Below are positions 1 through 64,000 of a stretch of 64,000 bases of DNA, piece after piece. How positions within the stretch are numbered: the stretch's first letter is position 1; every line of letters starts with the position of its first letter. The notes under the pieces were generated by a model that saw only the letters and a list, made by a program, of their open reading frames with translations, was not told the DNA's origin and ran no database searches. The DNA comes from an uncultured Solirubrobacterales bacterium (lineage in GTDB: Bacteria > Actinomycetota > Thermoleophilia > Solirubrobacterales > 70-9): assembly GCA_963703335.1 (NCBI GenBank), contig OY969812.1, positions 972,495-1,036,494 of the forward strand. Direction: 5' to 3'. A program made the position numbers and the translations under genes.

Positions 1-102
1 GATGCCCTCGGTGATCGCCGAGACAATCGTGCTGAGCAAGAAGAAGACGAACGCCAGGCCGATCGCCACTTCGATCGCCGGCCCGCCGAAATCCAAACCC
101 AT
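1..102 (-). CDS. Hypothetical membrane protein, N-terminal fragment (gene continues past the left edge)
   Basis: ATG at 102 (minus strand) with GGAGG about 5 nt upstream. It translates to MGLDFGGPAIEVAIGLAFVFFLLSTIVSAITEGI (hydrophobic helix) and stays open to position 1. Confidence 0.4.
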   Translation of the reverse strand, partial: MGLDFGGPAIEVAIGLAFVFFLLSTIVSAITEGI

Positions 103-203
103 ACCGCCTCCCCGCGTTCGCGCTTCAAGGATCGAGACCGCTTGAACCTAACGGGGGTTCCTGACTGTTTACAAGGATGAGATTCGTACAGAAGACCCGA
201 CCG

Positions 204-1499
204 TCAGACGGCCATTGGCGCCAACTGCGGGTAGAGCGGGTAGCGCTCCGTCAGGGCGCGAGTGCGTTCACCAAGCGCTTCCTTCTGGGTCTCGAAGTCA
301 TCTGAGAGTGCGCTGGCGATTACGCTCGCGATCTCGGTCATGTCCTCCTCGACCAGCCCACGTGTGGTCAGCGCCGGGGTGCCGATGCGCAGCCCCGAGG
401 GGTTCATCGGCGGCCGCGGGTCGAAGGGAATCGCGTTGCGGTTGACGGTGATTCCAACCGCCTCGAGGCGGCCCTCCGCCGTCTGGCCGTCGAGGCCCGT
501 GGGGGTGAGATCGACGAGAACGAGGTGAACGTCGGTGCCGCCAGTGAGGACGGGCACACCGTTTGCTTCGAGGCCAGCCGCAAACGCCTGGGCGTTGGCG
601 ATCGTCTGCCGCTGACGGGCGCGGAACTGCTCGCCGGCGGCGATGCGCAGGGCGACGGCCTTGGCCGCGATCGTGTGCATCAGCGGCCCCCCCTGCTGCC
701 CGGGGAAGATCGCTTTGTCGATCGCTTTGGCGTGCTCCTCGGTACTGAGGATCATGCCGCTGCGCGGACCGCAGAGAGTCTTGTGGATCGTCGTCGTGAC
801 GACGTCGGCGTGGGGCACCGGGTTGGGGTGCTCGCCGGCGGCGACGAGGCCGGCGAAGTGGGCCATGTCGACCATCAGCTTGGCTCCTACCGAGTCGGCG
901 ATCTGACGGAAGGCGGCGAAATCTAGCTGCCGCGGGTATGCGGACCAGCCGGCGACGATCAGCTTCGGCCGGTGCTCGGACGCCAATCGCTCCACCTCGG
1001 CCATGTCCACACGCAGGTCGTCTTTACTGACGTGGTAGGCAACGATCTCGTAGAGCTTTCCCGAGACGTTCAATTTCATCCCGTGCGTGAGGTGACCGCC
1101 GTGATCAAGCGCCAGCCCCATGATCGTGTCCCCCGGCTCGATCAGGGCCATGTAGGCGGCGTTATTGGCCTGCGCCCCGGCGTGGGCCTGGACGTTGGCG
1201 TGCTCGGCGCCGAACAGACCCTTGGCCCGGTCGATCGCCAATTGCTCGGCGACGTCGACCTCCTCGCAGCCGCCGTAGTAGCGACGACCGGGGTAGCCCT
1301 CGGCGTACTTGTTGGTCAGCACCGAGCCAACCGCATCGAGCACCGCCTGGGGTACAAAGTTCTCCGAGGCGATCATCTCCAGGGTGCCCTGCTGGCGCCG
1401 CAACTCGCCCTCGAGCACGGCCGCGATCTCGGGATCGACCTCGGCGAGCGGGGCGGTTTGGAAGTTCTCGGGCAGCTCGGCCATAGGACGAGCGACCAT
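204..1499 (-). CDS. glyA: Serine hydroxymethyltransferase
   Basis: [29 protein letters not shown] and the [13 protein letters not shown]-lysine motif are present. The ORF track extends to 1703, but the first 68 codons are Arg/Pro-rich shadow sequence. The start is taken at [13 protein letters not shown] (1499); the alternative is 1484. Confidence 0.95.
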
Positions 1500-1534
1500 A
1501 GCAACGACCGCCGATAGCGGAAGCGGGTATAGAT

Positions 1535-2320
1535 GTGCCCGCCATGACCGCCAAGTCGCCCCAGCTCGCCCTCGCACTCTGCCTGCTGGCGACCATTTGC
1601 GCGGCCTCTCCAGCCAGGGCAATTGCACCGGTCGGCGAGAACCCCTGCGAGGGACCCGAGGCCAAAGTCCTGCTCTGCCCCAACCTGCGCATCGGGCCGG
1701 CAACCGACCTCTACGTCCAGTATGCGGGAGGACGGGTGCGGCTGCGCGCCACCAGCGATGTGCGCAGTCGCGGGCTCGGCCCGATGGAGCTGCGCGGCAC
1801 GCGCGACGGCTGGCACACGATGCGCAGCCGGCAACGGATCTACCGCGTCGGCGGCGGCCACATCGACGTGCCGACCGGGGCGACGCTGCACTTCACCAAC
1901 GTAGGCGCCTACTTCGGCGGCGCCTACTGGAAGGTCCACCAGCTGGCCCGCTTCGAGTTGCGTCGCGTGCTCGGGGACGGCAGCCTCGGCCCGGCAGTGC
2001 GATCCAGCCCCAAGCTCAACTACTGCCTGCGCGATCTGGAGCGAACCCGGCCCGGCAAACGCTCGCCGGCCAGTCGCCACTACCCCGGCTGCGACCAGAA
2101 TCCCTACCGCGACCGGGTCACCTTGGGGACCTCGGTCGGCTGGTCGGACATCTACCCCGCCAATTACGACAAGCAGTGGATCGACGTCAGCGGCCTACGG
2201 GGCTGCTTCGAATACATCATGGAGGTCGACCCCAAAGGCCTCCTCTTCGAGTCGAACGAGAGCGACAACAACGAGGGCCACCTCGTCCGCCTCCCCTTCC
2301 GCGGCGACGTCGGCTGCTAA
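1535..2320 (+). CDS. Secreted protein with a lysyl-oxidase-like C-terminal domain
   Basis: Signal peptide [29 protein letters not shown]. The C-terminal half (KLNYCLRD...GCDQNP...[18 protein letters not shown]...[10 protein letters not shown]) resembles the LOX catalytic domain (KASFCLED...CYDTYGADIDCQWIDITDV...ESDYTNN). Confidence 0.5.
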
Positions 2321-3114
2321 CCCCCGATCGGCGCCCGCGGGGTCGAACCCCAGAAGACCACGGTGCCGAGCATGCCGATGATGTGGACGAGGATGATGTT
2401 GACCACCATCGACTGCGCTGTCGCCGTGCCCACCCCAACCGGACCGCCGGAGGCCGTGTAGCCGTAGTAGCAGCCGACGACGACGATCGCCGTCGCCATC
2501 ACCAGGCCCTTGGTGAGGCTGAACATCAGGTCGAGCGGATCCTGGTACATCCAGAAGATCAGCAGGTAGCCGCCCGCAGAGACGTCGCCGACCTGCTGGA
2601 CGACGGAGAGGTAGCTGGCGAAGTAGGCGACTCCGATCCCAACCAAGTAGAGGAACGGGATCGCGATCCATGCCCCGAGCAGCCGGGTTGCGGCGAGAAA
2701 GGTAACCGGCTGGATGCCCATTACCTCGAGCGCGTCGATCTCATCGGAGATCCTCATCGCGCCGATCTCGGCGACGATCCCGGTGCCAACCTTGGCCGAG
2801 AGGATGTAGCCGAAGGCGTAGGGCAGGCCCTCGCGCAGGTCGCAGTAGGCCGAGAAGAGTCCCGCCAGCGAGGGGGCCCCGATAGAGCGGTTGAAGTACG
2901 CGCCCTGGAGACCGCACTGCAGGCCGAGGATGAAGACGAAGGCCCAGATCACTAGCGCCGAGCCGAGGATAAGGATGCCGGCCTGGCGCAAGCTCTCGCC
3001 GAAATAGCGAAAGACCCGACCCGAATAGACCAACCCGGCGACGCGCGAGCCGAAGCGCGCTACCTCGCCGAAAGAGTCAAGCCAGCCGCGGGGGACGTCG
3101 AGCCAGCCGATCAT
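2317..3114 (-). CDS. MlaE/YrbE-family ABC transporter permease (YrbEB-like)
   Basis: GAMRISDEIDALEVMGI motif and multiple TM helices. The start is taken at MIGWLDVPRGW (3114), giving an ATGA overlap with the upstream permease stop. Confidence 0.85.
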   Translation of the reverse strand: MIGWLDVPRGWLDSFGEVARFGSRVAGLVYSGRVFRYFGESLRQAGILILGSALVIWAFVFILGLQCGLQGAYFNRSIGAPSLAGLFSAYCDLREGLPYAFGYILSAKVGTGIVAEIGAMRISDEIDALEVMGIQPVTFLAATRLLGAWIAIPFLYLVGIGVAYFASYLSVVQQVGDVSAGGYLLIFWMYQDPLDLMFSLTKGLVMATAIVVVGCYYGYTASGGPVGVGTATAQSMVVNIILVHIIGMLGTVVFWGSTPRAPIGG

Positions 3115-3920
3115 CAGCGAATGCTTTGCAGTTCGGGATTGGTGGCGAGCAGGACCGCGGTGAAGACAAAGTTGAAGAAGAAGACCGCGACCAGTGCGAT
3201 CACCACTGCTTGGTTGACCGCCCGGCCAACCCCCTCGGCGCCACCAGAGGCGGTCATCCCCTTGAACGAGCAGACGACGGCGATGATCGCGCCGAACATC
3301 GTGCACATCAGAACCGAGCCCCAGATGTCGGTAACCGAGGCGTTGGCGAAAAGCGTCGCGAAGAAGCCGCCGAGTGGCTGCTTGTAGAGAAGCTCAGCGG
3401 CGATGCCGGCGGTGAGCCCGAAGACGATCGCGAAGATGTCGAGTAGACCCGTGATCACCATCAGGGCCAGGAAGCGCGGTACAACCAGGTTCTTGACGGG
3501 ATCAACGCCGAGCACCTGCAACGCGTCGAGCTCCTCGCGAATCTTGCGGGCTCCGAGGTCGGCAGTGATCGCGGTGCCGGCGACGCCGGCGACGACGACG
3601 GCGGTCACCAGCGGCCCAATCCAGCGGATCGCCGTCAGCACGAAAAAGCCGCCGAGGCGGTCGAGGGCGCCGAAGAGCGAGAGCACTCCAGCCGCCTGCA
3701 GCCCCGGGGCGCCCAGGCAGAGCGCAAAGGTCGAGATCAAGAGCGGAAACCAGGAGAGCTTGAGCACGAAGAGGAACTGCCAGACCAGCTCCTCTCCGTA
3801 CGGGTAAGGCGGCCGGATCGCCGAGACGATCGTCTTCGCGGTGAGGATCATCATCTCCCCCACCTGCTCGAACGCCGACTTGGCCGGCAGGTATGCCCGG
3901 CTTACGATTTCGCCTGCCAC
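3114..3920 (-). CDS. MlaE/YrbE-family ABC transporter permease (YrbEA-like)
   Basis: GARKIREELDALQVLGVDP motif, a TM-rich sequence, and a paralogous pair with the downstream gene. Confidence 0.85.
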   Translation of the reverse strand: MAGEIVSRAYLPAKSAFEQVGEMMILTAKTIVSAIRPPYPYGEELVWQFLFVLKLSWFPLLISTFALCLGAPGLQAAGVLSLFGALDRLGGFFVLTAIRWIGPLVTAVVVAGVAGTAITADLGARKIREELDALQVLGVDPVKNLVVPRFLALMVITGLLDIFAIVFGLTAGIAAELLYKQPLGGFFATLFANASVTDIWGSVLMCTMFGAIIAVVCSFKGMTASGGAEGVGRAVNQAVVIALVAVFFFNFVFTAVLLATNPELQSIR

Positions 3921-4672
3921 CAGCTCATCGCCCTGCCGAGGGGGCCCCCGCCCGATCGTGGTGGGGTCTCGCTCTTGCGCTCGCCGAGCTCGGCTTCGCG
4001 CCGTGCTCGCTCCTCGCCCATCTGGCGGGCCCGCTGCTCCGCGGCGCGCTGCGCTTCCGAGAGCTGGGCGATCAGGGTGTCGCGCGTCTGCTCGAGCTCC
4101 TCAACGCCAGCGATGTGGGCTTTGGAGAGAGGGGCGGCGGTGGGCATGTCGGGCGGCAGATCGCGCGTATAGGCGGCGAGCTCAACCTCGAGGCGGGCGA
4201 TTTGCCGGCGGAGCTCATGGCGAACCTCAATCGCCTCGCTCTCTCCGCCCAGAACGGGAAGGTCAATCTCGCTTTCCGAAACGCCCTCGCCCATGCTCGC
4301 GCAAGCCGCGGTGACAACGATCAGGTCGCTGGGATCGAGGCCCGCGTCGAGCGCCCGCCGCAGGGCATCGCTGGCGATCTCCTCGAGTTCCGGCGCAGCG
4401 TTGATCCGCTCGTCGACAAAGGTGCCCTGACCCTGGCGACTGATGACCAGTCCGGCCTGCTCGAGCCCGGCGTAGACAGCGCGGACAGTGTTGACGTTGA
4501 CGCCGCCCCACTCGGCCAGTTGGCGAAAGCTCGGCAATCGCTCGCCCGGTGCCAGCCGCCCGGTTGCGATCAGCGCCCGCAACCGCCAGGACAGCTGGAC
4601 GCCGACCGGAAGATCCGCCGAAGGGTCGGTGGAAAAGGGCGTAGCCTCACGCTTGGCAGCTTGCTGTGCCAC
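3902..4672 (-). CDS. GntR-family transcriptional regulator with a coiled-coil C-terminal region
   Basis: N-terminal winged HTH (LPSFRQLAEWGGVNVNTVRAVYAGLEQAGLVISRQGQGTFV). The C-terminus is rich in E/R/A heptad-like sequence. It overlaps the yrbEA start by 19 nt. Confidence 0.75.
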   Translation of the reverse strand: MAQQAAKREATPFSTDPSADLPVGVQLSWRLRALIATGRLAPGERLPSFRQLAEWGGVNVNTVRAVYAGLEQAGLVISRQGQGTFVDERINAAPELEEIASDALRRALDAGLDPSDLIVVTAACASMGEGVSESEIDLPVLGGESEAIEVRHELRRQIARLEVELAAYTRDLPPDMPTAAPLSKAHIAGVEELEQTRDTLIAQLSEAQRAAEQRARQMGEERARREAELGERKSETPPRSGGGPLGRAMSWWQAKS

Positions 4673-4720
4673 TGAAACACACAGTACCGGCGGGCACTGT
4701 CTCAGTCAACTAGAACAGCC

Positions 4721-5353
4721 CTAGAGCTCTGCAAGTCGCTCGGCCAGCTCGGACGTCGGCATCCCGCCCTCGCGCAGAACACTCCACTCGCCGTCCGCGT
4801 CGAAGCCGGTGAGATCGACCACGGTCGATGGGAGTCCAGTCAGGGCTCCGCCGTCGATCGCCACGTCGACGGCAGCGAGAAGCTCGCGAGGAACGTCGGC
4901 GAACAGGGCGGGTGCCGGCTCGCCACTGCGGTTGGCGGAGGTCTGGAAAAGCGGACACATCGCACCCGCCAGCGGTCCCTCGATCAAACGCACGCCAAGT
5001 CGCTCGGAGTCCTCCCGACAGGCAAGCGGATAGCGGCCTTCCGGATTAGCCACCACAAGCGTGACTGGACCGGGGAGCAACGCGCCGGCGGCCGCTCGCG
5101 TGCGCTCCTCGAACCCCTCGACCAGCTCGCGCATCGCCAGGGGCGAGAAGTAGAGAACCGCCGACGGCTTTCCGTCGTCGCGACCCTTGATCTGGTGGAC
5201 TCGCTCAATCGCGTCTGGATTGAGTGGATCGCAGGCAAGGCCGTAGAGGCCATCGGCCGGGAAGAGGGCAACGCCGCCGGCCGCTATGCAGAGCTCGAGG
5301 CCGGTGCGAGCGCGCTCGGCGCCATCCCGGTCGATCGAGACCGTGACCGTCAC
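4721..5353 (-). CDS. tsaC: L-threonylcarbamoyladenylate synthase (YrdC/TsaC/Sua5 domain)
   Basis: FPADGLYGLACDP and IKGRDDGKPSAVL motifs typical of the YrdC domain. 4-nt overlap with the prmC stop. Confidence 0.85.
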   Translation of the reverse strand: MTVTVSIDRDGAERARTGLELCIAAGGVALFPADGLYGLACDPLNPDAIERVHQIKGRDDGKPSAVLYFSPLAMRELVEGFEERTRAAAGALLPGPVTLVVANPEGRYPLACREDSERLGVRLIEGPLAGAMCPLFQTSANRSGEPAPALFADVPRELLAAVDVAIDGGALTGLPSTVVDLTGFDADGEWSVLREGGMPTSELAERLAEL

Positions 5354-6177
5354 CCGTCCGACCCCCGACGGCCGACGACCACACGCCCAATGTCAGCCAG
5401 GTCGGTTCGCGTCTCCAGCGCGCCAAAGCCTGCCAGCGAGAGCATCTCTCCTACTGCCTCAGCCTGTCCCTCGCCAACCTCGAACGCGACCACCCGCGCC
5501 ACCGGGCCCGCCGTCGCCGAGAGCACCTCGCGGAATGCCGCGAGGCCGTCCGGACCGCCAAGCAGCGCCTCGCGCGGCTCCCACTCGGTCACCTCTGGCT
5601 CCAGGCCGCCCCACTCCGCCTCGCTCACGTAGGGAAGATTCGCCACCACGAGGTCGAATTCCCGTTCCCCCGAGGGCCAGGTGGCTTCGACCAGCTCAAC
5701 CCGAGCCGCCAATTCGAGGCGGACGGCGTTTGTGCGCGCCACTTCGAGGGCCGCCGCCGAGGTATCGGTAGCCGTCACTTCGCAGTCGGGCAGCTCGGCG
5801 GCGATCGCCAACGCAACCGCTCCGGAGCCGGTGCCGACATCGAGCACGCTCCGCGGCTGCAGCTCCAGCGCCAGCTCAACCAGGAGCTCAGTCTCGGGAC
5901 GCGGAATTAGGACACGCGGGTCAACCGCGAGCTCGAGGCGCCGGAAACCGCGGCGTCCGAGGATGTAGGCGACGGGCTCGCGACGCAGGCGACGGCGCAC
6001 CAGCTCAGCAAAGCGTCGCGCGGCGGGAGGCGGGATCTCGGCCTCGGGATCCGCCGCCAGTCGCGCCCGATCCCAACCGGTCGCCTCCGCCAGCAGCAGT
6101 TCGGCGTCAAAGCGCCCTTCCTCAATTCCGGCGGCGCGAAGGGCATCGGCCGACGCGGTCAGCGCTTCGCCGGTCAC
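5350..6177 (-). CDS. prmC: Release-factor glutamine N5-methyltransferase
   Basis: SAM motif VLDVGTGSGAVA and the catalytic VVANLPYV (NPPY-type) motif. It lies immediately downstream of prfA with a 4-nt overlap. Confidence 0.9.
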   Translation of the reverse strand: MTGEALTASADALRAAGIEEGRFDAELLLAEATGWDRARLAADPEAEIPPPAARRFAELVRRRLRREPVAYILGRRGFRRLELAVDPRVLIPRPETELLVELALELQPRSVLDVGTGSGAVALAIAAELPDCEVTATDTSAAALEVARTNAVRLELAARVELVEATWPSGEREFDLVVANLPYVSEAEWGGLEPEVTEWEPREALLGGPDGLAAFREVLSATAGPVARVVAFEVGEGQAEAVGEMLSLAGFGALETRTDLADIGRVVVGRRGSDG

Positions 6178-7241
6178 CCGACTGCGGCGGTCTCGAGCCG
6201 TTGGCGCTTCTCCTCCGCCGCAAGCGCCTCGGTGAACTCGGCCAGCTCGCCACCAAGCACGCCATCGAGGTTGTGCGAGGTGTGCTTGATTCGGTGATCG
6301 GTTACTCGGCCCTGGGGAAAGTTGTAGGTACGGACCTTCTCCGAGCGCTCGCCGCTGCCAACCTGAGCCTTGCGCTCGGAGGCAATCTTCGCTTGCTGTT
6401 CGGCAAGCTCGCGCTCGTAGAGACGAGCGCGCAGGACCCGCATCGCGCGCTCCTTGTTCTGCAACTGGGACTTCTCGTCCTGCATCGAGACCGTGATCCC
6501 GCTCGGCTTGTGGGTAATGCGCACCGCCGAGTCGGTGGTGTTGACCGACTGCCCACCCGGACCGGAGGATCGGTAGACGTCGATCTGCAGGTCGTTGGCA
6601 TCGATCTCGACCTCGACCTCCTCCGCCTCCGGCAACACCGCGACGGTTGCCGTGGAGGTGTGGATTCGACCCTGCGACTCGGTCTCGGGCACACGCTGCA
6701 CGCGGTGGGTGCCACCCTCGAACTTGAAGATCGAATACGCCCCCTCGCCCTTGACCGCGAAGGTCACCTCCTTGAAGCCACCGACCTCGGCGCTCGACTG
6801 CGAGAGCGGCTCGGTGGCGAACCCGCGCTCTTCGGCGTAGCGGCTGAGCATTTTGTAGAGGTCGCCGGCAAAGAGGGCCGCCTCGTCGCCGCCGGTGCCG
6901 GCACGAATCTCGACCAGGACGTTCTTGGCGTCGTTGGGGTCGCGCTCGACCATCGCCAGGCGGATCTCCTCTTCCAGCGCCTCGAGACGCTGGGGCGTTT
7001 CCTCAGCCATCTTCAGTAGCTCCGGGTCCTCGCCGTCCTCGGCCAGCAGCTCCAGCGCCCCTTCCAGGTCGTCCTTCAGCTTGCGGTACTCGACCGCCAA
7101 GCCGTGGGCCGGCTGCAACTCCCGGTACTCGCGGCCGACGTCGGCGTAGCGCTCGCGGTCCCCGATCACTTCGGGGTCCGACATCTGCACCTCGAGCTCG
7201 ACGAAGCGCGCCTCGATCTGTTCGACCAGCGAATCGATCAC
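6174..7241 (-). CDS. prfA: Peptide chain release factor 1
   Basis: SGPGGQSVNTTDSAVRITHKPSGI (GGQ motif); PET-like tripeptide region RVQRVPETESQGRIHTS. Confidence 0.97.
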   Translation of the reverse strand: MIDSLVEQIEARFVELEVQMSDPEVIGDRERYADVGREYRELQPAHGLAVEYRKLKDDLEGALELLAEDGEDPELLKMAEETPQRLEALEEEIRLAMVERDPNDAKNVLVEIRAGTGGDEAALFAGDLYKMLSRYAEERGFATEPLSQSSAEVGGFKEVTFAVKGEGAYSIFKFEGGTHRVQRVPETESQGRIHTSTATVAVLPEAEEVEVEIDANDLQIDVYRSSGPGGQSVNTTDSAVRITHKPSGITVSMQDEKSQLQNKERAMRVLRARLYERELAEQQAKIASERKAQVGSGERSEKVRTYNFPQGRVTDHRIKHTSHNLDGVLGGELAEFTEALAAEEKRQRLETAAVG

Positions 7242-7289
7242 GCCTCACAACATAGACGGGCGGCTCTAGCTCGTCATCCGAGGGCTGTA

Positions 7290-7335
7290 CTAGTTGACTA
7301 GCACAGTACTTGCAGATACTGTGCTAGCTAACTAG
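7290..7335. promoter_or_regulatory. Imperfect 19-bp inverted repeat in the prfA / NTF2-like divergent intergenic region
   Basis: CTAGTTGACTAGCACAGTA (7290-7308), an 8-nt spacer, then TACTGTGCTAGCTAACTAG (7317-7335). 17 of 19 positions are complementary. The segment is locally AT-rich for this genome. Confidence 0.3.
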
Positions 7336-7357
7336 CCCAAGCGAAAAGAGCGCTGAA

Positions 7358-7759
7358 ATGAAAACAGACACGCTTGCCGCACCAGCACCGACTCGAATCG
7401 CCTGCCTCTCTCTGGCAAAGCTGCTCAGCGTCGGCAATCTCGAGGGCGCAGCGGGCTGCTTTGCCCGTGATGCCTGCCTGCTCACGCCCGACGCAACTGC
7501 GATCCACGATCGCCAGCACATCCGGCCGGTGCTTGCTCAACTGATCGCCCGCCGTACGCAAATCGAGGTTCAACACAGCAACGTGATCGCCGCCGGCAGT
7601 GTGGCTTTCGCCCGCGAGCGCTGGCTGATCGACGCCAAAGGCGCTGCTGGCACCCGCTTCGAGCAAGTCTGCGACCCGACGCTGGTCTTGCGAGAGCTCG
7701 AAGGCAGCTGGAAGATCGCGATAGCGGCGCTTTGGGGTTGGGCGGGAAAGCCCAGCTAA
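7358..7759 (+). CDS. NTF2-like (SnoaL/DUF4440-type) small protein
   Basis: 133 aa. The size and pattern (CFARDACLLTPDA...HIRPVLAQL...WKIAI) are typical of the NTF2-like fold. The assignment is tentative. Confidence 0.45.
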   Translation: MKTDTLAAPAPTRIACLSLAKLLSVGNLEGAAGCFARDACLLTPDATAIHDRQHIRPVLAQLIARRTQIEVQHSNVIAAGSVAFARERWLIDAKGAAGTRFEQVCDPTLVLRELEGSWKIAIAALWGWAGKPS

Positions 7760-7769
7760 TACCGCGAAC

Positions 7770-8786
7770 TTAGGCGACGATCTCGATCGGCTGCTTGCCC
7801 GCCTCCGCCTCCGGTGACTCGCGAGCGAGCACTGCCTCCAGCGATGCGATCGCCACGGCCAACTGCGCTTCGTCGGGCTCGCGCGTGGTCAGGTTCTGCA
7901 GCATCAGCCCAGGCCACATGAGCGCCCGCACCCAACGCTTGCGGCGATTTTTGCCAGCCCACTTGATCACCTCGTAAGAGAGGCCGGCGATCAGCGGGAT
8001 GCCGATGATGCGCGAAGCGACGAGCCAATACCAAGCCGGCAGGCCGATCGGGGCGAAGACGAAGATCGCCAGGACCATGACGATCAGCAGGAAGCTCGTG
8101 CCGCAGCGCGGATGCAGCCGCGAGTAGAGCTTGGCGCGAGCCGGCGTTAGTTCGTCTTCAGCCTCATAGCAGGAGATTGTCTTGTGCTCAGCGCCGTGGT
8201 ACTCGAATACGCGGCGCAGGTCGCGGAGGCGACTGATCGCCGCGATGTAGGCGATGAAGATCCCCGTCCTCAGCACTCCCTCGACCAGCCAGAAGAGAAA
8301 CGGCGAGCCGAGCTGGTCCTTGATCAAGCTGGTCAGCCCAACCGGGATGACGAAGAAAAGACCGACGGCAAGGAGCATCGAGAAGACGATCGTCATGCCC
8401 CAGACCCAGCCGCCGATCTCCTCCCGCTCGCCCTCCTCGTCCTCCTCAAGCTGCGCATTTGCCGAGATGCCGAGCGCCTTGAAGCCGATCTTCAACGACT
8501 CGCCCAGAGCGACCACTCCGCGCAGCACCGGCAGGCGCCAGAGTCGGTGGCGCTGAGCCCACGGCTTGATCGACTCCGAGCTGATCTCGACCTCGCCGTC
8601 CGGGCGCCGCACCGCCACAGCCCAGACCGTGACGCCCCTCATCATCACGCCCTCCAGCACCGCCTGACCGCCCACGGGCGCGTCGCGCTTGGCGACGAGG
8701 GCGCCGTCGGGCATACGCAGTGGGTCCGCCCCGTTCTTGGACAGGGCAGCGGTCTCAGGTTGCGGCGAGCCCAGCTCTGGGCTCAC
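7770..8786 (-). CDS. DUF1385-family membrane protein
   Basis: VGGQAVLEGVMMRG signature, then AEHKTISCYE and several TM helices. It sits between rpmE and prfA. Confidence 0.8.
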   Translation of the reverse strand: MSPELGSPQPETAALSKNGADPLRMPDGALVAKRDAPVGGQAVLEGVMMRGVTVWAVAVRRPDGEVEISSESIKPWAQRHRLWRLPVLRGVVALGESLKIGFKALGISANAQLEEDEEGEREEIGGWVWGMTIVFSMLLAVGLFFVIPVGLTSLIKDQLGSPFLFWLVEGVLRTGIFIAYIAAISRLRDLRRVFEYHGAEHKTISCYEAEDELTPARAKLYSRLHPRCGTSFLLIVMVLAIFVFAPIGLPAWYWLVASRIIGIPLIAGLSYEVIKWAGKNRRKRWVRALMWPGLMLQNLTTREPDEAQLAVAIASLEAVLARESPEAEAGKQPIEIVA

Positions 8787-8789
8787 GGC

Positions 8790-9005
8790 TTACCTCCCGG
8801 CCTTGGCGTGCTTGGCGGCGCGGCGCTGGAAACGCTCGACGCGGCCGCCGGTATCAACCAGCTTCTGCTTTCCCGTATAGAAGGGGTGGCACTCGGAGCA
8901 GAGCTCGACATGCAGGTCAGACTGCGTCGAGCGCGTGTAAAACTGGTTTCCGCAGGAGCAATGCACGTTCGCCAGCGTGTACTCAGGATGAATTCCGCTT
9001 TTCAC
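8790..9005 (-). CDS. rpmE: 50S ribosomal protein L31
   Basis: (V)[26 protein letters not shown]...[13 protein letters not shown]. The GTG start at 9005 gives the canonical 71 aa. The 103-aa track ORF is an upstream over-extension. Confidence 0.93.
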
Positions 9006-9133
9006 GCTCTTCAGTCTAGATGACGCGTGCAATCGACCTCGGCGCGCCTGTGATCTTCGATCCGGACTTGGGGATTTGCGATCTGCTGCCGATAGCTCCA
9101 TCAGTGAAAACCGCCAAGTCGACGACCGTCTGG

Positions 9134-10606
9134 ATGAGCGCTGCGCACCTGTTCCGTCGCGCGCTCGCGGTCCTGCTGCTCGGCGGCACCCTGATCGTCA
9201 CGCTGCACTACTGGCTCGGCGTTGGCGAGAACCTGGATTTCGCGATCGGAGGACCTCTCTACGCCGCAATCGTGCTTGGTGCTGGGGTCGCCTGCCTGAT
9301 CAGGGCCTCCGACTATCGTCGCGAGCGGGCGGCCTGGATTCTCATTGGCCTGTCGATCCTCTGCTGGGGCGCGGCGGAGGTCTACTGGGCCGCCGCGATC
9401 GAAGACAACCCGTCGGCCCCCTATCCATCGCCGGCGGACATCGGTTACCTGGTCTTTTATCCGCTCGCCTACGCCGGCCTGGCCATGCTGGTCCGGGCGC
9501 GAGCCCACGAGATCAACTGGCGCCTCTGGATGGATGGTCTAATCGCCGCCCTCGGCACGGCCGCGCTCGGCGCGGCGTTCGTCTTTGACTTCGTTGCCGA
9601 CCAGACGTCCGGCACGACGCTGGAAACGCTGACGACGCTCTCCTATCCGGTCGGTGATATCGGCATGCTGGCAATGGTGGTTGGGGTCGTGGCCCTAACC
9701 GGGTGGCGCCCCGGCCGCACCTGGTCGCTGCTGCTGGCCGGGCTGGCGGCGCTGGTCATCGCCGACATCGCCTACACGTTGCAGGCGACCGAAGGGGCGT
9801 TGCCCGGTGGCGAATGGGTGAACCCGATCTACCTGATCGCGGCAGTCTGCCTGGGCGCGGCGGTCTGGCAGCCGAAGGAGGCGGCCGAGATCACCTCGCC
9901 CCATAGCGACGGCCGCCGCGAGATCCTGGTCCCTGCGGTCTTCGCGGCGGTGATGATCGGGCTTTTCGCGATGCAGTACAACAGCACTGCGGGGGGCCTC
10001 TCGACCATCCTCTGGGCGGCGACGATGAGCGCCGTGATCGTGCGCTTGGCAATGAGCGACCGGGAGAACAAAAGGCTGCTCGAGCAGGTGCAGACCGATC
10101 CGCTGACCAGCCTTGGCAATCGTGGCCGCATGCAGCTCGACCTCGAACGGCTCTGCGAGATCGCCACGGAGGCCAATCCCACCGCGCTCGTCTTCCTCGA
10201 CCTCAACGGCTTCAAGCACCTCAACGACACGCTCGGCCACCCTGCCGGCGACGAGATGCTGGCGCGCCTGGGGAAGCGGCTGCGCGGGGCGATCGCCGAG
10301 GACGGAACCGCCTACCGGATCGGCGGCGATGAGTTCTGCGTCCTGCTCACCTGCTCGGAGAGCCGCTTTGACGAGGCGATCAAGCACGCCGCGGAAGCCC
10401 TGACCGAGAGTGGACGCGGCTACGCGATCGCCGCGTCCTGGGGCGCGGCCAGGGTTCCGAGCGAGGCCGACAGCCCATCCGCAACGCTGCAGCTCGCCGA
10501 TGTGCGGATGTACGCACAGAAGGAGTCGCGGCGTGGCGAGCCGGCAGATATAGCCATCGCCGATCCCGACCCAGTCGCGGACGCAATCAGGGCAACTCGC
10601 GGCTGA
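9134..10606 (+). CDS. Membrane-anchored diguanylate cyclase (GGDEF domain)
   Basis: About 8 N-terminal TM helices, then [10 protein letters not shown]...[21 protein letters not shown]...[12 protein letters not shown]. The start is taken at MSAAHLF (9134) to avoid the rpmE promoter region. Confidence 0.85.
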
Positions 10607-11198
10607 GACCGTCGAGCAGCGCACCGAGGGTCCCGGCAACCTCGGCCCGCATCCGCCCGGGGTCCTCGGCGCGGGCAACCAGCATCGCCGCCTCGTCGAG
10701 GGCGCCCATCAGCACGTGAGCCAAGGGGCGCACCGGCTGCGGCTTGATCGCACCGGCGTCAATCGCCGCCTGCAGCGTTGCTTCGATCAGGCCAAGGCCA
10801 TGCTCGGCGGCAATCTCTCGCCAGCGGTCCCAGCCCAGAACCGAGGGGCCGTCGAGCAGCACGATCCGCTGCGCCTCGGGCTCGGTGCTTGCGGCCAGGA
10901 ACATCTCGACACCGGCCCGCATCGCCTCCAGGGGCGAGGAAGCGTTGGCCTCGAGCGCACCGGCGGCGATCCGCTCGGCCAGCTCCCGCTCGACCTGCTC
11001 GTAGACCGCCTCAAAGAGCTTGCGCTTGCCATCGAAGTGGTGGTAGAGAGCGCCGCGGGTAACCCCAGCGGCGCGCACGATCTCTTCCGTGCCAACGCCG
11101 GCGTATCCGCGCTCCGCGAAGAGCGACCGTGCCGCCGCGATCAGCGCTGCGCGCGTCGCCTCGGTCCGCTCAGCCTGAGTTCGCCTGGTAACATTCAT
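10587..11198 (-). CDS. TetR-family transcriptional regulator
   Basis: TRAALIAAARSLFAERGYAGVGTEEIVRAAGVTRGALYHHF HTH. Start at ATG 11198 or 11216. Its 3' end overlaps the GGDEF gene convergently by 20 nt. Confidence 0.9.
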   Translation of the reverse strand: MNVTRRTQAERTEATRAALIAAARSLFAERGYAGVGTEEIVRAAGVTRGALYHHFDGKRKLFEAVYEQVERELAERIAAGALEANASSPLEAMRAGVEMFLAASTEPEAQRIVLLDGPSVLGWDRWREIAAEHGLGLIEATLQAAIDAGAIKPQPVRPLAHVLMGALDEAAMLVARAEDPGRMRAEVAGTLGALLDGLSRELP

Positions 11199-11229
11199 AC
11201 AGCTTGTATTTATCATACCCCCACGGTGG

Positions 11230-11278
11230 GAACTGCATCAAATTATCTACCTACTGGATAGACAATTTGATGCAGTTC
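11230..11278. promoter_or_regulatory. 20-bp inverted repeat (probable operator) between the TetR gene and the hydrolase gene
   Basis: GAACTGCATCAAATTATCTA (11230-11249), a 9-nt spacer, then TAGACAATTTGATGCAGTTC (11259-11278), with 1 mismatch. The core GAACTGCATCAA/TTGATGCAGTTCGG recurs at 29903-29955. Confidence 0.5.
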
Positions 11279-11304
11279 GGAGCCGCGACGAGGAGGCCCT
11301 TGCG

Positions 11305-12147
11305 ATGACCGAAGCTAGTGAACGTCACGAGATCGAGTTGCCCGCCGGTCGGATCCGCTACCGCGAGGCCGGCGAGGGCAAACCCGTCGTCTTCGTCCAC
11401 GGCTTCCTCGTCGACGGCCGGCTCTGGGACGGCGTCGTCGACCACCTCTCCGACCGCTGCCGCTGCCTCGCGCCGGACTGGCCGATCGCCGCACAGCAGA
11501 TCGCGATGAAGCCCGATGCGGACCTCTCCCCCTACGGCATAGCCGCTCTGATCGCCGACTTCCTCGAGGCGCTTGACCTGGAGGACGTGACGATCGTCGG
11601 CAACGACTCCGGCGGGGCTATGTCGCAGGTGCTGGTGACCCGCCACCCGGAGCGGATCGGCCGCCTCGTGCTGACCAACTGCGACACCCACGAGAACTTC
11701 CCGCCGGGGATCTTCAAGGCGATGCCGCCGATCGCCAAGCTGCCCGGCGGCATGACCCTGCTCTCGGCGCCATTCCGAATCGGCGCGCTCGCTCGCGCCG
11801 CCTTTAGGCCCTTTTCAAAGAGCGAGATCCCAGCCGACCTGGTCGCCTCCTGGATGGCCCCCTCGCTCAGCGACCCCGGCATCAAGCGGGACGCCAAAAA
11901 GGTCACCGCGGGGATGAATAAGCGCTACACGCTTGAGGCGGCGGAGAAGCTGCGCGACTCTCAACTGCCGATCTTGCTCACCTGGGCGCCCGGGGACAAA
12001 CTCTTCCCGATCTCCTACGCCGAAAGGCTGGCCAGAGAGACGCCGAACGCACGGATCGTCGAGATCCCCGACGCGGCGACGTTCGTGCCCCTCGATCAGC
12101 CGCAGCGGATTGCCGACGAGATCGCGACATTCGTCGAGGCAAATTGA
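11305..12147 (+). CDS. Alpha/beta-fold hydrolase
   Basis: PVVFVHGFLVDGRLW and the nucleophile elbow VGNDSGG. 280 aa, with haloalkane-dehalogenase/epoxide-hydrolase-like architecture. Confidence 0.85.
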   Translation: MTEASERHEIELPAGRIRYREAGEGKPVVFVHGFLVDGRLWDGVVDHLSDRCRCLAPDWPIAAQQIAMKPDADLSPYGIAALIADFLEALDLEDVTIVGNDSGGAMSQVLVTRHPERIGRLVLTNCDTHENFPPGIFKAMPPIAKLPGGMTLLSAPFRIGALARAAFRPFSKSEIPADLVASWMAPSLSDPGIKRDAKKVTAGMNKRYTLEAAEKLRDSQLPILLTWAPGDKLFPISYAERLARETPNARIVEIPDAATFVPLDQPQRIADEIATFVEAN

Positions 12148-12351
12148 GGCAAAAGGCGCAAGCTGCGCGTTCTTTTTCGCTACTTGCATGTTTTTCGTCC
12201 GACCGGGGGGCGAAGCTGCCACAACGCCCCCGACAGGACGGAGAGCCATGCCAAGGGAAATCTTCGACCAGGACCGGCCTCGCAGCACGATGGCTAGACG
12301 CCTCGACGAAGCGTTTGCGGGCTGCGACCAGTGGACGCTTGCGCCCCCTAC

Positions 12352-13053
12352 TCAACGGCGCAGTGAGGTCACCTTTAGCCCGCGGCCCCCGATCTCTTCG
12401 AGGATCAGCGGCAGTGCCGCCGCCGTGCGCACCCAGGAGCCTCGCGCGCTGTAGTAGTCGGCGTCGTGCAGGAGAACGATGTCGCCGGCCTCGATGCCGG
12501 AGCTTGAGCGACGAGTGATCGACTCGGCGGTTGCGCGCCGATCCCAGTCGCGCCCCCAGCGTGACCAGAGCACCGGCCGCCAGCCGCGGCGTCGCACCGC
12601 TCGCAGCGTCGCCGCGCTGAAGATGCCATAAGGCGGGCGGTAGTCGGCGACTGCCTGGCCGCTTGCCTCCTCGATCGCCGTGCGCCCACGTTCTGCGTCC
12701 TCGAGAAATTGACGCACTCCGAGCCTGAGGAGATTGCGATGGCGATGGCAGTGCAGCTCGACTTGGTGACCCGCTGCGACGATCTCGGCGGCCAGCGATG
12801 GCCGCCGCTTAACCTGCTCCCCGGCAAGGAAAAAGGTTGCCGAAGCACCGTGCTCGCGCAGCACCTCCATCACAGCGGGAGTGCCCTGCGGGTGTGGCCC
12901 ATCGTCGAAGGTGAGGGCGACCCCGGCGTTCCCTTTCTGGCGCATCTCGATATCGAGGGCCCGGCCGAGACCCGGGACAACGGGCGCGAGAGCGGGGCCG
13001 GCGTGTAGGACGGCGGCGGTCGCTGTCCCGGCGCCGAGCAGCCGCCCGATCAA
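12352..13053 (-). CDS. Polysaccharide deacetylase (NodB homology domain)
   Basis: LTFDDGPHPQGTP...ATFFLAG...ELHCHRH motifs. 4-nt overlap with the upstream fusion gene stop. Confidence 0.85.
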   Translation of the reverse strand: MIGRLLGAGTATAAVLHAGPALAPVVPGLGRALDIEMRQKGNAGVALTFDDGPHPQGTPAVMEVLREHGASATFFLAGEQVKRRPSLAAEIVAAGHQVELHCHRHRNLLRLGVRQFLEDAERGRTAIEEASGQAVADYRPPYGIFSAATLRAVRRRGWRPVLWSRWGRDWDRRATAESITRRSSSGIEAGDIVLLHDADYYSARGSWVRTAAALPLILEEIGGRGLKVTSLRR

Positions 13054-15383
13054 GGGGCTTCTTGGCTGCCGGCCCGCGCGGCCGCTTCTTGCGGCTGGGC
13101 CGCTGCTGCACTGGAAACCGCCGGCGACGATTCATCGTTGTCCCTGCCGAGGTGGATGCGTCCCTCGAGCGGCTTGGCGATCACCTTGTAGGGAGCTTCG
13201 CGGTCGATCACCGTGAAAAACATGACGACGAGGATCGCGACGAGGCTAACCGCGGCGACGACACGCTCCACGCGCAGGCGCCAAACCGGCTGCGGCTTTA
13301 CCCGCGGCCGCACCGTCAACACCCGCGAGGCGATCGAGGGCAACGAGGCAAAGGAGGAGTCGGGCGGACGCCGCTCGCGGCTGAGGTGGCGCAGCACCGA
13401 CCCCAGCTCGTGCTCGGATCGCGCCACCTCGGCCAGGCCGAAGCGCTCGAAGGCGGCGTTGTTGGCCCGCAGGTGACCGGCCGAGAAGCCGAAGGAGACC
13501 ACCGGGCAGCCACGGATGTGCGCCTCCAGCACGGTCAGGCCGGCGGTGGAGTGGACCATCACGTCCGCCGCGGCCATCCAGTCGCTCATCTGCTCGGTGA
13601 AGCCGAGGATGCGCACGCGCTCGTGGCTAGCAAAACGCTGCTCCAGCTTCTCGCGTGCGACCTCATTGCGGCCGGTGATGCAAACGACCGTGGTGTCGTC
13701 GCTGGACAGCGCCGAGGAGATCGCCCCCTCGAGGTCGCCGATGCCCCAACCGCCGCCGGAGACGAGTACGAGCCGATCGTGCACGGGAACGCCGAGCGCC
13801 TTGCGCGCATCCACACGCGTCCGCGGCATCAGGAAGTCGGGTGAGATCGGCGGGCGGGTCCACTCGACGCTGCCCGGCCCGGCGAGCCGCTCGACTTCCT
13901 CGATCGACTCGGGGTGGGTAACGAAGTGCAGGTCGACCCCTGGGTGGACCCAGTAGCGCAGGCCGGCGAGATCGGTGATCGCCGACTGCACCGGGACAAG
14001 CAGGCGGCGGTTCTCGCGCAGCATGCCCAACACCGCGGTGACACCCGGGTAGGTGGAGACGATGACGTCGGGCTGGTGCTTCTCGATCAAGCGCAGTAGG
14101 CCGCGACTGCCGAGCGCGTAGCTGAGGTGGTGCATGAGCCAGCGGGTTGGGGCGAATTTGGTGATCAGCCAGTACTGGACGTCGAAGAGCCAGGGCATCC
14201 AGCGGAAAGTGAAGCGAGAGCCGTCGCGCGCAACCGCGGAGGAGATCTTGCCCATCGCCTCCAGGCCGTTCGCTATCTCGACCTCGCTACCGGGGACCTC
14301 GGCTTCGAGGTCGGCTTTGATGATCCGTGCTGGCAAGTCATGCCCCTCGCCGATGTCTGCGGTGAGGACAAGCACGCGAGGATCGCGCTCTTCAAAGCGC
14401 GAAGCCCCCGCAAGCAGAGCGCCTGCCGCGTGTTCGTTGCCGTTCAGCGAAGGCTGCTTGCCGGGAATCGGGTCGGGCGGACGGGTGCTGTTGCGAACCC
14501 ATTCGACGTACTTGCGAACCCCTTCCTTGAAGCTCGTCTCGGCCTTCCAGCCCAGCTCGGAGAGCGCCCGCTCGTTGGAGATCGCCTTGCCGGGAAAGTC
14601 GCCGGGCCGCGGCGGCGTGTGGACGATCTCGCAGTTATCGGTGTTTTCCTGCACCCGCTCGGCGATTTCGAGGATCGTCACCACCTCGTCGCCAGAGAGG
14701 TTGTAGGTGCGGCCGGCGGCCTCGGGCGCCAGCGCCGCGACAATTCCGTCGGCAAGGTCCTCGACGTAGATGAAGCTGCGGGTCGTGCTGCCATCGCCGG
14801 CGATCGTCAGCGCCTTGCCTTCGAAGGCGAGGTCGGTGAACTTGGCGACGACGCCGGCGGCGCGGGCGCGGGGGCCGTAGGGGATGCCGAAGCGGAGGAT
14901 GGTGCTCTCCAGCTCGTAGAGCTCCGCGTAGCCGGCGCAGTAGGTCTCGCCGGCGAGCTTAGTCGCGGTGTAGAGGTGGCGCGGCGCCGGAATCGGGGTT
15001 TCCTCGTCGACGTCCTGCTCGACGCAGTCGCTGTAGACCCAGGTCGTCGAGCCGTAGACGACGCGGCCGACCTTGGCCCGACAGGCAGCCTCGAGCACGT
15101 TGAGCGTGCCGCGGGTGTTGACCTCCTCGGCCAGAACGGGGTCGGCGAGGACGTGGCCGACATCGGCGACCGCGGCGAGGTGAATCACCGCGTCGCAGTC
15201 GCGCATTGCCAGGTCGAGGTTGGCGGGGTCGGTGATACTGCCGGTGAAGGTCTCGACTTCGAGTGGCGAGTGGTAGGGCGAGGCGCTGAGATCGAAGATG
15301 CGCGGCGTGATGCCGCGCGCGATAAGGCAGTCGACCACGTGGGACCCGATGAAGCCGCCGCCGCCGGTTACCAGGACCCTCAT
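13050..15383 (-). CDS. Fusion protein: NAD-dependent sugar epimerase/dehydratase (SDR) plus an MGDG-synthase/GT28-like glycosyltransferase with a C-terminal TM helix
   Basis: MRVLVTGGGGFIGSHV...YTATKLAGE (SDR Rossmann fold and YxxxK), a Pro-rich linker, then VLVLTADIGEGHDLPA...LVSGGGWGIGD...HSTAGLTVLEA (UgtP/MGDG-synthase-like), then VVAAVSLVAILVVMFFTVI. There is no in-frame stop between the domains. ATG 15383 forms an ATGA overlap with the DegT stop. Confidence 0.8.
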   Translation of the reverse strand: MRVLVTGGGGFIGSHVVDCLIARGITPRIFDLSASPYHSPLEVETFTGSITDPANLDLAMRDCDAVIHLAAVADVGHVLADPVLAEEVNTRGTLNVLEAACRAKVGRVVYGSTTWVYSDCVEQDVDEETPIPAPRHLYTATKLAGETYCAGYAELYELESTILRFGIPYGPRARAAGVVAKFTDLAFEGKALTIAGDGSTTRSFIYVEDLADGIVAALAPEAAGRTYNLSGDEVVTILEIAERVQENTDNCEIVHTPPRPGDFPGKAISNERALSELGWKAETSFKEGVRKYVEWVRNSTRPPDPIPGKQPSLNGNEHAAGALLAGASRFEERDPRVLVLTADIGEGHDLPARIIKADLEAEVPGSEVEIANGLEAMGKISSAVARDGSRFTFRWMPWLFDVQYWLITKFAPTRWLMHHLSYALGSRGLLRLIEKHQPDVIVSTYPGVTAVLGMLRENRRLLVPVQSAITDLAGLRYWVHPGVDLHFVTHPESIEEVERLAGPGSVEWTRPPISPDFLMPRTRVDARKALGVPVHDRLVLVSGGGWGIGDLEGAISSALSSDDTTVVCITGRNEVAREKLEQRFASHERVRILGFTEQMSDWMAAADVMVHSTAGLTVLEAHIRGCPVVSFGFSAGHLRANNAAFERFGLAEVARSEHELGSVLRHLSRERRPPDSSFASLPSIASRVLTVRPRVKPQPVWRLRVERVVAAVSLVAILVVMFFTVIDREAPYKVIAKPLEGRIHLGRDNDESSPAVSSAAAAQPQEAAARAGSQEAP

Positions 15384-16456
15384 GGTTCCTCCTCGCCGAG
15401 CGCCGCCGAGCGGGTTTCCGGTCGGTAGTAGAGCGGCACGCACCAGTGGTTCTCTGCCACCCAGTCGGTGTTTGGCAGTTCGTCGGAGCGACCCATGATG
15501 CGGTGGCAAGGCTCTTCGTAGACGCGGCCCGTGGACTTCTCGACCGGGTCGAAGACGAGGTACTTGTAGAGGCCCGAGGTCATGCCCTCGGGCAGCTCCA
15601 GTCTGCCGGGATGCAACTGGTCGAGGTGCTCTCGCGCGTGCTCGTTCTTCCAGGCGACGATCTCCTCCATGCGGTCCGCCTGGACCAGGCCGAGCGCCGC
15701 GGTGAACTCGCTCATGCGGAAGTTGAGGCCGTCGACCTCGTGCTCGAACTTGCCGTAGTTGCGGAACTTGCGCGCGAACTCGATCAGGCCCTCGTCGGCG
15801 GAGACGAGCACGCCACCCTCGCCAGCGGAGATCGTCTTGGTCGCGTAGAGGGAGTAGACGCCTGCGTCGCCGAAACCGCCCGGCTTGGCACCGTTCCACT
15901 CGGCGCCATGGGCGTGGGCACAGTCCTCGAGCAGGAAGATGCCGTTAGCGCCGCAATACTCGGCAATGCGCTCAGCGTCGAAGGCGATATGACCGCCGAT
16001 GTGAACGACGATCGCCGCCTTTGGCTTGTGCTGCTCGGCCTTCTCCTCGAAATCCTCGAAAGACATGCAGAGATCAGTGCGATTGCAGTCGACGAACTCG
16101 ACCTCAGCGCCGGCGTTGATCGCGGCCAGTGGCGTCGCCATGAAGGTGTTGGACGGGCAGAGGACGGTCTCGCCGCGAACCCCGGCGAACTCAAGCGCCG
16201 CCAACGCCCCTCCGGCCCAACTCGAAAGCCCGATGCTCGGCAGCCCGTTCCACTCGGCCCAGCGCGCCTCGAACGCCTCCAGCATCCGCCCCTCCGACCA
16301 CTGCTCGGAATCGAGGACCTCGGTCCAGAGCTCGAAGAGCCGGGCGCGGTCACGATGGTCGAAGCCGATGGCGAACTTACCGGCGTCCGAGACTGGAGAT
16401 TCGGTTGCCAAGAGCGCCGCCAGGCTACCAGCGAGAGCAGACCTGACACTTCGCAT
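15380..16456 (-). CDS. DegT/DnrJ/EryC1/StrS-family PLP-dependent sugar aminotransferase
   Basis: CPSNTFMATPLAAINAGAEVEFVDCN, EDCAHAHGAEWNG and SLYATKTISAGEGGVL (PLP lysine). The start is either 16456 or 16495. Confidence 0.85.
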   Translation of the reverse strand: MRSVRSALAGSLAALLATESPVSDAGKFAIGFDHRDRARLFELWTEVLDSEQWSEGRMLEAFEARWAEWNGLPSIGLSSWAGGALAALEFAGVRGETVLCPSNTFMATPLAAINAGAEVEFVDCNRTDLCMSFEDFEEKAEQHKPKAAIVVHIGGHIAFDAERIAEYCGANGIFLLEDCAHAHGAEWNGAKPGGFGDAGVYSLYATKTISAGEGGVLVSADEGLIEFARKFRNYGKFEHEVDGLNFRMSEFTAALGLVQADRMEEIVAWKNEHAREHLDQLHPGRLELPEGMTSGLYKYLVFDPVEKSTGRVYEEPCHRIMGRSDELPNTDWVAENHWCVPLYYRPETRSAALGEEEP

Positions 16457-16521
16457 ATCTGCGTCCTCGGTCGCTCGCGTGCAGGAGCACGCCACGCTCC
16501 CTGCGTCCTTGATCTGCTTGG

Positions 16522-17427
16522 TCAGGTCTGCTCTCGAGCATTTTCAATTACCGCTCCAACCGCGCTTGAACCCGCGAGCAACACGGTTCCGCCTACAGCA
16601 ACGGCCATTGAAGCGACCAAGACCGCCCCGTCGAGGGGGGTCGATCCCCACGACTCGCCGAAGATCAGCGGCGCAAGAAGAACCGGAATGAGGACCTGGA
16701 CCGCGAACATGACCGGGGCCACGTGCGTTGCGGGTCGTTGCTGCAGGGCGCTCATCTCGCTGAGCAGCGCCAGGCCCTCGGAAGCCGCAGCCGTGGCGAG
16801 CCAGGCGACGGCCACGATCACTGCGCCCGTCGCCAGCTCATCGGTGAGCAGCTTGCTCGCGATCGCCGTCCAGGCATAGCCACACCCGGCGCTGACCACG
16901 GCCATGGTGGCGATCGCATTTGCGTATCCGACTTTGACCACACCAGAGTGTGGTGAATGTCGGATGCGCTGGCGCAGCACGTAGGGAGCGGCGATCGGGA
17001 TCGCGACCAGGCCAAGCGCCAGGGCTATCGCCCCTGCGCCCGCATGATCCGTAGTGCGCTCCGGCGCCGCCAGCGCCACACCCGCCACCCCGAGCACGAT
17101 CGCGCCCACAGCAGTCCACTCGCGAGATCCAGGCCTCTCCCCCAGCCGCGTCGCCCCCAGCCAAAGGAGCAAAATGAGCCCGCTAGCCAGGCAGGGCTGC
17201 ACCACCGTCAACGGCGCCAGCAACAGTGCCACGATCTCCAACGGCCACCCCGCCAGCCCCAGCGCCGTGGCCCCCAGCCACTTCCGGTTCCGTACAAGCT
17301 TCCCAAGCAGGGACGGCCGCAGCGAGTGCTCCCCCGGCACCTCCCGCGCCTCCAACGCCTGCAGCGCAATCGACGCGTTGTAGAGCAACGAAGCTCCCAC
17401 CGCCGCAACAATCCCGAGAGCAATCAC
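16522..17427 (-). CDS. Polytopic membrane protein, DMT/NIPA-like transporter
   Basis: 301 aa with about 9-10 hydrophobic helices and internal two-fold similarity. It is the first gene of the sugar operon. Confidence 0.55.
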   Translation of the reverse strand: MIALGIVAAVGASLLYNASIALQALEAREVPGEHSLRPSLLGKLVRNRKWLGATALGLAGWPLEIVALLLAPLTVVQPCLASGLILLLWLGATRLGERPGSREWTAVGAIVLGVAGVALAAPERTTDHAGAGAIALALGLVAIPIAAPYVLRQRIRHSPHSGVVKVGYANAIATMAVVSAGCGYAWTAIASKLLTDELATGAVIVAVAWLATAAASEGLALLSEMSALQQRPATHVAPVMFAVQVLIPVLLAPLIFGESWGSTPLDGAVLVASMAVAVGGTVLLAGSSAVGAVIENAREQT

Positions 17428-17488
17428 GCCGCGACCCTACCCAGCTACGCGACGAAGCTTTAGCTGGAGTAGCGAGACGCTTCGAGAC

Positions 17489-17567
17489 GGCCGGTTCGGA
17501 TGCCCGTCAGCGGACACTCAAGCGCGGCCTCCGGCCGCGCGTCCGATGATGGGCGTCCGAACCGGCC
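17489..17567 (-). terminator. Compound GC-rich hairpin downstream of ETF-QO
   Basis: GGCCGGTTCGGATGCCC (17489-17505) pairs with GGGCGTCCGAACCGGCC (17551-17567), 16 of 17 positions. An inner hairpin GCGCGGCC-TCC-GGCCGCGC is also present. No clear U-tract. Confidence 0.35.
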
Positions 17568-17580
17568 GCCCCCCCACCAC

Positions 17581-19278
17581 TCAGGTCTCTTGGTAGAGCG
17601 GCCCGTCGCCGCCCTCGGGCAGCGTCAGCCGCCCGCCCTTGGCCGTGATCGCCCCGCACTGCACGCAGTTGGAAGCGGTCACATGCACATCCACCTCGGC
17701 GGCCCCGTTCTCGAGCTGCTCGTCGGGGATCTCGTAGACCTGGGCCGGGCACATCGAGACCCAGGTCTGGGCGATCTCGCGCGGCACCTTGGTCTGGATG
17801 CGGACGTGGTTGGGCGCGTCGTCGCGGGTCGCGTTGCCGGAGAGGAAGACGGAGTCGAGCTTGGCGAAGGTGAGCTCGTTGTCGGGCTTGACGTACATGT
17901 CGCCCGCCTTGCCGAGTTCCATGTCGACCTCGGAGTCATGCTCCTGCTTCCAGTGGCCGCCGGGGAAGTTGCCTTTGGTGATCGTCATCGCCGAGGCCAT
18001 GGCGCCACCGAGGAAGAACCCTTTCGAGAAAGGCTGGCGCATGTTGCGCGATTCGTAGAGGTCCTTCTCGATCAGCGATTTGTGGACCTTCTCGTCGTAG
18101 GCCTCGAAGTTGACCGAGTCCTGCTTGAGCGACTCGACGATCGTTTCCGCCGCGTACATCCCAGCGTGCATCGCGTAGTGGACCCCCTTCAGGGTCGGCA
18201 CGTTGACCATGCTCGCAGCGTCTCCGGCGACCACCATGCCGGGCACCGCGAGGCGCTTGGGCATCGCGAAGTAGCCGCCCGACGGAATCGTCTTGGCCCC
18301 CCAGGCGACCCGTTTGCCGCCCTCGAGCAGATCCTTGATGAAGGGGTGGGTCTTGAGCAGTTGCAGGGCGTCGTGGACCGAGAAGGTCGCGTCGGTGTAG
18401 TCGAGGCCGGCGACGAGCCCGATGCAGAGCTTGTCCTCCCCCATCGGGTAGATGAAGCTGCCGCCGAACTCGTTGTAGCGCGGCGACTTGCGCAGCGGCC
18501 AGCCCATCGTGTGGATCACGCGGTCGAGTGGCTTGGCGACCTCCCAGACCTCCTTCACCCCGAGCTCCCAGCGCATCGGGTCGGCTCCGTGCATGTCGAA
18601 GTAGTCGTAGGCGGCGTAGGTGAGATGGCCGACGGTGCCCTCGGCAAGGACGGTCGCCTTTGCGACGACGTCGGAGCCCGGCTCGAAGTTGCCCAGCTCT
18701 TCGCCCTCCTTGCCGCGGCCGCGGTCGCCGGAGCGGATGCCCCGAACCACGCGATCTTCAACGAGCAGCTTGGTCGCAGCGGTCTCGGAGAGGATGTAGA
18801 CACCGGCCTCCTCGGCTTTGTCGGAGAGGAAGCGGCCCAGCTTTGAGACCGAGGTGACGTAGTTGCCGTGGTTGCGGAAGTTCGGCGGCATCGGCTTCAG
18901 CGGCAGCGCCGCCTTTGAGGTCAGCAGGTAGACCGCGTCCTTGGTCACCTCCTGGAAGACCGGCCACTCCTCCTTGGGAAGATCGGGGAAGAGCTCTTCC
19001 ATCGCCGAGGGCTTCATGTTCGCCCCCGAGAGCAGGTGCGCTCCCGCGACCTTGCCCTTCTCGATCACCGCGACCGGGACTTCGCCGAGCTTCTCGGTCA
19101 GCTCCGGCTCCTCCTCGAGCAGCTGCATGATCTTGTTGGCGCAGGCGAGCCCGGCGGGCCCGCCCCCGACGATCGCGATGCCGACCTCAATGCGCTCGTC
19201 CTCGGCGTCGGTCGGCGGGCCGATCACGTCGGCCGCGTCGAACGGCGGCGGGAACTCACTCGGTGCTACAGCCGGCAT
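17581..19278 (-). CDS. Electron-transfer flavoprotein:ubiquinone oxidoreductase (ETF-QO)
   Basis: N-terminal FAD motif VGIAIVGGGPAGLACA. C-terminal 4Fe-4S region CPAQVYEI...ASNCVQCGAITAKGGRLTLPEGGDGPLY. Confidence 0.9.
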   Translation of the reverse strand: MPAVAPSEFPPPFDAADVIGPPTDAEDERIEVGIAIVGGGPAGLACANKIMQLLEEEPELTEKLGEVPVAVIEKGKVAGAHLLSGANMKPSAMEELFPDLPKEEWPVFQEVTKDAVYLLTSKAALPLKPMPPNFRNHGNYVTSVSKLGRFLSDKAEEAGVYILSETAATKLLVEDRVVRGIRSGDRGRGKEGEELGNFEPGSDVVAKATVLAEGTVGHLTYAAYDYFDMHGADPMRWELGVKEVWEVAKPLDRVIHTMGWPLRKSPRYNEFGGSFIYPMGEDKLCIGLVAGLDYTDATFSVHDALQLLKTHPFIKDLLEGGKRVAWGAKTIPSGGYFAMPKRLAVPGMVVAGDAASMVNVPTLKGVHYAMHAGMYAAETIVESLKQDSVNFEAYDEKVHKSLIEKDLYESRNMRQPFSKGFFLGGAMASAMTITKGNFPGGHWKQEHDSEVDMELGKAGDMYVKPDNELTFAKLDSVFLSGNATRDDAPNHVRIQTKVPREIAQTWVSMCPAQVYEIPDEQLENGAAEVDVHVTASNCVQCGAITAKGGRLTLPEGGDGPLYQET

Positions 19279-19314
19279 CGCGCTCTCCTTTACTGAGGAC
19301 GACCGAGCTTGCGC

Positions 19315-20289
19315 TCAGCCGCCCTTCTTCGCCTTGATCGCCTCGGTCAGCTTGGGGACGATCTTGTGCAGGTCGCCGACCACGCCGAGATCCGAGAACT
19401 CGAAGATCGGCGCGTTCTGATCCTTGTTGATCGCGAGGATGTTCTCCGAGCCCTGCATCCCGACCTTGTGCTGGATCGCGCCGGAGATGCCGGCTGCCAG
19501 GTAGAGCTTCGGCGCGACCGTCTTGCCGGTCTGACCGATCTGGGCCGCGTAGGGGTACCAGCCGGCATCGACCACGGCGCGGGTTGCGGCAACCGCCCCG
19601 CCCATCGCCTCGGCCAGTTCCTCGCACTGCTTGAAGCCCTCAGCAGCACCGAGGCCACGGCCGCCGCCGACGAGGATCTCGGCGTCCTCGATGTTGACGT
19701 CGGCGCCACGCTGCTCGCCGCGCTGGACCATCTTCGCCTTGGTCGACCAGGGCGAGAGCTCGACCGCGACGTCGATCACCTCAGCCGTGCCGCCGCTCTC
19801 ATTGGCGTCAAATGCGTTGAGGCGGCCGATGATGATCCCCGGCTCGGCGACGTAACCGACGTCGGCGATCTGGGAGTCCTGCAGGATCGGCCGCTCGGCA
19901 ACGAGCTTGCCGTCGGAGACCTTGACCTCGGTGACCTCCATCGTCACGCCGGCGTTGAGGCGAGCGGTGAGACCGGCGCCGATCTCGAAGCCGAGCAGGC
20001 CACCGCCGAAGAGGGCGTAGCTGAAGCCCTCGTCACCGATCACCTTGGCCATCGCGTCGACGATCGGCTGGGCGAGGCCCTCGGGCACGTCTTTGGCCCG
20101 GTAGACCTTGGTCGCGCCCCAGTTGCCGAGAGCGGCGCAGGCATCGTCGGCGATGTCGCCGACGACCATCACGCCGGCCTCGCCACCGATCTGGCCGGCC
20201 AGCTTGGCCGCCTCGGAGATCGCACCGAGTGAGTTCTTGTTGAAGTTGCCCTCGTCGTCGTGGAGGGCGTAGGTCAGGATGCCTGCCAT
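19315..20289 (-). CDS. etfA: Electron transfer flavoprotein alpha subunit
   Basis: C-terminal FAD-binding region VGQTGKTVAPKLYLAAGISGAIQHKVGM. It lies directly downstream of etfB. Confidence 0.93.
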   Translation of the reverse strand: MAGILTYALHDDEGNFNKNSLGAISEAAKLAGQIGGEAGVMVVGDIADDACAALGNWGATKVYRAKDVPEGLAQPIVDAMAKVIGDEGFSYALFGGGLLGFEIGAGLTARLNAGVTMEVTEVKVSDGKLVAERPILQDSQIADVGYVAEPGIIIGRLNAFDANESGGTAEVIDVAVELSPWSTKAKMVQRGEQRGADVNIEDAEILVGGGRGLGAAEGFKQCEELAEAMGGAVAATRAVVDAGWYPYAAQIGQTGKTVAPKLYLAAGISGAIQHKVGMQGSENILAINKDQNAPIFEFSDLGVVGDLHKIVPKLTEAIKAKKGG

Positions 20290-21081
20290 CTAGATCAGCT
20301 TCCTCTCGTCGAGCCAAGCGACGATCTTTTCGACCGTCTCGTTGGTGTCCTCGTCCTCGATGATCTCGCCGGCCTGCTTGGCGGGCGGCGGGTTGAGGGC
20401 CAGAACCGATGTCTTGGAACCACCCTCGCCAACCATGCCGGCTTCGATGCCGACATCGCCGGTCGCCTTGGCGTCGAGGGGCTTCTTCTTGGCGCCCATG
20501 ATCGCCTTCAGGCTGGGGTAGCGGGGCTCGTTGATCGCGTCGCCGACGCTGATCACGGCGGGCAACTCGATCTCGACCGTGTCATAGCCGTACTCGGCCT
20601 GGCGCTCGCAGCGCAGCTTGCCGTCGGTGACGTCGATCTTGATCACCTGGGTCAGCGAGGGCATCTTCAGGTGGTCGGCGACGACGGCGCCGATCGTGTA
20701 GCACTCGCCGTCATCGGACTGCTGGCCGAGCAGAACCAGGTCCGGGCTCTCGGCCTCGAGCACCTTGGCCAGCGAGTAGCCGGTGGCGCAGACGTCGGAG
20801 CCCGACAGCGCGTCGTCGGAGAGGTGCACGGAGCGGTCTGCCCCGAGCGCGACCGCCTTGTGCAGAGCGCGGACCGCGGAATCGGGGCCCATCGTCACTG
20901 CGATGACCTCCTCGACCGGGATCGCGCCACCCTCCTTGATCTGCATGGCGGCCTCGATGGCGTGTGTGTCGAAGGGGTTCAGGTTCTTCTCACCGCTGCG
21001 GTCCAGGCGCATCGTGTTGGAGTCGATGCGCTTCTGAACGGCGGCGTCCGGAACCTCCTTGACCAGGACGCAGATCTTCAA
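20290..21081 (-). CDS. etfB: Electron transfer flavoprotein beta subunit
   Basis: (L)KICVLVKEVPD...LNPFDTHAIEAA. The TTG at 21081 sits 7 nt after AGGAGG. The TTG at 21087 used by the track is too close to the SD. Confidence 0.92.
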   Translation of the reverse strand: MKICVLVKEVPDAAVQKRIDSNTMRLDRSGEKNLNPFDTHAIEAAMQIKEGGAIPVEEVIAVTMGPDSAVRALHKAVALGADRSVHLSDDALSGSDVCATGYSLAKVLEAESPDLVLLGQQSDDGECYTIGAVVADHLKMPSLTQVIKIDVTDGKLRCERQAEYGYDTVEIELPAVISVGDAINEPRYPSLKAIMGAKKKPLDAKATGDVGIEAGMVGEGGSKTSVLALNPPPAKQAGEIIEDEDTNETVEKIVAWLDERKLI

Positions 21082-21124
21082 GTTCAAGCCTCCTTGGCTG
21101 TGTTCTGCTGTGTTCTCAAGCTGG

Positions 21125-21140
21125 TTGACTGACCAGTCAA
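21125..21140. promoter_or_regulatory. Palindrome TTGACTG-AC-CAGTCAA upstream of etfBA
   Basis: Perfect 7-bp arms, about 45 nt upstream of the etfB start. A tandem direct repeat GCTGTGTTCT x2 (21097-21116) lies between it and the SD. Confidence 0.3.
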
Positions 21141-21215
21141 TCAGTCTATCTATACAGGGCGCGGCGGGAGGTTAGCGGGCGCGGCGGAAAGCCGTTGCCG
21201 CGACCTGCGACGGGC

Positions 21216-21635
21216 CTAGACGTCGTCGCGCTCGGCGGCGTTCTCGCGGATGAACTCGACGATGTCGTCGGTCCCCGCGCCGGGCGTGAAAACGGCGGCG
21301 ACGCCAAGCTTTTCCAGCTCCGGGATGTCCTCGGCCGGGATCGTTCCGCCGACCGTCACCAAGACGTCGTCGACGCCCTGCTCGGCGAGCAGCGCGACCA
21401 CCTTCGGCACCAGCGTCATATGGGCGCCCGAAAGAATCGAGAGGCCAACCGCGTCGGCATCCTCCTGGATCACCGTCTCGGCGATCTGCTCGGGGGTTTG
21501 GTGAAGACCGGTGTAGATGACCTCCATGCCTGCGTCACGCAGGGCACGAGCGATGATCTTGGCGCCGCGGTCGTGCCCGTCCAGGCCGGGCTTGGCGACG
21601 ACGACACGAATCTTGCGGGCGGTGGCTGTGCTCAT
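21216..21635 (-). CDS. Methylmalonyl-CoA mutase, small B12-binding subunit
   Basis: [34 protein letters not shown] (DxHxxG cobalamin motif) and SILSGAH...GGTIP. Confidence 0.9.
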
Positions 21636-21683
21636 GCGGCGAGAAGACTAGCGCTGACTGCAGGATTAGAAGTTCAGCGGGAG

Positions 21684-22349
21684 GTGAAGCTCCGCCGCCG
21701 GCGGCTGCCCCAGTCGGCGCACGAGTTCGACACTGTCACTACGCTCGGGTGCACTATTTCCCGAAGGAAGCTACGTGCAGTCGCCATCCTCTCCAGCCTG
21801 GCCCTCCTCGCTGCGCTGCCCGCCGGCTGCGCCGCAAACGACGACCTGACCCTGGCCGACGCGCAGGCGTTCGATGCGTACCCCCTCTACTACTCGGGCC
21901 CGGAAGTAGCCGGGCTCTCGCTTGAAGCCGTAGTGCAGGGCTGGGCGACCAATCGGCATGCACGCGAACAGGGCAGGCGAAGGATCTACTGGACCTTCAT
22001 CTACGGCGACTGCACCCCTCCGCCGAGCGAGGGCGGCTGCGCCCCGCCCCTCGAGGTCCAGGTCTGGAGCGCCTGCGTGCGATCGGTCAGCCCTATCAAG
22101 GTCCGCAAGCACCACCTGTACGAGTTCCGGGGAGCAAAGGCAACCGGGGGCGGCGGCCGCTACGAAGTCTCGCCAATGGAAATCTTTACCGGCCGCACCA
22201 CGATCATCGTCTTCGGCAACGAAAAGCCGCTGGTCAAGACCGCCGCTCGCGGGCTGCGAGAGGTGCACGAGGTGCAGGCGGCGTCCCGTCTTCCTCCTCC
22301 CGCGCCCGGCTCCCTCAAGGAAGAGCTGCCGTGCCAGCGCAAGCGATAG
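21684..22349 (+). CDS. Putative secreted protein or lipoprotein
   Basis: RKLRAVAILSSLALLAALPAGC signal/lipobox-like sequence. Only the 3' two-thirds of track ORF 21195..22349 can be real, because the 5' part is antisense to the MCM small subunit. The start codon is uncertain (GTG 21684 is the nearest in-frame candidate). Confidence 0.45.
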   Translation: MKLRRRRLPQSAHEFDTVTTLGCTISRRKLRAVAILSSLALLAALPAGCAANDDLTLADAQAFDAYPLYYSGPEVAGLSLEAVVQGWATNRHAREQGRRRIYWTFIYGDCTPPPSEGGCAPPLEVQVWSACVRSVSPIKVRKHHLYEFRGAKATGGGGRYEVSPMEIFTGRTTIIVFGNEKPLVKTAARGLREVHEVQAASRLPPPAPGSLKEELPCQRKR

Positions 22350-22379
22350 CGCAGGCTCAAGACCGACAGGGTCAGCGCG

Positions 22380-24002
<1,623 letters not shown>

Positions 24003-24090
24003 GCCCGGAGTCTACGGCCAGACTCGAGGTGCAACGCGCTACGGCTCTGTGACCGCCGTAACGCGTTTCACCTGCGGGCCGGGCCTGCAG

Positions 24091-24126
24091 CCTCACGGAG
24101 CCGCAACGCGTTGCGGCTCCGTGAGG
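24091..24126. repeat. Perfect 36-bp palindrome between the HAD hydrolase stop and the MCM start
   Basis: CCTCACGGAGCCGCAACG|CGTTGCGGCTCCGTGAGG, 18 of 18 complementary with no loop. A degenerate extra half-site copy, GCAACGCGCTACGGCTCTGTGACC, lies at 24031-24054. Confidence 0.6.
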
Positions 24127-24148
24127 ACCACAAAACGTTGCACTCGAA

Positions 24149-24934
24149 TCAGCGGCGGGTGGGGAAACGGCGGGGTGGCTGCTTGCGACGGGCGGCGATG
24201 CGCGAGCCGCCGAAACCGGCGACTGTCGCCAGCAGGGTGACTGCGACGGCGACGAGGCGGCGGCCGAGCTGCTCGAAGCGGAGCGTCTGCCAGCCCTCGT
24301 CGCGGGCGATCTCGGCCAGCGGCGGGTCCGGGTTGACCACGACCGGGTAACCGACCGCGCGCAGCATCGGCAGGTCGGAGATCGAGTCCGAGTAGGCATA
24401 GGAGGCGGCGAGATCGATGTCGTGCTCGGTGGCGAAGATCTGCATCGCCTCGACCTTGCCCTCGCCGTAGACGAAGGGACCGTCGAAGCGGCCCGTCAGG
24501 CTCCCGTCCTCGCCGACTTCGTAACTGGTGCCGACGCCGCCGTCCATGCCAAGCACGTTGGCCAGCGGCTCGACCACGCCGCTGCCGGCAGCACTGACGA
24601 TGAACGTAGGCCGGCCGGCGTCTTGGTGGGCGTAGACCTCGTCGAGCATCTGCGGGTAGACGCGCGGCAGGATCGCCGCCATCACCTCCGGGTTCATCCG
24701 TTCGAAGCTGCGCGCCGGGACGCCGGCGATCAATTCACGGGCGGCGCGCAGGACCTCGTGGGTCCGCTCGTCGGTCGTACCGCGCAGGCGGTAGCGCATG
24801 TGCTCGAAACCCCAGCTGGCCAGCTGGCGACGACTGACCAGCTTGTGACGAGCCGCGACGCGGGCGAACTGCATCCCGCTGGACCCCGCCATCAGGGTCT
24901 TGTCCAAGTCGAAGAAGGCCGCGGCGCGGCTCAC
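24149..24934 (-). CDS. HAD-IB family hydrolase (SerB-like) with a C-terminal hydrophobic tail
   Basis: FFDLDKTL (DxDxT) motif I, SAAGS motif II and YSDSISDLPML motif IV. C-terminal VAVAVTLLATVAGF. Confidence 0.8.
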   Translation of the reverse strand: MSRAAAFFDLDKTLMAGSSGMQFARVAARHKLVSRRQLASWGFEHMRYRLRGTTDERTHEVLRAARELIAGVPARSFERMNPEVMAAILPRVYPQMLDEVYAHQDAGRPTFIVSAAGSGVVEPLANVLGMDGGVGTSYEVGEDGSLTGRFDGPFVYGEGKVEAMQIFATEHDIDLAASYAYSDSISDLPMLRAVGYPVVVNPDPPLAEIARDEGWQTLRFEQLGRRLVAVAVTLLATVAGFGGSRIAARRKQPPRRFPTRR

Positions 24935-24938
24935 CGGA

Positions 24939-26123
24939 CTACTGGCCGTCGACCTCGATCACGATCGCATCGCCCTGGCCGCCACCGCTGCAGATCGCCG
25001 CGACGCCGATGCCGCCACCGCGGCGGCCCAGCTCGTGGACGAGCGAGCCAACGATGCGGGCGCCGGAGGCGCCGATCGGGTGGCCGAGCGCGATCGCGCC
25101 GCCGTTGACGTTGACGTTGACCTCTTCGACGCCGAGCATCCGCATCGAGTTGAGGGCGACCGAAGCAAAGGCCTCGTTGATCTCCCAGAGGTCGACGTCC
25201 TCGGGGCTCTTGCCGATCTTCTCCAGCGCCTGCTTGGCGGCGTTGGCCGGAGTTTTGGCGAGATAGGGGAAGTCATCGGCGACCGTGCCGTAGGCGAGCA
25301 CTCGTGCCAGCGGCGTGCGGCCTTCCTTTTCCGCCCATTCTTCGGAGGCGACGACGATCGCGCCGGCTCCGTCGTTGACGCCGGGGGCATTGCCAGCGGT
25401 ATGGGTGGCGTCCTCGCCACCGATTGCGCGCAGCCCGGCGAGAGTCTCGACCGTGGTCTCGGGACGAATCGCCTCGTCGGACTCGATCGTGCTCTCGCCC
25501 TTGCGCGACTTGACCGTGACACCGGCGATCTCGTCGGCGAGGCGGCCCGCCTCGGTCGCCTCGGCGGCAAGCCGGTGCGAGCGCTCAGCGAAGCGATCCA
25601 TGTCGGCACGGGTGATCTCCAGCTCGTTGGAGACCTCGCTCGCCTCGTTGATCATCTGCTTCTCGGTAAAGGGGTTAGTAAGGCCGTCGTGGACCATCGC
25701 GTCGATCGTCTCGACGTGGCCCATGCGGTAACCGAAGCGGGCCCCGGGCAGCAGGTGGGGAGCCTGGCTCATCGACTCCATGCCGCCGGTGACGGCGACC
25801 TCAGTATCGCCGGCGCGGATCGCCATGTCGGCGATGCCGACCGAGCGCATGCCCGAAGCGCAGACCTTGTTGATCGTCTCCGAAGGCACCTCCTTGGGGA
25901 TGTCGCCCTTGATCTGGGCCTGGCGCGAGGGGATCTGCCCCTGGCCGGCCTGCAGGACCTGGCCGAAAACGACCTGCTGGACCTGCTCGGGATCGACGCC
26001 TGAGCGATCGAGCGCCGCGGAGATGGCGTGGCCGCCGAGGTCGGTGGCGTCGAGGGAGGAGAGGGTTCCGCCCATCTTGCCGAAGGGCGTGCGCGCGGTA
26101 GCGAGGATGACTGTGCTGGGCAT
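24939..26123 (-). CDS. Acetyl-CoA C-acetyltransferase (thiolase II)
   Basis: INKVCASGMRS (active-site Cys), NVNGGAIALGHPIGASG and ICSGGGQGDA. Confidence 0.95.
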   Translation of the reverse strand: MPSTVILATARTPFGKMGGTLSSLDATDLGGHAISAALDRSGVDPEQVQQVVFGQVLQAGQGQIPSRQAQIKGDIPKEVPSETINKVCASGMRSVGIADMAIRAGDTEVAVTGGMESMSQAPHLLPGARFGYRMGHVETIDAMVHDGLTNPFTEKQMINEASEVSNELEITRADMDRFAERSHRLAAEATEAGRLADEIAGVTVKSRKGESTIESDEAIRPETTVETLAGLRAIGGEDATHTAGNAPGVNDGAGAIVVASEEWAEKEGRTPLARVLAYGTVADDFPYLAKTPANAAKQALEKIGKSPEDVDLWEINEAFASVALNSMRMLGVEEVNVNVNGGAIALGHPIGASGARIVGSLVHELGRRGGGIGVAAICSGGGQGDAIVIEVDGQ

Positions 26124-26249
26124 GGGGCTGCCTTTCTCTGAGTGTTTGTGCCGGGTCTCGGCTCGATCAGGGCCGCCTGGCCCACGCCCGGGACGATAGC
26201 GGGAGCGTGGGTCCAGCCGCCGTGCGCAACGTCATAGACTCGCGACTCG

Positions 26250-27686
26250 ATGAAGGTCTCCGTCAGCCAAGGTCAGATCCCCGACGTCGACGCCGATCTC
26301 CTCGCCATTGGCCTCTGTGAGGGCGAGGAGCTGCCGGGCGAGCTGGCATCGGCGAGGGGAGCCGCCGACGTCAAGGGCGGTTTCAAGAAACTCGCCACGA
26401 TCCACCCCGAGCAGCCCGCCCGGGTCCTGGTTGTGGGCCTTGGCAAGCGGGGGGAGCTGGACGCCGAGAGACTGCGGGTCGTCGCGGCTCTGGCCGCCAA
26501 AGAGGCCGGCAAGCTGAGCGCGGTCTCGCTGGCCTGGCTCCTGCCGGAGGCCGACGACCGTGACGCGATGGCCGAGGGAATCGTCACCGGCACGATCCTC
26601 GGCTCCTACCGCTTCGACCGCTTCAAGAGCGCCGACCCGGACGATCCCGAGCCTACCTCGCTCGACTCGCTGACCCTGCTGGCGCCAGAGGGCGTCGCGG
26701 GCGCTGCCGAGGCGGCGCGCATCTGCGCCGAGGCCCAGAACCGCGCTCGCGACCTGCAGAGCCTTCCCTCCAACGTCGCCACGCCTTCCTTCCTCTCCCG
26801 ACGGGCTCGTGAGGTCGCCTCCTTCCACCCCGCGGTCAGCACCGAGGTCCTCGGCCGCGAGGAGATCGCCGCCAAGAAAATGGGTGGGCTGATCGCCGTC
26901 AGCCAAGGGAGCGCTGAGGAGCCGAAGCTGATCGTGCTGCGCTACGGGGGCGGCGGTTCCGGACCCACGCTGGGCCTGGTCGGCAAGGGGGTCACCTTCG
27001 ACACCGGCGGGATCTCGCTGAAGACACCGGCTGGGATGCACGAGATGAAGATGGACATGTCCGGCGCCGCCGCCGTCCTGGAGACGGTTACGGCCGTTGC
27101 CGAGCTGGGCCTGGAGATCAACCTCCTCGCCGTGATCCCCTCGACCGAGAACATGCCCTCCGGGACGGCGATCAAGCCCGGCGACATCATCACCCAGTAC
27201 AACGGCAAGACGGTCGAGGTCAACAACACCGACGCCGAGGGCCGCCTGATCCTCGCCGACGCGCTCGCCTACGCGATCGAGCAGGGCGCCGACCGGATCG
27301 TCGACATCGCCACCCTGACCGGCGCCGTCATGATCGCCCTCGGCTCCAGCTACGCCGCAGTCATCGCCAACGACGACGAGCTGGCGGGTGAGGTCGAGGC
27401 GGTTGGCCGCGAGACCGGTGAGCTGGTCTGGCGCCTCCCGCTCCACCCCGAGTACAAGGCAATGATGAAGGGAACGGTCGCCGACCTCACCAACGCGGCG
27501 CCCAAGCGCAAGGCCGGCACGATCTCCGCCGCATCCTTCCTCGAAGAATTCGTCGGCGAGACCCCCTGGGCCCACCTCGACATCGCCGGCACCGCCTGGG
27601 ACGTCGGCCGCCCTTACACGGGCAAAGACGCCAGCGGCTTCGGTGTGCGGTTGCTCACCGCGCTGGCCCGCGAGCTGGCTGGCTGA
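26250..27686 (+). CDS. pepA: Leucyl aminopeptidase (M17)
   Basis: GKGVTFDTGGISLK and NTDAEGRLILADAL signatures. Confidence 0.95.
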   Translation: MKVSVSQGQIPDVDADLLAIGLCEGEELPGELASARGAADVKGGFKKLATIHPEQPARVLVVGLGKRGELDAERLRVVAALAAKEAGKLSAVSLAWLLPEADDRDAMAEGIVTGTILGSYRFDRFKSADPDDPEPTSLDSLTLLAPEGVAGAAEAARICAEAQNRARDLQSLPSNVATPSFLSRRAREVASFHPAVSTEVLGREEIAAKKMGGLIAVSQGSAEEPKLIVLRYGGGGSGPTLGLVGKGVTFDTGGISLKTPAGMHEMKMDMSGAAAVLETVTAVAELGLEINLLAVIPSTENMPSGTAIKPGDIITQYNGKTVEVNNTDAEGRLILADALAYAIEQGADRIVDIATLTGAVMIALGSSYAAVIANDDELAGEVEAVGRETGELVWRLPLHPEYKAMMKGTVADLTNAAPKRKAGTISAASFLEEFVGETPWAHLDIAGTAWDVGRPYTGKDASGFGVRLLTALARELAG

Positions 27687-27693
27687 AACTCGA

Positions 27694-28218
27694 TCACTCG
27701 CCGGCGTCGGAGACCCGGCGCTGCTCGTCGGCGATCACGATGTACTCCTCGACGGCCACGCGGTCCTTTGGACGATTCGCCGCGCGCTTCATCGCGATCA
27801 GGTGCTCGATCGAGGCAACCCGAATATCAAGGCCGAGAATGTCGTGAACAGAAGCCTCTGACCTCAACTCGTCGTAGCTGGGCATCCCGTCTGCATGCCC
27901 GAGGATGTCGAAATCTCCATGGCGAGTGATGAACGTGAAGTTTGAGCCGTTTTCGATCGTCTTTGCATCGAGCAGGAAGGGCAGATCGGCTGGTGCACCG
28001 CGAAGCTTGACGCCGATCTCTCGCAGCGCGTCGACCAGCCGTCCGATGTTGTCGCGGTCGCGGGCGTAGACGACATCGAGGTCATAGCTCGGATAGCTCG
28101 AGCCATGGCTGAGACCGGCCATTCCGCCGACCATGACGAAATCGACGCCGTGCCTGAGCAGCGGGGTCAAGAGAGCCCGCAGATCCGGTGGCCTGGGCGG
28201 GAGCGGATCAGGAGTCAT
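27694..28218 (-). CDS. Small nucleotidyltransferase-fold protein (candidate toxin or effector of a 2-gene module)
   Basis: FVMVGGMAGLSHGSSYPSYDLDVVY matches the minimal NTase G[GS]x9-13DxD pattern. 174 aa. 4-nt overlap with the upstream HTH gene. GC is locally lower. Confidence 0.6.
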   Translation of the reverse strand: MTPDPLPPRPPDLRALLTPLLRHGVDFVMVGGMAGLSHGSSYPSYDLDVVYARDRDNIGRLVDALREIGVKLRGAPADLPFLLDAKTIENGSNFTFITRHGDFDILGHADGMPSYDELRSEASVHDILGLDIRVASIEHLIAMKRAANRPKDRVAVEEYIVIADEQRRVSDAGE

Positions 28219-28544
28219 GCTGGATCGGTACGAACGTTGGGGCTGATCGCGATCATCTGCTCAGCCATCGCCAAGCCGTACTCGACCCGCTCGGACGGCG
28301 AGAGCTTTAGGCGCTCGGCGTTGAGCGTCCGATCGATGCCGAAGTCCCGCTTTTCGGCATTCAGGGTCAGGTTCTCCCCTAGCAGGTAGAGCAGCTCGCG
28401 CAAAGTCTCAACCGAGGGCGCGACCCGGTCCCGCTCTATCCGCGAGATCGCCGACTGCGTGGTGGACGCCCGCATCGCGAGCTGCTTCTGGCTTACCCCA
28501 TGCCTCGCGCGCGCTTCTTTGAGGAGTTGACCAGGCATATTCAT
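28215..28544 (-). CDS. XRE-family HTH protein (candidate antitoxin or regulator)
   Basis: LLKEARARHGVSQKQLAMRASTTQSAISRIERDRVAPSVETLRELL is a canonical Cro/C1 HTH. Confidence 0.8.
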   Translation of the reverse strand: MNMPGQLLKEARARHGVSQKQLAMRASTTQSAISRIERDRVAPSVETLRELLYLLGENLTLNAEKRDFGIDRTLNAERLKLSPSERVEYGLAMAEQMIAISPNVRTDPA

Positions 28545-28585
28545 GCCTGAAATATAGCAAATATGTACTTATTGCATATCTGCTA

Positions 28586-29371
28586 TTAGGCGCCGAGGAT
28601 CATGCAGGTGGCGATGCCGTGGGCGAGGAGCTTGCCACTGTCAGCGGCGGTCAGGTTGGCCTCGGCGGTGGCCTGGCGGCGGCCTCCGTAGAGGACGTTG
28701 GCCTCGCAGAGGACGCGGCCGGTGTCGCGGGTGATCGGGCGCACGTACTTGGCCTCGAGGCCGAGCGAGGTGTAGCCGACGCCGGCGGGAAGGGTCGTGT
28801 GGACGGCGCAGCCGAGGGCCGAGTCGAGCAGGGTCGCGGCGTAGCCGCCGTGGACGACACCGATCGGGTTGTAGTGCTCCTCGCCTGGTTCACCCTCGAA
28901 AATGACCCGGCCCTCTTCAAGCTCGACCGGCCGCAGGCGCATCGTCACCGCGATCGGCGGCGGCGGTGTCGCGCCGGTGACGACCGCGGTCATGTACTCC
29001 ATGCCGGTCATCGTCGCGCCGGCTGCTGCGGTCGGCACCGGGTCCTGCCAGACGAGAGTGCGCGTGCGTGTGGTCTCCGGGCTTGACTCGGCGAAAGCTT
29101 CGGCCACGTCCGGGGCCGTGCCCTCCGGCGCCGTGACGATGGCACCGTCGCCGCTCAACGACCCCCCCTGCGCCCGCTTGTCGCGAGGCGCTGGCGCGCC
29201 GCCCGCGGTGTGGCCGGATAGATCAGGTCGGCGGTGATCTCCGCCTGGCTTATCGAAATCTGGGGTGCCTTCGTCCGCTGCTGTTGTTTGTGTCTCGAGA
29301 TCAACCTCATCGGAGCGCCTCCAATCGGAGCTCGGCAGTTGGTTGCTTGAAGCAACTCTCATTGGATCCAA
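28586..29371 (-). CDS. PaaI-family hotdog thioesterase with a long low-complexity N-terminal region
   Basis: YNPIGVVHGGYAATLLDSALGCAV...GRRQATAEA. The start is uncertain: homolog-like sequence begins around LVWQDPVP, upstream of the internal ATG at 29011. Confidence 0.7.
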   Translation of the reverse strand: MDPMRVASSNQLPSSDWRRSDEVDLETQTTAADEGTPDFDKPGGDHRRPDLSGHTAGGAPAPRDKRAQGGSLSGDGAIVTAPEGTAPDVAEAFAESSPETTRTRTLVWQDPVPTAAAGATMTGMEYMTAVVTGATPPPPIAVTMRLRPVELEEGRVIFEGEPGEEHYNPIGVVHGGYAATLLDSALGCAVHTTLPAGVGYTSLGLEAKYVRPITRDTGRVLCEANVLYGGRRQATAEANLTAADSGKLLAHGIATCMILGA

Positions 29372-29404
29372 ACCCTACCCGACTGAGTTGCTTGACGCAA
29401 CCCA

Positions 29405-29902
29405 GTGTGCGAAGATCACTCTGTGCTGCGCAACGACTATCCGGGCCAGATCTGTTCTATCGCCAGGTCTCTGGAAGCCGTCGGCGAGCGCTGGTCGCTG
29501 CTGATCGTGCGCGACGTGATGAACGGCCATCGCCGCTTCGATCAGCTGCAAAAGGCCCTCGGCGTGGCGCGCAACGTGCTCGCGGCGCGCCTGCAGCGAT
29601 TGGTCGAGGAGGACATCCTCGAGCGGCGGCCTTACCAGCGCAATCCCGAGCGCTACGAGTACTTCCTCACCGAGAAGGGGCTCGACCTCTGGCCGGCCCT
29701 GATTGCCCTGCTCAACTGGGGTGACCGTTACTCGCCCAGCCCCGACGGACCGCCGATGCTGATCGTCCACAAGGAGTGCGGCGGTGCGGTCAGCGACCGC
29801 GGTATCTGCGAAAGCTGCGGCCAGGTCCTGCACGCCCGCGACGCCCGCGCCCTGCCCGGCCCAGGCCTTGCGACGGCACTCGACTCGGTCGAGGCCGCCT
29901 AA
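29405..29902 (+). CDS. HxlR-family transcriptional regulator
   Basis: CSIARSLEAVGERWSLLIVRDVMNGHRRFDQLQKALGVARNVLAARLQRLVEEDIL...YEYFLTEKG. Confidence 0.85.
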   Translation: MCEDHSVLRNDYPGQICSIARSLEAVGERWSLLIVRDVMNGHRRFDQLQKALGVARNVLAARLQRLVEEDILERRPYQRNPERYEYFLTEKGLDLWPALIALLNWGDRYSPSPDGPPMLIVHKECGGAVSDRGICESCGQVLHARDARALPGPGLATALDSVEAA

Positions 29903-29955
29903 CCGAACTGCATCAACTTCTCCACCTGCCGGAGGGAGAAGTTGATGCAGTTCGG
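29903..29955 (+). promoter_or_regulatory. Perfect 21-bp-stem inverted repeat between hxlR-like and ALDH (terminator and/or operator)
   Basis: CCGAACTGCATCAACTTCTCC (29903-29923), an 11-nt loop, then GGAGAAGTTGATGCAGTTCGG (29935-29955). It starts 1 nt after the TAA stop and shares its core with 11230-11278. Confidence 0.5.
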
Positions 29956-30014
29956 GAGTTTGGGCGGTAGCGTTGACTGCTCGGCCAGCGGCGACAGAGC
30001 TAAAGGAGACGAAA

Positions 30015-31451
<1,437 letters not shown>

Positions 31452-31457
31452 GCGGGT

Positions 31458-31578
31458 GGGAGGGGCGGGGGTGTCCCTCCGGTTGCTGGGGTTTTCGCCT
31501 CGCGCGCTGCGGCTCTCGCTGAGGGGTCTGTGCGAAAACCAGGACGCCGCTGCCCGGAGGGACACCCCCGCCCCTCCC
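31458..31578. repeat. 121-nt element bounded by a perfect 25-bp inverted repeat
   Basis: GGGAGGGGCGGGGGTGTCCCTCCGG (31458-31482) and its exact reverse complement (31554-31578). There is an inner 9-bp pair, GGTTTTCGC/GCGAAAACC. The element lies between the ALDH stop and the ACAD start. Confidence 0.7.
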
Positions 31579-31603
31579 TTCCAGGCTCAATAGGCTGCCG
31601 CCG

Positions 31604-32749
31604 ATGAACTTCGATCTGACTGACGAGCAGAAGCTGCTTCGGGACACGGTTCGGGACTTTGCCCTTCAAGAGGTAAAGCCCGTTGCCGAGGAGATGGACC
31701 GGACGAAGAGCTTTCCGTACGAGATTGTGGGGAAGCTCGGGGGGCTCGGGTTGATGGGGATTCCGTTTCCGCAGGAGTACGGCGGGGGCGGGGCGGACAC
31801 GCTTTCGTACGTGCTGGCGGTGGAAGAGCTGGCTCGGATCGATTCCTCGGTTTGCATCACGATGGCGGCGCACACTTCGTTGGGGACGATGCCGATCTAT
31901 TTGTGGGGGTCAGATGAGCAGAAGGCGGAGTGGCTGCCGCGGCTGTGTACGGGGGAAAGGCTCGCCTCGTTTGGGCTGACCGAGCCGGAGGCCGGGTCCG
32001 ATGCGGGGAACGTGCGGACTACGGCGAAGCTCGACGGCGGCGAATGGGTCGTCAACGGGGCGAAGCAGTTCATTACGAACTCGGGGACGGAGATCTCGGG
32101 GTGCGTGTCGATTACTGCTGTCACCGGCGCGGCGAACGGGCGCAAGGAGATCTCGAACCTGATCGTCCCCAACGGCACTCCCGGCTACGAGGCCGGTGAG
32201 CCGTACCGGAAGATGGGCTGGAACGCCTCCGACACCCGGCCGCTCACGTTCGAGGATTGCCGCCTCCCTGAGGCGAACTTGCTCGGCCGCCGTGGCGACG
32301 GCTTCAAGAACTTCCTCCACATCCTCGACGGCGGTCGGATCGGGGTTGCCGCGATGGGGGTCGGCCTCGCCCAAGGCGCGCTTAACGAGGCAATTTCCTA
32401 TGCCAAGGAGCGTCAGGCGTTTGGCCAGGCGATCTCCAAGTTCCAGTCGATCCAGGCAAAGATCGCCGACCTCTCGGCCCAGATCGAGGCGGCGCGGCTG
32501 CTTACCTGGCGGGCCGCCCTGGAGAAGGACGCCGGCAAGTCGTTCACCCTCACCGCCGCCCAGGCGAAGCTGATCACCGGCCGCCTCGCCGTCCGCGCCA
32601 CCGAGGAGGCGGTCCAGATCCACGGCGGCTACGGCTACATCGAGGAGTACCCGGTCTGTCGTTTCTACCGCGACGCCAAGATCCTCACCATCGGCGAGGG
32701 CACCGACGAGGTGCAGCAGATGGTGATCGCCCGCCAGCTTGGCTGCTAG
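31604..32749 (+). CDS. Acyl-CoA dehydrogenase
   Basis: GLTEPEAGSDA, the typical ACAD length (381 aa), and C-terminal QIHGGYGYIEEYPVCRFYRDAKILTIGEGT. Confidence 0.95.
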   Translation: MNFDLTDEQKLLRDTVRDFALQEVKPVAEEMDRTKSFPYEIVGKLGGLGLMGIPFPQEYGGGGADTLSYVLAVEELARIDSSVCITMAAHTSLGTMPIYLWGSDEQKAEWLPRLCTGERLASFGLTEPEAGSDAGNVRTTAKLDGGEWVVNGAKQFITNSGTEISGCVSITAVTGAANGRKEISNLIVPNGTPGYEAGEPYRKMGWNASDTRPLTFEDCRLPEANLLGRRGDGFKNFLHILDGGRIGVAAMGVGLAQGALNEAISYAKERQAFGQAISKFQSIQAKIADLSAQIEAARLLTWRAALEKDAGKSFTLTAAQAKLITGRLAVRATEEAVQIHGGYGYIEEYPVCRFYRDAKILTIGEGTDEVQQMVIARQLGC

Positions 32750-32778
32750 CTGCCTGCACGTGCAGGCTTGAGCGGACG

Positions 32779-34557
32779 CTAGCCGAAGGTGAACGCGTAG
32801 CCAGTTACCCCTGCCTCCGGTTCGAGTCGCAAGACGTGGTGGCCGACGGTGGGGAGGTCGACGAGGTTGTAGAGGCGCTGGGCGCTAACTGTGACAACGC
32901 CGTCGTGGACGTCTGAGCCAGCAAGGTTGACGGGAATCGGACGACCGTCGAGCAGGACGCGGACGCTGCGAGCTCGGCCCAACGACCCAAGCACCAGATA
33001 GACGCGGCGGGCGCCGAAGTTGAGATCGAGTGAGCCACCCTGCGCCGTCGCTGAGTCGAGCGTGATCCGCCAGCGCCCTCGATAGGCAAATTCGTTCGGG
33101 CCGGGAGGCGGCGCCTTGACGAAGTCATGCGCACCCGGCGAGAGGATCGGGTTGGTGAAGCGTTCGGCGCGGGCGGCGCCCAGGTAGGTCTCCGGGGTCG
33201 TCACCCCGGCCGAGGCTTCGATCCCATGCGCACCCGAATCACGCTTGGGGATCGGGCGCCCGGCTTCCGCCAGCAGCTCGCGAATGATCTGCTCCTTCTC
33301 GTCGTATTCGCCCTCGCCGTAGTGAGCAAAACGAACCTGTCCCTCGGCGTCGATGAAGTACTCGGAAGGCCAGTACTGAGTCCCGTAGGCACTCCAGGTG
33401 GCCAGGTCATTGTCTTGGGCGACCGGGTAGTGAATACCGTTGCGCTCAATTGCTTCCTGCACGTTGCCGGCGTCCTTCTCGAAGGGAAACTCCGGGGAGT
33501 GGACGCCGACGATCGTCAGCCCGTCCTTGCGGTACGTCCTGTCCCAGGCGGTCAGGTAGGGAAGGGTGCGCAGGCAGTTGATGCAGCTGTAAGTCCAAAA
33601 GTCGACGAGAACGACCCGGCCGCGCAACGAGCGCAGCGTCAGCGCTCGGCCGCCGGGGGTGTTGAACCACTGCTGGTTACCGACGAATTCGGGTGCCATG
33701 CCGAGCACGGGCAGGCCGGACTGCTTCGGTTCGGGAGATGACCGCTCTTCAGAGCTTGCTCGAACTGCGGCAGCCGCGCTGGTTGCCTTCGCACCGACAC
33801 CGTGCGCCGCTTCGCCTCGAATGTCGTTCAGCGCCGCCCTCGCCTTTGCGGTGTCCTCAAGTCCTTCGGTCGGATTGACCAGGAAGCTCGGCAGCGAACT
33901 GGCGATCTCGTTCTGGAACTTGACGTCGTAGTCGCGCGCCATCGCCAGGGCGACGACCACCATCACCGCGCCCATCGCAATTTGCAGCCCGACCCCACGC
34001 CGAGCCAGCGGCGCCACCAGCCTGCGCCCACCCAGCATCAGGAGATAGAGGACGACCGCCGAGCCGATCCCATAGCTGAGCGCGACGGCGAGGCGGCCGG
34101 CCGTGAACGGCTGCGAGGCGGAGACGGTGATCACCCCGGCCAGGATCGGCCCGGCGCAGGGCGCGTAGACAAGGCCGAGGCTGGCGCCCACCGCCGTACC
34201 CGACCAAAAGCCGTCCCCTCCCCCGCCGGCGATTCCGGCCCGCCCGGCGAAGCGGCTCATCGCCGCCTCGATCCGGGCCGCCAGCGGCGGGATCATCAGC
34301 GTCACCCCAAAGGCGAGCAGGACGGCGATCGCCAGCTTGCGGAGTAGGTCGCCGGGCAGTCCCAGCGCCGAAATCACGTAGACCAGCGCCACGGTGGCGA
34401 AGGTGAAGGAGACCGCCAGGCCGGCAACGATCCCCAAGGGTCTGCGCCTGCCGCCCGTCGCGCCGGCCGAGAGCGCGATCGGAAGAACCGGAAGTACGCA
34501 GGGCGAGAGCGCGGTACCCGCGCCCGCGACGAAACCGAAGAGCATCAGCAAGATCAC
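32779..34557 (-). CDS. DipZ-like protein: CcdA/DsbD membrane domain plus a thioredoxin-like domain plus a C-terminal beta domain
   Basis: N-terminal ALSPCVLPVLP (CcdA motif) and about 6 TM helices, followed by VLVDFWTYSCINCLRTLP (CxxC redoxin), followed by a ~150-aa C-terminal domain. Confidence 0.85.
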   Translation of the reverse strand: MILLMLFGFVAGAGTALSPCVLPVLPIALSAGATGGRRRPLGIVAGLAVSFTFATVALVYVISALGLPGDLLRKLAIAVLLAFGVTLMIPPLAARIEAAMSRFAGRAGIAGGGGDGFWSGTAVGASLGLVYAPCAGPILAGVITVSASQPFTAGRLAVALSYGIGSAVVLYLLMLGGRRLVAPLARRGVGLQIAMGAVMVVVALAMARDYDVKFQNEIASSLPSFLVNPTEGLEDTAKARAALNDIRGEAAHGVGAKATSAAAAVRASSEERSSPEPKQSGLPVLGMAPEFVGNQQWFNTPGGRALTLRSLRGRVVLVDFWTYSCINCLRTLPYLTAWDRTYRKDGLTIVGVHSPEFPFEKDAGNVQEAIERNGIHYPVAQDNDLATWSAYGTQYWPSEYFIDAEGQVRFAHYGEGEYDEKEQIIRELLAEAGRPIPKRDSGAHGIEASAGVTTPETYLGAARAERFTNPILSPGAHDFVKAPPPGPNEFAYRGRWRITLDSATAQGGSLDLNFGARRVYLVLGSLGRARSVRVLLDGRPIPVNLAGSDVHDGVVTVSAQRLYNLVDLPTVGHHVLRLEPEAGVTGYAFTFG

Positions 34558-34606
34558 CGTCTCAACCTTTCCACTCTCTGCCTACGAGAAAACGGTGGGG
34601 AGCGGT

Positions 34607-35005
34607 TCAGGCTGGTTGGGAAGTAACAGCGCCCCCGTCGCGACCCGCCACCTCGGCCGCCCTGCCGAGACCTTCGCCGATGCCGTAATGCGCGCAGATC
34701 GTCAGCTCGTGCTCACGCAATAGCGGCCGAGTGGGATCGACGACCGGGGCGCTGCGGATTGGGTCGCGCTCGTGAGCGACCCAGACGCGGCCACCTCCGC
34801 CGGCGCAATTGCTGATCGGGATCGCCACCAGGGTGCCCTTGAGGCGGCCCTGCCTGGCGATCAGCCAGCTTGGCTTACCGTCCTCAGCATCGACGAAGAG
34901 GCCGTGGACTTGGCCGATCTCGGAGCCGCCGATTTCGTCGACGCGATCGCCGATCCACCCCTTTGCCTCCGCTAGCGAAGGCGGCGCGGTCACCGGCTCA
35001 GTCAT
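34607..35005 (-). CDS. PRC-barrel domain protein
   Basis: GWIGDRVDEIGGSEIGQVHGLFVDAEDGKPSWLIARQG...LVAIP. The start MTEPV at 35005 overlaps the meaB stop by 8 nt. The upstream 111 codons of the track ORF are out-of-frame overlap with meaB. Confidence 0.6.
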   Translation of the reverse strand: MTEPVTAPPSLAEAKGWIGDRVDEIGGSEIGQVHGLFVDAEDGKPSWLIARQGRLKGTLVAIPISNCAGGGGRVWVAHERDPIRSAPVVDPTRPLLREHELTICAHYGIGEGLGRAAEVAGRDGGAVTSQPA

Positions 35006-35960
35006 CTGCCTGCCTCTCCAGCAGCTCAGAAGCCGCGCTGGCGGGGTCGAGTTCGCGGCGCACCACGCGCTCCAGCAGCGCGGTTGTCTCCGGGTCGGCT
35101 GCGGCGGTTGCCTCCATCCGCCGCCGCATCCGCGAGGTGGCAATGCCGAGCACCTCATTGCGGAGGTTGCGGGCGCGGCGCTCCTGCAGAGCGCCCGCCG
35201 CCTCGATGTGGGCACGGTGCTCGTCGATTGCCTCGGACAGCTCGGTGACGCCCTCGCCGCGCGCCGCCTCGGTGCGCAGGATCGGCACCTTCCAGCCCTC
35301 GGGGTCGTGGGAGAGGGCCAGGACGCCGCGCACCTCACGCACCATCGTGTCGGTCATCGGGTGGTCGGCCTTGTTGACGACGATCACGTCGGGGATCTCC
35401 ATCACACCGGCCTTCAGCGCCTGGATCGAGTCGCCCGAGCCCGGCATCAGCGCCAGCACGATCGTGTCGGCGTGGTCGACGATGTCGATCTCGGCCTGAC
35501 CGACCCCGACCGTCTCGATCAGGACGTCGTCCTTGCCGGCGGCGTCCATCGCCAGCGCCACCTGTAGCGCCGCCTCGGAGAGGCCGCCGAGGGCCCCGCG
35601 CGACGCCATCGAGCGGATGAAAACGCCGGGGTCGAGGAAGTGGTCGGAGAGACGGATGCGATCGCCGAGCAGGGCGCCCTGGGTAAAGGGGCTGGACGGG
35701 TCGATCGAGAGCACGGCGACCTGGCGCTCGGCCTTGCGCAGCTCTGCCGTCAAGGCCCCAATCAGGGTGCTCTTGCCGACGCCGGGCGGACCGGTGAAAC
35801 CGACGATGCGCGCCTTGCCGGTGCGCGGGTAGACCTCGCGCACCAGCTCCCAGCCGGCCGGGTCGTCGGACTCGATCAAGGTGATCGCCCGGGCCAGAGC
35901 GCGCTTGTCTCCGGCGACGAGGCGCTCGGCGAGCGGTGCGGTCTTGGCGGCGTCGGTCAC
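34998..35960 (-). CDS. meaB: Methylmalonyl-CoA mutase-associated GTPase (MeaB/ArgK)
   Basis: GFTGPPGVGKSTL P-loop, ETVGVGQAE and VVNKADH. Confidence 0.93.
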   Translation of the reverse strand: MTDAAKTAPLAERLVAGDKRALARAITLIESDDPAGWELVREVYPRTGKARIVGFTGPPGVGKSTLIGALTAELRKAERQVAVLSIDPSSPFTQGALLGDRIRLSDHFLDPGVFIRSMASRGALGGLSEAALQVALAMDAAGKDDVLIETVGVGQAEIDIVDHADTIVLALMPGSGDSIQALKAGVMEIPDVIVVNKADHPMTDTMVREVRGVLALSHDPEGWKVPILRTEAARGEGVTELSEAIDEHRAHIEAAGALQERRARNLRNEVLGIATSRMRRRMEATAAADPETTALLERVVRRELDPASAASELLERQADD

Positions 35961-35989
35961 GGCTGCGCCAGTCTAGAGTCCCCGCCGCC

Positions 35990-36649
35990 GTGATTCGCAC
36001 CATCCGCTTCCTCGCCCGCCACGGGATGCTGAACCTGAAATACGGGCGGCTGCTGGGCCGCTACCTGCGGCGCCGGTTCTTCACCGCCGCGGGCCGGCGC
36101 TGGCGGACCGACGGACTGCTCTTCCTCGGCCGCGGGCTCGAACTGGAGATCGCTCCCGGCGCCCGACTCGACTTCGGTCGCTTCGTTTGGCTCGGCGACG
36201 GGACCAAGGTCCGCTGCCACGAGGGCCGGGTGGAGATTGGCGCCAAAACGGTGATGGGGCAGGAGTGCACGATCTCCGCCTACCAACACGTGCGGATCGG
36301 CGAGCAGTGCGTGATCGCCGACCGGGCGATGTTCATCGACTTCGACCACGGCGTGGTCGAAGTCGAGCGACCGATTCGCCAGCAGGGCATCTACAAGCGC
36401 GACGTCGTGGTCGGCTCAAACGTCTGGATCGGCTACGGCGCCTGCATCCTGCGCGGGGTCAGCGTCGGCGACAACGCGATCGTCGGCACCAACTCTGTCG
36501 TCACCAAGGACGTCCCCGCCAACGCGGTGGTCGCCGGCATCCCCGCCCGCGTGATCCGCATGCGCGAGGCGCCACAGGAGCTGCGCTGGCCGGATCCGGT
36601 TGAGCCAGACCCGCGGGCGCACACGACGTTGCCCCCGCCGGCAGAGTAA
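35990..36649 (+). CDS. Hexapeptide-repeat (LbH) acetyltransferase
   Basis: VVVGSNVWIGYGACILRGVSVGDNAIVGTNSVVTKDVPANAVVAGIPARVI. The GTG at 35990 is chosen so the gene does not overlap the meaB start. The track start is 35936. Confidence 0.8.
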   Translation: MIRTIRFLARHGMLNLKYGRLLGRYLRRRFFTAAGRRWRTDGLLFLGRGLELEIAPGARLDFGRFVWLGDGTKVRCHEGRVEIGAKTVMGQECTISAYQHVRIGEQCVIADRAMFIDFDHGVVEVERPIRQQGIYKRDVVVGSNVWIGYGACILRGVSVGDNAIVGTNSVVTKDVPANAVVAGIPARVIRMREAPQELRWPDPVEPDPRAHTTLPPPAE

Positions 36650-36668
36650 ATCCCCGCTTCGTCGTAAC

Positions 36669-36926
36669 TCAGTCGAGCGTGGTCGGCAGGGTCCGCAGGC
36701 CCTGCGCGCGGGCAGCGCGGTGCAGATCGAGATCCCAGGTCACAAAGGTAGGGGTCGTCGTCGATCATCGACCTCGACAACGTCGATACGGGTCCAGTCG
36801 CTTTCCAAAGCCAACCCGGCACATCTTGTAGGCGCTTGCGCATCGCATCGCCTCAATCACCGAGTCGCTACCGATTTCCCTTACATAGCGCTTGACCAGC
36901 GCGCTCGAGTCGAGATAAAGCGTCAA
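36669..36926 (-). pseudogene. Decayed PIN-domain (VapC-like) toxin gene
   Basis: A TTG at 36926 (TTGA overlap with the antitoxin stop) opens LTLYLDSSALVKRYVREIGSDSVIEAM... (PIN N-terminus) and terminates after 53 codons. A PIN C-terminus, TFVTWDLDLHRAARAQGLRTLP, is readable in another frame and ends at 36669. Total length is about 85 codons against about 130 expected. Confidence 0.5.
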
Positions 36927-37117
36927 CGCTCTTCTTCACGCTCGGCGAGAATGAATGCCGATGCCGAACGACCCGTATCTCGGGGGGACGGCGGGCTCAT
37001 CGGGAGGGGCTCTGACGCGGGTGTAACCCGGCCTTCGGCAATCGGCTCGCCCCCCTCGACGTCGCGAAGCACGCTGCTCAGATTCGCCTTCAAATCCCGA
37101 ACTCCAATTTCTCGCAT
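36923..37117 (-). CDS. Phd/YefM/VapB-type antitoxin-like protein (possibly degenerate)
   Basis: MREIGVRDLKANLSSVLRDVEGGEPI is a typical antitoxin N-terminus. The central part looks shortened relative to the usual ...VVTDRGRPVA... segment. Confidence 0.5.
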   Translation of the reverse strand: MREIGVRDLKANLSSVLRDVEGGEPIAEGRVTPASEPLPMSPPSPRDTGRSASAFILAEREEER

Positions 37118-37294
37118 GTGGTCATGGTAGGTGGCGGTCGCTGCTTGACGCGACCTGCAAGTACTTACCAGGAATGAGGTTTGTTGTCTGACATCTGATA
37201 GATTTCACTCCTGTAGCAACTGTGGACTGGCCTGCGGCCATGCCGCCTCCGGCGCGCACGGTGGGAGTTCCTTCCTAGGAGACAATAAGTTTCC

Positions 37295-37576
37295 ATGGAT
37301 ATCGCCGCCCGCTTCGGAGAAAACCTCAGCCGCGTTCGCAAACGCGCCGACCTCTCGCAAGAGGAGCTCAGCGTGCGGGCTTCGCTGCACCGCACCGAGA
37401 TCAGTCAGCTCGAGCGTGGCCTGCGCATTGCTCGAGTCGACACTCTGATCAAGCTGATCGGCTCGCTCGAAATCTCGGCCGACGAGCTGCTGGTCGGCAT
37501 GGACTGGGAGCCGGGGGGCACCCGGCTCGGCAAGTACAAGCCGAAGGACCCGGCCCAGATGGAGCGCGGCTCCTAA
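37295..37576 (+). CDS. XRE-family HTH transcriptional regulator
   Basis: FGENLSRVRKRADLSQEELSVRASLHRTEISQLERGLRIARVDTLIKLIGSLEISADELL. Confidence 0.75.
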   Translation: MDIAARFGENLSRVRKRADLSQEELSVRASLHRTEISQLERGLRIARVDTLIKLIGSLEISADELLVGMDWEPGGTRLGKYKPKDPAQMERGS

Positions 37577-37779
37577 GTCCTCATTTTCGTGCCTCACTTC
37601 GCGCCGAAGTGAGAGCACAGAGCTCCGCCGGCGTCTCCTCGTCGTTCGAAGAGGCCGCCGAGCCTTGTCTGCAGCTTTCTGTCTCCACGATTTCTCTCCA
37701 GTCTGGAGCCTGTAGCCACGCTCAATTGGAGAGTGCAGACTTGACCTGAGACACGGTGTGTCTCAACAGGGATCAAGCG

Positions 37780-37902
37780 ATGACCATCTCAAAGACAGAC
37801 CTCAGCCTCTTGCTCAGTGTGCTGAGCCTTCTCCTCTCGCTGGGGCTCGGCGCCTATGCCGTCGTCGCCGTCATGGCCTACCTGCTGGCGAAGCTCCTCT
37901 AG
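37780..37902 (+). CDS. Candidate 40-aa hydrophobic peptide (not in the ORF track; speculative)
   Basis: An ATG at 37780 with GGGA about 10 nt upstream encodes MTISKTDLSLLLSVLSLLLSLGLGAYAVVAVMAYLLAKLL, ending at TAG 37900-37902. It is preceded by three short hairpins and overlaps the 3' end of the GT4 gene by 32 nt. Confidence 0.2.
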   Translation: MTISKTDLSLLLSVLSLLLSLGLGAYAVVAVMAYLLAKLL

Positions 37903-39118
37903 GGCGGCTCCCTGAATCGACCTGGGTTTGGCCCAAGGGGGCGCCGACCAGGCCGGCGTAGACCGCGGCCGTCTGCTCGGCGACGTCGCCCCAGTCGAAG
38001 CGGCGCAGGTGCTCGTAGGCTTCGGCGACCAGGCTGCGGCCGAGCTCGTCGTCGGAGAGCACGCGGATCGCGACCTCCGCCAGCGCTTCGGGGTCGTGGG
38101 CGCGGAAGCGCAGGCCGGCCTCCTCGTGCGGCACGACCTCGCGCAGGCCGCCGGTGTCGGCGACGATGCAGGGACAGCCGGAGGCCATCGCCTCCAGCGC
38201 GACCAAGCCGAAGGGCTCATAGATCGAGGGCACCACCGTGAGGTCGGCGATCTTGTAGAGCGAGTGCAGCACGTCATCGCCGATCCAGCCAAGGAAGGTG
38301 CCGTGCTCCATCAGGCCGAGGTCCTCCGCCTGCTTGTGCAGCTCGGCCTCGTGTGTGCCGGAGCCGGCGATCAGGAAGCGCGTGCCGGGGACCTCCTCGA
38401 TCAAGCGCGGCATCGCCTCGAGCGCGAGCTGGAAGCCCTTCTCATAGACGAGTCGGCCGATCAGCAGAACGAGCTTCTCCTCGGGCGCGGCGAACTCCGA
38501 GCGCAGCCGGGTCAGCTCCTCGGGGTCCTGCGGTTGCAGGTCGTCTGGATCGATGCCGTTGGGGATGACCGAGACGCGCGTCTCCTCGACGCCGAAGATG
38601 TCGGCGATCTGCTCGCGCATGTAATGCGAGCAGGCGATCACGCGGTCGGAGCGGTTGGTGATCCAGCGCTCGACGCCGTGGATGTAGGTCTGCGGATGCT
38701 TGTCGACCCAGCCCTGGTGGCGACCGTGCTCGGTGGCGTGGATCGTCGTCAGCAGCGGCGCGTCGAAGCGTTTGGCGAGGTGGTCGCAGGCGTTGGCGAC
38801 GAGCCAGTCGTGGCCATGGACGAGGTCGAAGCTGTAGCGGTCGCCGAGCTCGACACCGGCGGCGAGCATGTCCGAGTTCATCCGCTCGACCCAGGCGACG
38901 AACTCGCCCAGGTCGGTCGGGCGCTTGGGCTCGCGGATGCGATGGATGACCACTCCCCCGCGCCGCTCCTCGGCCGGCGACTCCTCGCCACCGCGGGTGA
39001 GGACGTGGACCTCGACCTCGCGATCGACGAGGGCCTCGGAGAGCTTGCGCACGTGGCGCGCAAGGCCGCCCTCGATCAGCGGCGGGTACTCCCAAGAGAG
39101 GATCAGTACGCGGGTCAC
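37871..39118 (-). CDS. GT4 alpha-glucosyltransferase, glycogen-synthase-like (Rv3032 type)
   Basis: MTRVLILSWEYPPLIEGGLARHV and a C-terminal EPFGLVALEAMASGCP motif. 415 aa. 4-nt overlap with the GH57 C-terminal frame. Confidence 0.88.
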   Translation of the reverse strand: MTRVLILSWEYPPLIEGGLARHVRKLSEALVDREVEVHVLTRGGEESPAEERRGGVVIHRIREPKRPTDLGEFVAWVERMNSDMLAAGVELGDRYSFDLVHGHDWLVANACDHLAKRFDAPLLTTIHATEHGRHQGWVDKHPQTYIHGVERWITNRSDRVIACSHYMREQIADIFGVEETRVSVIPNGIDPDDLQPQDPEELTRLRSEFAAPEEKLVLLIGRLVYEKGFQLALEAMPRLIEEVPGTRFLIAGSGTHEAELHKQAEDLGLMEHGTFLGWIGDDVLHSLYKIADLTVVPSIYEPFGLVALEAMASGCPCIVADTGGLREVVPHEEAGLRFRAHDPEALAEVAIRVLSDDELGRSLVAEAYEHLRRFDWGDVAEQTAAVYAGLVGAPLGQTQVDSGSRPRGASPAGRP

Positions 39119-40531
39119 GGCTGCAATAGCGGCGAAAGGCTGAGGTCAGGGGCTAGAGCGCGCATGCGCGGGTCGGCGATGGTCGGGGAGTCTATGGCCT
39201 GCAGAGCCGCTTCGGAGTGGGAAACAGCGCGGTGGAAGGCATAGTCGCCCGCCTGGCCCCGCTTATCGAGGAAGGCCCAGTCGCTGGCCTGGGCCGCGAG
39301 CAGCTCGCGAGTGGCCCGCTCGGCGGCGCCCCCGCGCAGTCCACTCGATAGTGCCCGCAGCAGGCGGAGCTCCAGCCGCCGCGCCCCCCAGGCGAGGTCG
39401 GCGACGGCGGGAGAGTCCCAGGTGCTGAGAATCCTTGTCCTCACCCCAAGTCGAGGCGTGCAGGTGGCGCTCGACCGGCTCGTGCTCGGCCAACGCCTCC
39501 GGCACGGTGAGCAGGCGCACCCCTGCCGCGTCGGCGCCTGCCAGGACCTCGCGCAGCCAGGTCACACCCTCCGACCACCAGTGCCCGAGCAGCTCGGTGT
39601 CGATCGCGAAGACGAGCAGGCCGCGGCGGCCGTGGGACGCGGCGTAGCCACGCAGGCGATCGCCGACAGCGGCGAGGAACTCACCTGCCTGTCGTCGAGC
39701 GGCTGTCTCCGCTGCCGCCGGGTCGTAGCCGCCGCCGCCCACCTTCCATATCCGCACGCCGCGCAACGACTCGCCCGCGAACTGGGCATGAGCCGGATCG
39801 GACGGGTAGCCGCCGAGTGACCAGAGCCACTGGATCGCCTCCCAGTCGATCGGCAGCGCCACCGGGCCGGCCTCGGTTGCGACTGGGGCAAGCGATGCAA
39901 GCGGCTCCTCCTCATTCCGGCTCTGGTCGACGAAGAACCACTCCACCCCGGCCTCCGCCAGGCGCCACTCCAAGCCGGGCGTGTAGGCGCACTCGGGCAG
40001 CCAGAAGCCGCCGCTCCAGCCAAAGCGGCGCCGGTGCGAGCGAATCCCCGCGTCGAGCTGCAACCGCAGGCCCTCGCGGGTGGCGAGCAGCGGCAGCACC
40101 GCATGGGTCGCGGCCGAGGCCGCCAGCGCGATCCGTCCCTCCCCCGCGGCACGCTGAAAAGCTCGCAGCGGATCGCCGCCATGATCGTCAAGCAACTGCA
40201 GAGCCCGGCGATAGCGTGCCTCCTCCGCCTCGCAAGCGTCGCGGCATTCGGCGTCAACCTCGTCGCGGTCCGCGACCGTCGCGGCGATCCGCCAGTCGAC
40301 CAGGAAGCGCCGCAGCCGCTCCCCCACCCCTGCGTCCTCGAGCTGGTCGGCGAGGACCGGGGTAACCGTCATCGTTAGCCGCTCGGCCACCTCGAGCACT
40401 GGCAGGTAGGAGCGGATCACCGCGTCGAACAGCCACTCCTCGCCGAACGGATAGGTCCCGAAGCCCTCGACGTAGGGCATGTGGGAGTGCAGGACGATGG
40501 CGAGGTCGCCAGCGCTCTCCTCAGGGGGCAT
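39115..40531 (-). pseudogene. GH57-family alpha-glucan branching enzyme (Rv3031 type), interrupted by a +1 frameshift near 39430
   Basis: N-terminus LAIVLHSHMPYVEGFGTYPFGEEWLFDAV (GH57). The frame reads ...ASTWGEDKD and then runs into Arg-rich nonsense to 39263. The conserved C-terminus LSTWDSPAVADLAW...LLAAQASDWAFL continues in the +1 frame (track ORF 39115..39444). Removing one T from GATTCTC restores DKDLSTWDSP. Confidence 0.8.
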
Positions 40532-41285
40532 GGCAGACGGCGAGAAAGTCGAGGGCGCGATCGAGATCGCTGCCCTTCAACCTGAAGTCCGAGGCGGCGA
40601 TCGCCGGCGTGAAGCGATCGTAGAAGGGAGCGGTCAGGTGGAGCGCCTTGTGGACTCGGTCCCAGCCCAGCTTCAGCGCCAGCTCGTGGACGCGCAGCTT
40701 GCGGGCGTGGAAGAGGCCGAACAGCTCGACCCGTGGGAAGTGCGCCTCGCAGAGCGCGCGGAACTCCTCGACCCTGTACTCGTGCACGTGCCAGGGGTTG
40801 TCGGACTTCTCGGCTCCGGGAGGGGCGAGCGTGAGCAGGTTGGGCGTGGAGACGTAGGCGACGCCCCCCGGCGACAGCATCGAGCGGAAGTGGTCGAGGA
40901 TCGCGCCGGCGTCCTCGACGTGCTCGATCGTCTGCAGGAAGACGACGGCATCGCAGGGCTCAGCGAACGACTCGACCAGGTCGCGCTGGAAGCGAAGGTG
41001 GGGGCGCACGTAACGCAGGCGGGCGTGCTCGTGCGCTTCGGGATTGGCGTCGACCCCGACGACGGACGCGGCCGAGCGGGCGAGCGTGTCCGAGCCGTAG
41101 CCCTCACCGCAGGCCATGTCGACGACACGCCCACCGCCGACACGCGCGGCGATCCACTCGTAGACGATCAGGTGGCGGCGGTACCAGTAGTTCTCCTCGG
41201 GCACGTCCGGCAGCGTGCGCTCGCCGGTGAGCGGCAGCGGCGGCACCCCTTCGGGCTGGTTCAGCTGGACGTACTCGCGAGCCAC
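40521..41285 (-). CDS. Class I SAM-dependent methyltransferase (Rv3030 type)
   Basis: VVDMACGEGYGS SAM motif and AVVFLQTIEHV. It overlaps the GH57 start by 11 nt. Confidence 0.85.
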   Translation of the reverse strand: MAREYVQLNQPEGVPPLPLTGERTLPDVPEENYWYRRHLIVYEWIAARVGGGRVVDMACGEGYGSDTLARSAASVVGVDANPEAHEHARLRYVRPHLRFQRDLVESFAEPCDAVVFLQTIEHVEDAGAILDHFRSMLSPGGVAYVSTPNLLTLAPPGAEKSDNPWHVHEYRVEEFRALCEAHFPRVELFGLFHARKLRVHELALKLGWDRVHKALHLTAPFYDRFTPAIAASDFRLKGSDLDRALDFLAVCHAP

Positions 41286-41350
41286 GAAAGGGACCGTATT
41301 GAGAGGCCAGCGCCCCGTGCGTTACGCCATTCCACGTAGAGTTCCGCGCC

Positions 41351-42268
41351 ATGCCAGCATCTCCCACGGCCACCCCAGAGCACATCAAGGACGTCAACAC
41401 GCGCTACCACGACGCTGCCGCTGAGGAGTACGACGCCAAGTGGGGCATCGACTTCGGCGCAACCGGTCAGGATCAGGTGCGCCAGAAGCTGGTCAAGGCG
41501 CTGGGCGGCCGCAGCGATACGAGCTTCGGCGACGGTCTCGAGATCGGCTCCGGCACCGGCTACTTCTCGCTCAACCTGCTGCAGCTCGGCGCGATCGAGA
41601 GCCTCACGGCGACCGACATCTCGCCGGGGATGCTGAAGCGACTGGCAAACACCGCCGCCGACCTCGGGCTCGAGGTGGAGACAGTGCAGACGGAGGCCGA
41701 GGTGCTGCCCTTCGAGGACGAAAGCTTCGACCTCGTCTTCGGGCACGCGGTTCTCCACCACATCCCGGACCTGAACAAAGCCTTCGCCGAATTCCGGCGC
41801 GTGCTGCGGCCCGGCGGCGCGATCGCGTTTGCCGGTGAGCCGTCCCGCTACGGAGACCGGCTTGCCGAGCTGCCCAAGCGTGCCGGCCTGCTCGCGGCGC
41901 CGGCGTGGCGGCGCGTGGTCGGCGCGCGACCACGCACGATGGCCGAGATGGCCCAGTCCGACGGCCACGCCCTGGAGGGTGAGGTCGACGTCCACGCATT
42001 TGCTCCCGCGGACCTGCGGCGCTTCCTTCGCGAAGCCGGCTTTGAGGATCGCCACGTCGGCGGCGAGGAGCTGCTCGCCAACGCCTGGGGCTGGGGCCTG
42101 CGCACGGTCGAGTCGAGCGCCGAGCCGGAATCGATCTCCTGGGGCTGGCGCCGCTTCGCCTTCAACAGCTACATGGCCCTGCAGAAGGTCGACTCGCGGC
42201 TGCTGGAGCCACGTCTGCCCGCCGAGCTCTTTTACAACCTGCTCGTCTCCGGCCGCAAGCCGGCTTAG
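41351..42268 (+). CDS. Class I SAM-dependent methyltransferase
   Basis: GLEIGSGTGYFSLNL, FDLVFGHAVLHHIPD and LRPGGAIAF. It is divergent from the MGLP-like operon. Confidence 0.85.
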   Translation: MPASPTATPEHIKDVNTRYHDAAAEEYDAKWGIDFGATGQDQVRQKLVKALGGRSDTSFGDGLEIGSGTGYFSLNLLQLGAIESLTATDISPGMLKRLANTAADLGLEVETVQTEAEVLPFEDESFDLVFGHAVLHHIPDLNKAFAEFRRVLRPGGAIAFAGEPSRYGDRLAELPKRAGLLAAPAWRRVVGARPRTMAEMAQSDGHALEGEVDVHAFAPADLRRFLREAGFEDRHVGGEELLANAWGWGLRTVESSAEPESISWGWRRFAFNSYMALQKVDSRLLEPRLPAELFYNLLVSGRKPA

Positions 42269-42271
42269 GAC

Positions 42272-43585
42272 CTACACCCCCAGCTGCGCCCGCCGGGCCC
42301 AGCTGGTCTCGACGATCCTGTCAACCACGGGACGGTGCCAGCCCTCCTCCAGCGCCGCCCGTCGGGCCTCCTGCAGGCCCACGATCACGTCCGCCGACCA
42401 ACGCTTGACCAGTGCTGGGAGCTGCCCACCAAGGCCACTGGCGTCGGCGAGCCGCTCCCAGGCCGCCAAATCGACCTCGGCTGGTTGCTCGACCCCCCCA
42501 ATCGACATCGCCATGCGAGCGGTCAGTTCGGGGTAGACCACCGTCGAAACGACGTCGTAAAGGGGCGCCAGGCGCGGGGCGCCCGAGTCGTCATAGAGCA
42601 AGGCGAAGTTCTTGCCGTGCGCATCGCTGTTGCCGAGCATGAAGTTGAGCAGAACAGCCTTGAGGAAGCGGTTGACGTCGAGAGCCGCCCGAGCGCTGCC
42701 GAGCCGGCGCAGCAGGGCGACGACCTGAGCCACGGAGGGGCCCCCGTTCGCCTCGTACTTTGCCCCGGGCAGGATGCCGAGCGCCTGGCACATGTCCTCC
42801 TGGTGAAGGCGGAGGATCCGGCCCTCGTCGTCCTCCGCGCGGTCGAAGCGCTTCACGCTGAGACAGGGCGTTGAGCCGACCTGGACCAGCTCGGTCGTGG
42901 CGACGTCGAGGCCGGCGCCAGCCGCGGCCCGCATGCAGAATGCCTCGTTGGCGGCAAGGTCTTCGTAGCGCCCGTAGTCCGGCTTCAGCAGGCAGGTGCT
43001 GGGTGCACCGTCGAGCGGCTGCCCAAACTCGCCCGAGGGAAGGCGGACCAGGACGAGCTTGTCCTGTACGCCTCCGAGGCTGAGCCGCACGTCCCCCGGT
43101 TCGACCTCGACGCCAAGGGGTCGACGGGGCAGCTCGCCGACCAGCGCGATCAGCTCCTCCTCGCCCAACACCCGCACCGAGGCATCATCGCCGCCATCCG
43201 GCTGCTCGCCCTCGGGCAGCAGGACGACCGCGCCCGCACAGTCAGCTCCAAGCGCATTGAGCAATCCGAAGCCATCCTCCTCGCTGAGACGGAATCTCTC
43301 CGCGATCGTCTTGCGTACCGAGCCCTCCGGCAATAGACCCTCGAAAAAGGGCGCCGACTGACTCGGGGTAAAGGTCTCCCCCTGAAACGGAAGCGAAACC
43401 GAAAGGGCGGCTGCGACCTTCTCTGGCCCAGTCGGAGGCTGCCCCGAATACGTGAAGCGATAACGCGAAGGACCGCACTTCTCGAGCGTTCCGACGGCTT
43501 TCCCGCGAAGGAAGACCGCGAGCTTCGCGCCGGGACGAGGCGGAACCCAGCTGCGACGCGACATCGAATGAGGCTGCGGCGTCAT
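42272..43585 (-). CDS. hipA: HipA-family serine/threonine kinase toxin
   Basis: N-terminal coupling domain (KAVGTLEK...YRFTY), LSLGGVQDKL, and the catalytic region FMLGNSDAHGKNFALL. 4-nt overlap with the hipB-like stop. Confidence 0.88.
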   Translation of the reverse strand: MTPQPHSMSRRSWVPPRPGAKLAVFLRGKAVGTLEKCGPSRYRFTYSGQPPTGPEKVAAALSVSLPFQGETFTPSQSAPFFEGLLPEGSVRKTIAERFRLSEEDGFGLLNALGADCAGAVVLLPEGEQPDGGDDASVRVLGEEELIALVGELPRRPLGVEVEPGDVRLSLGGVQDKLVLVRLPSGEFGQPLDGAPSTCLLKPDYGRYEDLAANEAFCMRAAAGAGLDVATTELVQVGSTPCLSVKRFDRAEDDEGRILRLHQEDMCQALGILPGAKYEANGGPSVAQVVALLRRLGSARAALDVNRFLKAVLLNFMLGNSDAHGKNFALLYDDSGAPRLAPLYDVVSTVVYPELTARMAMSIGGVEQPAEVDLAAWERLADASGLGGQLPALVKRWSADVIVGLQEARRAALEEGWHRPVVDRIVETSWARRAQLGV

Positions 43586-43833
43586 TGGTTTTTTGCGGGT
43601 GCCCGCTCGCGATCAGCAGCGATCAGCTCGAGGCCAAGCACATCCAAGACCGGCGCGATGCTGTCGAGCCGGCTCGTCGGCTTGCCGTGCTCGATCTGGT
43701 GGACCGCACGGGTGCTCACCCCGGCGGCGAAGGCCAGCTCGTCCTGGCGCAGGCCCAGCGACGTGCGTGAGTTACGGACTGCCTCACCGATCCGTTCGGC
43801 GCTTCTCGTGGCGGCATCCAGCTTTATCTGCAT
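43582..43833 (-). CDS. hipB: HipB-like XRE-family antitoxin or regulator
   Basis: IGEAVRNSRTSLGLRQDELAFAAGVSTRAVHQIEHGKPTSRLDSIAPVLDVLGL. Confidence 0.85.
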   Translation of the reverse strand: MQIKLDAATRSAERIGEAVRNSRTSLGLRQDELAFAAGVSTRAVHQIEHGKPTSRLDSIAPVLDVLGLELIAADRERAPAKNQ

Positions 43834-43940
43834 GATCGCGCAGATTAGCGTATTGAGGCCGGCAATTCAAGCGGATATGCATGATCATGCAAATAAGCTC
43901 GGCGCTATCTCTCTGGAATGCGCACCTGCATGATCATGCA
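43829..43940. promoter_or_regulatory. Three 14-bp palindromic operator-like sites upstream of hipBA
   Basis: TGCATGATCGCGCA (43829-43842, spanning the hipB ATG), TGCATGATCATGCA (43878-43891) and TGCATGATCATGCA (43927-43940, spanning the cyclase stop). Centre-to-centre spacing is exactly 49 bp twice. Confidence 0.6.
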
Positions 43941-45046
43941 TTTGGCTGACGGCGAGCCCGGAAAAGCTTGACGCCCGAATCGATGCCCTTGAGCCGGCGC
44001 TCGCCGGCAAACGAGTAAGAGAAACCGTCGCCGGCGACCTCCTTTGCCGCGGCGTCGACCAGCACGCTGCCCGGCCTGGCGACCGCGGTGAGGCGGCTGG
44101 CCAGATTGACCGCGCGACCGTAGTAGTCGCCCGACTGGGCGAGCGTCGGGCCGACCGCCAGCCCAGCGCGCAGAAACGGGAATTCCTCCCCTTCCCCCTC
44201 AGCCACCTCAATCAGCTCGAGTGCGGCGTCGAGCAGCGGCTCGGCCTCTGTGGAAACGAGCATCGCGGCGTCGCCGATCATCTTCACCAGCCGCACCGGA
44301 GGCTCAGCCACGATCGCTGCCATTTCCTCGAAGCGACCGGCAACTGAACCCAGCTCCTCTGGCGCGATCTCCTCGCCGAGCCGGGTGAACTCGACCAGGT
44401 CGGCAAAGCAGATCGCCCGGTCCACCGAACCGCGGATCTCGCCCGAGGCAAGGTCCGCGGCGCCGATCACGTCGCGGCGGATCTGCTCGAGCGTGTGCGC
44501 TCGCAGTGCGTAGAGCAGCGTCGGCTCGAAAACCGGCAGCATGTTCTCGGCCGCATCGGCGAAACGCAGCGCCAGGTCGCGCTCGGTGTCGCCGGGCTGC
44601 ATCAGGGTGCGGATCATCAGCTCGCGGTTGCCCTCGGCAATCCGCGCCGTCGCCATCCCGATCGTCCGCGCCACCTGCAGGATGCCGTCCTCGGGAAGGC
44701 CGGCGTCATAGAAGGCCCTGGTCCGTCGCGCCGCCTCTAGGTCTGCGTCGGTGAGGATCCGCTCATCGGGATCGGGATAGGGCAGTCCGAGCGCAGCGGA
44801 GGCACGTTGCAGGAGGTCTAGCTCGGTGCCGGAAAGCTCGGCGATTTCCCGCGGCGAGTAGCGGGGGCCGTCGCCAGCGATGCTCCGCTCCACTGGCAGC
44901 AGAGTCAGCCGGCCTGCGCCCACGGCGTCCTGCAGCTCCTCCAGCGGCACGCCTTCCCCGGAGAGCTGTTCGAGCAGGGCGAGACGATCCTGGCGGGCCT
45001 CGCCTTCGAGCCCGTCGAGCAGTCCCTCGGCTTGGAAGTCGATCAT
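43934..45046 (-). CDS. Class III adenylate/guanylate cyclase domain protein
   Basis: ICFADLVEFTRLGE...VKMIGDAAMLV...LRAGLAVGPT...GDYYGRAVNLASRL. Confidence 0.85.
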   Translation of the reverse strand: MIDFQAEGLLDGLEGEARQDRLALLEQLSGEGVPLEELQDAVGAGRLTLLPVERSIAGDGPRYSPREIAELSGTELDLLQRASAALGLPYPDPDERILTDADLEAARRTRAFYDAGLPEDGILQVARTIGMATARIAEGNRELMIRTLMQPGDTERDLALRFADAAENMLPVFEPTLLYALRAHTLEQIRRDVIGAADLASGEIRGSVDRAICFADLVEFTRLGEEIAPEELGSVAGRFEEMAAIVAEPPVRLVKMIGDAAMLVSTEAEPLLDAALELIEVAEGEGEEFPFLRAGLAVGPTLAQSGDYYGRAVNLASRLTAVARPGSVLVDAAAKEVAGDGFSYSFAGERRLKGIDSGVKLFRARRQPNA

Positions 45047-46548
45047 GCGGTCGCCACGCTACCGCCACGGCGCGGATCGCCGCCACCACTCAGCGCGCCG
45101 GTGGTGTGATCGCGGGCGACGGCCTGGGTGCCGCCGAAGAAGAGGTTGATCGCCGGCCGGCGCAGGACCGGCACGCCGCGGGCCTCGATCCGCGCCAGTG
45201 CTTCCTCGTCGATACCGGGCTCCGCCTGGACGACACCCTGCTCGTAGTGCAGCCGCGGCGCCCGTACTGCCTCGTCGGCGCTCATCCCCTGCTCGACCGC
45301 CCGCACGATCGTCTGCAGGATCGCCGAGCGGATGCGGTTGGAGCCGGCGCTGCCAAGGCCGAGCTCGATCTCGCCGTCGCGCAGCACCACGGTGGGCGCC
45401 ATCATCGAGGGGACCCGCCGCCCGGCGGCAATCGCGTGGAACCCGAGCGGGTTGAGGTCCTCCTCGCCGAGCATGTTGTTGAGAATCACCCCCGTGCCGG
45501 GAACGAGCACGCCCGAGCCCGAGCCGTTCGAGCAGGTGACGTTGGCGCACATGCCGTTCTTGTCCAGGGCGGAGATGTGGGTGGTCGAGCCGAGCAAGTC
45601 GCCAGCTGTGGCATCAAGGGTCGTGGGATCGAGCAAGCTGGCCTCGAGGCCGGTCCCGTAGAGCGCCTCGGCAAACGCCTCGCCGCGGGCGGCGTTAGCC
45701 GCACCCATCGCGGCTACGAGCTGCTCGGGGCCGGTGCACTCGCCAAGCCGCTCGAGCAGCGCGAGGCAGTAGGCGATCAGGATGCCCCCGGATGAGGGCG
45801 GCGGATTGGTCAGCACCTCGGTGCCGCGGAAGGTGGCGCGGATCGGCTCGCGCTCGATCGGCTCGTAGGCGGCGAGGTCGCCGCGGCCAAGGGTGCCACC
45901 GTTCTCGACGACGTAGTCGCTCAGCGCCTCCGCCACCTCGCCGTGGCAGAAGGGCTCGGCGCCTTCGGCCCCGAAGCGTTCGAGCGCCTCCGCCAGTTCC
46001 TCGAAGCGGAAGAGCTCACCCTCGCGCAGCCTGCGCCCCGTCGGCGCATACAGCTCTCGCGTGCCCTCCAGGCGCGCGTGGATCGGCTCGAGGATCTCGA
46101 GGATGTAGGCCTGCTCGGCGTTGACAGGCGCCCCGTCGCGGGCGAGGCGAATGCCGGACTCGGCCAGCGCCGCGAGCGGCATCGTGCCGAAGCGCCGCAG
46201 CGCTGCCTCCAGCCCGGCAGCCGTTCCGGGGACTCCACAGGAGGCGGGGCCGACGTAGAACGTCTGAACGGTCTCCGCGTCGAAGTGGACCGGAACGGGT
46301 GCCAGCTCGGAGCCCCGCTCGATCCCGTCGCGGCCCGGAGCCGCGACAAAGAAGTCGAGCAGCACCGTCTCCCCGTCGCGATGGACCATCATGAAGCCGC
46401 CGGCTCCGAAACCGGTCAGCGGGCTCTCGACCGCGAACGAGGCGAGCGCCGCGGCGACAGCCGCATCAACCGCGTTACCGCCTTCGCGCAGGACCTCGGC
46501 TCCGGCCTCGGCGGAGAGTGGATGGCCCGCGGCGACGACCCCGCTCAT
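45043..46548 (-). CDS. ggt: Gamma-glutamyltransferase
   Basis: GSTTHISALDKNG (autoprocessing Thr), PGTGVILNNMLGEED and GSAGSNRI. Confidence 0.93.
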   Translation of the reverse strand: MSGVVAAGHPLSAEAGAEVLREGGNAVDAAVAAALASFAVESPLTGFGAGGFMMVHRDGETVLLDFFVAAPGRDGIERGSELAPVPVHFDAETVQTFYVGPASCGVPGTAAGLEAALRRFGTMPLAALAESGIRLARDGAPVNAEQAYILEILEPIHARLEGTRELYAPTGRRLREGELFRFEELAEALERFGAEGAEPFCHGEVAEALSDYVVENGGTLGRGDLAAYEPIEREPIRATFRGTEVLTNPPPSSGGILIAYCLALLERLGECTGPEQLVAAMGAANAARGEAFAEALYGTGLEASLLDPTTLDATAGDLLGSTTHISALDKNGMCANVTCSNGSGSGVLVPGTGVILNNMLGEEDLNPLGFHAIAAGRRVPSMMAPTVVLRDGEIELGLGSAGSNRIRSAILQTIVRAVEQGMSADEAVRAPRLHYEQGVVQAEPGIDEEALARIEARGVPVLRRPAINLFFGGTQAVARDHTTGALSGGGDPRRGGSVATA

Positions 46549-46562
46549 CGGCCGGAAGGACG

Positions 46563-47975
46563 CTACCCGGGCAGGAACTCTGGGACGTCGATGCCGAGCT
46601 CGCCCGACCGCTCCCGACCGCCCGAGCGCGGCGCCTCTTTGGTGCGCCGGATCATCGGCTCGGCCACGCGGCGTGGCGGCGCGGCACGGCCGTCGAAGCG
46701 GGTCGCGACGACGGTCACCCAGACCTGGTCGCCGAGCTCCTCGTCAACGTTGGCGCCGAAGATGATGTTTGCGTCAGGGTGAGCCGCTTCGCCAACTAGC
46801 TTGGCGGCCTCACTGACCTCGACCAGCGAGAGGTCGGCGCCGCCGGTAATCGAGAGCAGGATCGCCCTGGCCCCCTCCATCGAGGTCTCCAGCAGCGGCG
46901 AAGAAATCGCTTTTTCAGCTGCGAGCAGGGCACGGCCCTCGCCGTGACCCATACCGATGCCGAGCAGGGCCCGGCCGGCTTCCGACATGATCGTGCGCAC
47001 GTCGGCGAAGTCGAGGTTGATTACCGCCGGCAGCGTGACCAGGTCGGAAATTCCCTGCACACCCTGGCGCAGCACGTCGTCGGCGACCTGGAAGGCCTCC
47101 ACCATTGAAGTTTGTTGGTCGAGCACCTCGAGCAGGCGGTCGTTGGGGACGACGATCAGCGTGTCGACCTCGGCCGCGAGTTCCTCGATGCCCTTGTTGG
47201 CCTGGTTGCCGCGGCGACTGCCCTCGAAGCTGAACGGCTTGGTGACGATGCCGACCGTGAGGGCGCCGACCTCACGGGCGAGGCGGGCGATCACCGGAGC
47301 GGCACCGGTGCCCGTACCGCCGCCCGCACCGGCGGCGACGAAAACCATGTCGGAGCCCTTCAGCAGCCGCTTGATCTTGTCCTGTTCCTCAAATGCGGAG
47401 CGATGGCCAAGCTCGGGGTCGGCGCCGGCCCCGAGCCCTCGCGTCGCCTCGTCACCAATGTGGACGGTGACATCGGCGACGCACAACTGGAGTGACTGAA
47501 GATCTGTGTTGACCGCCATGAACTCGACGCCCGGGATCCGCGCCTCGACCATTCGGTTGACCGCGTTCACACCCCCGCCGCCAACCCCCACAACCCGAAT
47601 CACAGGCTGATGCGGCTCCCCACTCCCCGGCGGCTCATACTCAGGCTCCTCCCGCCCATACCGAGGCGATTCCACAATCGGCTCAATCTCCCGCCGCCGA
47701 CCCGGCTCCTCCGAGAACACACGCTTAAGCCGCTCCGGGGGCGTCTCCTGATGTTGCCCTTCGAGAGATGAGCTCTCTGGTCCCTCGCCGTGAACCGAAG
47801 GCGCTTCTCCGGCGGGTGGCGTGGCGGTGGGCTCCTCGCCCGCAGCTTGCGAGGACGAGGAGTCCTCTGCCGCGACAGGACCCGCCGGCCGAGCGTCGTC
47901 GTCCTCTGCGGTCGACCGGAAAAGATCAGACAGAGGCCCCTCACGCATGCTGGCCCGCTTTTTACGCCGACTCAT
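46563..47975 (-). CDS. ftsZ: Cell division protein FtsZ with a ~125-aa N-terminal extension
   Basis: VIRVVGVGGGGVNAVNRM, NTDLQSL, GAGGGTGTGAAPV and the C-terminal peptide GIDVPEFL. ATG 47975 is preceded by AAGGAGG (9-nt spacer) and overlaps the last codons of the parA-like gene. Alternative starts are ATG 47948 or a canonical-position GTG at 47603. Confidence 0.9.
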   Translation of the reverse strand: MSRRKKRASMREGPLSDLFRSTAEDDDARPAGPVAAEDSSSSQAAGEEPTATPPAGEAPSVHGEGPESSSLEGQHQETPPERLKRVFSEEPGRRREIEPIVESPRYGREEPEYEPPGSGEPHQPVIRVVGVGGGGVNAVNRMVEARIPGVEFMAVNTDLQSLQLCVADVTVHIGDEATRGLGAGADPELGHRSAFEEQDKIKRLLKGSDMVFVAAGAGGGTGTGAAPVIARLAREVGALTVGIVTKPFSFEGSRRGNQANKGIEELAAEVDTLIVVPNDRLLEVLDQQTSMVEAFQVADDVLRQGVQGISDLVTLPAVINLDFADVRTIMSEAGRALLGIGMGHGEGRALLAAEKAISSPLLETSMEGARAILLSITGGADLSLVEVSEAAKLVGEAAHPDANIIFGANVDEELGDQVWVTVVATRFDGRAAPPRRVAEPMIRRTKEAPRSGGRERSGELGIDVPEFLPG

Positions 47976-49083
47976 GCTCCAGAACCTCCTTCGCCAGGTC
48001 GCGGTAGTAGCCCGCGGCGTTGCTCTGGGGATCGTACTTGAGCACGCTGGCACCCTTGACCGGGGCCTCGGCGAACTTGATCGCCTTGCGAATGCGTGAC
48101 TTGAAGACGAGCTCGCCGAAGTTCTCCTCGAGGATCTCCACTGCCTCCTTAGCGTGGACAGTACGACTGTCGAGCATCGTCGGCAGGATGCCCTCTATCC
48201 GCACGTCGGGATTGAGGTTCTCCTGGATCATCTTCAGCGTGTTCTGGAGCTGGACCAGCCCGCGCATCGAGAGGTACTCACACTGGACCGGCACGATCAC
48301 CTTGTTGGCGGCGGTGAGCGCGTTGATGGTCAGTAGGCCGAGGCTCGGCGGTGTGTCTATGCAGACGAAGTCGTAGTTGCCGGAGACCTCTTTCAACGCC
48401 TTCTCCAGCGAGCGCTCGCGACCGATCTTGGTGCTCATCGCGATCTCCGCGCCGGCCAAATCGATCGAGGCAACAGCGATGTCGATCTCGCGGTGCTGAA
48501 TGATCTCCGAGATCGGCATGTCGTGGACCAACACGTCATAAAGGCTCTTTTCCACCTTGTCCGGATCGATCCCCTGACTCATAGTCAAATTCCCCTGCGG
48601 GTCGAGGTCGATGCAGAGGACTTTGTGCCCAGACTCAGCAAACGCCACAGCCAAGTTCAAAGTGGTCGTCGTCTTAGCAACCCCACCCTTCTGATTGGCA
48701 AAAGCAATCACCTCAGCATGCTTAACCGACCCCTCCGGCTCAGCCTTCTCCACGACGGCCTCATGCCTGCTCGGCGCAAGCAAATCCCTGGGCATAAACC
48801 GCTCGGGCTCGTCCCCACCTTGCTCAGCGTCAGCTGCCTCAGCCGATGGAGCAGTGGTGTCAACCTCAACCGCTCCTCCGGCGGGTGGCGTCGCAGGGGG
48901 GACCGCCCCCGAGGACGCTTTAGCGACCGCAGGGGGCGGTGGGTCCCCTGCGACGACAGGACCCGCCGGCCGAGCGCTCTCAGGCACAGCCTGCTCCATC
49001 TCCTCCAGCTCCTCGACGATCGGATGCGTCTCGTCGGCAGCAGGCGCGGGCGCGAACTTGTTCTTGCGGCTAAGGAATCCCAT
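47962..49083 (-). CDS. ParA/Soj/MinD-family ATPase with a ~115-aa N-terminal extension
   Basis: VIAFANQKGGVAKTTTTLNLAVAFAESGHKVLCIDLDPQGNLT (deviant Walker A) and FVCIDTPPSLG. A canonical-position alternative start is the GTG at 48711. Confidence 0.88.
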   Translation of the reverse strand: MGFLSRKNKFAPAPAADETHPIVEELEEMEQAVPESARPAGPVVAGDPPPPAVAKASSGAVPPATPPAGGAVEVDTTAPSAEAADAEQGGDEPERFMPRDLLAPSRHEAVVEKAEPEGSVKHAEVIAFANQKGGVAKTTTTLNLAVAFAESGHKVLCIDLDPQGNLTMSQGIDPDKVEKSLYDVLVHDMPISEIIQHREIDIAVASIDLAGAEIAMSTKIGRERSLEKALKEVSGNYDFVCIDTPPSLGLLTINALTAANKVIVPVQCEYLSMRGLVQLQNTLKMIQENLNPDVRIEGILPTMLDSRTVHAKEAVEILEENFGELVFKSRIRKAIKFAEAPVKGASVLKYDPQSNAAGYYRDLAKEVLEHESA

Positions 49084-50069
49084 TGCGCGGGTATTCGCAT
49101 GACCACCCGCTTTTCCTGCCGCCCCCAGAAATTGCTAGGAATCACCCGGTAACCGATCTCCTCGACAAGCGAGTGGTCTTCGTCACCGGCAAGGGGGGCG
49201 TTGGCAAGACCACGGTTGCCGTGGCGCTTGGCCTGCGCGCCGCCTCGGAAGGCAAGCGGACGATCGTCTGCGAGGTCTCCTCGCAGGAGAACGCCTCACG
49301 CATGTTCGATCACACCGAGGTCGGCTTCCACGAGATCGAGATGGAGGAGAACCTCTGGTCGATCTCGATCGACCCCGATGAGTCGATGCGCGAGTACGTG
49401 CTGCTGCAGCTCAAGGTGCGGGCAATGCGCGACATGCTCTTCCGCAGCCGCATCTTCAATTACCTCGCCGCTGCCACGCCCGGGCTCAAGGAGCTGGTCA
49501 CGATCGGCAAGATCTGGGAGCTGGCCCAGCTCGACCGCAAGGTCAAGAGCGGCCGCAAGTATGACCTGGTGATCGTCGACGCGCCCGCCACCGGCCACGG
49601 CATCGGCTTCCTGCAGACGCCGCGCACCTTCGCCGCGATCGCTCGCGTCGGCCCGATCCACTCGCAGGCCCAGCAGCTCGACCGACTGATCACCGACCGC
49701 GAGCACACCGGCGTGGCGATCGTCGCCCTGCCCGAGGAGATGCCGGTCAACGAGTCGGCAGCACTAGAGCAGGACCTGCGCGACGAGGTCGGCGTCGCCG
49801 TCGACCGCGTCTACATGAACGGCCTCTACCCGGAGCGCTTCTCCAACGAGGAGGCGGAGCGGCTCGCCGAGCTCTCCACCGCCGAAAACGGCGCTCTGCG
49901 GGCGGCTGCGCGGGCGGGTCTCTCCGAGCACAACCGGGCCCGCTCCCAGCGCGCCCAGCTGGCCCGCTTGCGACGGCGGGTGAAAGCACCGGTCAAGACC
50001 CTGCCCTTCCTCTTCGAGCCGGAGCTCGGCCCCGAGGGCGCCCGGCAGCTGGCACGGAGACTGGGCTGA
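49083..50069 (+). CDS. ArsA/Get3-like ATPase (Rv3679 type)
   Basis: VVFVTGKGGVGKTTVAVALG and DLVIVDAPATGHGIGFL. The start is uncertain: TTG 49083 (track) or GTG 49173. Confidence 0.8.
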   Translation: MRGYSHDHPLFLPPPEIARNHPVTDLLDKRVVFVTGKGGVGKTTVAVALGLRAASEGKRTIVCEVSSQENASRMFDHTEVGFHEIEMEENLWSISIDPDESMREYVLLQLKVRAMRDMLFRSRIFNYLAAATPGLKELVTIGKIWELAQLDRKVKSGRKYDLVIVDAPATGHGIGFLQTPRTFAAIARVGPIHSQAQQLDRLITDREHTGVAIVALPEEMPVNESAALEQDLRDEVGVAVDRVYMNGLYPERFSNEEAERLAELSTAENGALRAAARAGLSEHNRARSQRAQLARLRRRVKAPVKTLPFLFEPELGPEGARQLARRLG

Positions 50070-51220
50070 TGCCGGCGATCGGCGACATTCTCGACGGCAA
50101 GGACATCTGCATCTGCGCCGGTTCCGGTGGCGTCGGCAAGACGACCACCTCGGCCGCGATCGCGGCGGGGATGGCCGCGCGCGGCCTCAAGGTCTGCGTG
50201 CTGACGATCGATCCGGCGAAGCGGCTGGCCGACTCGCTCGGCCTGAAGGAGCTCGGCAACGAGGCCAGGCAGGTTGACCCCGCACTCTTCGAGCAGCACG
50301 GCGTCGAGATCAAGGGCGAGCTCTGGGCGATGATGCTCGACGCCAAGGCAACCTTCGACGAGCTAGTGGCGCGCCAGGCGCCGGATGAGGAGGCGCGCGA
50401 TCGCGTCCTCGGCAACCGCATCTACCAGCAGATCTCCAGCGCCCTGGCTGGCTCGCAGGAGTACATGGCGATGGAGAAGCTCTTCGAGCTGCACAGCGAA
50501 GGCCAGTTCGACCTGCTGGTGCTCGACACTCCGCCGACCCGCAACGCGCTCGACTTCCTCGACGCCCCGAAACGTCTCACCCAGTTCATCGAAGGCCGCT
50601 CGCTTCGCGTCTTCATGAAGCCGACCGGCTTCGCGGCAAAGGTCGCCGGCCGCGGCGCCTCTGTGGCCCTCTCTGTCTTCAAGCGCATCGTCGGCTTTGA
50701 CCTGCTCGCCGACCTAGCGGAGTTCTTCAACGCCTTCAGCGGCATGGTCGACGGCTTCCAGGCCCGGGCCAAACGGGTCAACAGTCTGCTCGCCGATCCC
50801 CATACCTGCTTCCTTGTCGTCTGCGGTCCGCAGGGCGAGCCGGTCGACGAGGCGGTCTACTTCCACCGCAAACTGGTCGAGGCGAAACTCCCCTTTGGCG
50901 GCGTGATCGTCAACAAGGTTCACTACCCGGCGGAGGAGCTGCGCGGCGGCGGCGAAAACCTGGAGACATCCCTAATCGAGAAGCTCGGCGACGGGGAGCT
51001 GGCTAAACGGGTTGCCGAGAACTTCGCCGACTACCAAGCGCTGGCCGAGCGGGACGCTCGCAACATCGAGCGCCTCGCCCGCGAGCTGCGTGCCCAGGGC
51101 GTAATCCGCGTGCCCTATCTGGACGAGGACGTCCACGACCTCGCCGGCCTGGCCGAGATCAACCGCTACCTCTTTGCCAGCAGCGAGGAGCGAATCGAGA
51201 TCGCCGCCGGTCGGGCTTAG
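50069..51220 (+). CDS. ArsA/Get3-like ATPase (Rv3680 type)
   Basis: ICICAGSGGVGKTTTSAAIA, LTIDPAKRLADSLG and LVLDTPPTRNALDFL. ATGA-type junction with the upstream ATPase. Confidence 0.85.
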   Translation: MPAIGDILDGKDICICAGSGGVGKTTTSAAIAAGMAARGLKVCVLTIDPAKRLADSLGLKELGNEARQVDPALFEQHGVEIKGELWAMMLDAKATFDELVARQAPDEEARDRVLGNRIYQQISSALAGSQEYMAMEKLFELHSEGQFDLLVLDTPPTRNALDFLDAPKRLTQFIEGRSLRVFMKPTGFAAKVAGRGASVALSVFKRIVGFDLLADLAEFFNAFSGMVDGFQARAKRVNSLLADPHTCFLVVCGPQGEPVDEAVYFHRKLVEAKLPFGGVIVNKVHYPAEELRGGGENLETSLIEKLGDGELAKRVAENFADYQALAERDARNIERLARELRAQGVIRVPYLDEDVHDLAGLAEINRYLFASSEERIEIAAGRA

Positions 51221-52824
51221 CCCGCGTGGCGGTAATGGTCGTACTTCAACTCCCGGACCTCCCAGTCCGCGTCCTCGGGCACCGGGAAGAGGTGCCGCAC
51301 GCGCGGGGTATCAATGCGCTCGCGGTGCTGAACGTCGCCCTCGATCGCGGGGAAATCGAGTGTGCTGTCCGGAGCCTCCACCTCGTCTAGCCAAGGCGTG
51401 GCGGTGATGCGAATCTCGCCCTCGTCCGGAATCGGCTCGAGGATGCGGGTCTCTTGATCCATGTCCATGTGCTCCTCCTCGGGCGGCGGAAGGTCGGCCA
51501 TTGGGGGTTCGTCGACGATCGGGGTCTCGCGTGAAACAACGATCTCCTCTGCTGCTGGAAATTCCTCGGATACCGCGATCTCGGGGTCGCCGGCGCCGAG
51601 GCCAGTGGCGATCAGCGTCTCGTCGGCGGCGGTATTGAGATCGGCGCTGAGCTCGCCCAGGGCGGCGTCGCGCAGGAGGCGGCGAACGCCTTCCTCGATC
51701 CAGCCCGCCGTCGCGAGCCCGGGCAGCGAAGGTGTTCCGTTCATCAGCGAACGCTCCAGCTCGAGGGCACTCTCGATCCGTTCGCGAGCCTCGATCCGAT
51801 CGACGCTCTCGTCCGCGATGAGCGCAGAGGCGCGCATCGGCAGCGAGGCGCCCACTGGGCCCTGGCCGTCGAGCACGGCGCGCAGGGCGAGCAGATGATC
51901 GCTCAGCCCCTGCAGTGCGGACTCGCGACCGCAGCCCATCTCGAAGCGGCCGACGGCCCAGGAGAGGGCGCCATCGGGATCGGGGCGGGCCTCCAGCGTC
52001 GCGGCAAACTCGGCAAGCTGAATCGCCTCGTCCTCGCTGAGGTCGTAGGAGCCGGATCGGGTCGCCGGCGCTCCGGTCGCGAGACGAGCCCATCGTCCCT
52101 CGCCGGTCGGGGCAAAGGCGTAGGGACCGAGGCCGACGCTGCCGGCTTTGAAGAGATGCATGACGCTGATCAGCTCGCCGAGCTGGTGCAGGGCCGAGTC
52201 GGCGCTGTCGGGACCGTCGCCCTGTTCGGCGAGAGCGAGAAATTGGGGTTGCCAGGCGACGCGACCCATGCCCTCGCTGCGCATCGCCTCGATTGGCGCC
52301 TCGATCGCGTCGGCGCGGACGATCTGGACGCCGTGGGGAAGCTGCAGGCGCGGCAGCGGCATGCGCAGGCCGACCAACGGCGCGATCAGGATGTCCGCGT
52401 CCTCGGCGCCGCGCGTCTCGGCGTCGAGCACGGCGAGGGCGTTTTTCAGGCGCTCGTGATCGAGAGAAAGTTCGGTGCAACCGTCCCAGAGCGAGGCGAG
52501 GAAGACGGTCAGCATCTGCGCGGCACGCTCGCCAGGGTCGCCGGGGACCTGCTCGCCGCGGGCTTCCAAGTAGGCGGCGGCGATACCGGCAGCAGCGACC
52601 GCGTCGCGGGCCGAGCCGAAGGCCTCGAGGCTACGCAGCTCGGTCTCGCGTTCGCGCACGTACTGCGAGGTCAGCGGCTGGTAGCTGTAGAAGAGCGAGT
52701 CATCGCCGCTGTCGGCATCGACGTCGAAGGGGATCTGGTCCCCACCGGCGACGAGGCCGCTGAGCTTGATCGCCGCCTCAGAGGCAAGACGGGTCAGCGA
52801 TTCGGTGAGCAGACGATCGCGCAC
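51217..52824 (-). CDS. Hypothetical protein, 535 aa, with an acidic C-terminal tail
   Basis: Long ORF with protein-like composition and no TM helix or motif I recognise. The C-terminal ~110 aa are D/E/P-rich. It is convergent with the second ArsA-like gene and overlaps it by 4 nt. Confidence 0.55.
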   Translation of the reverse strand: MRDRLLTESLTRLASEAAIKLSGLVAGGDQIPFDVDADSGDDSLFYSYQPLTSQYVRERETELRSLEAFGSARDAVAAAGIAAAYLEARGEQVPGDPGERAAQMLTVFLASLWDGCTELSLDHERLKNALAVLDAETRGAEDADILIAPLVGLRMPLPRLQLPHGVQIVRADAIEAPIEAMRSEGMGRVAWQPQFLALAEQGDGPDSADSALHQLGELISVMHLFKAGSVGLGPYAFAPTGEGRWARLATGAPATRSGSYDLSEDEAIQLAEFAATLEARPDPDGALSWAVGRFEMGCGRESALQGLSDHLLALRAVLDGQGPVGASLPMRASALIADESVDRIEARERIESALELERSLMNGTPSLPGLATAGWIEEGVRRLLRDAALGELSADLNTAADETLIATGLGAGDPEIAVSEEFPAAEEIVVSRETPIVDEPPMADLPPPEEEHMDMDQETRILEPIPDEGEIRITATPWLDEVEAPDSTLDFPAIEGDVQHRERIDTPRVRHLFPVPEDADWEVRELKYDHYRHAG

Positions 52825-52886
52825 GCCCCTCGCTTCCTCTCTGTGCCTAACCCTCCTGCGCCTGCACGGACGCTTGCAAGCCGTAA

Positions 52887-53243
52887 CTAGGCGGCGGCAG
52901 GAGCTGGCTCGGCCTCAGCCGCAGCGTCCTCGAAGAGCCAGCGGCGGCCGTAGCGGCGCATGTCCTCGACCAGCGGCACCAGCGCCTCGCCCTTCTCGGT
53001 CAGCGCGTACTCGACCCGGGGCGGCACCTCGGGGAACGTGTGCCGCTCGACGATCCCCTCCTCTTCCAGCGCCCGCAGGCGCAGCGAGAGCGTGCGCGGG
53101 CTGATTCCCTCCAGCGAGCGCTCCAGCTCACAAAATCGACTAGACCCCTCGGCCAGGTCGCGGATCACCAAGAGGGTCCACTTGCCGCAAACGACTTCGG
53201 CCGTGCGACAGACGGGACATCTTGAGTTGGAAGCTGCACTCAT
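52887..53243 (-). CDS. HxlR-family transcriptional regulator
   Basis: CPVCRTAEVVCGKWTLLVIRDLAEGSSRFCELERSLEGISPRTLSLRLRALEEEGIV...VEYALTEKG. Confidence 0.85.
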   Translation of the reverse strand: MSAASNSRCPVCRTAEVVCGKWTLLVIRDLAEGSSRFCELERSLEGISPRTLSLRLRALEEEGIVERHTFPEVPPRVEYALTEKGEALVPLVEDMRRYGRRWLFEDAAAEAEPAPAAA

Positions 53244-53344
53244 GGGCGAAACGAGGCGGTCTGTGGCAATTGCCTCGCTTCAGCGAGTGTAGCGGACCTT
53301 GCTTCACTAACTGAAGTTTTGGGCTACTGCGGGCGCGATCGGTA

Positions 53345-54238
53345 TCAGGTGTGCCCGGTGACCACCGGGTAGACCTTGAGCACGGTGATCTTGTAGCGGA
53401 CACCGGCGGTGCCGAAGACGAAGGTCTCGGGGAAGTTCGGCTCGACTTCGATCAGCTGACAGGCGTTGGCGCCGGAGAGGCAGCTCGCTTCGCCGAAGAC
53501 GGCCGTGACCTGATCGGAGATCAGCAGCAGCGGCTTGCGCGTGGTCGGGCTGATTCCCATGTAGGTGACGACCTGGGCGTTTTCGCCGGGCAGGGCCGCC
53601 GGCGGGATCACCTTGTGGCGAACGATCGGGTCGTCGGTCAGCTTTTGGCCGTCGGCGCTGCTCGTCGTGCGGACGATCTTGACGTCGGCCGCAAAGCTGT
53701 AGAGCGTCAGCTGCGGGGCCTTGCCTCCTTCACTCCCAGGGGTCGATTCGCCGTCGGTTTCGGCGGTGACTTTGGTCGTCGAAGTGCCGTCCGGGTTCTT
53801 CGTGGTCTTCGTGACCTTGGTCGTACTCGTCGAGGTCGACGTCGTCGATGTACTCGACGACGATGCTTCATCGCCGCCGCCGCCGAGCTTGGTGCCCGCC
53901 AGCTGCGGCGACGTATAGCGCTGCACGAAGGGGTCCGTCGGATGCTCGCGCAGTCGCTTGCGGTAGTCGCGCAGACCGGGCTTGGCCTCAACCACGGTCA
54001 GCTTCGCGCCCGCCGGTTCCGGGCTGGGCGCGCTGGAAGCTCCGGCGACAGCGGGGGCCACTTCTTCTTCTTCCGAGCCACCTCCGAGCAGGAACGGCAC
54101 CGCGATGATCGCGACGATCGCCAGGCCGACCAGCGGCAGCAAGCGGCGGTCGCGCAGATCCCAGTACAGGTCGACGAGGAAGTCGGGAACCTTCAGATCG
54201 GGCATCTTCAGCTCCGGGCCCGCTTTCAGCCGTTTCAC
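53345..54238 (-). CDS. Single-pass membrane protein of the pilus operon (unknown; possible PilP-like component)
   Basis: An N-terminal TM helix (LLPLVGLAIVAIIAVPFLL), a Ser/Thr-rich linker (SSSTSTTSTSTSTTKVTKTTK) and a C-terminal beta-rich domain. 4-nt overlap with the pilO-like stop. Confidence 0.5.
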   Translation of the reverse strand: MKRLKAGPELKMPDLKVPDFLVDLYWDLRDRRLLPLVGLAIVAIIAVPFLLGGGSEEEEVAPAVAGASSAPSPEPAGAKLTVVEAKPGLRDYRKRLREHPTDPFVQRYTSPQLAGTKLGGGGDEASSSSTSTTSTSTSTTKVTKTTKNPDGTSTTKVTAETDGESTPGSEGGKAPQLTLYSFAADVKIVRTTSSADGQKLTDDPIVRHKVIPPAALPGENAQVVTYMGISPTTRKPLLLISDQVTAVFGEASCLSGANACQLIEVEPNFPETFVFGTAGVRYKITVLKVYPVVTGHT

Positions 54239-55002
54239 GGTGCGCCTCCCGTTGTCGTCGCGGCGGGCGTTGCGACGGCTTCTTCGGGACCGGTGGGCAA
54301 CGCTCCCGCTGTCGTGCCTTGGCTCGGGGGCGTCAGGTAGGTGGTAACCGAGAAGGTCGCCTGCAGGTTGGGGAATTTCGCTTCCGAGTCTTCGCCCAGC
54401 GAGAAGCCGTTGACGGTGATCAGCCTGCCGTCGACGCCGACGCCTTCGTTGGTCGTCTTTACCAGCGAGTCGAGGCCCTTGATGAAGTCGGCAATGGTGA
54501 AGAAGTTGCCCGTAAAGGCGAGCTTGTAGGGCATCACGGCAAGGCCCGCCGGGCCGACTGCGGCACCGAGCGACATCAGCGAGGCGGCTGCCTCCGTCGG
54601 GGAGACGGTTTCTCCACCCGCGGCAACGGGGCTCGCTTCGCCTTCCGATTCGGACCCTGCGGCTTCAAGGCTCAGGGTCTGGAACCTGACGCCGGCATCG
54701 TTGGCGACGTGGTTCAGCTGGACGAGCAGCGTCGCGGTTTCGTCTTCGCTGGGCACGGCCTTGCCGAGGACCACGAGGTGCTGGTAGTCGGTGGGGAATT
54801 CGCTGCGCGCTTCTTCGGCCGTGGCGATTTCTCCTTCGTGCTGCGCAAGGAAGCCTTCCAGCTGGGTGACCTGAGCGTCGAGCTTGCTCGCTTCCTCGCG
54901 CTTTGGGCTGAGCAGGAGAATCCAGAACGCCCCGGCCAGGACGGCGACGGCCAGCATCGCGCCGACCATCAGATTGGTGACCTTCTTCTCCTTCGCCTTC
55001 AT
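54235..55002 (-). CDS. pilO: PilO-like type IV pilus assembly protein
   Basis: An N-terminal TM helix, then a coiled coil (KLDAQVTQLEGFLAQHEGEIATAEEA) and a ferredoxin-like C-terminal part. Its position directly after pilN supports the call. Confidence 0.65.
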   Translation of the reverse strand: MKAKEKKVTNLMVGAMLAVAVLAGAFWILLLSPKREEASKLDAQVTQLEGFLAQHEGEIATAEEARSEFPTDYQHLVVLGKAVPSEDETATLLVQLNHVANDAGVRFQTLSLEAAGSESEGEASPVAAGGETVSPTEAAASLMSLGAAVGPAGLAVMPYKLAFTGNFFTIADFIKGLDSLVKTTNEGVGVDGRLITVNGFSLGEDSEAKFPNLQATFSVTTYLTPPSQGTTAGALPTGPEEAVATPAATTTGGAP

Positions 55003-55775
55003 CAGCCTTCGCCCCCTTCTTCGGAGCTTTCTTCCGAGCCTTCGGAGGATTCGCTGGAGGTCGTTTCGGCGACCGCCGTCGCAGCGATGGCTTCTTCGCC
55101 TTCGGCCGCCGGCACCGGAGCCGCGTCGAACGCGACCACGAGGCTGAACTGGGCGATGGACTCACGTGTGCGGCAGTCGTCGCCTCCGCCCGAGCCGCTG
55201 CCCGCCTCGTCCCCCTCGCTGGCGAGTTCGGAGGTCTGGATGCCGACTCGGGTGACGCCGTCGATGTCCTTGAGAATGGTGACGAACCCGGCGACCGCTT
55301 CCTGGCCGGCGGCGCAGCCGCTCAGTTCGAGCGCCGGACCGGCGATGCCGCCCCGCAACCCGGACGCAGAACCGCCTTCCGCCCCCGTCGAGTCGCTGGG
55401 GGTCGCGGAGCCGGTCAGGCTGGTAAGCCAGACGTCGCTGGGCAGGACGAGCGAGAGTTCGCGCATTACCCGCTCCCAGTCGAAGCGGCTGTCGGCGAGG
55501 CTCCTAACCGTCGCGATCCGCTGTTCGCTCAGCGCCTTGAATTGCGAGTAGGCGGCAAGCCGCTCGGCCTTTGCCGCGGCGACCGCGTCTTCCCGCTTTA
55601 GCGTTGCGACTTCAGCCTTGCCATCCGAGATCCGGTTGTCCGTGAGGACCAGCATGGTGACGCCGATCAGGAGCAGCGCCAGCGCCCCCAGGACGATGTA
55701 CATCACCGGTCCGGTGCGAAGCTGGGCGTGCTCGCCACGGCGCTGCTCGGGAGGGATCAGGTTGACCGGGCGCAT
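55002..55775 (-). CDS. pilN: PilN-like type IV pilus assembly protein
   Basis: MRPVNLIPPEQR (conserved PilN N-terminus that binds PilM), then a TM helix and a coiled coil. Confidence 0.75.
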   Translation of the reverse strand: MRPVNLIPPEQRRGEHAQLRTGPVMYIVLGALALLLIGVTMLVLTDNRISDGKAEVATLKREDAVAAAKAERLAAYSQFKALSEQRIATVRSLADSRFDWERVMRELSLVLPSDVWLTSLTGSATPSDSTGAEGGSASGLRGGIAGPALELSGCAAGQEAVAGFVTILKDIDGVTRVGIQTSELASEGDEAGSGSGGGDDCRTRESIAQFSLVVAFDAAPVPAAEGEEAIAATAVAETTSSESSEGSEESSEEGGEG

Positions 55776-55778
55776 CGC

Positions 55779-56897
55779 TCAGCTTTCCAGCGCAAGGCCG
55801 TAAGACAGGGTGAGACGCGCCGCCGCGCCGTCGTCGAATCCCGCCAGGCCCGCGGGCCGGGCGACGACGATCGCGGCGCCGAGGCCGTCCTCCATGCGCT
55901 GCACGAGTCCGGGGATGGCGCTGCCCGGGCCGCCGAGAACAATCCGGCCGACCGGCAGGGCGCTCTCCTGCGCCCCGTAGTAGTCGAGTGAGAGGCGCAG
56001 CTCGTCGAGCAGCGCGGTCACACCCTGCTCGAGCGCGGCGCGCGCTTCGGCGACGATCTCCGGGTCGCCCTCGAGCTCCTCGGCCGGCCGCTCGAGGCCG
56101 ACGTAGGAGAGCCACTGGAGGGCGTGCTCGGCGCTGAGGCCGCGAGAGGCGGCGAGGCGCTCGGTGACCGACTCGAGACCGACCTGGGAGACGCGGGTAA
56201 AGAGACAGGAGCGCCCGCGAGCGACGGCGAGGTTGGTGACGTCGCCGACGTTGCAGTAGAGGACCGCCTCGCGGGGTCGCTCGCCCGGCTCGCCGCCGGC
56301 CGCGGACATGCCCGCGTCGGCGAGGGCGCGGATCATCGCGAAGGCCGAGAGGTCGACGCCCTCGGGCTGCAGCCCGGCCCGCTTCAAAGGCTCGATGAAG
56401 GAGGTGACCATGTCGCGGCGCGCGGCGACGACGACGACATCGACCCGGGGTGTGGCGCCTTCCTCGGCGGGCACGCCGCCGACCACCTGGTGCTCGAGCA
56501 CCGCCTGGTCGAGGGGCATCGGCACCTGCTCCTGCGCCTGGAAGCGGACTGCCGCCTCCATCTCGGCCGGGTTCTCGATCGCCGGCAGGCGCAGCGTGCG
56601 GACGACGACGCGCTGGTTGCCGATGCCGAGACGGACCCGCTTGGAGAGCTTGTTCTCGGCGAAGAGCGTCTTCAGCGACGCCGCCAGACGATCCGGGTCG
56701 AGCACCTCTCCCTCGTGGAAGGCGCCGGGCTCGAGCGCCTGGATCGCCGATGCCGTCACTCGCGTGGAGCCGTTCGATCCCTCGACTTCGGTCGCGGCGA
56801 TGCTGCCCGCCTCGATATCGAGGCCGGTGATCCCGCCCGTCTTCTTCTTGCGGGTGAGCTGCAGCTGCAGGTTCGGTCTGGCAAAGCTGGTTCGCAT
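55779..56897 (-). CDS. pilM: PilM type IV pilus assembly ATPase-fold protein
   Basis: Actin-like fold pattern GLDIEAGSIAATEV...NVGDVTNLAV...LGGPGSAIPGL. Its position is upstream of pilN. Confidence 0.85.
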   Translation of the reverse strand: MRTSFARPNLQLQLTRKKKTGGITGLDIEAGSIAATEVEGSNGSTRVTASAIQALEPGAFHEGEVLDPDRLAASLKTLFAENKLSKRVRLGIGNQRVVVRTLRLPAIENPAEMEAAVRFQAQEQVPMPLDQAVLEHQVVGGVPAEEGATPRVDVVVVAARRDMVTSFIEPLKRAGLQPEGVDLSAFAMIRALADAGMSAAGGEPGERPREAVLYCNVGDVTNLAVARGRSCLFTRVSQVGLESVTERLAASRGLSAEHALQWLSYVGLERPAEELEGDPEIVAEARAALEQGVTALLDELRLSLDYYGAQESALPVGRIVLGGPGSAIPGLVQRMEDGLGAAIVVARPAGLAGFDDGAAARLTLSYGLALES

Positions 56898-56974
56898 CGG
56901 CCCTCTCTCAATCGACAGAAAGGCCGCAGACCTTTGCCCTGCAACTACTTATTTCTAGGAGAACCTGGACGGGC

Positions 56975-57730
56975 CTACGAGAAAGTGCCCAGGTACAAAT
57001 CGACCATCTGGTCGCCGAGGAGAAGGCCGGCGACGCCGCCGAGGGCAAGAAACGGGCCGAAAGGAATCGCGCGCTTGCGGGCCGCGGCCCCCTCGCGGGC
57101 GATCATCGCCAGCCCGACCACCGACCCCGCGAGCAATGCGACGAGAAGCGCCGGCGCCACGTTGCGACCGAGGAAGAGCCCCATAGTTGCCGTCAGCTTG
57201 ACGTCGCCGAGGCCCATGCCGCGCGGATAGGCGAGGGCCGCCAGGAAGAGCAGCCCACCGGCGCCGACCGCGGCCGCCAGCCGCTCGGGGAGGCTGCTGG
57301 GGTCGGTCGCGGCGGCGATCGCGACTCCGAGGACCGCGGCGACGATGAGGATCTTGTTGGGGATGATTCGCCGCTCGAGGTCGGTCAGGGTCACCGCGAG
57401 TAGCGTCGTCACCAGGACCAGGCCGAGGGCGATTTCGCCGGGCTCGTCCCAGAGGACGAGCACGGTGGCGGCGTAAAGGGCGCCAAGGGTCAGCTCTGTC
57501 AGCGGATACCGGGGCGAGATCGTCGTGCCGCAGCAGCGGGCCCGGCCGCGCAGTAGCGCCCAGGAGACGACCGGCACGTTGTCGTAGGCGGCTATCTGGG
57601 CCCCGCAGCCGGGGCAGCGCGAGCGTGGCCCGACGATCGATTCCCCTCGCGGGACGCGATGCGCGACCACGGTCACGAAGCTGCCGACGACCAGCCCTCC
57701 GAGGAAGGCGATCGCCGCGGCGGCGCCCAC
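56975..57730 (-). CDS. pilD: Prepilin peptidase (A24 family)
   Basis: N-terminal CPGCGAQI...CCGTTIS zinc-type motif. Multi-TM with GLGDVKL and the second Asp region. Confidence 0.9.
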   Translation of the reverse strand: MGAAAAIAFLGGLVVGSFVTVVAHRVPRGESIVGPRSRCPGCGAQIAAYDNVPVVSWALLRGRARCCGTTISPRYPLTELTLGALYAATVLVLWDEPGEIALGLVLVTTLLAVTLTDLERRIIPNKILIVAAVLGVAIAAATDPSSLPERLAAAVGAGGLLFLAALAYPRGMGLGDVKLTATMGLFLGRNVAPALLVALLAGSVVGLAMIAREGAAARKRAIPFGPFLALGGVAGLLLGDQMVDLYLGTFS

Positions 57731-57733
57731 GCG

Positions 57734-59233
57734 CTAGCCGCCTTCGGCGGGCGTCGTCGTGTCGACCTCGAGCCGGGTCGGGTAGTTCGGGTGGTCGTAC
57801 ATGATCGGGATCGCTTCGGCGTCGGTATTGCCAGGGTCGACGCTGAGCGCGACGCCGAGCCGGTCGTCTTTGAAGATCGTTTTCGGGGCGAATTCCATCG
57901 TCAGCCGCACCTTGGTCCATGCGTTTCGCGGCCAGAACCCGTTCCCCTGCGGCGTGTAGATCCAGTAGCCGAAGCCGGTTGCTTTGTCGCTGAGCCCGAT
58001 GTCTTCGACTTTCGATTCCCCCGCGGCGGTCGGGTGACGATCGAAGAGGTAGACGCAGAGCGTGCCGTGGTAGAGCGCGTCGTTGAGGGTCCGCGTGTAG
58101 AACTCGAGCGTCACTTTGCCGTTCATTTTGAAGTCCGCGGCGAACGGATCGGCGACCCAGCGGTGCACCTGGGACTCGGGGTGGACCGTGCCGGTCGGGG
58201 TGTAGTTGCAGCCACTGGTGTCGTCGCGCTTGATCTGCACGCCCTTGTCGGTGTCGGGAGTGGGCTCGAGGTAGCCATCGTTGGCGTAGTCGTAGAGCGA
58301 CGGGTTGGTTTCGTCTTCGGGGTCGGGGTCGGGCGGAGCGCCGAGCAACAGGGCGTCCGGCGCGCCGAGCGTCGTACCGGTCTGCGGTCCGCTGGCGCAG
58401 GTGCCAAGCGTGTTGTGCAGCAGGTGATCGCCGCTGATTTCATCGCGCACGGTGGCGCCCGTAGCCGAGCAGGTGGTGTCGGTGAGAAAGAACTGCTGCG
58501 CGGTCACGGCCGTGCCGGTGCCGGCCGCGCCGCCTTTGCCGCCGGCGCCTCCCGTGCCTCCGGTCCCCCCCGTGCCACCGGTACCGCCCGTCCCCCCGGT
58601 ACCGCCGTTCTGGCCCAGGGATTTCGGGTCGAGCGCGGCCGACTGAACTTCGATGTAGTTGCGTTCGCGCGGTTCGCTGCCAGTCGTGTCGAGCTTTACC
58701 GCGACCACGATCTGCTTGTAGTCGTGAAGGCCCGGGCAGAGGTCTTCGCCGGTTTCGCTTTCCGGACAGCTTTTGTCGTTGCGCCAGACGATGTAGCGGT
58801 ACAGGTGGCCGGCGACGTCGCCGTCTTTGAATTTGATCGGCCCCGGTTTGACCACGCCTTTGCCCGGCGGGTCGCTGCCTGCCACGTTGGCCGCCATCGG
58901 TGCGAGTTCGCCGTAGGGGTCTCGCTGCAGGGCGAAGTTGCCGTTGACGACGCGATTGTTGGGATCGAGCGTGTTGGTCGAATGGGCGGGCGTGACCGTG
59001 AGCGCCAGTTCTTCGTAGGGAAGGCTGTGCAGCTTCTCCAGCTCCTGCTGAGCGCGGTCGAGGGCGATCTGGGTCGACTTGGCGCGGGCGTTGTTGCGGA
59101 CCGAAGAGGCGAGCACGCCGAACAGGGCGGCTGACGCGAGGGTGAGGACGAGCGCGGCGACCAGGACCTCGATCAGGGTGAATCCACTCTCATCGTGGAG
59201 CCCCCTGGCCTCGTTGTCGCTACCGCGTCGCAT
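57734..59233 (-). CDS. Large minor pilin (PilV-like N-terminus, ~470-aa C-terminal domain)
   Basis: The start MRRGSDNEARGLHDESG/FTLIEVLVAALVL (prepilin cleavage and methylation motif) is at 59233. The track ORF extends spuriously to 59521. The protein contains a (GGT)6 tract. Confidence 0.75.
   Translation of the reverse strand: MRRGSDNEARGLHDESGFTLIEVLVAALVLTLASAALFGVLASSVRNNARAKSTQIALDRAQQELEKLHSLPYEELALTVTPAHSTNTLDPNNRVVNGNFALQRDPYGELAPMAANVAGSDPPGKGVVKPGPIKFKDGDVAGHLYRYIVWRNDKSCPESETGEDLCPGLHDYKQIVVAVKLDTTGSEPRERNYIEVQSAALDPKSLGQNGGTGGTGGTGGTGGTGGTGGAGGKGGAAGTGTAVTAQQFFLTDTTCSATGATVRDEISGDHLLHNTLGTCASGPQTGTTLGAPDALLLGAPPDPDPEDETNPSLYDYANDGYLEPTPDTDKGVQIKRDDTSGCNYTPTGTVHPESQVHRWVADPFAADFKMNGKVTLEFYTRTLNDALYHGTLCVYLFDRHPTAAGESKVEDIGLSDKATGFGYWIYTPQGNGFWPRNAWTKVRLTMEFAPKTIFKDDRLGVALSVDPGNTDAEAIPIMYDHPNYPTRLEVDTTTPAEGG
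58553..58606 (-). repeat. Imperfect 9/18-nt tandem repeat encoding (Gly-Gly-Thr)x6
   Basis: The minus strand reads GGCGGTACC GGGGGGACG GGCGGTACC GGTGGCACG GGGGGGACC GGAGGCACG. It continues into GGAGGKGGAAGTG. Confidence 0.7.
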
Positions 59234-59853
59234 CAGAAGGAGAGCGTCGCGCCGCGCAGGCTGGCGCCGTCGGAGATGGTCAGGTGGCCACTGCCGCGCG
59301 GGTTGGGGACGCTGAGGGTGAGGCCGATGTAGGTGGGTGCCGTGCCGCCTTTTGCCGGGCCGCATTCCGTCGGGTCCGCGTTGGCGCTGGGGACGAAGCA
59401 GAAGACCGAGGAGGAGTCGATGTCGGTGACGACCGTCGTCGACGTGCCGCCGCTGGTGCTGCCCACTTCGCGCTCGGTGCGCGTGCAGGAGCTGGTCGTG
59501 CAGCTGTAGACGATCTGGCACTGGATCGAGGGCGTCGAGGTGCTCGTCGGTACGGCGCCGCCGCAGGCCGTGCGCCTGACCCGGGTAACGAAGGAGACGT
59601 TGCTGGAGCTCGTCGCGGCGACGCTGGTGCCGTTGCGGATCTCGCGCGTCATCCGCTCCAGCTCGAAGCGGGCGGTGGAGATGCTCTGGGCCTGCTCCTG
59701 CTGCTGCGGCTGGGTGCGCACGGCGCTGATCAGCATCGACGTGGCGCCGCCGACGACGATGACGCCCATGATCATCGCCACGAGCAGCTCGATCAGCGTC
59801 ATGCCCGCCTCGCCGCCGAGCGTTGCCAGACGACGCCGCAGCCGCGCCCTCAC
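59233..59853 (-). CDS. Minor pilin/pseudopilin (PilW-like)
   Basis: GGEAG/MTLIELLVAMIMGVIVVGGATSML prepilin motif. The GTG start at 59853 forms a GTGA overlap with the propeller gene stop. ATGA-type overlap with the next pilin at 59233. Confidence 0.75.
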   Translation of the reverse strand: MRARLRRRLATLGGEAGMTLIELLVAMIMGVIVVGGATSMLISAVRTQPQQQEQAQSISTARFELERMTREIRNGTSVAATSSSNVSFVTRVRRTACGGAVPTSTSTPSIQCQIVYSCTTSSCTRTEREVGSTSGGTSTTVVTDIDSSSVFCFVPSANADPTECGPAKGGTAPTYIGLTLSVPNPRGSGHLTISDGASLRGATLSF

Positions 59854-62189
59854 CCCGACACCACCTTGAAGTTGCGCTTAGCCGGCTGCGGCTCGGCGAT
59901 TCCGGCGGCGTTCACGGCCCTGATCGCGAGCACGTGAGGGCCGCGGTCGAGCCGCTTCAGGCGCAGCGGCGAGCTGCAGGCCTTCCAGCCGTGTCGGTCC
60001 ACCTTGCAGTGGAACCTGGTGCCGGACTGGCCGGTCAAGTCGGTGAAGCGGAAGACGGGCCGGCGGGCGCGAGTCTTCGAGGCCGGCGCGAAGGTGATCC
60101 GCGTGTGGGGAGTGACGTAGGCGGGCGGCAAGGCGGGCGCCTGGTGGACGGTCGGGGATTTTTTGGCCCCTTCCTGCGAAGCGCCGCCCGCGCCGCCACC
60201 TCCGGATTCATTGCCGCCGCCGGAGGAGCTCTGCTGGGTGTAGGAGATCGCGCTCGAACAGAGCGAGACGAAGCCTTCGGCTTCGGCGGTGGCCCAGAAT
60301 TTCACCGTCGCCCCGGCCGCGACCGTCACCCCAATCCCGGGCGCCGCCAGCTGCCCGGCGGAGCCGTGCGCGACCGGTTCACCGGAGCAGTTCGAGGTGG
60401 TGTAGATCTTGACCGTCGAACCGGCTTCGGCTTCGCCGAGGATCTTCGGCGTCGTCGACGATGCTGGTGACGGTGGATCGGTGGCCGTCAGTTTCGGCGA
60501 CGGCGGCCCCAGTTCGAGGTCGGGCGAGTTGCCGGTGGACACCAGGCGCGTCACGTCTTCGCTCGATGTCGCGCCGAGAAAGCGTTCGTAGACGTCGACC
60601 TCGTCGTCCCCGTCTTCGAGCTTGAAGCGCTCGACCGTGGTGAAGTAGACGCGGCTGCCTTCGACCGAGGCGCCGACGAAGGTGGCGCCGCAGTTGCCTT
60701 TTTTCAGCGGGCAGTAGCTGGGGGCGGTCGTGATCAGGCTCGTTTCCCCGCCGGTCACGTCGCGGTCGTAGATGTCGTCTTCGCCGTCGCCGTCGTCGGC
60801 CGCGAGGACCTCGGTGCTGGTGAAGACAACGTGCGAAGCGTCGGCGGAGGCACGGTCGAAGCGGGCGTCGGCGGCACCGTTCCCGCAGCCCCCGCATCCG
60901 GTCCCCTGCGAGACCAGCAGAGGCGCTCCCCCACCGACTTCCTGCGAATAGATGTCGACGCTGCTGTCGGTGTCGGCGCCGGAGATCTGCTCGGCGCTGC
61001 TGAAGAGGACGGTGCCTGCGTCGGCGCTGACCGCGTCGAAGGTGGTGCTGCAGGCGCTTGAGCAAGCCGCCGGTGTGATCAGGCTGAGCGTGCCGCCAGT
61101 CCACTCGTAGACGTCGTTGAAGTCGTCTTGGTCCTCCGGCGCGAGGCCCTCGGGCGTCGTGAAGAAGACGTGCGCCCCATCGGCGGAGGCCGCCGAGAAG
61201 CTCGCCGTTTTGGTCGACAACGTCCCCCCGGAGATGAGCGTCGTCGGACCCCCCGGCAGGTCGCGCGCATAGACATCGGTCGCGGTGTCTTTGTCGGCTC
61301 CGACCAACGGCTCGTCGGTGCTGAAGAAGGCCCTTGTCCCACTCTGGGAGCTTCCCTGGAAGACGGGCACTGCGCCGTTGTTGCCGCAGATCGGCGCGCA
61401 GCCTTCTCCTCCCTGGGAGACCAGCGTCGTGACACCGCCGCTCAGGTTCCGTGAGTAGATGTCCACCGCCGTGTCGGTATCGGGGCTGGAAAGCGACTCC
61501 GCGGTGGTGAAGTAGGCATGCGAGCCGTTGGCGGAGATGCCGCGCAGGGCGACGTCGTCGAAAGCACCATTGCCGCAACCTGGCGCGCAAGACGGACCGC
61601 CAGCCGAGGCGAGGCTCGTCGTTTCGTCGGCGAGGTTGCGGAGGTAGATGTCGGCCGAGTTATCGGTGTCGGCGGCCGCGAGGCGTTCTTCGCTGACGAA
61701 GAGGATCTTGGTCCCGTCCGAGCTCGCCGCGGCGAAACCCGCGCTCGCGGAACCGTTGCCGCACGCGGGCGCGCAGCCAGCTTCACCCGCCGAGATGAGA
61801 CTCGTCCCGCTCGTCAGGTCGCGCATGTACACGTCGCTCTTGAGGTCGGTATCCGCCTCGACCAGCCCCTCTTCGGTCGAGAAGAAGACGACGCTGCCGT
61901 CGCTGCTCGTTTTCTCGAAGAGAGCGTTATAAGCGGCGTTACCACCCGCCGGTCCGAGCGACACCTCACGGGTCACATAGCTTTCGATCCCCGGTTCTCC
62001 GTCATAGGAGCGTTGGTAGACATCGCGCTTGGTGTCGGTGTCACCCGACACCAGCTGCTCGTCGGTTTCGAAGAAGACGACGGTGCCGTCGGCCGAGGAG
62101 CCCTTGTAGCTGGCGGGCGAGGCACCTGCCGGCGACGCCAAGATCAGCGCCGCGGCGAGCCCAAGCAGAATGACGATTATCCGGGGCAT
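59850..62189 (-). CDS. Secreted 779-aa protein: nine TolB/PD40-like propeller repeats with CxxxCGNG inserts, plus Ig-like C-terminal domains
   Basis: Signal peptide MPRIIVILLGLAAALILASPAGA. Nine repeats of the form S(S/A)DG..v.F.T.E.L...DTD...D(V/I)Y.R(D/N)L. Cys pairs are present (GCAPACGNG, SCAPGCGNG, GCAPICGNN, GCGGCGNG...). The C-terminal region (FRFTD...FHCKVDRHGWKACSSP...GPHVLAIRAVNAAG) is typical of Ig-like surface-protein modules. Confidence 0.75.
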   Translation of the reverse strand: MPRIIVILLGLAAALILASPAGASPASYKGSSADGTVVFFETDEQLVSGDTDTKRDVYQRSYDGEPGIESYVTREVSLGPAGGNAAYNALFEKTSSDGSVVFFSTEEGLVEADTDLKSDVYMRDLTSGTSLISAGEAGCAPACGNGSASAGFAAASSDGTKILFVSEERLAAADTDNSADIYLRNLADETTSLASAGGPSCAPGCGNGAFDDVALRGISANGSHAYFTTAESLSSPDTDTAVDIYSRNLSGGVTTLVSQGGEGCAPICGNNGAVPVFQGSSQSGTRAFFSTDEPLVGADKDTATDVYARDLPGGPTTLISGGTLSTKTASFSAASADGAHVFFTTPEGLAPEDQDDFNDVYEWTGGTLSLITPAACSSACSTTFDAVSADAGTVLFSSAEQISGADTDSSVDIYSQEVGGGAPLLVSQGTGCGGCGNGAADARFDRASADASHVVFTSTEVLAADDGDGEDDIYDRDVTGGETSLITTAPSYCPLKKGNCGATFVGASVEGSRVYFTTVERFKLEDGDDEVDVYERFLGATSSEDVTRLVSTGNSPDLELGPPSPKLTATDPPSPASSTTPKILGEAEAGSTVKIYTTSNCSGEPVAHGSAGQLAAPGIGVTVAAGATVKFWATAEAEGFVSLCSSAISYTQQSSSGGGNESGGGGAGGASQEGAKKSPTVHQAPALPPAYVTPHTRITFAPASKTRARRPVFRFTDLTGQSGTRFHCKVDRHGWKACSSPLRLKRLDRGPHVLAIRAVNAAGIAEPQPAKRNFKVVSG

Positions 62190-62256
62190 CTTTGGTCCTA
62201 TCGGCTGGATCGGGAATTTCGCTTAACGCTTGACGCCAAGCGCTGGCCAAACGAGC

Positions 62257-62285
62257 AAGGGGCGGGCCAATTTGGCCCGCCCCTT
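62257..62285 (-). terminator. Stem-loop downstream of pilA
   Basis: AAGGGGCGGGCC-AATTT-GGCCCGCCCCTT, a perfect 12-bp stem, 46 nt after the pilA stop. On the minus strand it is followed by GCTCGTTTGG. Confidence 0.6.
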
Positions 62286-62330
62286 GGCACGTTGCGCCTG
62301 GCTAGACCAGGCCGATCCGTCGGGCCGCTG

Positions 62331-62819
62331 TTACTTGTTCCAATTACCGCCCGTTGGGCACCCGCCGTTACCACCGGTGGTGCAGGAGTAGGTCAGGGTG
62401 CCTTTGTCGTTTTCGACCGAGAAGGTATTCCCGCTCGCCGATTCAGATTTCACCGTGATCTTGTAGCCCGGATTTTTGCCTTCCGCGCCGGCTTTGTCGA
62501 CGATCGTGATTTCGGGCTTTTCCGTCGCTTTTTCAGGCAGAGACGGCTCGATCAAGTGCAGCTTTGCGTTGTCGGCTTCTGCATAGGAGCCGTTGTGTTC
62601 AGTCGCGTACGTCTCAATCGCGACCTGCGCCGTATGCACGGTCTCCTTGGCCTTCGCGTCACCGGCCTTTTCGCGCTGGTTGAAGAATGCCGGCAGCGCG
62701 ATCGCGGCCAGGATTCCGAGGATGAGCATGACGACGAGGAGCTCGATCAGCGTGAAGCCGCTCTCGCTGTCGCCGTTGAGCCGGGCGCCAACCTTGGCCC
62801 GGAGATTCTGGATAAACAT
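62331..62819 (-). CDS. pilA: Type IV major pilin
   Basis: Leader MFIQNLRAKVGARLNGDSESG / FTLIELLVVMLILGILAAIALPAFF. A C-terminal Cys pair (SCTTGGNGGC). GGAGG SD upstream. Confidence 0.88.
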   Translation of the reverse strand: MFIQNLRAKVGARLNGDSESGFTLIELLVVMLILGILAAIALPAFFNQREKAGDAKAKETVHTAQVAIETYATEHNGSYAEADNAKLHLIEPSLPEKATEKPEITIVDKAGAEGKNPGYKITVKSESASGNTFSVENDKGTLTYSCTTGGNGGCPTGGNWNK

Positions 62820-63068
62820 CAGGGACCTCCTAGGTTCCTAATAGTTGAGCCAGAGCCCCGTCGCATCTCAGCCACGTGGTGTCTGTCGACCCCGGTGGTA
62901 GCCCGGCCAACTCCCAGAAGGGAGTCCCGACAGCTTTGCGCCCCCGCCTCACAGCGAGTTTGCCTTTGGCACCGAAGCACTGGCAGATTCATCACCCTCT
63001 GCTAATCGACCATGCCTCGAATCCCTTGATCCCCGAAACTAGGACTTCATCTCCCCAAAAGTTGGGCG

Positions 63069-64000
63069 CTACCTGGGATCGGGCGTGGAAACTGACTCCT
63101 CGAAGCGTTCGACCAGCTCGAGCAGCTCTTCGCACTCCCAGGCTCGCCCCCACTTTCGCTCGTTCAGCGGGCTGAGGATCCCCACGCCTTGGAGCTGTGA
63201 GATCGCATTCTGTACCGCGACGTGTGACCGTCCAGTCAACTCGCTTGCAGTGGACACGTCGATCACCGGCTGTCCCGGTAGGTTTGCGATCAACTGGCGG
63301 ACCACCGCATCGCTGCGGGGGTTCCCCAGCCGCTCCAGCCAATCGCTCTGCCGTTCGTCGATTGCCGATGCCATCCGCTCGGCCTCCGTGACAGCCCGCT
63401 CTGCTGACGCCGCGAAGAAATCGCACCAGCTGTTCACGTCGCCGCTGCTGAACGCGCCGAAGCCAGCGACGTAGGACCTCTGCCTGGCGGCAAGGACGAG
63501 GCTGATCGGGGGCACGTAGTTGATCGCTTCGCCCGTGCGGCGCAGAACGGTATGGATCAGAGCCCGGCCGACGCGGCCATTTCCATCCGCGAAGGGGTGG
63601 ATGTTCTCGAACTGAGCATGGACTATCGCCGCTTGAGCGATGGGCGCAAGGTCGCTGCGCGCAATAAACCGGCAGAGATCCTCGAGCAGCGGGCCCACAT
63701 GCTCCGGCGGCGGTGGCACGTAAGCGGCGCCAATCGGGTTGAAGTCGTTGCCACCGATCCAGTTCTGTTCCTCGCGCAGTAAGCCGGCGATCTTTCGATC
63801 GACAGAGAAGCGCAAGAGCGTGCGATGGATGTCCCGAATGTCGTCGACCGAGACACGCGTTCCAGCAACACCCAGAGCGATCGCTCGCTGCATTGCTTCG
63901 ACGTTGCCCAGGATCTCAGTTGCCTTGCTGTCCTTCTCAGGTCGACCCGCGCCGTCGAAGGCTGCACGCGCGAGGCGTTTCTGCGATATCGCGAGCCCCT
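63069..64000 (-). CDS. Fic/DOC-family protein (5' end beyond the right edge)
   Basis: HPFADGNGRVGRAL Fic motif and a C-terminal wHTH-like region. The reading frame stays open upstream of the first Met (63893) to position 64000. Confidence 0.85.
   Translation of the reverse strand, partial: GLAISQKRLARAAFDGAGRPEKDSKATEILGNVEAMQRAIALGVAGTRVSVDDIRDIHRTLLRFSVDRKIAGLLREEQNWIGGNDFNPIGAAYVPPPPEHVGPLLEDLCRFIARSDLAPIAQAAIVHAQFENIHPFADGNGRVGRALIHTVLRRTGEAINYVPPISLVLAARQRSYVAGFGAFSSGDVNSWCDFFAASAERAVTEAERMASAIDERQSDWLERLGNPRSDAVVRQLIANLPGQPVIDVSTASELTGRSHVAVQNAISQLQGVGILSPLNERKWGRAWECEELLELVERFEESVSTPDPR

Follow-up and report, generated by a model that had tools for sequence, protein, structure and literature searches.

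The analysed window, a 64,000-nucleotide stretch of DNA from an uncultured Solirubrobacterales bacterium, carried a four-gene set on the minus strand encoding a DMT-like membrane protein, a DegT-type aminotransferase, an SDR-GT28 fusion protein and an intact NodB-type deacetylase (Table 1). Re-reading of the open reading frames upheld this set as originally predicted, together with the ATGA-type overlaps said to join the last three genes. The ATGA at 15383-15380 contains the DegT stop and the fusion start, and the TTGA at 13053-13050 contains the fusion stop and the NodB start. The DMT-like and DegT genes did not overlap, with a 26-nt gap to the GTG start of DegT and approximately 65 nt to an ATG at 16456. 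This ATG is the probable true start, giving a protein of 358 aa, because the GAGGA sequence is better spaced there.

Table 1. Features of the operon and its downstream flank in the window
Feature	Position	Strand	Description
Distant DMT-superfamily membrane protein	16522..17427	-	301 aa; 9-10 TM segments by hydropathy
DegT/DnrJ/EryC1-family PLP aminotransferase	15380..16495	-	371 aa from GTG at 16495
SDR-GT28 fusion ORF	13050..15383	-	777 aa
SDR domain	14484..15383	-	fusion aa 1-300; GalE-like extended SDR, STxW/RFGIPYGPR subfamily
Pro-rich linker	14388..14483	-	fusion aa 301-332; AF2 pLDDT <50
GT28/MGDG-synthase-like GT-B domain	13314..14387	-	fusion aa 333-690
Single C-terminal TM helix	13206..13262	-	fusion aa 708-726; Kyte-Doolittle 19-residue mean 3.02
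Short low-complexity tail and stop	13050..13205	-	fusion aa 727-777
NodB/CE4 deacetylase	12352..13053	-	233 aa; TTG start in TTGA overlap
Terminator-like GC hairpin	12156..12168		between convergent NodB and alpha/beta-hydrolase genes; consensus match only

The 777-aa fusion ORF had no internal stop, as had been claimed, and Pfam searches detected all three expected domains, namely Epimerase (aa 3-229, 1.6e-49), MGDG_synth (PF06925; aa 352-497, 9.3e-14, scoring 52 bits where the cut-off is 25) and Glyco_tran_28_C (aa 539-659). The GT domain matched the processive DAG glucosyltransferase 9wde (1.7e-23) and MGD1 4wyi (2.6e-20) among PDB sequences, and its AF2 model (pLDDT 80-93) matched MGD1 with a TM score of 0.69-0.73. 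It shares with MGD1 and UgtP(YpfP) the MGDG_synth and GT28 C-terminal domains, the fold, and the GxGH and GGGxG motifs, of which GxGH and GGGWGxGD were invariant or nearly so. In contrast to these enzymes, it fell well short of the NCBIfam equivalog cut-offs (116 vs 500 bits), is anchored by a TM helix and fused to an SDR, and its donor is likely an N-acetylated amino sugar in place of Gal or Glc. The AF2 model placed a helix at residues 700-726 and gave no usable geometry between the SDR and GT domains. Many homologues possessed a degenerate NodB-like domain of approximately 180 aa in the place of the short tail found here; hhalign related it to NodB with a probability of 83.6% (E 8e-6), and the catalytic motifs were absent from it.

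Among solved structures, the UDP-GlcNAc 4-epimerase PelX (6wjb, 1.6e-42) and GalE enzymes from Thermus and Thermotoga came closest to the SDR domain. These relatives are true epimerases, a counterpoint to the chemistry proposed below. The identity to PelX and the short GalE-type 4-epimerases (6wjb, 2p5u, 4zrm) was approximately 31-35% over the whole SDR domain; the NAD motif and the Thr/Ser-Tyr-Lys triad were common to both, with Thr114, Tyr138 and Lys142 aligning with the catalytic triad of PelX. Unlike them, the domain has conserved STxW, RFGIPYGPRAR and LTIAGDG motifs, and the subfamily defined by STxW is tied to a DegT partner and includes membrane-anchored or fused forms. Its signature has a Trp two residues after the catalytic Thr and an Ile-Pro in place of the Asn of RYGNVYGP, and also departs from that of epimerases. 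The TRSFIYV and RPGD segments retain the Arg/Asp positions by which GalE-type enzymes bind the UDP diphosphate. Alignment of the residues following the catalytic Thr detected no D-E, S-E or D-K pair, and the domain is not a dehydratase of any known kind, one half of the earlier epimerase/dehydratase label. A role as 4,6-dehydratase or decarboxylase was rejected, as the acid/base residues of both were missing.

DegT matched Pfam DegT_DnrJ_EryC1 (1.5e-57) and contained the PLP lysine motif SLYATK; its top NCBIfam matches, PseC, LegC and DesI, all fell under their cut-offs. The nearest solved relatives were inosose and aminoglycoside aminotransferases (7b0d, 2c7t) acting on non-nucleotide substrates, which is a counterpoint to the nucleotide-sugar route, although NDP-sugar enzymes scored close behind. 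NodB matched Polysacc_deac_1 (6.2e-30) as well as the NCBIfam models NodB and PdaB (approximately 1e-35, under their cut-offs). Its catalytic motifs TFDDG, H..H, RPPYG and LLHD were intact and invariant in the alignment, and the N-terminal segment was conserved and weakly hydrophobic. The fourth protein matched NCBIfam DMT_1 over its full length (aa 7-287, 6.6e-4), EamA was weakly matched by 14 of its 24 orthologues (best 7e-5), and other weak fitting matches among these were NIPA, TMEM234 and SLC35F. Its AF2 model was all-helical and good (pLDDT 82.7), and a Foldseek search with it returned no match. The original label of DMT-like is kept tentatively, suggested by the weak family matches and not confirmed by Foldseek. 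This protein could be a glycolipid flippase or transporter.

A search with the fusion protein gave 1952 homologues. The best 120 clusters all contained both domains at 84-93% identity, and all but one were 765-791 aa long, the exception (P0025, 1010 aa) being an SDR-GT-NodB fusion. An assembly error does not explain the joined SDR and GT, because over 100 independent clusters of proteins of approximately 775 aa share this architecture. It was present in 15 of the 24 genomes of the genus and, contrary to the original view of it as unusual, is the standard form in this abundant soil lineage. No paper describing an SDR-GT28 fusion was found in the literature. The operon is an accessory cassette: three genomes (G010, G014, G020) had identical flanks and no operon.

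Relatives also carried adjacent split and reshuffled genes. While the five modules occurred in the fused form in some loci (L013, L014, L098), those of other families had them adjacent yet split, reordered and inverted (L015, L016, L099), supporting the proposal that the operon genes act as a single functional unit. The recurrent core across Actinomycetota and Chloroflexota consisted of GT, NodB and the DMT-like protein, and a PAP2 lipid phosphatase frequently accompanied it. The order GT-NodB-DMT recurred in at least 11 loci of Rubrobacterales and Thermomicrobiaceae/Thermobaculum, the DMT-like gene adjoined GT/NodB in approximately 20 diverse loci, and PAP2 genes adjoined the GT in approximately seven. 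Fusions of GT-DMT (L140) and PAP2-GT (P0217) were also detected. Addition of DegT and SDR to the core was seen only in Thermoleophilia among the loci compared. DegT adjoined an STxW-subfamily SDR in every locus having either, except L116, where DegT stood alone, and L117, where it neighboured other SDRs (38% and 28% identity) that are not the STxW orthologue. DegT and the SDR were fused in two lineages that differ in their type of DegT (P0233, P0263). An orthologous DegT-SDR pair in Omnitrophota (58% and 50% identity), retaining the STxW/RFGIPYGPR signature, was surrounded by genes for a PIG-L deacetylase, a cytidylyltransferase, WbqC and NeuB, and no GT28 was found in that cluster. Most architectures tethered the SDR to the membrane, whether through fusion with the TM-bearing GT or by approximately four TM helices of its own at the C-terminus, and soluble stand-alone orthologues were also common (L099, P0154, P0165, P0168 and others).

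On balance, and with confidence only somewhat above even, we read the cassette as one for a cationic amino-sugar membrane glycolipid, in which a synthase-deacetylase-flippase core would be joined by an SDR/DegT pair acting on the nucleotide sugar. Among possible products, the originally proposed cationic glycolipid with a de-N-acetylated amino sugar has the best support, as the combination of GT28, NodB and membrane protein mirrors the HexSDF scheme described below. The SDR domain would oxidise a ring hydroxyl of UDP-HexNAc with NAD+, most likely at C4 and with neither dehydration nor decarboxylation, and DegT would convert the resulting ketone to an amine, so that the head group would gain a second amino group. 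Anchored in the membrane through its C-terminal helix, the GT domain would work on the cytoplasmic side and transfer an N-acetyl-hexosamine-type sugar from the UDP-sugar to a diacylglycerol-type lipid; the fusion would allow the donor to be made where transfer happens and may permit the substrate channelling suggested originally. The glycolipid may then cross the membrane via the DMT-like protein, and NodB would remove the N-acetyl group to leave a free amine. A diacylglycerol-type acceptor is proposed because the GT domain most resembles MGD1 and the processive DAG glucosyltransferase, and with PAP2 beside the GT, diacylglycerol supply by a lipid phosphatase would fit such an acceptor, which could nevertheless be some other molecule. 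Sequence comparison establishes the domains, their intact catalytic motifs, the conserved gene linkage and the accessory occurrence of the cassette. We infer the identity and position of the sugar, the acceptor lipid, the order of the steps, flipping by the DMT-like protein, and the topology of NodB with the side of deacetylation. To our knowledge, no SDR frees a 4-keto-hexose for a DegT partner without dehydration or decarboxylation.

The stage at which SDR and DegT act bears on a second reading, which we regard as unlikely. The GT would make a HexNAc-lipid from plain UDP-GlcNAc, to be oxidised by the tethered SDR, aminated by DegT and deacetylated by NodB. The tethering of the SDR in most architectures means that a lipid-bound sugar would fit as its substrate too, and it is anchored in two independent ways. 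Moreover, the best PDB relatives of DegT use keto-cyclitols and glycosides, and the added pair would need no change in GT donor specificity. Such tailoring resembles that of aminoglycosides and the action of the cyanobacterial epimerase MgdE on glucosyl-diacylglycerol; MgdE contains an FA_hydroxylase domain, and a gene for one adjoins DegT in L099. However, the common soluble SDRs argue against it, and membrane-anchored SDRs with soluble UDP-GlcNAc as the substrate exist, such as PglF and WbpM. Action on the nucleotide sugar was favoured because the Omnitrophota pair lies among nucleotide-sugar genes in a soluble cluster and the UDP-binding positions are kept.

Slightly less probable again is that the SDR acts as a plain 4-epimerase on UDP-GlcNAc/UDP-Glc, providing UDP-GalNAc for a GalN-lipid, with DegT serving another purpose or a side branch. 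The complete triad, the absence of dehydratase/decarboxylase residues and the structural proximity to 4-epimerases such as PelX, which serves the synthesis of a GalNAc polymer that is deacetylated in part, are in line with this, but the near-constant adjacency of DegT to the STxW SDR, their translational coupling here, their repeated fusion, the distinct subfamily signature and a galE score of 116 bits against the NCBIfam cut-off of 262 argue against it. Least probable is a polyprenyl-linked or wall-polymer acceptor, with a MurG-like GT decorating an exopolysaccharide or a glycan of the cell wall along the lines of Arn or Pel/PNAG: MurG also belongs to GT28, exopolysaccharide pathways are a typical setting for NodB enzymes and PelX-like epimerases, some PAP2 enzymes are undecaprenyl-diphosphate phosphatases and a GT87 gene adjoins the GT in L101, but the N-terminal half of the GT is MGDG_synth and not the MurG N-terminal family, diacylglycerol glycosyltransferases match it best in both sequence and fold, and no recurrent GT-C, WecA or polymerase/exporter gene was found in approximately 40 clustered loci, nor any in this operon.

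The favoured cationic glycolipid reading, with its core of GT, NodB and DMT-like protein, matches the experimentally demonstrated logic of HexSDF and GpgSDF. In Clostridioides difficile, HexS of the MGDG-synthase family and the polysaccharide deacetylase HexD produce aminohexosyl-hexosyl-diradylglycerol, and an acetylated intermediate builds up without HexD (PMC10128005). Both operons combine an MGDG-synthase-family GT, a NodB-type deacetylase and a proposed-flippase membrane protein, and in HexSDF an N-acetylated lipid intermediate becomes a deacetylated cationic glycolipid. In contrast to HexSDF, with its MprF-like protein, the present operon has a distant member of the DMT superfamily as its candidate flippase, the GT is extended by an SDR domain at the N-terminus and also bears a TM helix, DegT is added, no adjacent two-component regulator was found within the window, and the phylum differs. 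GpgSDF of Pseudomonas aeruginosa, which produces GlcN-phosphatidylglycerol (GlcN-PG) (PMC12713373), likewise follows the synthase-deacetylase-flippase logic toward a cationic amino-sugar lipid. It is analogous and non-homologous, having a GT4, a COG3233 deacetylase and an AglD2/YbhN-type flippase with neither SDR nor DegT, and indicates that the acceptor in such systems need not be diacylglycerol.

The Arn system for 4-amino-4-deoxy-L-arabinose in Gram-negative bacteria employs an SDR oxidase, a DegT enzyme, a lipid-directed GT, a NodB-family deacylase and a DMT/SMR-type flippase, and ArnA is a natural fusion involving an SDR. The parts list and an SDR-containing fusion are therefore common to both. 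Unlike the domain here, the ArnA SDR is an oxidative decarboxylase whose Ser-Glu and Arg residues have no counterpart in our SDR; the present operon lacks a formyltransferase and an ArnT-type GT-C, the Arn transferase is a GT2 acting on undecaprenyl phosphate whereas GT28 is found here, and DegT scored below the ArnB equivalog cut-off (77 vs 631 bits). Most likely, the operon follows the known synthase-deacetylase-flippase scheme and adds to it an oxidase and an aminotransferase, of which the oxidase is fused to the lipid GT.

The genes of the operon were closely linked, the DegT stop and the fusion start overlapping in ATGA and the fusion stop and the NodB start in TTGA; the DMT-like gene was followed by a short gap to DegT, with no overlap. 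The ATG at 16456 is the likelier true start of DegT than the GTG, as judged from a well-spaced GAGGA upstream and from the start of the alignments of relatives, which began mostly at about residue 26-35 and in some cases at residue 6-19. No sigma-70-like promoter was found upstream of the operon, a result of little weight for this phylum. A small ORF of 68 aa (MPREIFDQDRPRSTMARRLDEAFAGCDQWTLAPP..., 12248-12454, plus strand) ran convergently with NodB and overlapped its 3' end. It had no match in Pfam, and its first ~40 residues were kept beside the alpha/beta-hydrolase gene in two members of the genus without the operon (loci L120 and L121).

Features of the operon in the window and natural fusions of its modules elsewhere
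Feature	Size	Position or source	Strand	Remark
DMT-like polytopic membrane protein	301 aa	17427..16522	-	
DegT-family aminotransferase	371 aa	16495..15380	-	length from GTG
SDR-GT fusion ORF	777 aa	15383..13050	-	
NodB-type deacetylase	233 aa	13053..12352	-	TTG start
Terminator-like hairpin		12156-12168		between NodB and convergent alpha/beta-hydrolase gene; consensus match
GT-DMT fusion	760 aa	L140:3649-5928		Chloroflexales MAG
PAP2-GT fusion	639 aa	P0217		protein cluster
DegT-SDR fusions	641 and 705 aa	P0233/P0263		protein clusters
SDR-GT-NodB fusion	1010 aa	P0025		protein cluster

The Pfam search called all three expected domains on the fusion, namely Epimerase at aa 3-229 (1.6e-49), MGDG_synth at aa 352-497 (PF06925, 52.3 bits against a cut-off of 25) and Glyco_tran_28_C at aa 539-659. 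One strong TM helix (aa 708-726) and a low-complexity tail of ~50 aa followed. The GT domain retained the GxGH and GGGWGxGD motifs and its fold matched MGD1 in structure comparison; by sequence and model it resembles diacylglycerol glycosyltransferases and not MurG. The AF2 model of the whole fusion had a mean pLDDT of 65, good in the GT domain and poor in the SDR domain and linker, and carries no information on domain packing or channelling. The homologue search returned 1952 matches. The best 120 clusters, drawn from NCBI, JGI, ENA and Logan assemblies and labelled mostly as Solirubrobacterales, were 84-93% identical, and each had both sets of Pfam domains; their length was 765-791 aa, P0025 being the single exception. 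The fusion was present with the same gene order in 15 of the 24 genomes of the genus, and other families of the same order had split forms. As the fusion recurred in over 100 independent assemblies, a missed stop at 14300-14450 was excluded without resequencing, and the single SDR-GT reading frame of the original prediction is real. In one low-quality MAG (51% complete; G003:C14:69646-71851), a frameshift around residues 386-391 broke the fusion within the GT domain, away from the domain junction, through either an assembly error or pseudogene formation.

The DegT protein matched PF01041 (1.5e-57, 195.9 bits against a cut-off of 19.8) and kept the PLP catalytic Lys in SLYATK, which by sequence places it among the fold-type I PLP enzymes of the DegT/DnrJ/EryC1 family. 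Its closest solved structures were inosose and aminoglycoside aminotransferases (7b0d, 2c7t), with NDP-sugar enzymes close behind. Neither the SDR nor the DegT reached any NCBIfam equivalog cut-off, so their specificity cannot be read off. NodB matched PF01522 (6.2e-30), and the CE4 catalytic motifs TFDDG, H..H, RPPYG and LLHD were invariant in the NodB alignment; its N-terminal segment was conserved, Ala-rich and weakly hydrophobic. The membrane protein matched NCBIfam DMT_1 across its full length (6.6e-4), 14 of the 24 orthologues matched EamA weakly, and the other fitting weak matches were NIPA, TMEM234 and SLC35F. It had 9-10 predicted helices, and its AF2 model (pLDDT 82.7) was all-helical with ~10 helices and had no significant Foldseek match in the PDB. 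These weak but consistent HMM matches point to an only distant member of the DMT superfamily.

The five modules stayed adjacent in other families of the order, in differing arrangements. The order was NodB, DegT and fusion in G026, G031 and G310, where the fusion reached 908 aa with an extra C-terminal domain, and the same modules appeared in G038, G035 and G284 as split genes shuffled in order and orientation. Linkage surviving such rearrangement is strong evidence for a shared function, and thus for the operon genes forming one functional unit.

In a phylum-wide draw, the GT domain was found in 20 of 401 Actinomycetota genomes. The loci of these genomes and of a second scan revealed a recurrent core of GT, NodB and DMT-like genes, whose order was identical in 11 or more loci of Rubrobacterales and Thermomicrobiaceae/Thermobaculum. 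In most of the core-order loci, the TM helix of the GT was followed by a Pfam-less domain of ~180 aa that the fusion in the window lacked. This domain aligned with NodB in hhalign (probability 83.6%, E 8e-6) and was missing the catalytic motifs; the position of such a dead NodB-like domain after a single TM helix suggests that NodB may act on the outside. PAP2 lipid-phosphatase genes lay near the GT in ~7 loci, a linkage that matches diacylglycerol supply and fits a putative acceptor of diacylglycerol type; PG, PI or a glycosyl-DAG may alternatively be the acceptor. Among the sampled GT and core loci, SDR and DegT were restricted to Thermoleophilia and were adjacent to each other in all of those. 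The natural fusions SDR-GT, DegT-SDR, GT-DMT and PAP2-GT provide a map of working partners for biochemistry. The related pair G035 and G039, compared to see whether the GT changes with its donor, differed in NodB and DMT besides SDR and DegT. Two genomes from a single genus had a FAD-linked oxidase gene (FAD_binding_4 and FAD-oxidase_C) beside the GT (L016:10342-12000 and L017:6646-8283); one of them, G039, had the GT with no SDR, DegT, NodB or DMT nearby.

The closest solved relatives of the SDR domain were short GalE-type 4-epimerases, namely the PelX UDP-GlcNAc C4-epimerase 6wjb (1.6e-42), Thermus 2p5u and Thermotoga 4zrm. Thr114, Tyr138 and Lys142 aligned with the PelX triad, and the NAD motif GxxGxxG was present. 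The catalytic Thr was followed by T-W (GSTTWVYS), and the signatures ST[TIV]W, RFGIPYGPRAR and LTIAGDG occurred in all SDR orthologues and differed from those of epimerases, suggesting that the domain is not a typical epimerase.

The SDR and DegT are predicted to act on a UDP-sugar. This level of action was favoured by the context of an Omnitrophota pair, by the retention of UDP-holding positions and by the existence of soluble SDR orthologues (as in locus L099). The Omnitrophota genome encoded orthologues of DegT and SDR as a pair, with 58% and 50% identity and the same signature. The pair was followed at L115:12023-15891 by genes for a PIG-L deacetylase, a cytidylyltransferase, WbqC, NeuB and a PseG-like protein, and no GT28 was found near it. 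This is a soluble context for nucleotide sugars, once more including an N-deacetylase, in an uncharacterised cluster of nonulosonic-acid type. Two radical-SAM/SPASM genes after the PseG-like gene and a second SDR and DegT pair were also observed there. The UDP-holding positions lie in TRSFIYV and RPGD of the SDR, which we take to be the Arg and Asp positions that bind the UDP moiety in GalE-type enzymes. The live rival is that the two enzymes tailor a sugar already on the lipid, as the SDR was often tethered to the membrane. At L099:13072-13737 (G284), the DegT-SDR pair had a fatty-acid-hydroxylase-family membrane protein as its neighbour, and a domain of this type is part of MgdE, a glycolipid epimerase of cyanobacteria.

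A plain 4-epimerase, to which the triad and the solved relatives would correspond, was argued against by the separate signature and by the obligate partnership with DegT; the score against GalE TIGR01179 was 116 bits for a cut-off of 262. Some members of the SDR subfamily were soluble, others carried an anchor of ~4 TM helices at the C terminus, and yet others were joined to the GT or to one of two distinct DegT types; this variety argues for the hand-off of a keto-sugar from SDR to DegT. The dehydratase step originally assigned to the SDR was not supported, as no D-E, S-E or D-K acid/base pair followed the catalytic Thr in the window; 4,6-dehydratases (RmlB, GMD, PseB/PglF, LegB) were rejected on these missing residues, and the NCBIfam scores were 142 against 365 bits for dTDP_gluc_dehyt and 117 against 475 for LegB. 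An ArnA-type UDP-GlcA oxidative decarboxylase, which has T-S-E and an Arg, was likewise rejected on the S-T-T-W motif with no Glu after the catalytic Thr (PRK11908, 48.5 against 294 bits).

Returning to hand-off at the UDP-sugar level, we propose as an unlikely extension that the STxW/RFGIPYGPR SDRs might be a new class of NDP-hexose oxidases that neither dehydrate nor decarboxylate and that supply a dedicated DegT with a 4-keto-HexNAc, the product after transfer and de-N-acetylation being a 2,4-diamino-hexose glycolipid. If true, a doubly cationic lipid head group, so far undescribed, would be displayed by one of the most abundant lineages of uncultured soil actinobacteria. Solirubrobacterales occur in great abundance in soil metagenomes and are uncultured. 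Paired or fused SDR-DegT enzymes may conceal unexplored sugar chemistry.

Within the genus of the window, the operon behaved as a cassette that is cleanly present or absent. The flanks (alpha/beta hydrolase and ETF-ubiquinone oxidoreductase) were shared by G010, G014 and G020, which carried 0.8-1.7 kb of unrelated DNA in place of the operon. Comparison of window 12148-17580 with L120, L121 and L122 indicated that this site was variable, being occupied by the four-gene operon in the window, by two very small membrane ORFs in G010 and by a gene for a DUF6236 protein in G014. So clean a distribution inside a single genus suggests that the operon is an adaptive trait of the envelope.

The addition of SDR and DegT recalls the parts list of the Arn pathway. 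The operon differed from Arn in lacking the decarboxylase residues, and no formyltransferase, GT2 ArnC or GT-C ArnT was found in the operon or its flanks, the transferase being GT28-like. A recurrent GT-C or WecA partner was rejected, as neither was seen in the sampled loci. Searches of the literature on Thermoleophilia aminoglycolipids and on the PDB codes 8VR2 and 8VR3 returned nothing useful.

The charge of the membrane is altered by cationic aminoglycolipids. Two such systems have been studied, with daptomycin and bacitracin resistance affected or an effect on resistance to cationic antimicrobials suspected (PMC10128005, PMC12713373). HexSDF of C. difficile combines a GT of the MGDG-synthase family with a polysaccharide deacetylase and an MprF-like flippase. 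Its product is aminohexosyl-hexosyl-diradylglycerol, and the N-acetylated intermediate builds up when HexD is missing (PMC10128005). GpgSDF of P. aeruginosa makes GlcN-phosphatidylglycerol (PMC12713373) with parts non-homologous to the actinobacterial core. The GT in the window belongs to the same MGDG-synthase family as HexS, compared here through its MGDG synthase annotation (PMC10128005), and its gene overlaps that of a CE4/NodB deacetylase with intact motifs. The difference lies in the flippase, as HMM searches with the membrane protein gave weak DMT-clan matches and no MprF-type match; the DMT-like protein may play an analogous role. A HAMP-HisKA-HATPase histidine kinase gene directly upstream of the GT-NodB-DMT operon in a Rubrobacteraceae MAG (L110:10559-11971), with methyltransferase and DedA/VTT-domain genes downstream, recalls HexRK beside hexSDF. 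By sequence and analogy, the actinobacterial core would be a third version of the SDF scheme, with two parts homologous to HexS and HexD and a different flippase candidate, carrying the scheme into Actinomycetota and Chloroflexota; in Solirubrobacterales the operon would add a second amination step. The original interpretation was thus partly supported: the dehydratase chemistry found no support, and what stood was a putative SDF-type aminoglycolipid system with a HexSDF-like core, extended by an oxidase/aminotransferase add-on and natural fusions.

What the first reader, a model, noticed from the sequence alone, without database searches (positions are those of the whole stretch)
46563..49083. 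A parA-like ATPase is translationally coupled to ftsZ, and both proteins carry a homologous N-terminal extension
What the sequence shows:
- The parA-like stop (TAA 47962-47964) lies inside the first codons of the ftsZ ORF. The ftsZ ATG at 47975 follows a strong AAGGAGG.
- Both ORFs stay open for about 110-125 codons upstream of their canonical cores (KGGVAKTT in ParA, GVGGGGVNAV in FtsZ).
- The two extensions share identical DNA blocks: 23 nt CGACAGGACCCGCCGGCCGAGCG (47873-47895 = 48954-48976) and 16 nt CTCCGGCGGGTGGCGT (47807-47822 = 48876-48891).
- Both blocks sit in the same reading frame as each ORF, giving ARPAGPV and TPPAG. The spacing between blocks differs by exactly 12 nt, an in-frame indel. 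A PER(L/F) segment follows in both proteins.

What is known: ParA/MinD-family ATPases (MinD, MipZ, PomZ) position the Z ring. ftsZ normally sits at the end of the dcw cluster after ftsQ/ftsA, not behind a parA-like gene.

Inference: a dedicated ParA-type FtsZ-positioning module. The shared disordered N-terminal peptide could be a common docking, tethering or regulatory handle. I am not aware of a described system with this architecture.
Basis: partly seen in the sequence, partly recalled or inferred. Interest (0 to 1): 0.78.

Follow-up and report, generated by a model that had tools for sequence, protein, structure and literature searches.

The report
Palindromic repeat inside parA and ftsZ
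The DNA blocks shared by the parA-like and ftsZ genes are two copies of a hairpin-forming repeat that sits in frame in the floppy tails of many unrelated essential proteins, so they are not a cell-division docking handle; the overlap of the parA-like gene with ftsZ is real and is kept in all 80 relatives examined.

Summary
On the minus strand, the parA-like gene (49083..47962) overlaps ftsZ (ATG 47975) by 14 nt behind AAGGAGG. Both genes have ~120-codon N-terminal extensions, and the 23-nt and 16-nt identical blocks exist.

parA-ftsZ adjacency holds in all 80 related Solirubrobacterales loci. The 14/17-nt overlap is kept in 71 of 76 loci. The extensions evolve like coding sequence.

The shared blocks, however, are the two arms of a palindromic cassette: 80 nt in ftsZ (47809-47888) and 92 nt in parA (48878-48969).
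- Its ends are conserved (GCGGGTCCTGTC ... GCCACCCGC). Its interior varies but keeps base pairing: 13 of 34 pairs show compensatory changes.
- In relatives it is present or absent in either gene, and cassette types are swapped between the genes.
- It also sits, inverted, in a GH57 gene.
- A pattern scan found at least 120 metagenomic loci, and only one is parA-ftsZ. In-frame hosts include ribosomal proteins S1, S2, S5, S9 and L19, NusA, DnaX, RecG, GrpE and E2 acyltransferases.
- With the cassette removed, the two extensions show no similarity.

The closest analogue is the Rickettsia palindromic element. No Rfam family matches. A functional ParA-FtsZ link remains plausible from gene order alone.

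The parts
47962..49083 (-). parA-like ATPase gene (373 aa), an orphan ParA/MinD-family protein
   Evidence: Pfam AAA_31 8.7e-62, CbiA and MipZ. No NCBIfam model reaches its cutoff. Best solved relatives are 4pfs/5ihp/5if9 at 1e-61, then Soj at 1e-50 and MinD at 1e-16.
48667..48690 (-). Deviant Walker A motif KGGVAKTT of the ParA-like protein
   Evidence: Read from the sequence and translation.
48715..49083 (-). ParA-like N-terminal extension (~123 codons), translated and disordered in composition
   Evidence: The conserved segments MGFLSRKNKF, HPIVEELE.MEEAVPE and EPERFMPRDLLAPSRHE vary mainly at codon position 3 across 62-69 loci.
48878..48969 (-). Palindromic cassette, 92-nt type I (apical loop GCUAAAGC), in frame in parA; encodes PAGPVVAGDPPPPAVAKASSGAVPPATPPAG
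   Evidence: (I3). Folds at -90 kcal/mol, z = -5.5. Family alignment A2 is 96.8% paired, with 13 of 34 pairs showing compensatory change.
47962..47975 (-). 14-nt overlap of the parA stop with the ftsZ start (ATGAGTCGGCGTAA)
   Evidence: A 14- or 17-nt overlap is present in 71 of 76 related loci.
47985..47991 (-). Shine-Dalgarno-like AAGGAGG for ftsZ, inside the 3' end of parA
   Evidence: An AGGAGG-like site is present in 74 of 75 loci.
46563..47975 (-). ftsZ (470 aa)
   Evidence: Pfam Tubulin 2.4e-44 and FtsZ_C 6e-31. NCBIfam TIGR00065 equivalog scores 411 bits against a cutoff of 295.
47601..47975 (-). FtsZ N-terminal extension (125 codons) with conserved short motifs: ASMREGPLSDLFRST, TPPERLKRVFSEEP and PRYGREEPEYEPPGSGEPHQPVIRVVG
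   Evidence: Codon-position diversity is 0.05/0.01/0.52, 0.16/0.02/0.44 and 0.04/0.04/0.41 across 78-81 loci. Only 31 representatives, 52-323 aa long apart from one low-complexity 1750-aa hit and consistent with gene fragments, match it among 1.84 billion proteins.
47809..47888 (-). Palindromic cassette, 80-nt type II (apical CGCAAGCUGCG), in frame in ftsZ; encodes PAGPVAAEDSSSSQAAGEEPTATPPAG
   Evidence: (I1). Folds at -63 kcal/mol, z = -2.4. In the type II family, 13 of 25 pairs have two or more Watson-Crick types. An identical interior occurs in unrelated metagenomic hosts: L087 (host not identified) and, nearly identical, the NusA-like protein of L093.
46572..46589 (-). FtsZ C-terminal conserved peptide DVPEFL
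   Evidence: Read from the translation. That this matches the canonical FtsZ C-terminal peptide is my own knowledge.

Best explanation
Two separate things are superimposed here.

(1) A conserved parA-like/ftsZ gene pair. This clade of uncultured Solirubrobacterales keeps an orphan ParA-like ATPase gene whose stop codon overlaps the ftsZ start by 14-17 nt, with the ftsZ ribosome-binding site inside parA. The two are therefore very probably co-transcribed and translationally coupled (inferred from sequence). Each protein has its own lineage-specific, translated, disordered N-terminal extension.

(2) A dispersed palindromic cassette. The blocks the two extensions share are independent copies of a hairpin-forming repeat of 81 or 93 inserted nt. 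Its ends are conserved (5'-GCGGGTCCTGTC ... GCCACCCGC-3'), and its interior is free to change as long as the two arms stay complementary. The element spreads or is copied around the genome by an unknown mechanism. Selection keeps only copies that do no harm: those in intergenic DNA, or those in disordered tails and linkers, in a reading frame without stops and with a length that is a multiple of three. Such copies add about 27-31 Pro/Ala/Gly/Ser-rich residues. Nearby copies, such as the parA and ftsZ copies 1.07 kb apart, are homogenised by gene conversion or replaced, which makes them look like a shared module.

Shown: the dispersal, the hairpin and its covariation, the in-frame hosts, presence/absence among relatives, and within-genome homogenisation.
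Inferred: mobility, neutrality, and gene conversion as the homogenising process.
For: The blocks are hairpin arms.
- The two blocks are reverse complements of each other (I1 and I3).
- Predicted folds: -63 kcal/mol (z = -2.4) for the ftsZ copy and -90 kcal/mol (z = -5.5) for the parA copy.

The hairpin is maintained.
- In 47 type I copies, 96.8% of cells are paired. 13 of 34 pairs (132 cells) show changes on both sides. 0 of 500 shuffles reach these values, and slid controls give 45-52% paired.
- Type II behaves the same way: 13 of 25 pairs covary.
- The covarying outer pair (CG 20, GC 19, AU 3, UA 3) falls on two synonymous third-codon positions.

Both constraints act at once.
- In parA, ftsZ and the GH57 gene, the main cassette lengths between the outer arms run 74, 80, 86, 92 and 98 nt. 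They differ by 6, i.e. an even number (hairpin) and a multiple of 3 (in frame).
- Intergenic copies take any length.

The element is dispersed.
- Pfam-confirmed in-frame hosts are S1, S2, S5, S9, L19, NusA, DnaX, RecG, E2 acyltransferase and GrpE.
- About 30 of 130 copies lie in coding-like ORFs in the same PAGPV frame, and 26 of those 30 have lengths equal to 2 mod 3.

The element is polymorphic.
- Among 76 relatives, both genes carry it in 42, only ftsZ in 12, only parA in 12, and neither in 10.
- Either type can occupy either gene.
- A third site lies at the 5' end of a GH57 gene, in inverted orientation. L010 is empty (MREPDPPLPETVGDL) and L039/L025 carry 93 extra nt.

Copies turn over.
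- Interior identity between the parA and ftsZ copies of one genome is 0.717, against 0.638 between genomes (0 of 2000 permutations reach the observed mean).
- Copies at the same gene in different genomes are no more alike than copies in different genes. 11 genomes have interiors at least 90% identical.

Nothing else is shared.
- Without the cassette the extensions give BLASTP E = 3-4.

The operon part holds.
Against: - No transposase, target-site duplication or other mobilisation signature was identified. The empty and filled GH57 sites allow only an ambiguous 2-3-bp duplication (GCC or CC).
- Copy number in the source genome could not be measured. The 64-kb window holds only these two copies.
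- The ends are very strongly conserved, with an asymmetric internal loop (CCU and a bulged U opposite a single C). Copies also occur in low-GC genomes. Both facts would fit recognition by a conserved factor, and hence a host function.
- Occupancy of both parA and ftsZ in 42 of 76 relatives is high for a purely neutral passenger.
- Copies inside genes are more often in the sense orientation (about 40 sense to 23 antisense).
Confidence: 0.85

Rival explanations
1. One reading: the shared disordered peptide (ARPAGPV ... TPPAG ... PERL/F) is a homologous docking or tethering handle common to ParA and FtsZ, and it defines a dedicated Z-ring positioning module.
For: Both copies are in frame and in the same orientation, within N-terminal extensions of an overlapping gene pair. 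Both genes carry the cassette in 42 of 76 relatives. The peptide comparison gives E = 1e-6.
Against: - The same cassette occurs in frame in S1, S2, S5, S9, L19, NusA, DnaX, RecG, E2 acyltransferase and GrpE.
- It is absent from one or both division genes in 34 of 76 relatives whose proteins are otherwise intact.
- The interior peptide is replaced wholesale between genomes, e.g. SSSSQAAGEEP versus PPPPAVAKASSGAV.
- The covarying positions are synonymous, so selection acts on nucleic-acid pairing rather than on the peptide.
- The inverted copy in the GH57 gene encodes a different peptide.
- No similarity is left once the cassette is removed.
Confidence: 0.03
2. The hairpin is a host-used cis-acting nucleic-acid signal, not just a passenger. 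A conserved protein would recognise the hairpin base as RNA or single-stranded DNA. The signal would affect mRNA stability, translation or DNA transactions of many growth genes, parA and ftsZ among them.
For: - The ends and the asymmetric internal loop are nearly invariant, while the stem covaries.
- Copies with the same ends occur in intergenic DNA of low-GC genomes, some about 20 nt upstream of a start codon.
- There is an excess of sense-orientation copies inside genes.
- Hosts are mostly highly expressed housekeeping genes.
Against: - Close relatives differ in presence or absence at the same site.
- Both orientations occur.
- Positions vary: N-terminal, C-terminal and internal linkers.
- G:U intermediates are almost absent in type I (5 one-sided against 132 two-sided changes). 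This fits a DNA palindrome better than an RNA helix.
- No Rfam family matches.
- The apparent host bias may only reflect where long disordered tails exist.
Confidence: 0.12
3. A local segmental duplication copied the 5' part of one gene onto the other, so the shared blocks are remnants of a single parA/ftsZ-specific duplication.
For: Direct repeats D1 and D2, plus a weak 26-nt match just upstream (47944-47969 versus 49096-49121, 73%), lie in the same order in both genes.
Against: Similarity stops at the cassette borders. The two window copies are different structural types (80 and 92 nt). Identical cassettes occur in unrelated genes elsewhere. The upstream match is in a different reading frame and is no better than other chance repeats in the region.
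Confidence: 0.02

Closest known systems
Rickettsia palindromic elements (RPEs): selfish palindromic repeats inserted in frame in protein-coding genes (Ogata et al. 2000, as summarised in PMC10969869)
   Same: A dispersed multi-copy palindromic repeat, inserted in frame in many unrelated, often essential genes. It adds a peptide segment the protein tolerates, and orthologues differ in presence or absence.
   Different: - Size: the cassette is 64-98 nt between its ends here, against about 150 bp for RPEs.
- Conservation: only the hairpin base is conserved, and the interior is replaced with compensatory changes. RPE families, by contrast, have a conserved peptide.
- Host: a free-living, high-GC soil actinobacterial lineage, with look-alike copies in low-GC genomes.
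- Location: copies sit specifically in disordered tails and linkers.
- Sequence homology to RPEs was not tested.
REP/BIME-type extragenic palindromes and MITEs in general (PMC10969869)
   Same: Short, imperfect, abundant palindromes found singly or as inverted pairs (e.g. L092, L171, L146), many of them intergenic.
   Different: A large share of copies are intragenic and in frame. No GTAG-type 5' tetranucleotide was seen. No clear terminal repeats plus target-site duplication were found. No associated RAYT or other transposase was identified (not testable here).
Orphan ParA-like division ATPases of Actinobacteria: PldP of Corynebacterium glutamicum and Rv1708/MSMEG_3743 of mycobacteria (PMC10482377, PMC3989709)
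   Same: A Soj/ParA-like deviant Walker A ATPase without an adjacent parB, in an actinobacterium that, as far as the window shows, has no min genes nearby. The published proteins affect septum placement.
   Different: MSMEG_3743 has Ms scpA (MSMEG_3742) as the next-numbered gene. Here the gene overlaps ftsZ instead. Here the protein carries a ~120-residue N-terminal extension.
MinD, MipZ and PomZ: ParA/MinD-family regulators of Z-ring position
   Same: Same ATPase superfamily (Pfam MipZ 1.9e-13; MinD structures at 1e-14 to 1e-16). The link to FtsZ here is suggested by gene order.
   Different: No minC/minE, parB or pomXY partner was seen among the annotated neighbours. The protein is closer to Soj-type ParA than to MinD or MipZ. 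No functional evidence exists.
[quoted passage not shown]
   Same: Coding sequence with dyad symmetry that can be read through.
   Different: PARCELs are tandem arrays of a 25-residue amphipathic motif in surface proteins. The elements here are single dispersed hairpins that encode low-complexity linkers.

Membership tests
FtsZ (NCBIfam TIGR00065) | Whole-protein score above the curated equivalog cutoff, with Tubulin/FtsZ GTPase and FtsZ_C domains | tested here: met
   411 bits against a cutoff of 295. Tubulin 2.4e-44 and FtsZ_C 6e-31.
FtsZ (NCBIfam TIGR00065) | Location at the end of a dcw cluster, and being the only ftsZ in the genome | tested here: not met
   No dcw gene was found among 30 annotated neighbours between 22 and 64 kb. 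Whether a second ftsZ exists elsewhere in the 2.96-Mb genome could not be tested.
ParA/MinD deviant Walker A ATPases | KGGxxK[ST] P-loop and the AAA_31/CbiA fold | tested here: met
   KGGVAKTT at 48690-48667. AAA_31 8.7e-62. Soj and ParA structures at 1e-47 to 1e-61.
Chromosomal ParAB-parS partition system | An adjacent parB gene; NCBIfam ParA_partition score above cutoff | tested here: not met
   The downstream gene is ftsZ, and the upstream neighbours are two ArsA-like ATPases. ParA_partition scores 118 bits against a cutoff of 180.
MinD | minC/minE neighbours; MinD equivalog score | tested here: not met
   minD_bact scores 55 bits against a cutoff of 213. No min genes are among the neighbours. 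A C-terminal membrane-targeting helix was not examined.
In-frame palindromic repeat elements (RPE-like) | Multi-copy and dispersed in unrelated loci | tested here: met
   At least 120 metagenomic loci, of which one is parA-ftsZ. Three sites occur within the 21-kb neighbourhood in relatives.
In-frame palindromic repeat elements (RPE-like) | Palindromic, hairpin-forming sequence | tested here: met
   (minimum free energies of -33 to -76 kcal/mol across copies).
In-frame palindromic repeat elements (RPE-like) | Inserted in frame in ORFs of unrelated proteins | tested here: met
   Ten host families confirmed by Pfam.
In-frame palindromic repeat elements (RPE-like) | Empty and filled orthologous sites | tested here: met
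   GH57 site: L010 is empty, L025/L039 are filled (+93 nt).
In-frame palindromic repeat elements (RPE-like) | Sequence homology to described RPE families | not tested
   No RPE reference sequences were at hand. None is expected, given the GC content.
MITE / REP | Terminal inverted repeats with a target-site duplication, or a GTAG-type motif with a RAYT gene | tested here: inconclusive
   Only an ambiguous 2-3-bp duplication is possible at the GH57 site. Flanks simply extend the stem by 2-3 bp. No transposase search of a whole genome was possible.
Curated structured RNA families (Rfam 15) | A match to a covariance model | tested here: not met
   No hit at E <= 1 in window 46000-49600. Only two weak matches (E = 0.43 and 0.7, far below gathering scores) appeared in 20 metagenomic loci. 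One, a lncRNA model (HOTTIP_3), spans the L184 cassette at low quality; the other lies elsewhere.

The most novel reading that the evidence does not exclude
The cassette may be more than selfish DNA. It could be an undescribed, cross-phylum class of structured nucleic-acid signal, in which a conserved factor recognises the hairpin base GCGGGUCCUGUC/GCCACCCGC. The host would use it to mark growth and division genes: ribosomal proteins, NusA, DnaX, ParA-like and FtsZ. Independently, the overlapping parA-like/ftsZ pair could encode a new ParA-type Z-ring positioning system in Solirubrobacterales.
Probability: 0.12. Interest if true: 0.8.

Novelty: new variant of a known kind. Interest (0 to 1): 0.5.

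Why it matters
- It removes a false lead. The apparent shared handle of ParA and FtsZ is repeat DNA, so it should not guide interaction experiments.
- It documents an RPE-like phenomenon outside obligate intracellular bacteria. A hairpin repeat lives in frame inside ftsZ, ribosomal protein genes, nusA and dnaX of abundant soil Actinomycetota. Selection acts at once on base pairing and on the reading frame. This is a natural experiment on how disordered protein tails absorb selfish DNA.
- It is also a trap for homology searches and for annotation of N-terminal extensions.
- The conserved overlap of an orphan parA-like gene with ftsZ, outside any dcw cluster in this window, gives a concrete candidate for division-site control. 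Actinobacteria generally lack Min and Noc (per the literature found; not checked in this genome).

Tried and rejected
- Cassette peptide search: the first query was too short. The second found no candidate sharing enough 5-residue words, probably because the peptide is low-complexity. One capped search was wasted.
- Literature search for the conserved decamer GGGTCCTGTC or its complement: only unrelated primers and similar sequences.
- Rfam on the window and on 20 metagenomic loci: nothing meaningful.
- Promoter and terminator scan of 46300-49400: no sites. This is uninformative for this organism.
- GC3 profile of the extensions: GC3 is 0.68-0.69 against 0.83 in the cores, which is ambiguous on its own. 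It was replaced by comparative codon-position diversity.
- Representative-library search with the FtsZ extension: 31 hits, 52-323 aa long apart from one 1750-aa low-complexity hit and consistent with gene fragments. The extension is lineage-restricted, and nothing was learned beyond the clade.
- Longest-ORF classification of cassette hosts: unreliable in high-GC DNA. It was replaced by a GC3-filtered classification.
- Neighbours of the low-GC copies: no common flanking gene.
- Known structured RNAs: I considered SRP RNA, Y RNA, integron attC sites and Tn3-type inverted repeats from memory as identities for the conserved ends. None fits, and none was detected by Rfam.
- Not achievable with the caps: a genome-wide copy count, a search for a second ftsZ or a dcw cluster, and a test of parA-ftsZ adjacency outside this clade.
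Full report
**1. Checking the observation**

Both genes are on the minus strand. The parA-like ORF runs 49083..47962 (373 aa). ftsZ runs from ATG 47975 to 46563 (470 aa).

The parA TAA (47964-47962) lies inside the first codons of ftsZ, so the genes overlap by 14 nt (ATGAGTCGGCGTAA). AAGGAGG sits at 47991-47985.

Pfam places the Tubulin/FtsZ GTPase domain from FtsZ residue 126 and AAA_31 from ParA residue 124. Both proteins therefore have extensions of about 120 residues.

The identical 23-nt and 16-nt blocks exist and extend to 43 nt at 84% and 53 nt at 75% identity (alignment).

Each gene therefore contains one long hairpin.

**2. The gene pair in relatives**

FtsZ has hundreds of close relatives at 78-93% identity, all full length including the extension. 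A genome scan returned 80 loci, 72 titled Solirubrobacterales; the other eight are titled Actinomycetes (3), Actinomycetota, Conexibacteraceae, Thermoleophilia and Chloroflexota.

- In all 80 loci a parA-like gene lies immediately upstream of ftsZ.
- The stop/start overlap is 14 nt in 55 loci and 17 nt in 16 loci, out of 76. An AGGAGG-like site precedes the ATG in 74 of 75.
- The extensions are translated. Conserved segments outside the shared block vary mainly at codon position 3:

| Protein | Segment | Diversity at codon positions 1/2/3 |
|---|---|---|
| FtsZ | ASMREGPLSDLFRST | 0.05 / 0.01 / 0.52 |
| FtsZ | TPPERLKRVFSEEP | 0.16 / 0.02 / 0.44 |
| FtsZ | PRYGREEPEYEPPGSGEPHQPVIRVVG | 0.04 / 0.04 / 0.41 |
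| ParA | MGFLSRKNKF | 0.09 / 0.13 / 0.21 |
| ParA | HPIVEELE.MEEAVPE | 0.14 / 0.10 / 0.36 |
| ParA | EPERFMPRDLLAPSRHE | 0.21 / 0.09 / 0.43 |

- Five of the six segments have the same profile as the catalytic cores; MGFLSRKNKF shows it only weakly.

The FtsZ extension is lineage-restricted. Only 31 representatives, 52-323 aa long apart from one 1750-aa low-complexity hit and consistent with gene fragments, match it among 1.84 billion representatives.

ftsZ here is a bona fide FtsZ (TIGR00065, 411 bits against a cutoff of 295), but it is not in a dcw cluster:
- Downstream lie gamma-glutamyltranspeptidase, an adenylate cyclase, hipA, methyltransferases and a GH57 enzyme.
- Upstream lie two ArsA-like ATPases, an unknown 535-aa protein and a type IV pilus cluster.

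The ParA-like core is closest to PDB entries 4pfs/5ihp/5if9 (1e-61), then Soj (1e-50), then MinD (1e-16). It reaches no NCBIfam cutoff, so it is an orphan Soj-type ParA.

**3. What the shared block is**

Reading the extensions across relatives gave the decisive clue. The segment between PAGPV and PPAG is nearly identical between ParA and FtsZ within a genome (for example L054, L040, L010). It differs between genomes. It is absent from both genes in some relatives (L020, L078) and from ftsZ only in L080.

At the DNA level there are two main forms, and either form can sit in either gene:
- an 80-nt form with apical CGCAAGCTGCG;
- a 92-nt form with apical GCTAAAGC.

The ends are conserved: 5'-N-GCGGGTCCTGTC ... 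GCCACCCGC-N'-3'. N and N' covary (G:C, C:G, A:T, T:A). Both positions are synonymous third-codon positions (CCN of Pro and GCN of Ala).

Predicted folding energies are -63 kcal/mol (z = -2.4) and -90 kcal/mol (z = -5.5) for the two window copies.

For 47 distinct type I copies:
- the consensus hairpin has 34 pairs and 96.8% of cells are paired;
- 13 pairs (132 cells) carry changes on both sides, with 0 of 500 shuffles as high;
- slid controls give 45-52% paired.

Type II behaves alike, with 13 of 25 pairs showing two or more Watson-Crick types.

One-sided (G:U) changes are almost absent in type I: 5 cells against 132. I read this as favouring maintenance of a DNA palindrome over an RNA helix (inference).

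In parA, ftsZ and the GH57 gene, the main cassette lengths between the outer arms run 74, 80, 86, 92 and 98 nt. These steps of six are expected if both the pairing constraint (even length changes) and the reading frame (multiples of three) apply.

**4. The cassette is dispersed**

In seven relatives a third copy sits about 6-7 kb downstream of ftsZ, at the 5' end of a GH57 gene. It is in inverted orientation and is read in frame as LPAGGVAGG...TGPAGP.

L010 provides an empty site (MREPDPPLPETVGDL). L025 and L039 are filled, with 93 extra nt. At most an ambiguous 2-3-bp duplication is visible at the junctions.

All hits fold as long hairpins.

Flank composition shows three-base periodicity in phase with the PAGPV frame. 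About 30 of 130 copies lie in coding-like ORFs (GC3 >= 0.78) in that frame, and 26 of the 30 have lengths equal to 2 mod 3.

Hosts confirmed by Pfam:
- ribosomal proteins S1, S2, S5, S9 and L19;
- NusA (KH domain);
- DnaX;
- RecG;
- an E2 acyltransferase;
- GrpE.

The cassette is usually in a Pro/Ala/Glu-rich tail or inter-domain linker; two L175 copies lie in what look like membrane-protein loops, in other frames. One of them (L087) has an interior identical to the window's ftsZ copy, in a protein whose family I did not identify.

Other copies are intergenic. Several of these are in low-GC genomes (GC 0.37-0.5), flanked by T- and A-runs, with no common neighbouring gene.

No Rfam 15 family matches.

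**5. Turnover**

Among 76 relatives the cassette is in both genes in 42, only in ftsZ in 12, only in parA in 12, and in neither in 10.

Interior identity between the parA and ftsZ copies of one genome averages 0.717, against 0.638 between genomes (0 of 2000 permutations). Copies at the same gene in different genomes (0.638 and 0.632) are no more alike than copies in different genes. Eleven genomes have interiors at least 90% identical.

The interiors are therefore exchanged or replaced rather than inherited site by site. This is consistent with gene conversion between copies 1.07 kb apart, or with re-insertion (inference).

**6. Nothing else is shared**

With the cassette cut out of the window proteins, or using L020, which lacks it in both genes, BLASTP finds no similarity between the extensions (E = 3.9 and 3.1). 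The shared PER(L/F) is a 4-mer match of the kind expected by chance in two Pro/Glu/Arg-rich 100-residue sequences (my estimate is about 0.6 shared 4-mers).

**7. Mechanism proposed**

Shown:
- a dispersed, hairpin-forming repeat;
- conserved ends and a covarying interior;
- in-frame copies in unrelated proteins;
- presence/absence between close relatives;
- within-genome homogenisation.

Inferred:
- The element multiplies or is copied by an unidentified mechanism.
- Selection keeps only harmless copies. In type I, two of the six reading frames contain a stop and two encode strongly basic peptides. The PAGPV frame and its reverse-strand counterpart encode neutral Pro/Ala/Gly/Ser linkers. This explains the frame bias.
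- The N-terminal extensions of ParA and FtsZ are simply two more disordered regions able to host it.

A host function of the hairpin is not excluded. The invariant base with its asymmetric loop, the cross-phylum copies and the sense-orientation bias argue for it. It is less likely, given the site polymorphism and the occurrence of both orientations.

**8. Comparison with what is known**

The closest phenomenon is the Rickettsia palindromic element, a repeat inserted in frame in many genes (PMC10969869). The present family differs in several ways:
- it is shorter;
- only the hairpin base is conserved;
- it sits in disordered regions;
- it occurs in free-living, high-GC soil Actinomycetota.

REP/BIME elements and MITEs share the palindromic and multi-copy nature, but their defining features could not be shown here. 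PARCELs are tandem amphipathic repeats and differ.

For the ATPase, the closest described proteins are the orphan ParA-like division proteins PldP and Rv1708/MSMEG_3743 (PMC10482377, PMC3989709). MSMEG_3743 has Ms scpA (MSMEG_3742) as the next-numbered gene, not ftsZ. Orthology was not tested.

I found no description of a parA-like gene overlapping ftsZ. That absence covers only the searched library.

**9. Verdict**

The headline claim of a homologous handle is explained away by repeat DNA. What remains is:
- (a) a conserved, probably translationally coupled parA-like/ftsZ pair with lineage-specific disordered extensions, which is a reasonable but untested candidate for division-site control;
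- (b) an apparently undescribed family of in-frame palindromic cassettes, which is interesting in its own right.

Noticed in passing
window 17488-17568: Another strong hairpin (28-nt arms, 89% complementary, 25-nt loop) lies just downstream of the stop of the minus-strand gene 17581-19278. Its ends differ from the cassette, but it shares short strings (GTCAGCGGAC, GTCCGAAC) with the apical part of some cassette variants (L183, L132, L007). It may be a related or a second repeat family.
   Followed up: partly
L025 17332-17424; also L005, L007, L037, L039, L048, L068 (window equivalent is the 5' end of 39263-40531, which is empty): A third cassette site lies about 25 nt into a GH57 gene, in inverted orientation and in frame. 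The GH57 start overlaps the stop of the upstream methyltransferase gene (ATGCGTGA in L025, L010 and L039; ATGCCCCCTGA in the window), a second case of overlapping genes in this neighbourhood.
   Followed up: yes
L164, L082, L103, L123, L094, L108 (metagenomic loci): Hairpins with the same conserved ends occur in intergenic DNA of low-GC genomes (GC 0.37-0.51). L164, L082 and L123 are flanked by a T-run and an A-run that lengthen the stem, and one sits about 20 nt upstream of a start codon. There is no common neighbouring gene. The family is therefore not confined to Actinomycetota.
   Followed up: partly
L146 5382-5467 (+) and 5535-5599 (-); L092, L171, L175: Some hosts carry two cassettes in opposite orientation close together. 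In L146 both are inside the DnaX linker. In L175 they lie in what look like two paralogous membrane proteins (glycosyltransferase-like by eye; not scanned), read in different frames.
   Followed up: partly
window 47601-47975 (FtsZ extension) and relatives L045, L062, L069, L079: The FtsZ extension holds strongly conserved short motifs. In some relatives the PRYGR(E/Q)DP motif occurs twice. The function is unknown. These motifs, not the cassette, are the candidates for interaction sites.
   Followed up: partly
window 49083-51220 (+): Two tandem ArsA/Get3-like ATPase genes are transcribed divergently from the parA-like gene. As listed, the first ORF starts at the same base (49083) as the parA ATG, so the real intergenic and promoter region must be very short.
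   Followed up: no
window 51217-52824 (-), 57734-59521 (-), 59850-62189 (-): Three large ORFs with coding-like composition have no Pfam match. The last two lie next to the type IV pilus genes (PilM/N/O, prepilin peptidase and a pilin-like protein, 54235-62819).
   Followed up: no
window 42272-43833 (-): A hipA-like toxin kinase gene is preceded by an 83-codon ORF that overlaps it by 4 nt. This is probably a hipBA toxin-antitoxin pair.
   Followed up: no
L001, L003, L038, L064, L073, L076, L079: In these long-read metagenome-assembled genomes the parA extension frame is interrupted or shifted (L001, L003, L038, L076, L079) or the parA match is split in two (L003, L064, L073). In L003 the cassette region is read in the basic alternative frame. 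These are likely assembly indels within the GC-rich hairpin, and a caution for automatic annotation.
   Followed up: no

Follow-up and report, generated by a model that had tools for sequence, protein, structure and literature searches.

[quoted passage not shown] The protein appears to consist of an acidic nine-bladed head, an Ig stalk with a flexible Gly/Ser linker and a basic Ig foot. Coordinates are collected in Table 1, where the window denotes the whole stretch of 64,000 nucleotides that was analysed.

Table 1 Features of the pilus locus and of the propeller protein, in positions of the window
Feature	Position	Strand	Details
Propeller protein ORF	59850..62189	(-)	779 aa, ATG start
Sec-type (type I) signal peptide, aa 1-23	62121..62189	(-)	MPRIIVILLGLAAALILASPAGA↓SP; from sequence, predicted cleavage site
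Acidic nine-repeat PD40-like beta-propeller head, aa 24-552	60534..62120	(-)	pI 4.05; from sequence, AF2 and fold matches
Ig-like domain A (stalk module), aa 553-655	60225..60533	(-)	Cys601/Cys644; pLDDT about 97; fold matches
Disordered Gly/Ser-rich linker, aa 656-690	60120..60224	(-)	pLDDT below 50 (aa 656-688)
Ig-like domain B (candidate docking/anchoring foot), aa 691-779	59853..60119	(-)	Cys728/Cys738; from charge and conservation
GTGA stop/start overlap, propeller gene TGA with minor pilin 1 GTG	59850..59853	(-)	reads GGGGTGAGG
Putative flagellar/WhiG-type (sigma-28-like) promoter	62198..62225	(-)	TAAG-N16-GCCGATAG
GC-rich 14-bp hairpin	62256..62286	(-)	CAAGGGGCGGGCCA-AAU-UGGCCCGCCCCUUG, then CUCGUUUGG; downstream of major pilin gene
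Major pilin	62331..62819	(-)	162 aa; prepilin motif G↓FTLIELLV; GGAGG Shine-Dalgarno upstream; Pfam N_methyl
Minor pilin 1	59233..59853	(-)	206 aa; GTG start; prepilin motif G↓MTLIELLV with Glu5; Pfam N_methyl
Minor pilin 2	57734..59233	(-)	499 aa; prepilin motif G↓FTLIEVLV; Pfam N_methyl
Rest of transcription unit (pilD to 297-aa membrane protein)	53345..57730	(-)	order identical in 37/37 related loci
Prepilin peptidase PilD	56975-57730	(-)	Pfam match
PilM	55779-56897	(-)	Pfam match
PilN	55002-55775	(-)	Pfam match
PilO	54235-55002	(-)	Pfam match
Conserved membrane protein, 297 aa, not assigned to a family	53345-54238	(-)	part of the transcription unit

Membership in the pilus operon, claimed in the original prediction, is strongly supported by conserved synteny, a 4-nt gene overlap and a WhiG-type promoter. 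The order pilin, propeller gene, minor pilin 1, minor pilin 2, pilD, pilMNO recurs in all 37 species-level genomes surveyed; because these loci come from a single order and its close relatives, the synteny may partly mirror shared ancestry. The overlap of the propeller gene stop with the minor pilin 1 start (GTGA), which had also been pointed out earlier, can be read directly in the sequence and is kept in 29 of the 29 related loci checked, a configuration that would translationally couple the two genes. Further downstream, the ATG of minor pilin 2 overlaps the stop of minor pilin 1 by 1 nt (TGATG), and 3 nt lie between the minor pilin 2 stop and the pilD start. Minor pilin 1 has weak NCBIfam matches of the PilV/GspI type.

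The promoter search used the WhiG-type consensus and criteria applied to the pilus promoters of Rubrobacter, which were mapped by experiment in a system where pili are under c-di-GMP/WhiG control (PMC8325347). By sequence, the predicted promoter upstream of the propeller gene matches these mapped promoters (PMC8325347). Matches with at most two mismatches occur at only 4 sites (5 spacer/register matches) in the 64-kb window, and about 30 of 36 related loci have one equally far from the start codon. In related loci the motif is also seen upstream of pilT, of a PilX-like gene and of the pilin gene. Only 8 nt separate the end of the -10 element from the ATG of the propeller gene, so that the mRNA would be leaderless or nearly so. 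The 110-nt intergenic region folds at -65.7 kcal/mol (z = -5.2 vs shuffles), and its 14-bp hairpin is likely a terminator or attenuator of the pilin transcript; a consensus terminator scan did not call it, owing to its weak T-run.

The signal peptide is the sole hydrophobic run in the protein and is modelled as helical from aa 2 to 17. The N-terminus lacks both a lipobox Cys and a prepilin/GFxxxE motif, the sequence contains no LPXTG motif or membrane anchor, and, unlike its three pilin neighbours, the protein has no Pfam N_methyl match. We therefore rejected a type IV (modular) pilin, given that both the class III signal peptide (G↓F/M-x-x-x-E) and N_methyl are lacking; the Sec-type signal agrees with the earlier description of a secreted protein, and the missing prepilin motif marks it as a non-pilin. 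An AF2 model built from a 38-sequence alignment (pLDDT 80, pTM 0.67) arranges the chain as 36 beta-strands in nine groups of four, followed by two beta-sandwich domains.

All nine acidic loops quoted in the original prediction were located in the ORF (9/9), as D-x-D-x3-D-[VI]-Y at aa 50, 113, 174, 237, 299, 353, 406, 466 and 526, with a measured period of 53-63 aa that replaces the 45-55 aa first given. The protein contains the pattern D.[DE]...D[IVL][YF] nine times, whereas 20,000 shuffles of it averaged 0.005 occurrences and never had more than 1; loop counts in relatives are multiples of nine. In the model the loops lie between strands 2 and 3 of the blades. Among 38 orthologues every one of the 27 triad Asp residues is either invariant or conserved to 90% or more. 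At the third triad position the sole recurrent substitution is Asp to Asn, which at the level of sequence is the pattern one would expect of metal ligands. The D-x-D-x3-D spacing differs from that of the nine-residue D-x-D-x-D-x-x-x-D type of calcium loop. Two further claims about the repeats stood in part. An S-x-DG motif, thought to occur in every repeat, was recovered as S-x-DG-x-x-[VIL]-F strands in seven of the nine with a relaxed pattern, and not in the other two. Inserts of the form C-x2-3-C-G-N-G had been placed between most repeats; Cys-pair loops, located between strand 4 and the following strand 1, do occur at six of eight blade junctions, but only four have that form (139/143, 201/205, 264/268 and 432/435), the pairs 376/380 and 493/500 being spaced otherwise.

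The blades had been likened to those of TolB/PD40 propellers, and weak HMM and fold matches do make them PD40-like, although Pfam PD40 (PF07676) scores 18.0 bits, below its gathering threshold of 20.9. PD40 matches at E≤0.05 were obtained for 16 of the 38 orthologues (best E 1.4e-5), and the paralogue P0245 exceeds the threshold with 32.8 bits. Judged by sequence, the repeats are a divergent relative of PD40 rather than a scored Pfam member. With PD40/TolB-type propellers (TolB, S9 peptidase, Tricorn) they share the blade signature S-x-D-G...[VI]-[FY]...D-[VI]-Y, and they differ from them in the number of blades, in a longer strand 2-3 loop with an extra D-x-D and in the Cys-pair inserts. Foldseek matched S9 peptidases and TolB with probability 1.0. 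These matches, the weak PD40 hits and source annotation as 'TolB family protein' or 'Tol biopolymer transport system component' could suggest a TolB- or peptidase-type propeller unrelated to pili that merely sits between pilin genes. We disfavour this as very improbable, in view of the invariant pilus context and translational coupling, the pilus-regulon-type promoter, a blade number of nine instead of six or seven, and the lack of a TolB N-terminal domain and, by Pfam, of any peptidase domain. TolB itself was rejected because there is no TolB_N match, the blades number nine against six, and the propeller follows directly on the signal peptide.

The best overall fold matches were the Vps10-domain receptors sortilin and SorCS2 (E 2e-14; TM 0.34-0.44), which likewise have a large single-ring propeller followed by Cys-containing and Ig/PKD-like modules, but which are eukaryotic and carry ten-bladed Asp-box propellers and 10CC modules. 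Membership in the Vps10/sortilin family was rejected given a TM of only 0.34-0.44, nine repeats and no Sortilin-Vps10 Pfam match at E≤0.1; the likeness is one of shape only. Neither the blade profile nor a sequence search found a match in the PDB. At E≤1e-3 the whole protein matches 22,011 representatives of clusters formed at 50% identity; among them are counted proteins that match through the Ig-like tail modules only.

The two Ig-like modules joined by a Gly/Ser linker, as described originally, were recovered in the model as two beta-sandwich domains and a low-pLDDT linker, the latter with a mean orthologue identity of 32%. A separate model of aa 545-779 reached a pLDDT of about 97 in both domains, and its top fold matches were tandem Ig/FN3 stalks (SiiE, GhpA, FN3 pairs). 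Modelling thus confirms an Ig/FN3-like fold for this region despite the missing Big family match; Pfam gave no match for either domain even at E≤10, and in relatives neighbouring modules match Big_13/Big_6. Both modules recur 10-47 times in proteins of 2,000-7,000 aa, and domain A is present in 1-4 copies in pilus-slot relatives. The tandem Ig-like modules resemble giant adhesin stalks such as GhpA and the BIg domains of SiiE, from which the protein differs in having one stalk module and a charge-inverted terminal copy. This terminal domain, Ig-B, is extremely basic (pI about 11.7; K+R 18 vs D+E 4), and across proteins the median pI of the module is 11.8 for 252 C-terminal copies vs 4.2 for 826 internal copies in other proteins.

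On its sequence, the basic Ig-B is likely a docking foot. It also ends secreted proteins outside pilus loci (P0217, P0219), and these terminal domains fit a general envelope anchor as well as they fit a pilus dock. Possible, if rather unlikely, is an envelope-anchored surface adhesin that shares its regulation with the pilus without being carried by it, the foot binding either anionic polymers of the wall or the surface of the membrane. The contrast between the foot and the acidic internal copies of the same module speaks for such an anchor, as do the occurrence of the basic domain outside pilus loci, propeller paralogues with PASTA tails, a wall-binding module, and a variable stalk length, which is typical of wall-anchored adhesins. 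It does not, however, require the coupling to a minor pilin in 29 of 29 loci or the fixed pilin-adjacent slot of every variant, and the Pfam search found no known wall-binding domain family. With the protein so anchored, the stalk would project the propeller and the pilus would pull the cell in, leaving the propeller protein to make the short-range contact. One could also speculate, at longer odds, that Ig-B is a shared docking tag and that the Thermoleophilia pilus or its wall-crossing site serves as a platform from which several different heads are displayed or exported. The propeller protein would then be the dedicated operon cargo, and beta-helix, LTD-like and subtilase-fragment proteins would use the same dock.

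Across the 37 genomes the identity of the propeller protein falls from 84% to about 36%, and it is 36-60% where PilM still retains 65-85%. A long-stalk variant of only 38% identity also stands directly after pilB/T/C and the pilin gene. Among relatives the stalk differs in length (1-11 modules overall, 3-11 in some of them), with no change in the head or the basic foot, and in sister lineages the slot is occupied (4/4) by a protein without a propeller (a signal peptide and three Ig domains). The part common to all pilus-slot variants is the C-terminal Ig module with its extremely basic last domain. Since sisters lack the propeller, stalks vary and the basic terminal Ig is common to all, the propeller is best seen as an exchangeable head; the nine-blade unit, found also with PASTA tails or as double propellers, is not pilus-specific. 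Nor is the linkage to minor pilins universal, because in the propeller-less lineage these are encoded in a separate operon.

In that lineage the homologue follows pilA at a distance of 25 nt and precedes pilD. Together with the presence of a homologue in every cluster surveyed and the coupling to minor pilins, which prime assembly (PMC7541494), this position would also suit an assembly factor that primes, caps or guides the nascent pilus through a thick wall in a secretin-less envelope, with the propeller as scaffold. We consider this improbable: the protein evolves faster than the machinery, which suggests an exposed, ligand-facing protein, and the propeller, being dispensable in sister lineages, cannot be a core assembly element.

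Non-homology to PilY1, assumed from the outset, is borne out. The window protein has no Pfam PilY1-family match at E≤0.1 and its 38 orthologues have none at E≤0.05, and the 50 best Foldseek matches do not include PilY1. PilY1/PilC homology was accordingly rejected, there being no Pfam PilY1/Neisseria_PilC match, no PDB sequence match and no Foldseek top-50 match. Like PilY1/PilC of P. aeruginosa, Neisseria and Myxococcus, the protein is large, has a Sec-type signal and combines a beta-propeller with another module, and its gene is encoded with the minor pilins. The propeller of PilY1 is C-terminal, of a modified seven-bladed type (PDB 3HX6), and constitutes the conserved pilin-contacting part; its EF-hand-like calcium-binding loop controls pilus dynamics, and PilY1 is needed for piliation or adhesion. 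Here, the propeller stands at the N-terminus, has nine PD40-like blades and is dispensed with in sister lineages, the conserved part is the basic Ig-like foot, a vWA domain is lacking, and the host, unlike those of PilY1, has neither an outer membrane nor a secretin. Equating the two propellers, as was done originally, therefore has to be revised, since sisters without a propeller occupy the same slot; if the analogy holds, the propeller would correspond to the variable N-terminal head of PilY1. By analogy it is plausible that the protein stands in for the PilY1 adhesin of Gram-negative pili.

TcpF and CofJ, encoded in type IVb pilus operons, are soluble Sec-dependent proteins that bind transiently to the minor pilin at the tip. 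Their folds are unrelated and they are released, whereas the stalked design of the propeller protein suggests retention. The idea that it is nonetheless a soluble protein, pushed through the wall by the pilus piston and then released like these proteins or type II secretion substrates, seems to us doubtful. A Sec signal peptide, the missing anchor and a gene in the pilus operon would all agree with it; the basic foot could be a recognition element, and the other secreted carriers fit a shared export tag. [quoted passage not shown] Against release, a head, stalk and foot with variable stalk length suit display better, there is no Pfam similarity to the TcpF or CofJ families, and no sign of an enzymatic or toxin domain was seen.

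We thus tentatively retain the adhesin-like accessory as our reading. In such a scheme the propeller gene would be the first cistron of a WhiG/flagellar-type unit, coupled to minor pilin 1, which in turn is coupled to minor pilin 2, with PilD next. After Sec export, the basic foot would dock on the minor-pilin priming complex or on the pilus, possibly at its tip, and the pilus would carry the protein outward. One face of the propeller is predicted to bear the nine Asp-triad loops together with the six Cys-pair loops; this loop-rich face, whose Asp triads probably hold divalent cations, might bind an environmental or cell-surface ligand. The protein would in this way fill the adhesin role of PilY1 and of modular minor pilins.

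Modular minor pilins such as PilB/PilC of S. sanguinis likewise place an adhesive globular module on a type IV pilus where there is no classical outer membrane (PMC6916266), and a propeller-bearing pilus adhesin has been reported in Saccharibacteria, PilX2, whose propeller is of the seven-bladed RCC1 type (PMC11623550). In modular pilins the adhesive module is fused to a pilin or pilin-like N-terminus; the propeller protein carries a Sec signal and lacks a pilin module, which means that it could be attached to the pilus only non-covalently.

According to a 2019 review, studies of type IV pili in Actinobacteria have concerned the Tad/type IVc kind, and pilus adhesion in monoderms is attributed to modular pilins (PMC6916266). 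If our reading is true, the PilY1 solution, in which minor pilins carry a separate adhesin, evolved independently here, out of unrelated domains. The analysis also defines a family of nine-bladed propellers without a sequence match in the PDB, and the predicted WhiG-type leaderless promoters would extend the c-di-GMP/WhiG control of Rubrobacter pili to Thermoleophilia. The charge-inverted basic Ig domain offers a concrete, testable candidate for the docking element and, should it prove to be a shared tag, would give the pili of a monoderm a dockerin-like system.

The propeller gene, a real ORF of 779 codons, sits within a type IV pilus cluster that in the window runs on the minus strand in the order major pilin, propeller gene, minor pilins 1 and 2, PilD, PilM, PilN, PilO and a membrane protein of 297 aa. 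No gene for a secretin turned up among those examined. As originally predicted, the gene ends in a stop codon that shares bases with the GTG from which the first minor pilin is translated, in GGGGTGAGG. A scan of one genome per species returned 37 loci, all from Solirubrobacterales; none of the 37 genomes comes from an isolate. Every one of these loci keeps the same succession, from pilin and propeller gene through minor pilins 1 and 2 to PilD, PilMNO and the 297-aa protein (orf297). The most distant loci, in which propeller identity falls to 36-49% with PilM still at 65-85%, are included in this count, and wherever the boundaries are readable (29/29 loci) the propeller gene again overlaps minor pilin 1 by 4 nt, stop on start. 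The gene has a fixed place in the pilus cluster and is translationally coupled within it.

Upstream in relatives, beyond the window, lie PilT, a 511-aa PilX-like pilin, a 195-aa protein and PilB, PilT and PilC. The PilX-like pilin, which lacks Glu5 and carries a DUF7305 domain, is the natural candidate for a tip pilin with which a partner of the PilY1 type would make contact. In minor pilin 2 there is a Gly-Gly-Thr repeat run (GGTGGTGGTGGTGGTGGTGGAGG...), which could be a length-variable linker; a PDB search with this protein gave only low-complexity, spurious matches to the Gly-Thr linker. At its other end, every related pilus cluster has kept the 297-aa protein and a 535-aa protein, neither of which falls into a Pfam family. 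Between pilC and the pilin gene, the window and one relative have a Fic-domain gene, and another relative has an antitoxin/PIN pair with a transposase; this gap within the cluster looks like an insertion hotspot that has been used repeatedly.

Features of the pilus cluster in the window, and features at loci of related genomes (L0xx)
Feature	Location	Strand	Remarks
Fic-domain gene	63069-63893	-	in pilC-to-pilin gap
Major pilin	62331-62819	-	first in order, followed by propeller gene
GC-rich 14-bp hairpin	62256-62286	-	right after major pilin gene, before propeller gene
Flagellar/WhiG-type promoter match	62198-62225	-	TAAG-N16-GCCGATAG; immediately past hairpin; ends 8 nt before ATG
Propeller gene	59850..62189	-	779 aa
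Minor pilin 1, 206 aa	59233..59853	-	prepilin motif G/MTLIELLV; Pfam N_methyl
Minor pilin 2, 499 aa	57734-59233	-	ATG overlaps preceding stop by 1 nt, TGATG
Gly-Gly-Thr run of minor pilin 2	58452-58646 region	-	repetitive DNA tract
PilD		-	start 3 nt past minor pilin 2 stop
297-aa membrane protein (orf297)	53345-54238	-	directly after pilO; Ser/Thr-rich linker
HxlR-type regulator gene	52887-53243		
535-aa protein	51217-52824	-	beyond HxlR-type regulator gene
PilX-like pilin, 511 aa	L002 1478-3013	+	between pilT and pilB; ERG/MALPV...
Fic-domain gene	L039 8000-9238		in pilC-to-pilin gap
Antitoxin/PIN pair and transposase	L038 7367-9100		in pilC-to-pilin gap
Further WhiG-type motifs	L002 251-278, 1442-1469, 9967-9993; L039 1920-1946; L043 1172-1198, 9962-9988		
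RsiG anti-sigma gene	L042 2556-2822	-	~5 kb from gene of P0219

The 110 nt between the pilin and propeller genes fold at -65.7 kcal/mol (z = -5.2). The hairpin found there was not called by a consensus terminator scan and was revealed by direct folding; its probable role is that of a terminator or attenuator, keeping high pilin expression apart from the accessory/minor-pilin unit. The promoter match that follows it has two mismatches to the flagellar/WhiG consensus TAAA / GCCGATAA, and only four sites of equal quality (five spacer/register hits) occur in the whole 64-kb window; the same search criteria identified experimentally confirmed pilus promoters in Rubrobacter (PMC8325347). With the hairpin and this match preceding its ATG, the propeller gene appears to be the first of a transcription unit of its own, which is probably leaderless and separate from the pilin transcript. 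In ~30 of 36 related loci a WhiG-type promoter likewise lies ahead of the gene, its -10 element 7-8 nt before the ATG; in related loci the motif also precedes pilT, the PilX-like gene and the pilin gene. Several pilus genes (propeller gene, pilT, PilX-like gene) have a TAAA-N15/16-GCCGATAA motif 7-12 nt ahead of their ATG, which implies that their transcripts are leaderless and that WhiG controls a pilus regulon in Solirubrobacterales, a regulon of the kind reported for Rubrobacter (PMC8325347). An RsiG anti-sigma gene, close to the gene of P0219 (a secreted protein with a basic Ig-B end), confirms the RsiG/WhiG system in these relatives.

The anatomy of the encoded protein is established. All nine acidic loops quoted in the original prediction are found (at aa 50, 113, 174, 237, 299, 353, 406, 466 and 526), at a spacing of 53-63 aa instead of the repeat period of 45-55 aa first given. 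The loop pattern occurs 9 times; in 20,000 shuffles of the protein it averages 0.005 occurrences and never exceeds 1. The 27 Asp positions are all invariant or at least 90% conserved among 38 orthologues with a mean column identity of 68%. Orthologues and paralogues at greater distance share the consensus D-T-D-x-x-x-D-[VIL]-Y, in which position 3 varies mainly by an Asp-to-Asn exchange (~13% of loops); 5 of 17 loci were left out of the motif counts, four with spurious high-GC frames and L037 with a truncated ORF. Most blade junctions carry a Cys pair (6/8), with the C-x2-3-C-G-N-G form in 4 of them, and the C-terminal domains hold two further Cys pairs. Individual Cys loops are absent from some orthologues, which fits surface staples rather than core elements.

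An AF2 model from a 38-sequence alignment (pLDDT 80, pTM 0.67) contains 36 strands in nine groups of four, followed by two beta-sandwich domains with a disordered Gly/Ser linker between them, in line with the two Ig-like modules predicted earlier, which we call Ig-A (stalk, aa 553-655) and Ig-B (terminal, aa 691-779); modelled separately, aa 545-779 reach a pLDDT of ~97 in both domains. The model places the acidic loop of each blade between strands 2 and 3 and the Cys inserts between strand 4 and the next strand 1. Because four-stranded blades have alternating topology, loops and inserts should share one propeller face, which would be consistent with a cation-loaded binding face. In Foldseek the whole model comes closest to SorCS2 and sortilin, whose Vps10 propellers are ten-bladed (E 2e-14; TM 0.34-0.44). 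Behind them rank two-propeller sensor domains, propellers of S9 peptidases, and TolB, and the top 50 do not include PilY1; the tail matches tandem Ig/FN3 stalks, e.g. SiiE and GhpA. TM scores are better to ten-bladed than to seven-bladed propellers, and loop counts in relatives cluster at 9, 17-18 and 52, supporting nine blades as the domain unit. Together with the strand count, these point to a nine-blade ring; nine-bladed propellers are already known elsewhere, e.g. eIF2A and eIF3b.

The PD40 blades of the original prediction are matched, but below the Pfam cut-off (18.0 vs 20.9 bits). The NCBIfam scan assigned the protein to no family, PDB sequence searches with the whole protein and with a nine-blade profile gave nothing significant, and a Pfam scan of the two C-terminal domains alone gave nothing useful at E<=10. 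Its closest proteins (60-92% identity, all ~780 aa, from Solirubrobacterales metagenome-assembled genomes) are annotated as hypothetical, 'TolB family' or 'Tol biopolymer transport system component'. The protein is non-homologous to both PilY1 and TolB.

Searching with the Ig-like tail alone (aa 538-779) returned complete 350-390-aa proteins made of a signal peptide, two Ig-A copies and a terminal Ig-B. In 4/4 look-ups the gene of such a propeller-less protein follows the major pilin gene after a 25-nt gap and precedes pilD, in sister-lineage pilus clusters whose minor pilins lie in the pilMNO operon on the other strand. The propeller is thus an exchangeable head. A 430-aa gene upstream of the minor pilins in the propeller-less loci, considered as a separated head, proved unrelated and itself pilin-like. 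An exhaustive representative search gave 22,011 matches at E<=1e-3 and 1,705 at E<=1e-30, among which the head also occurs on longer stalks, with three or four Ig-A modules (P0235, P0261, P0275) or with eight acidic Ig-B and three Ig-A modules (P0233); all four proteins terminate in a basic Ig-B. P0261 (38% identical) is encoded directly after pilB/T/C and the pilin gene, and a metagenome scan queried with it found only two loci. The nine-loop unit is also found twice in one chain, with PASTA tails, and about six times in the 7,417-aa protein P0260. Both Ig-like modules serve as building blocks, in up to 47 repeats, of giant proteins 2,000-7,400 aa long (P0221-P0369), and with the nine-loop propeller they form a large uncharacterised toolkit of surface proteins.

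The propeller protein is electrostatically polarised, with an acidic propeller (pI 4.05, D+E 81, K+R 27) and a basic terminal Ig-B (pI 11.7, D+E 4, K+R 18). Among the proteins collected, the median pI of Ig-B is 11.8 in 252 C-terminal copies vs 4.2 in 826 internal copies from giant repeat proteins; a profile search with the basic tails returned almost only short gene fragments. Since Ig-B is common to every variant in the pilus slot, it is the best candidate for the element that docks or anchors the protein. Two further secreted proteins, encoded away from pilus loci, likewise have a basic Ig-B at their end; the domain could therefore be a general envelope anchor, which bears on the main rival explanation, that the protein is a wall-anchored adhesin sharing the regulation of the pilus; the fixed, translationally coupled position beside the minor pilins is to be set against it. 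We consider a released, pilus-dependent secreted protein, or a pure assembly factor, weaker rivals.

[quoted passage not shown] Full-text literature searches found no paper joining PD40 or TolB-like propellers with type IV pili and no study of pili in Solirubrobacterales. The non-homologous likeness to PilY1 originally proposed stands in its non-homology; the equation of the two propellers does not, as propeller-less proteins fill the same slot. The polarity differs from that of the original prediction: the propeller here would be the counterpart of PilY1's variable head, not of its conserved propeller. The proposed function, entirely an inference from loci that all come from one order, Solirubrobacterales, is that of a pilus accessory or adhesin that is not itself a pilin. 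Its basic foot would let the protein be carried by the minor-pilin complex or by the pilus, and the propeller would act as an adhesive head.
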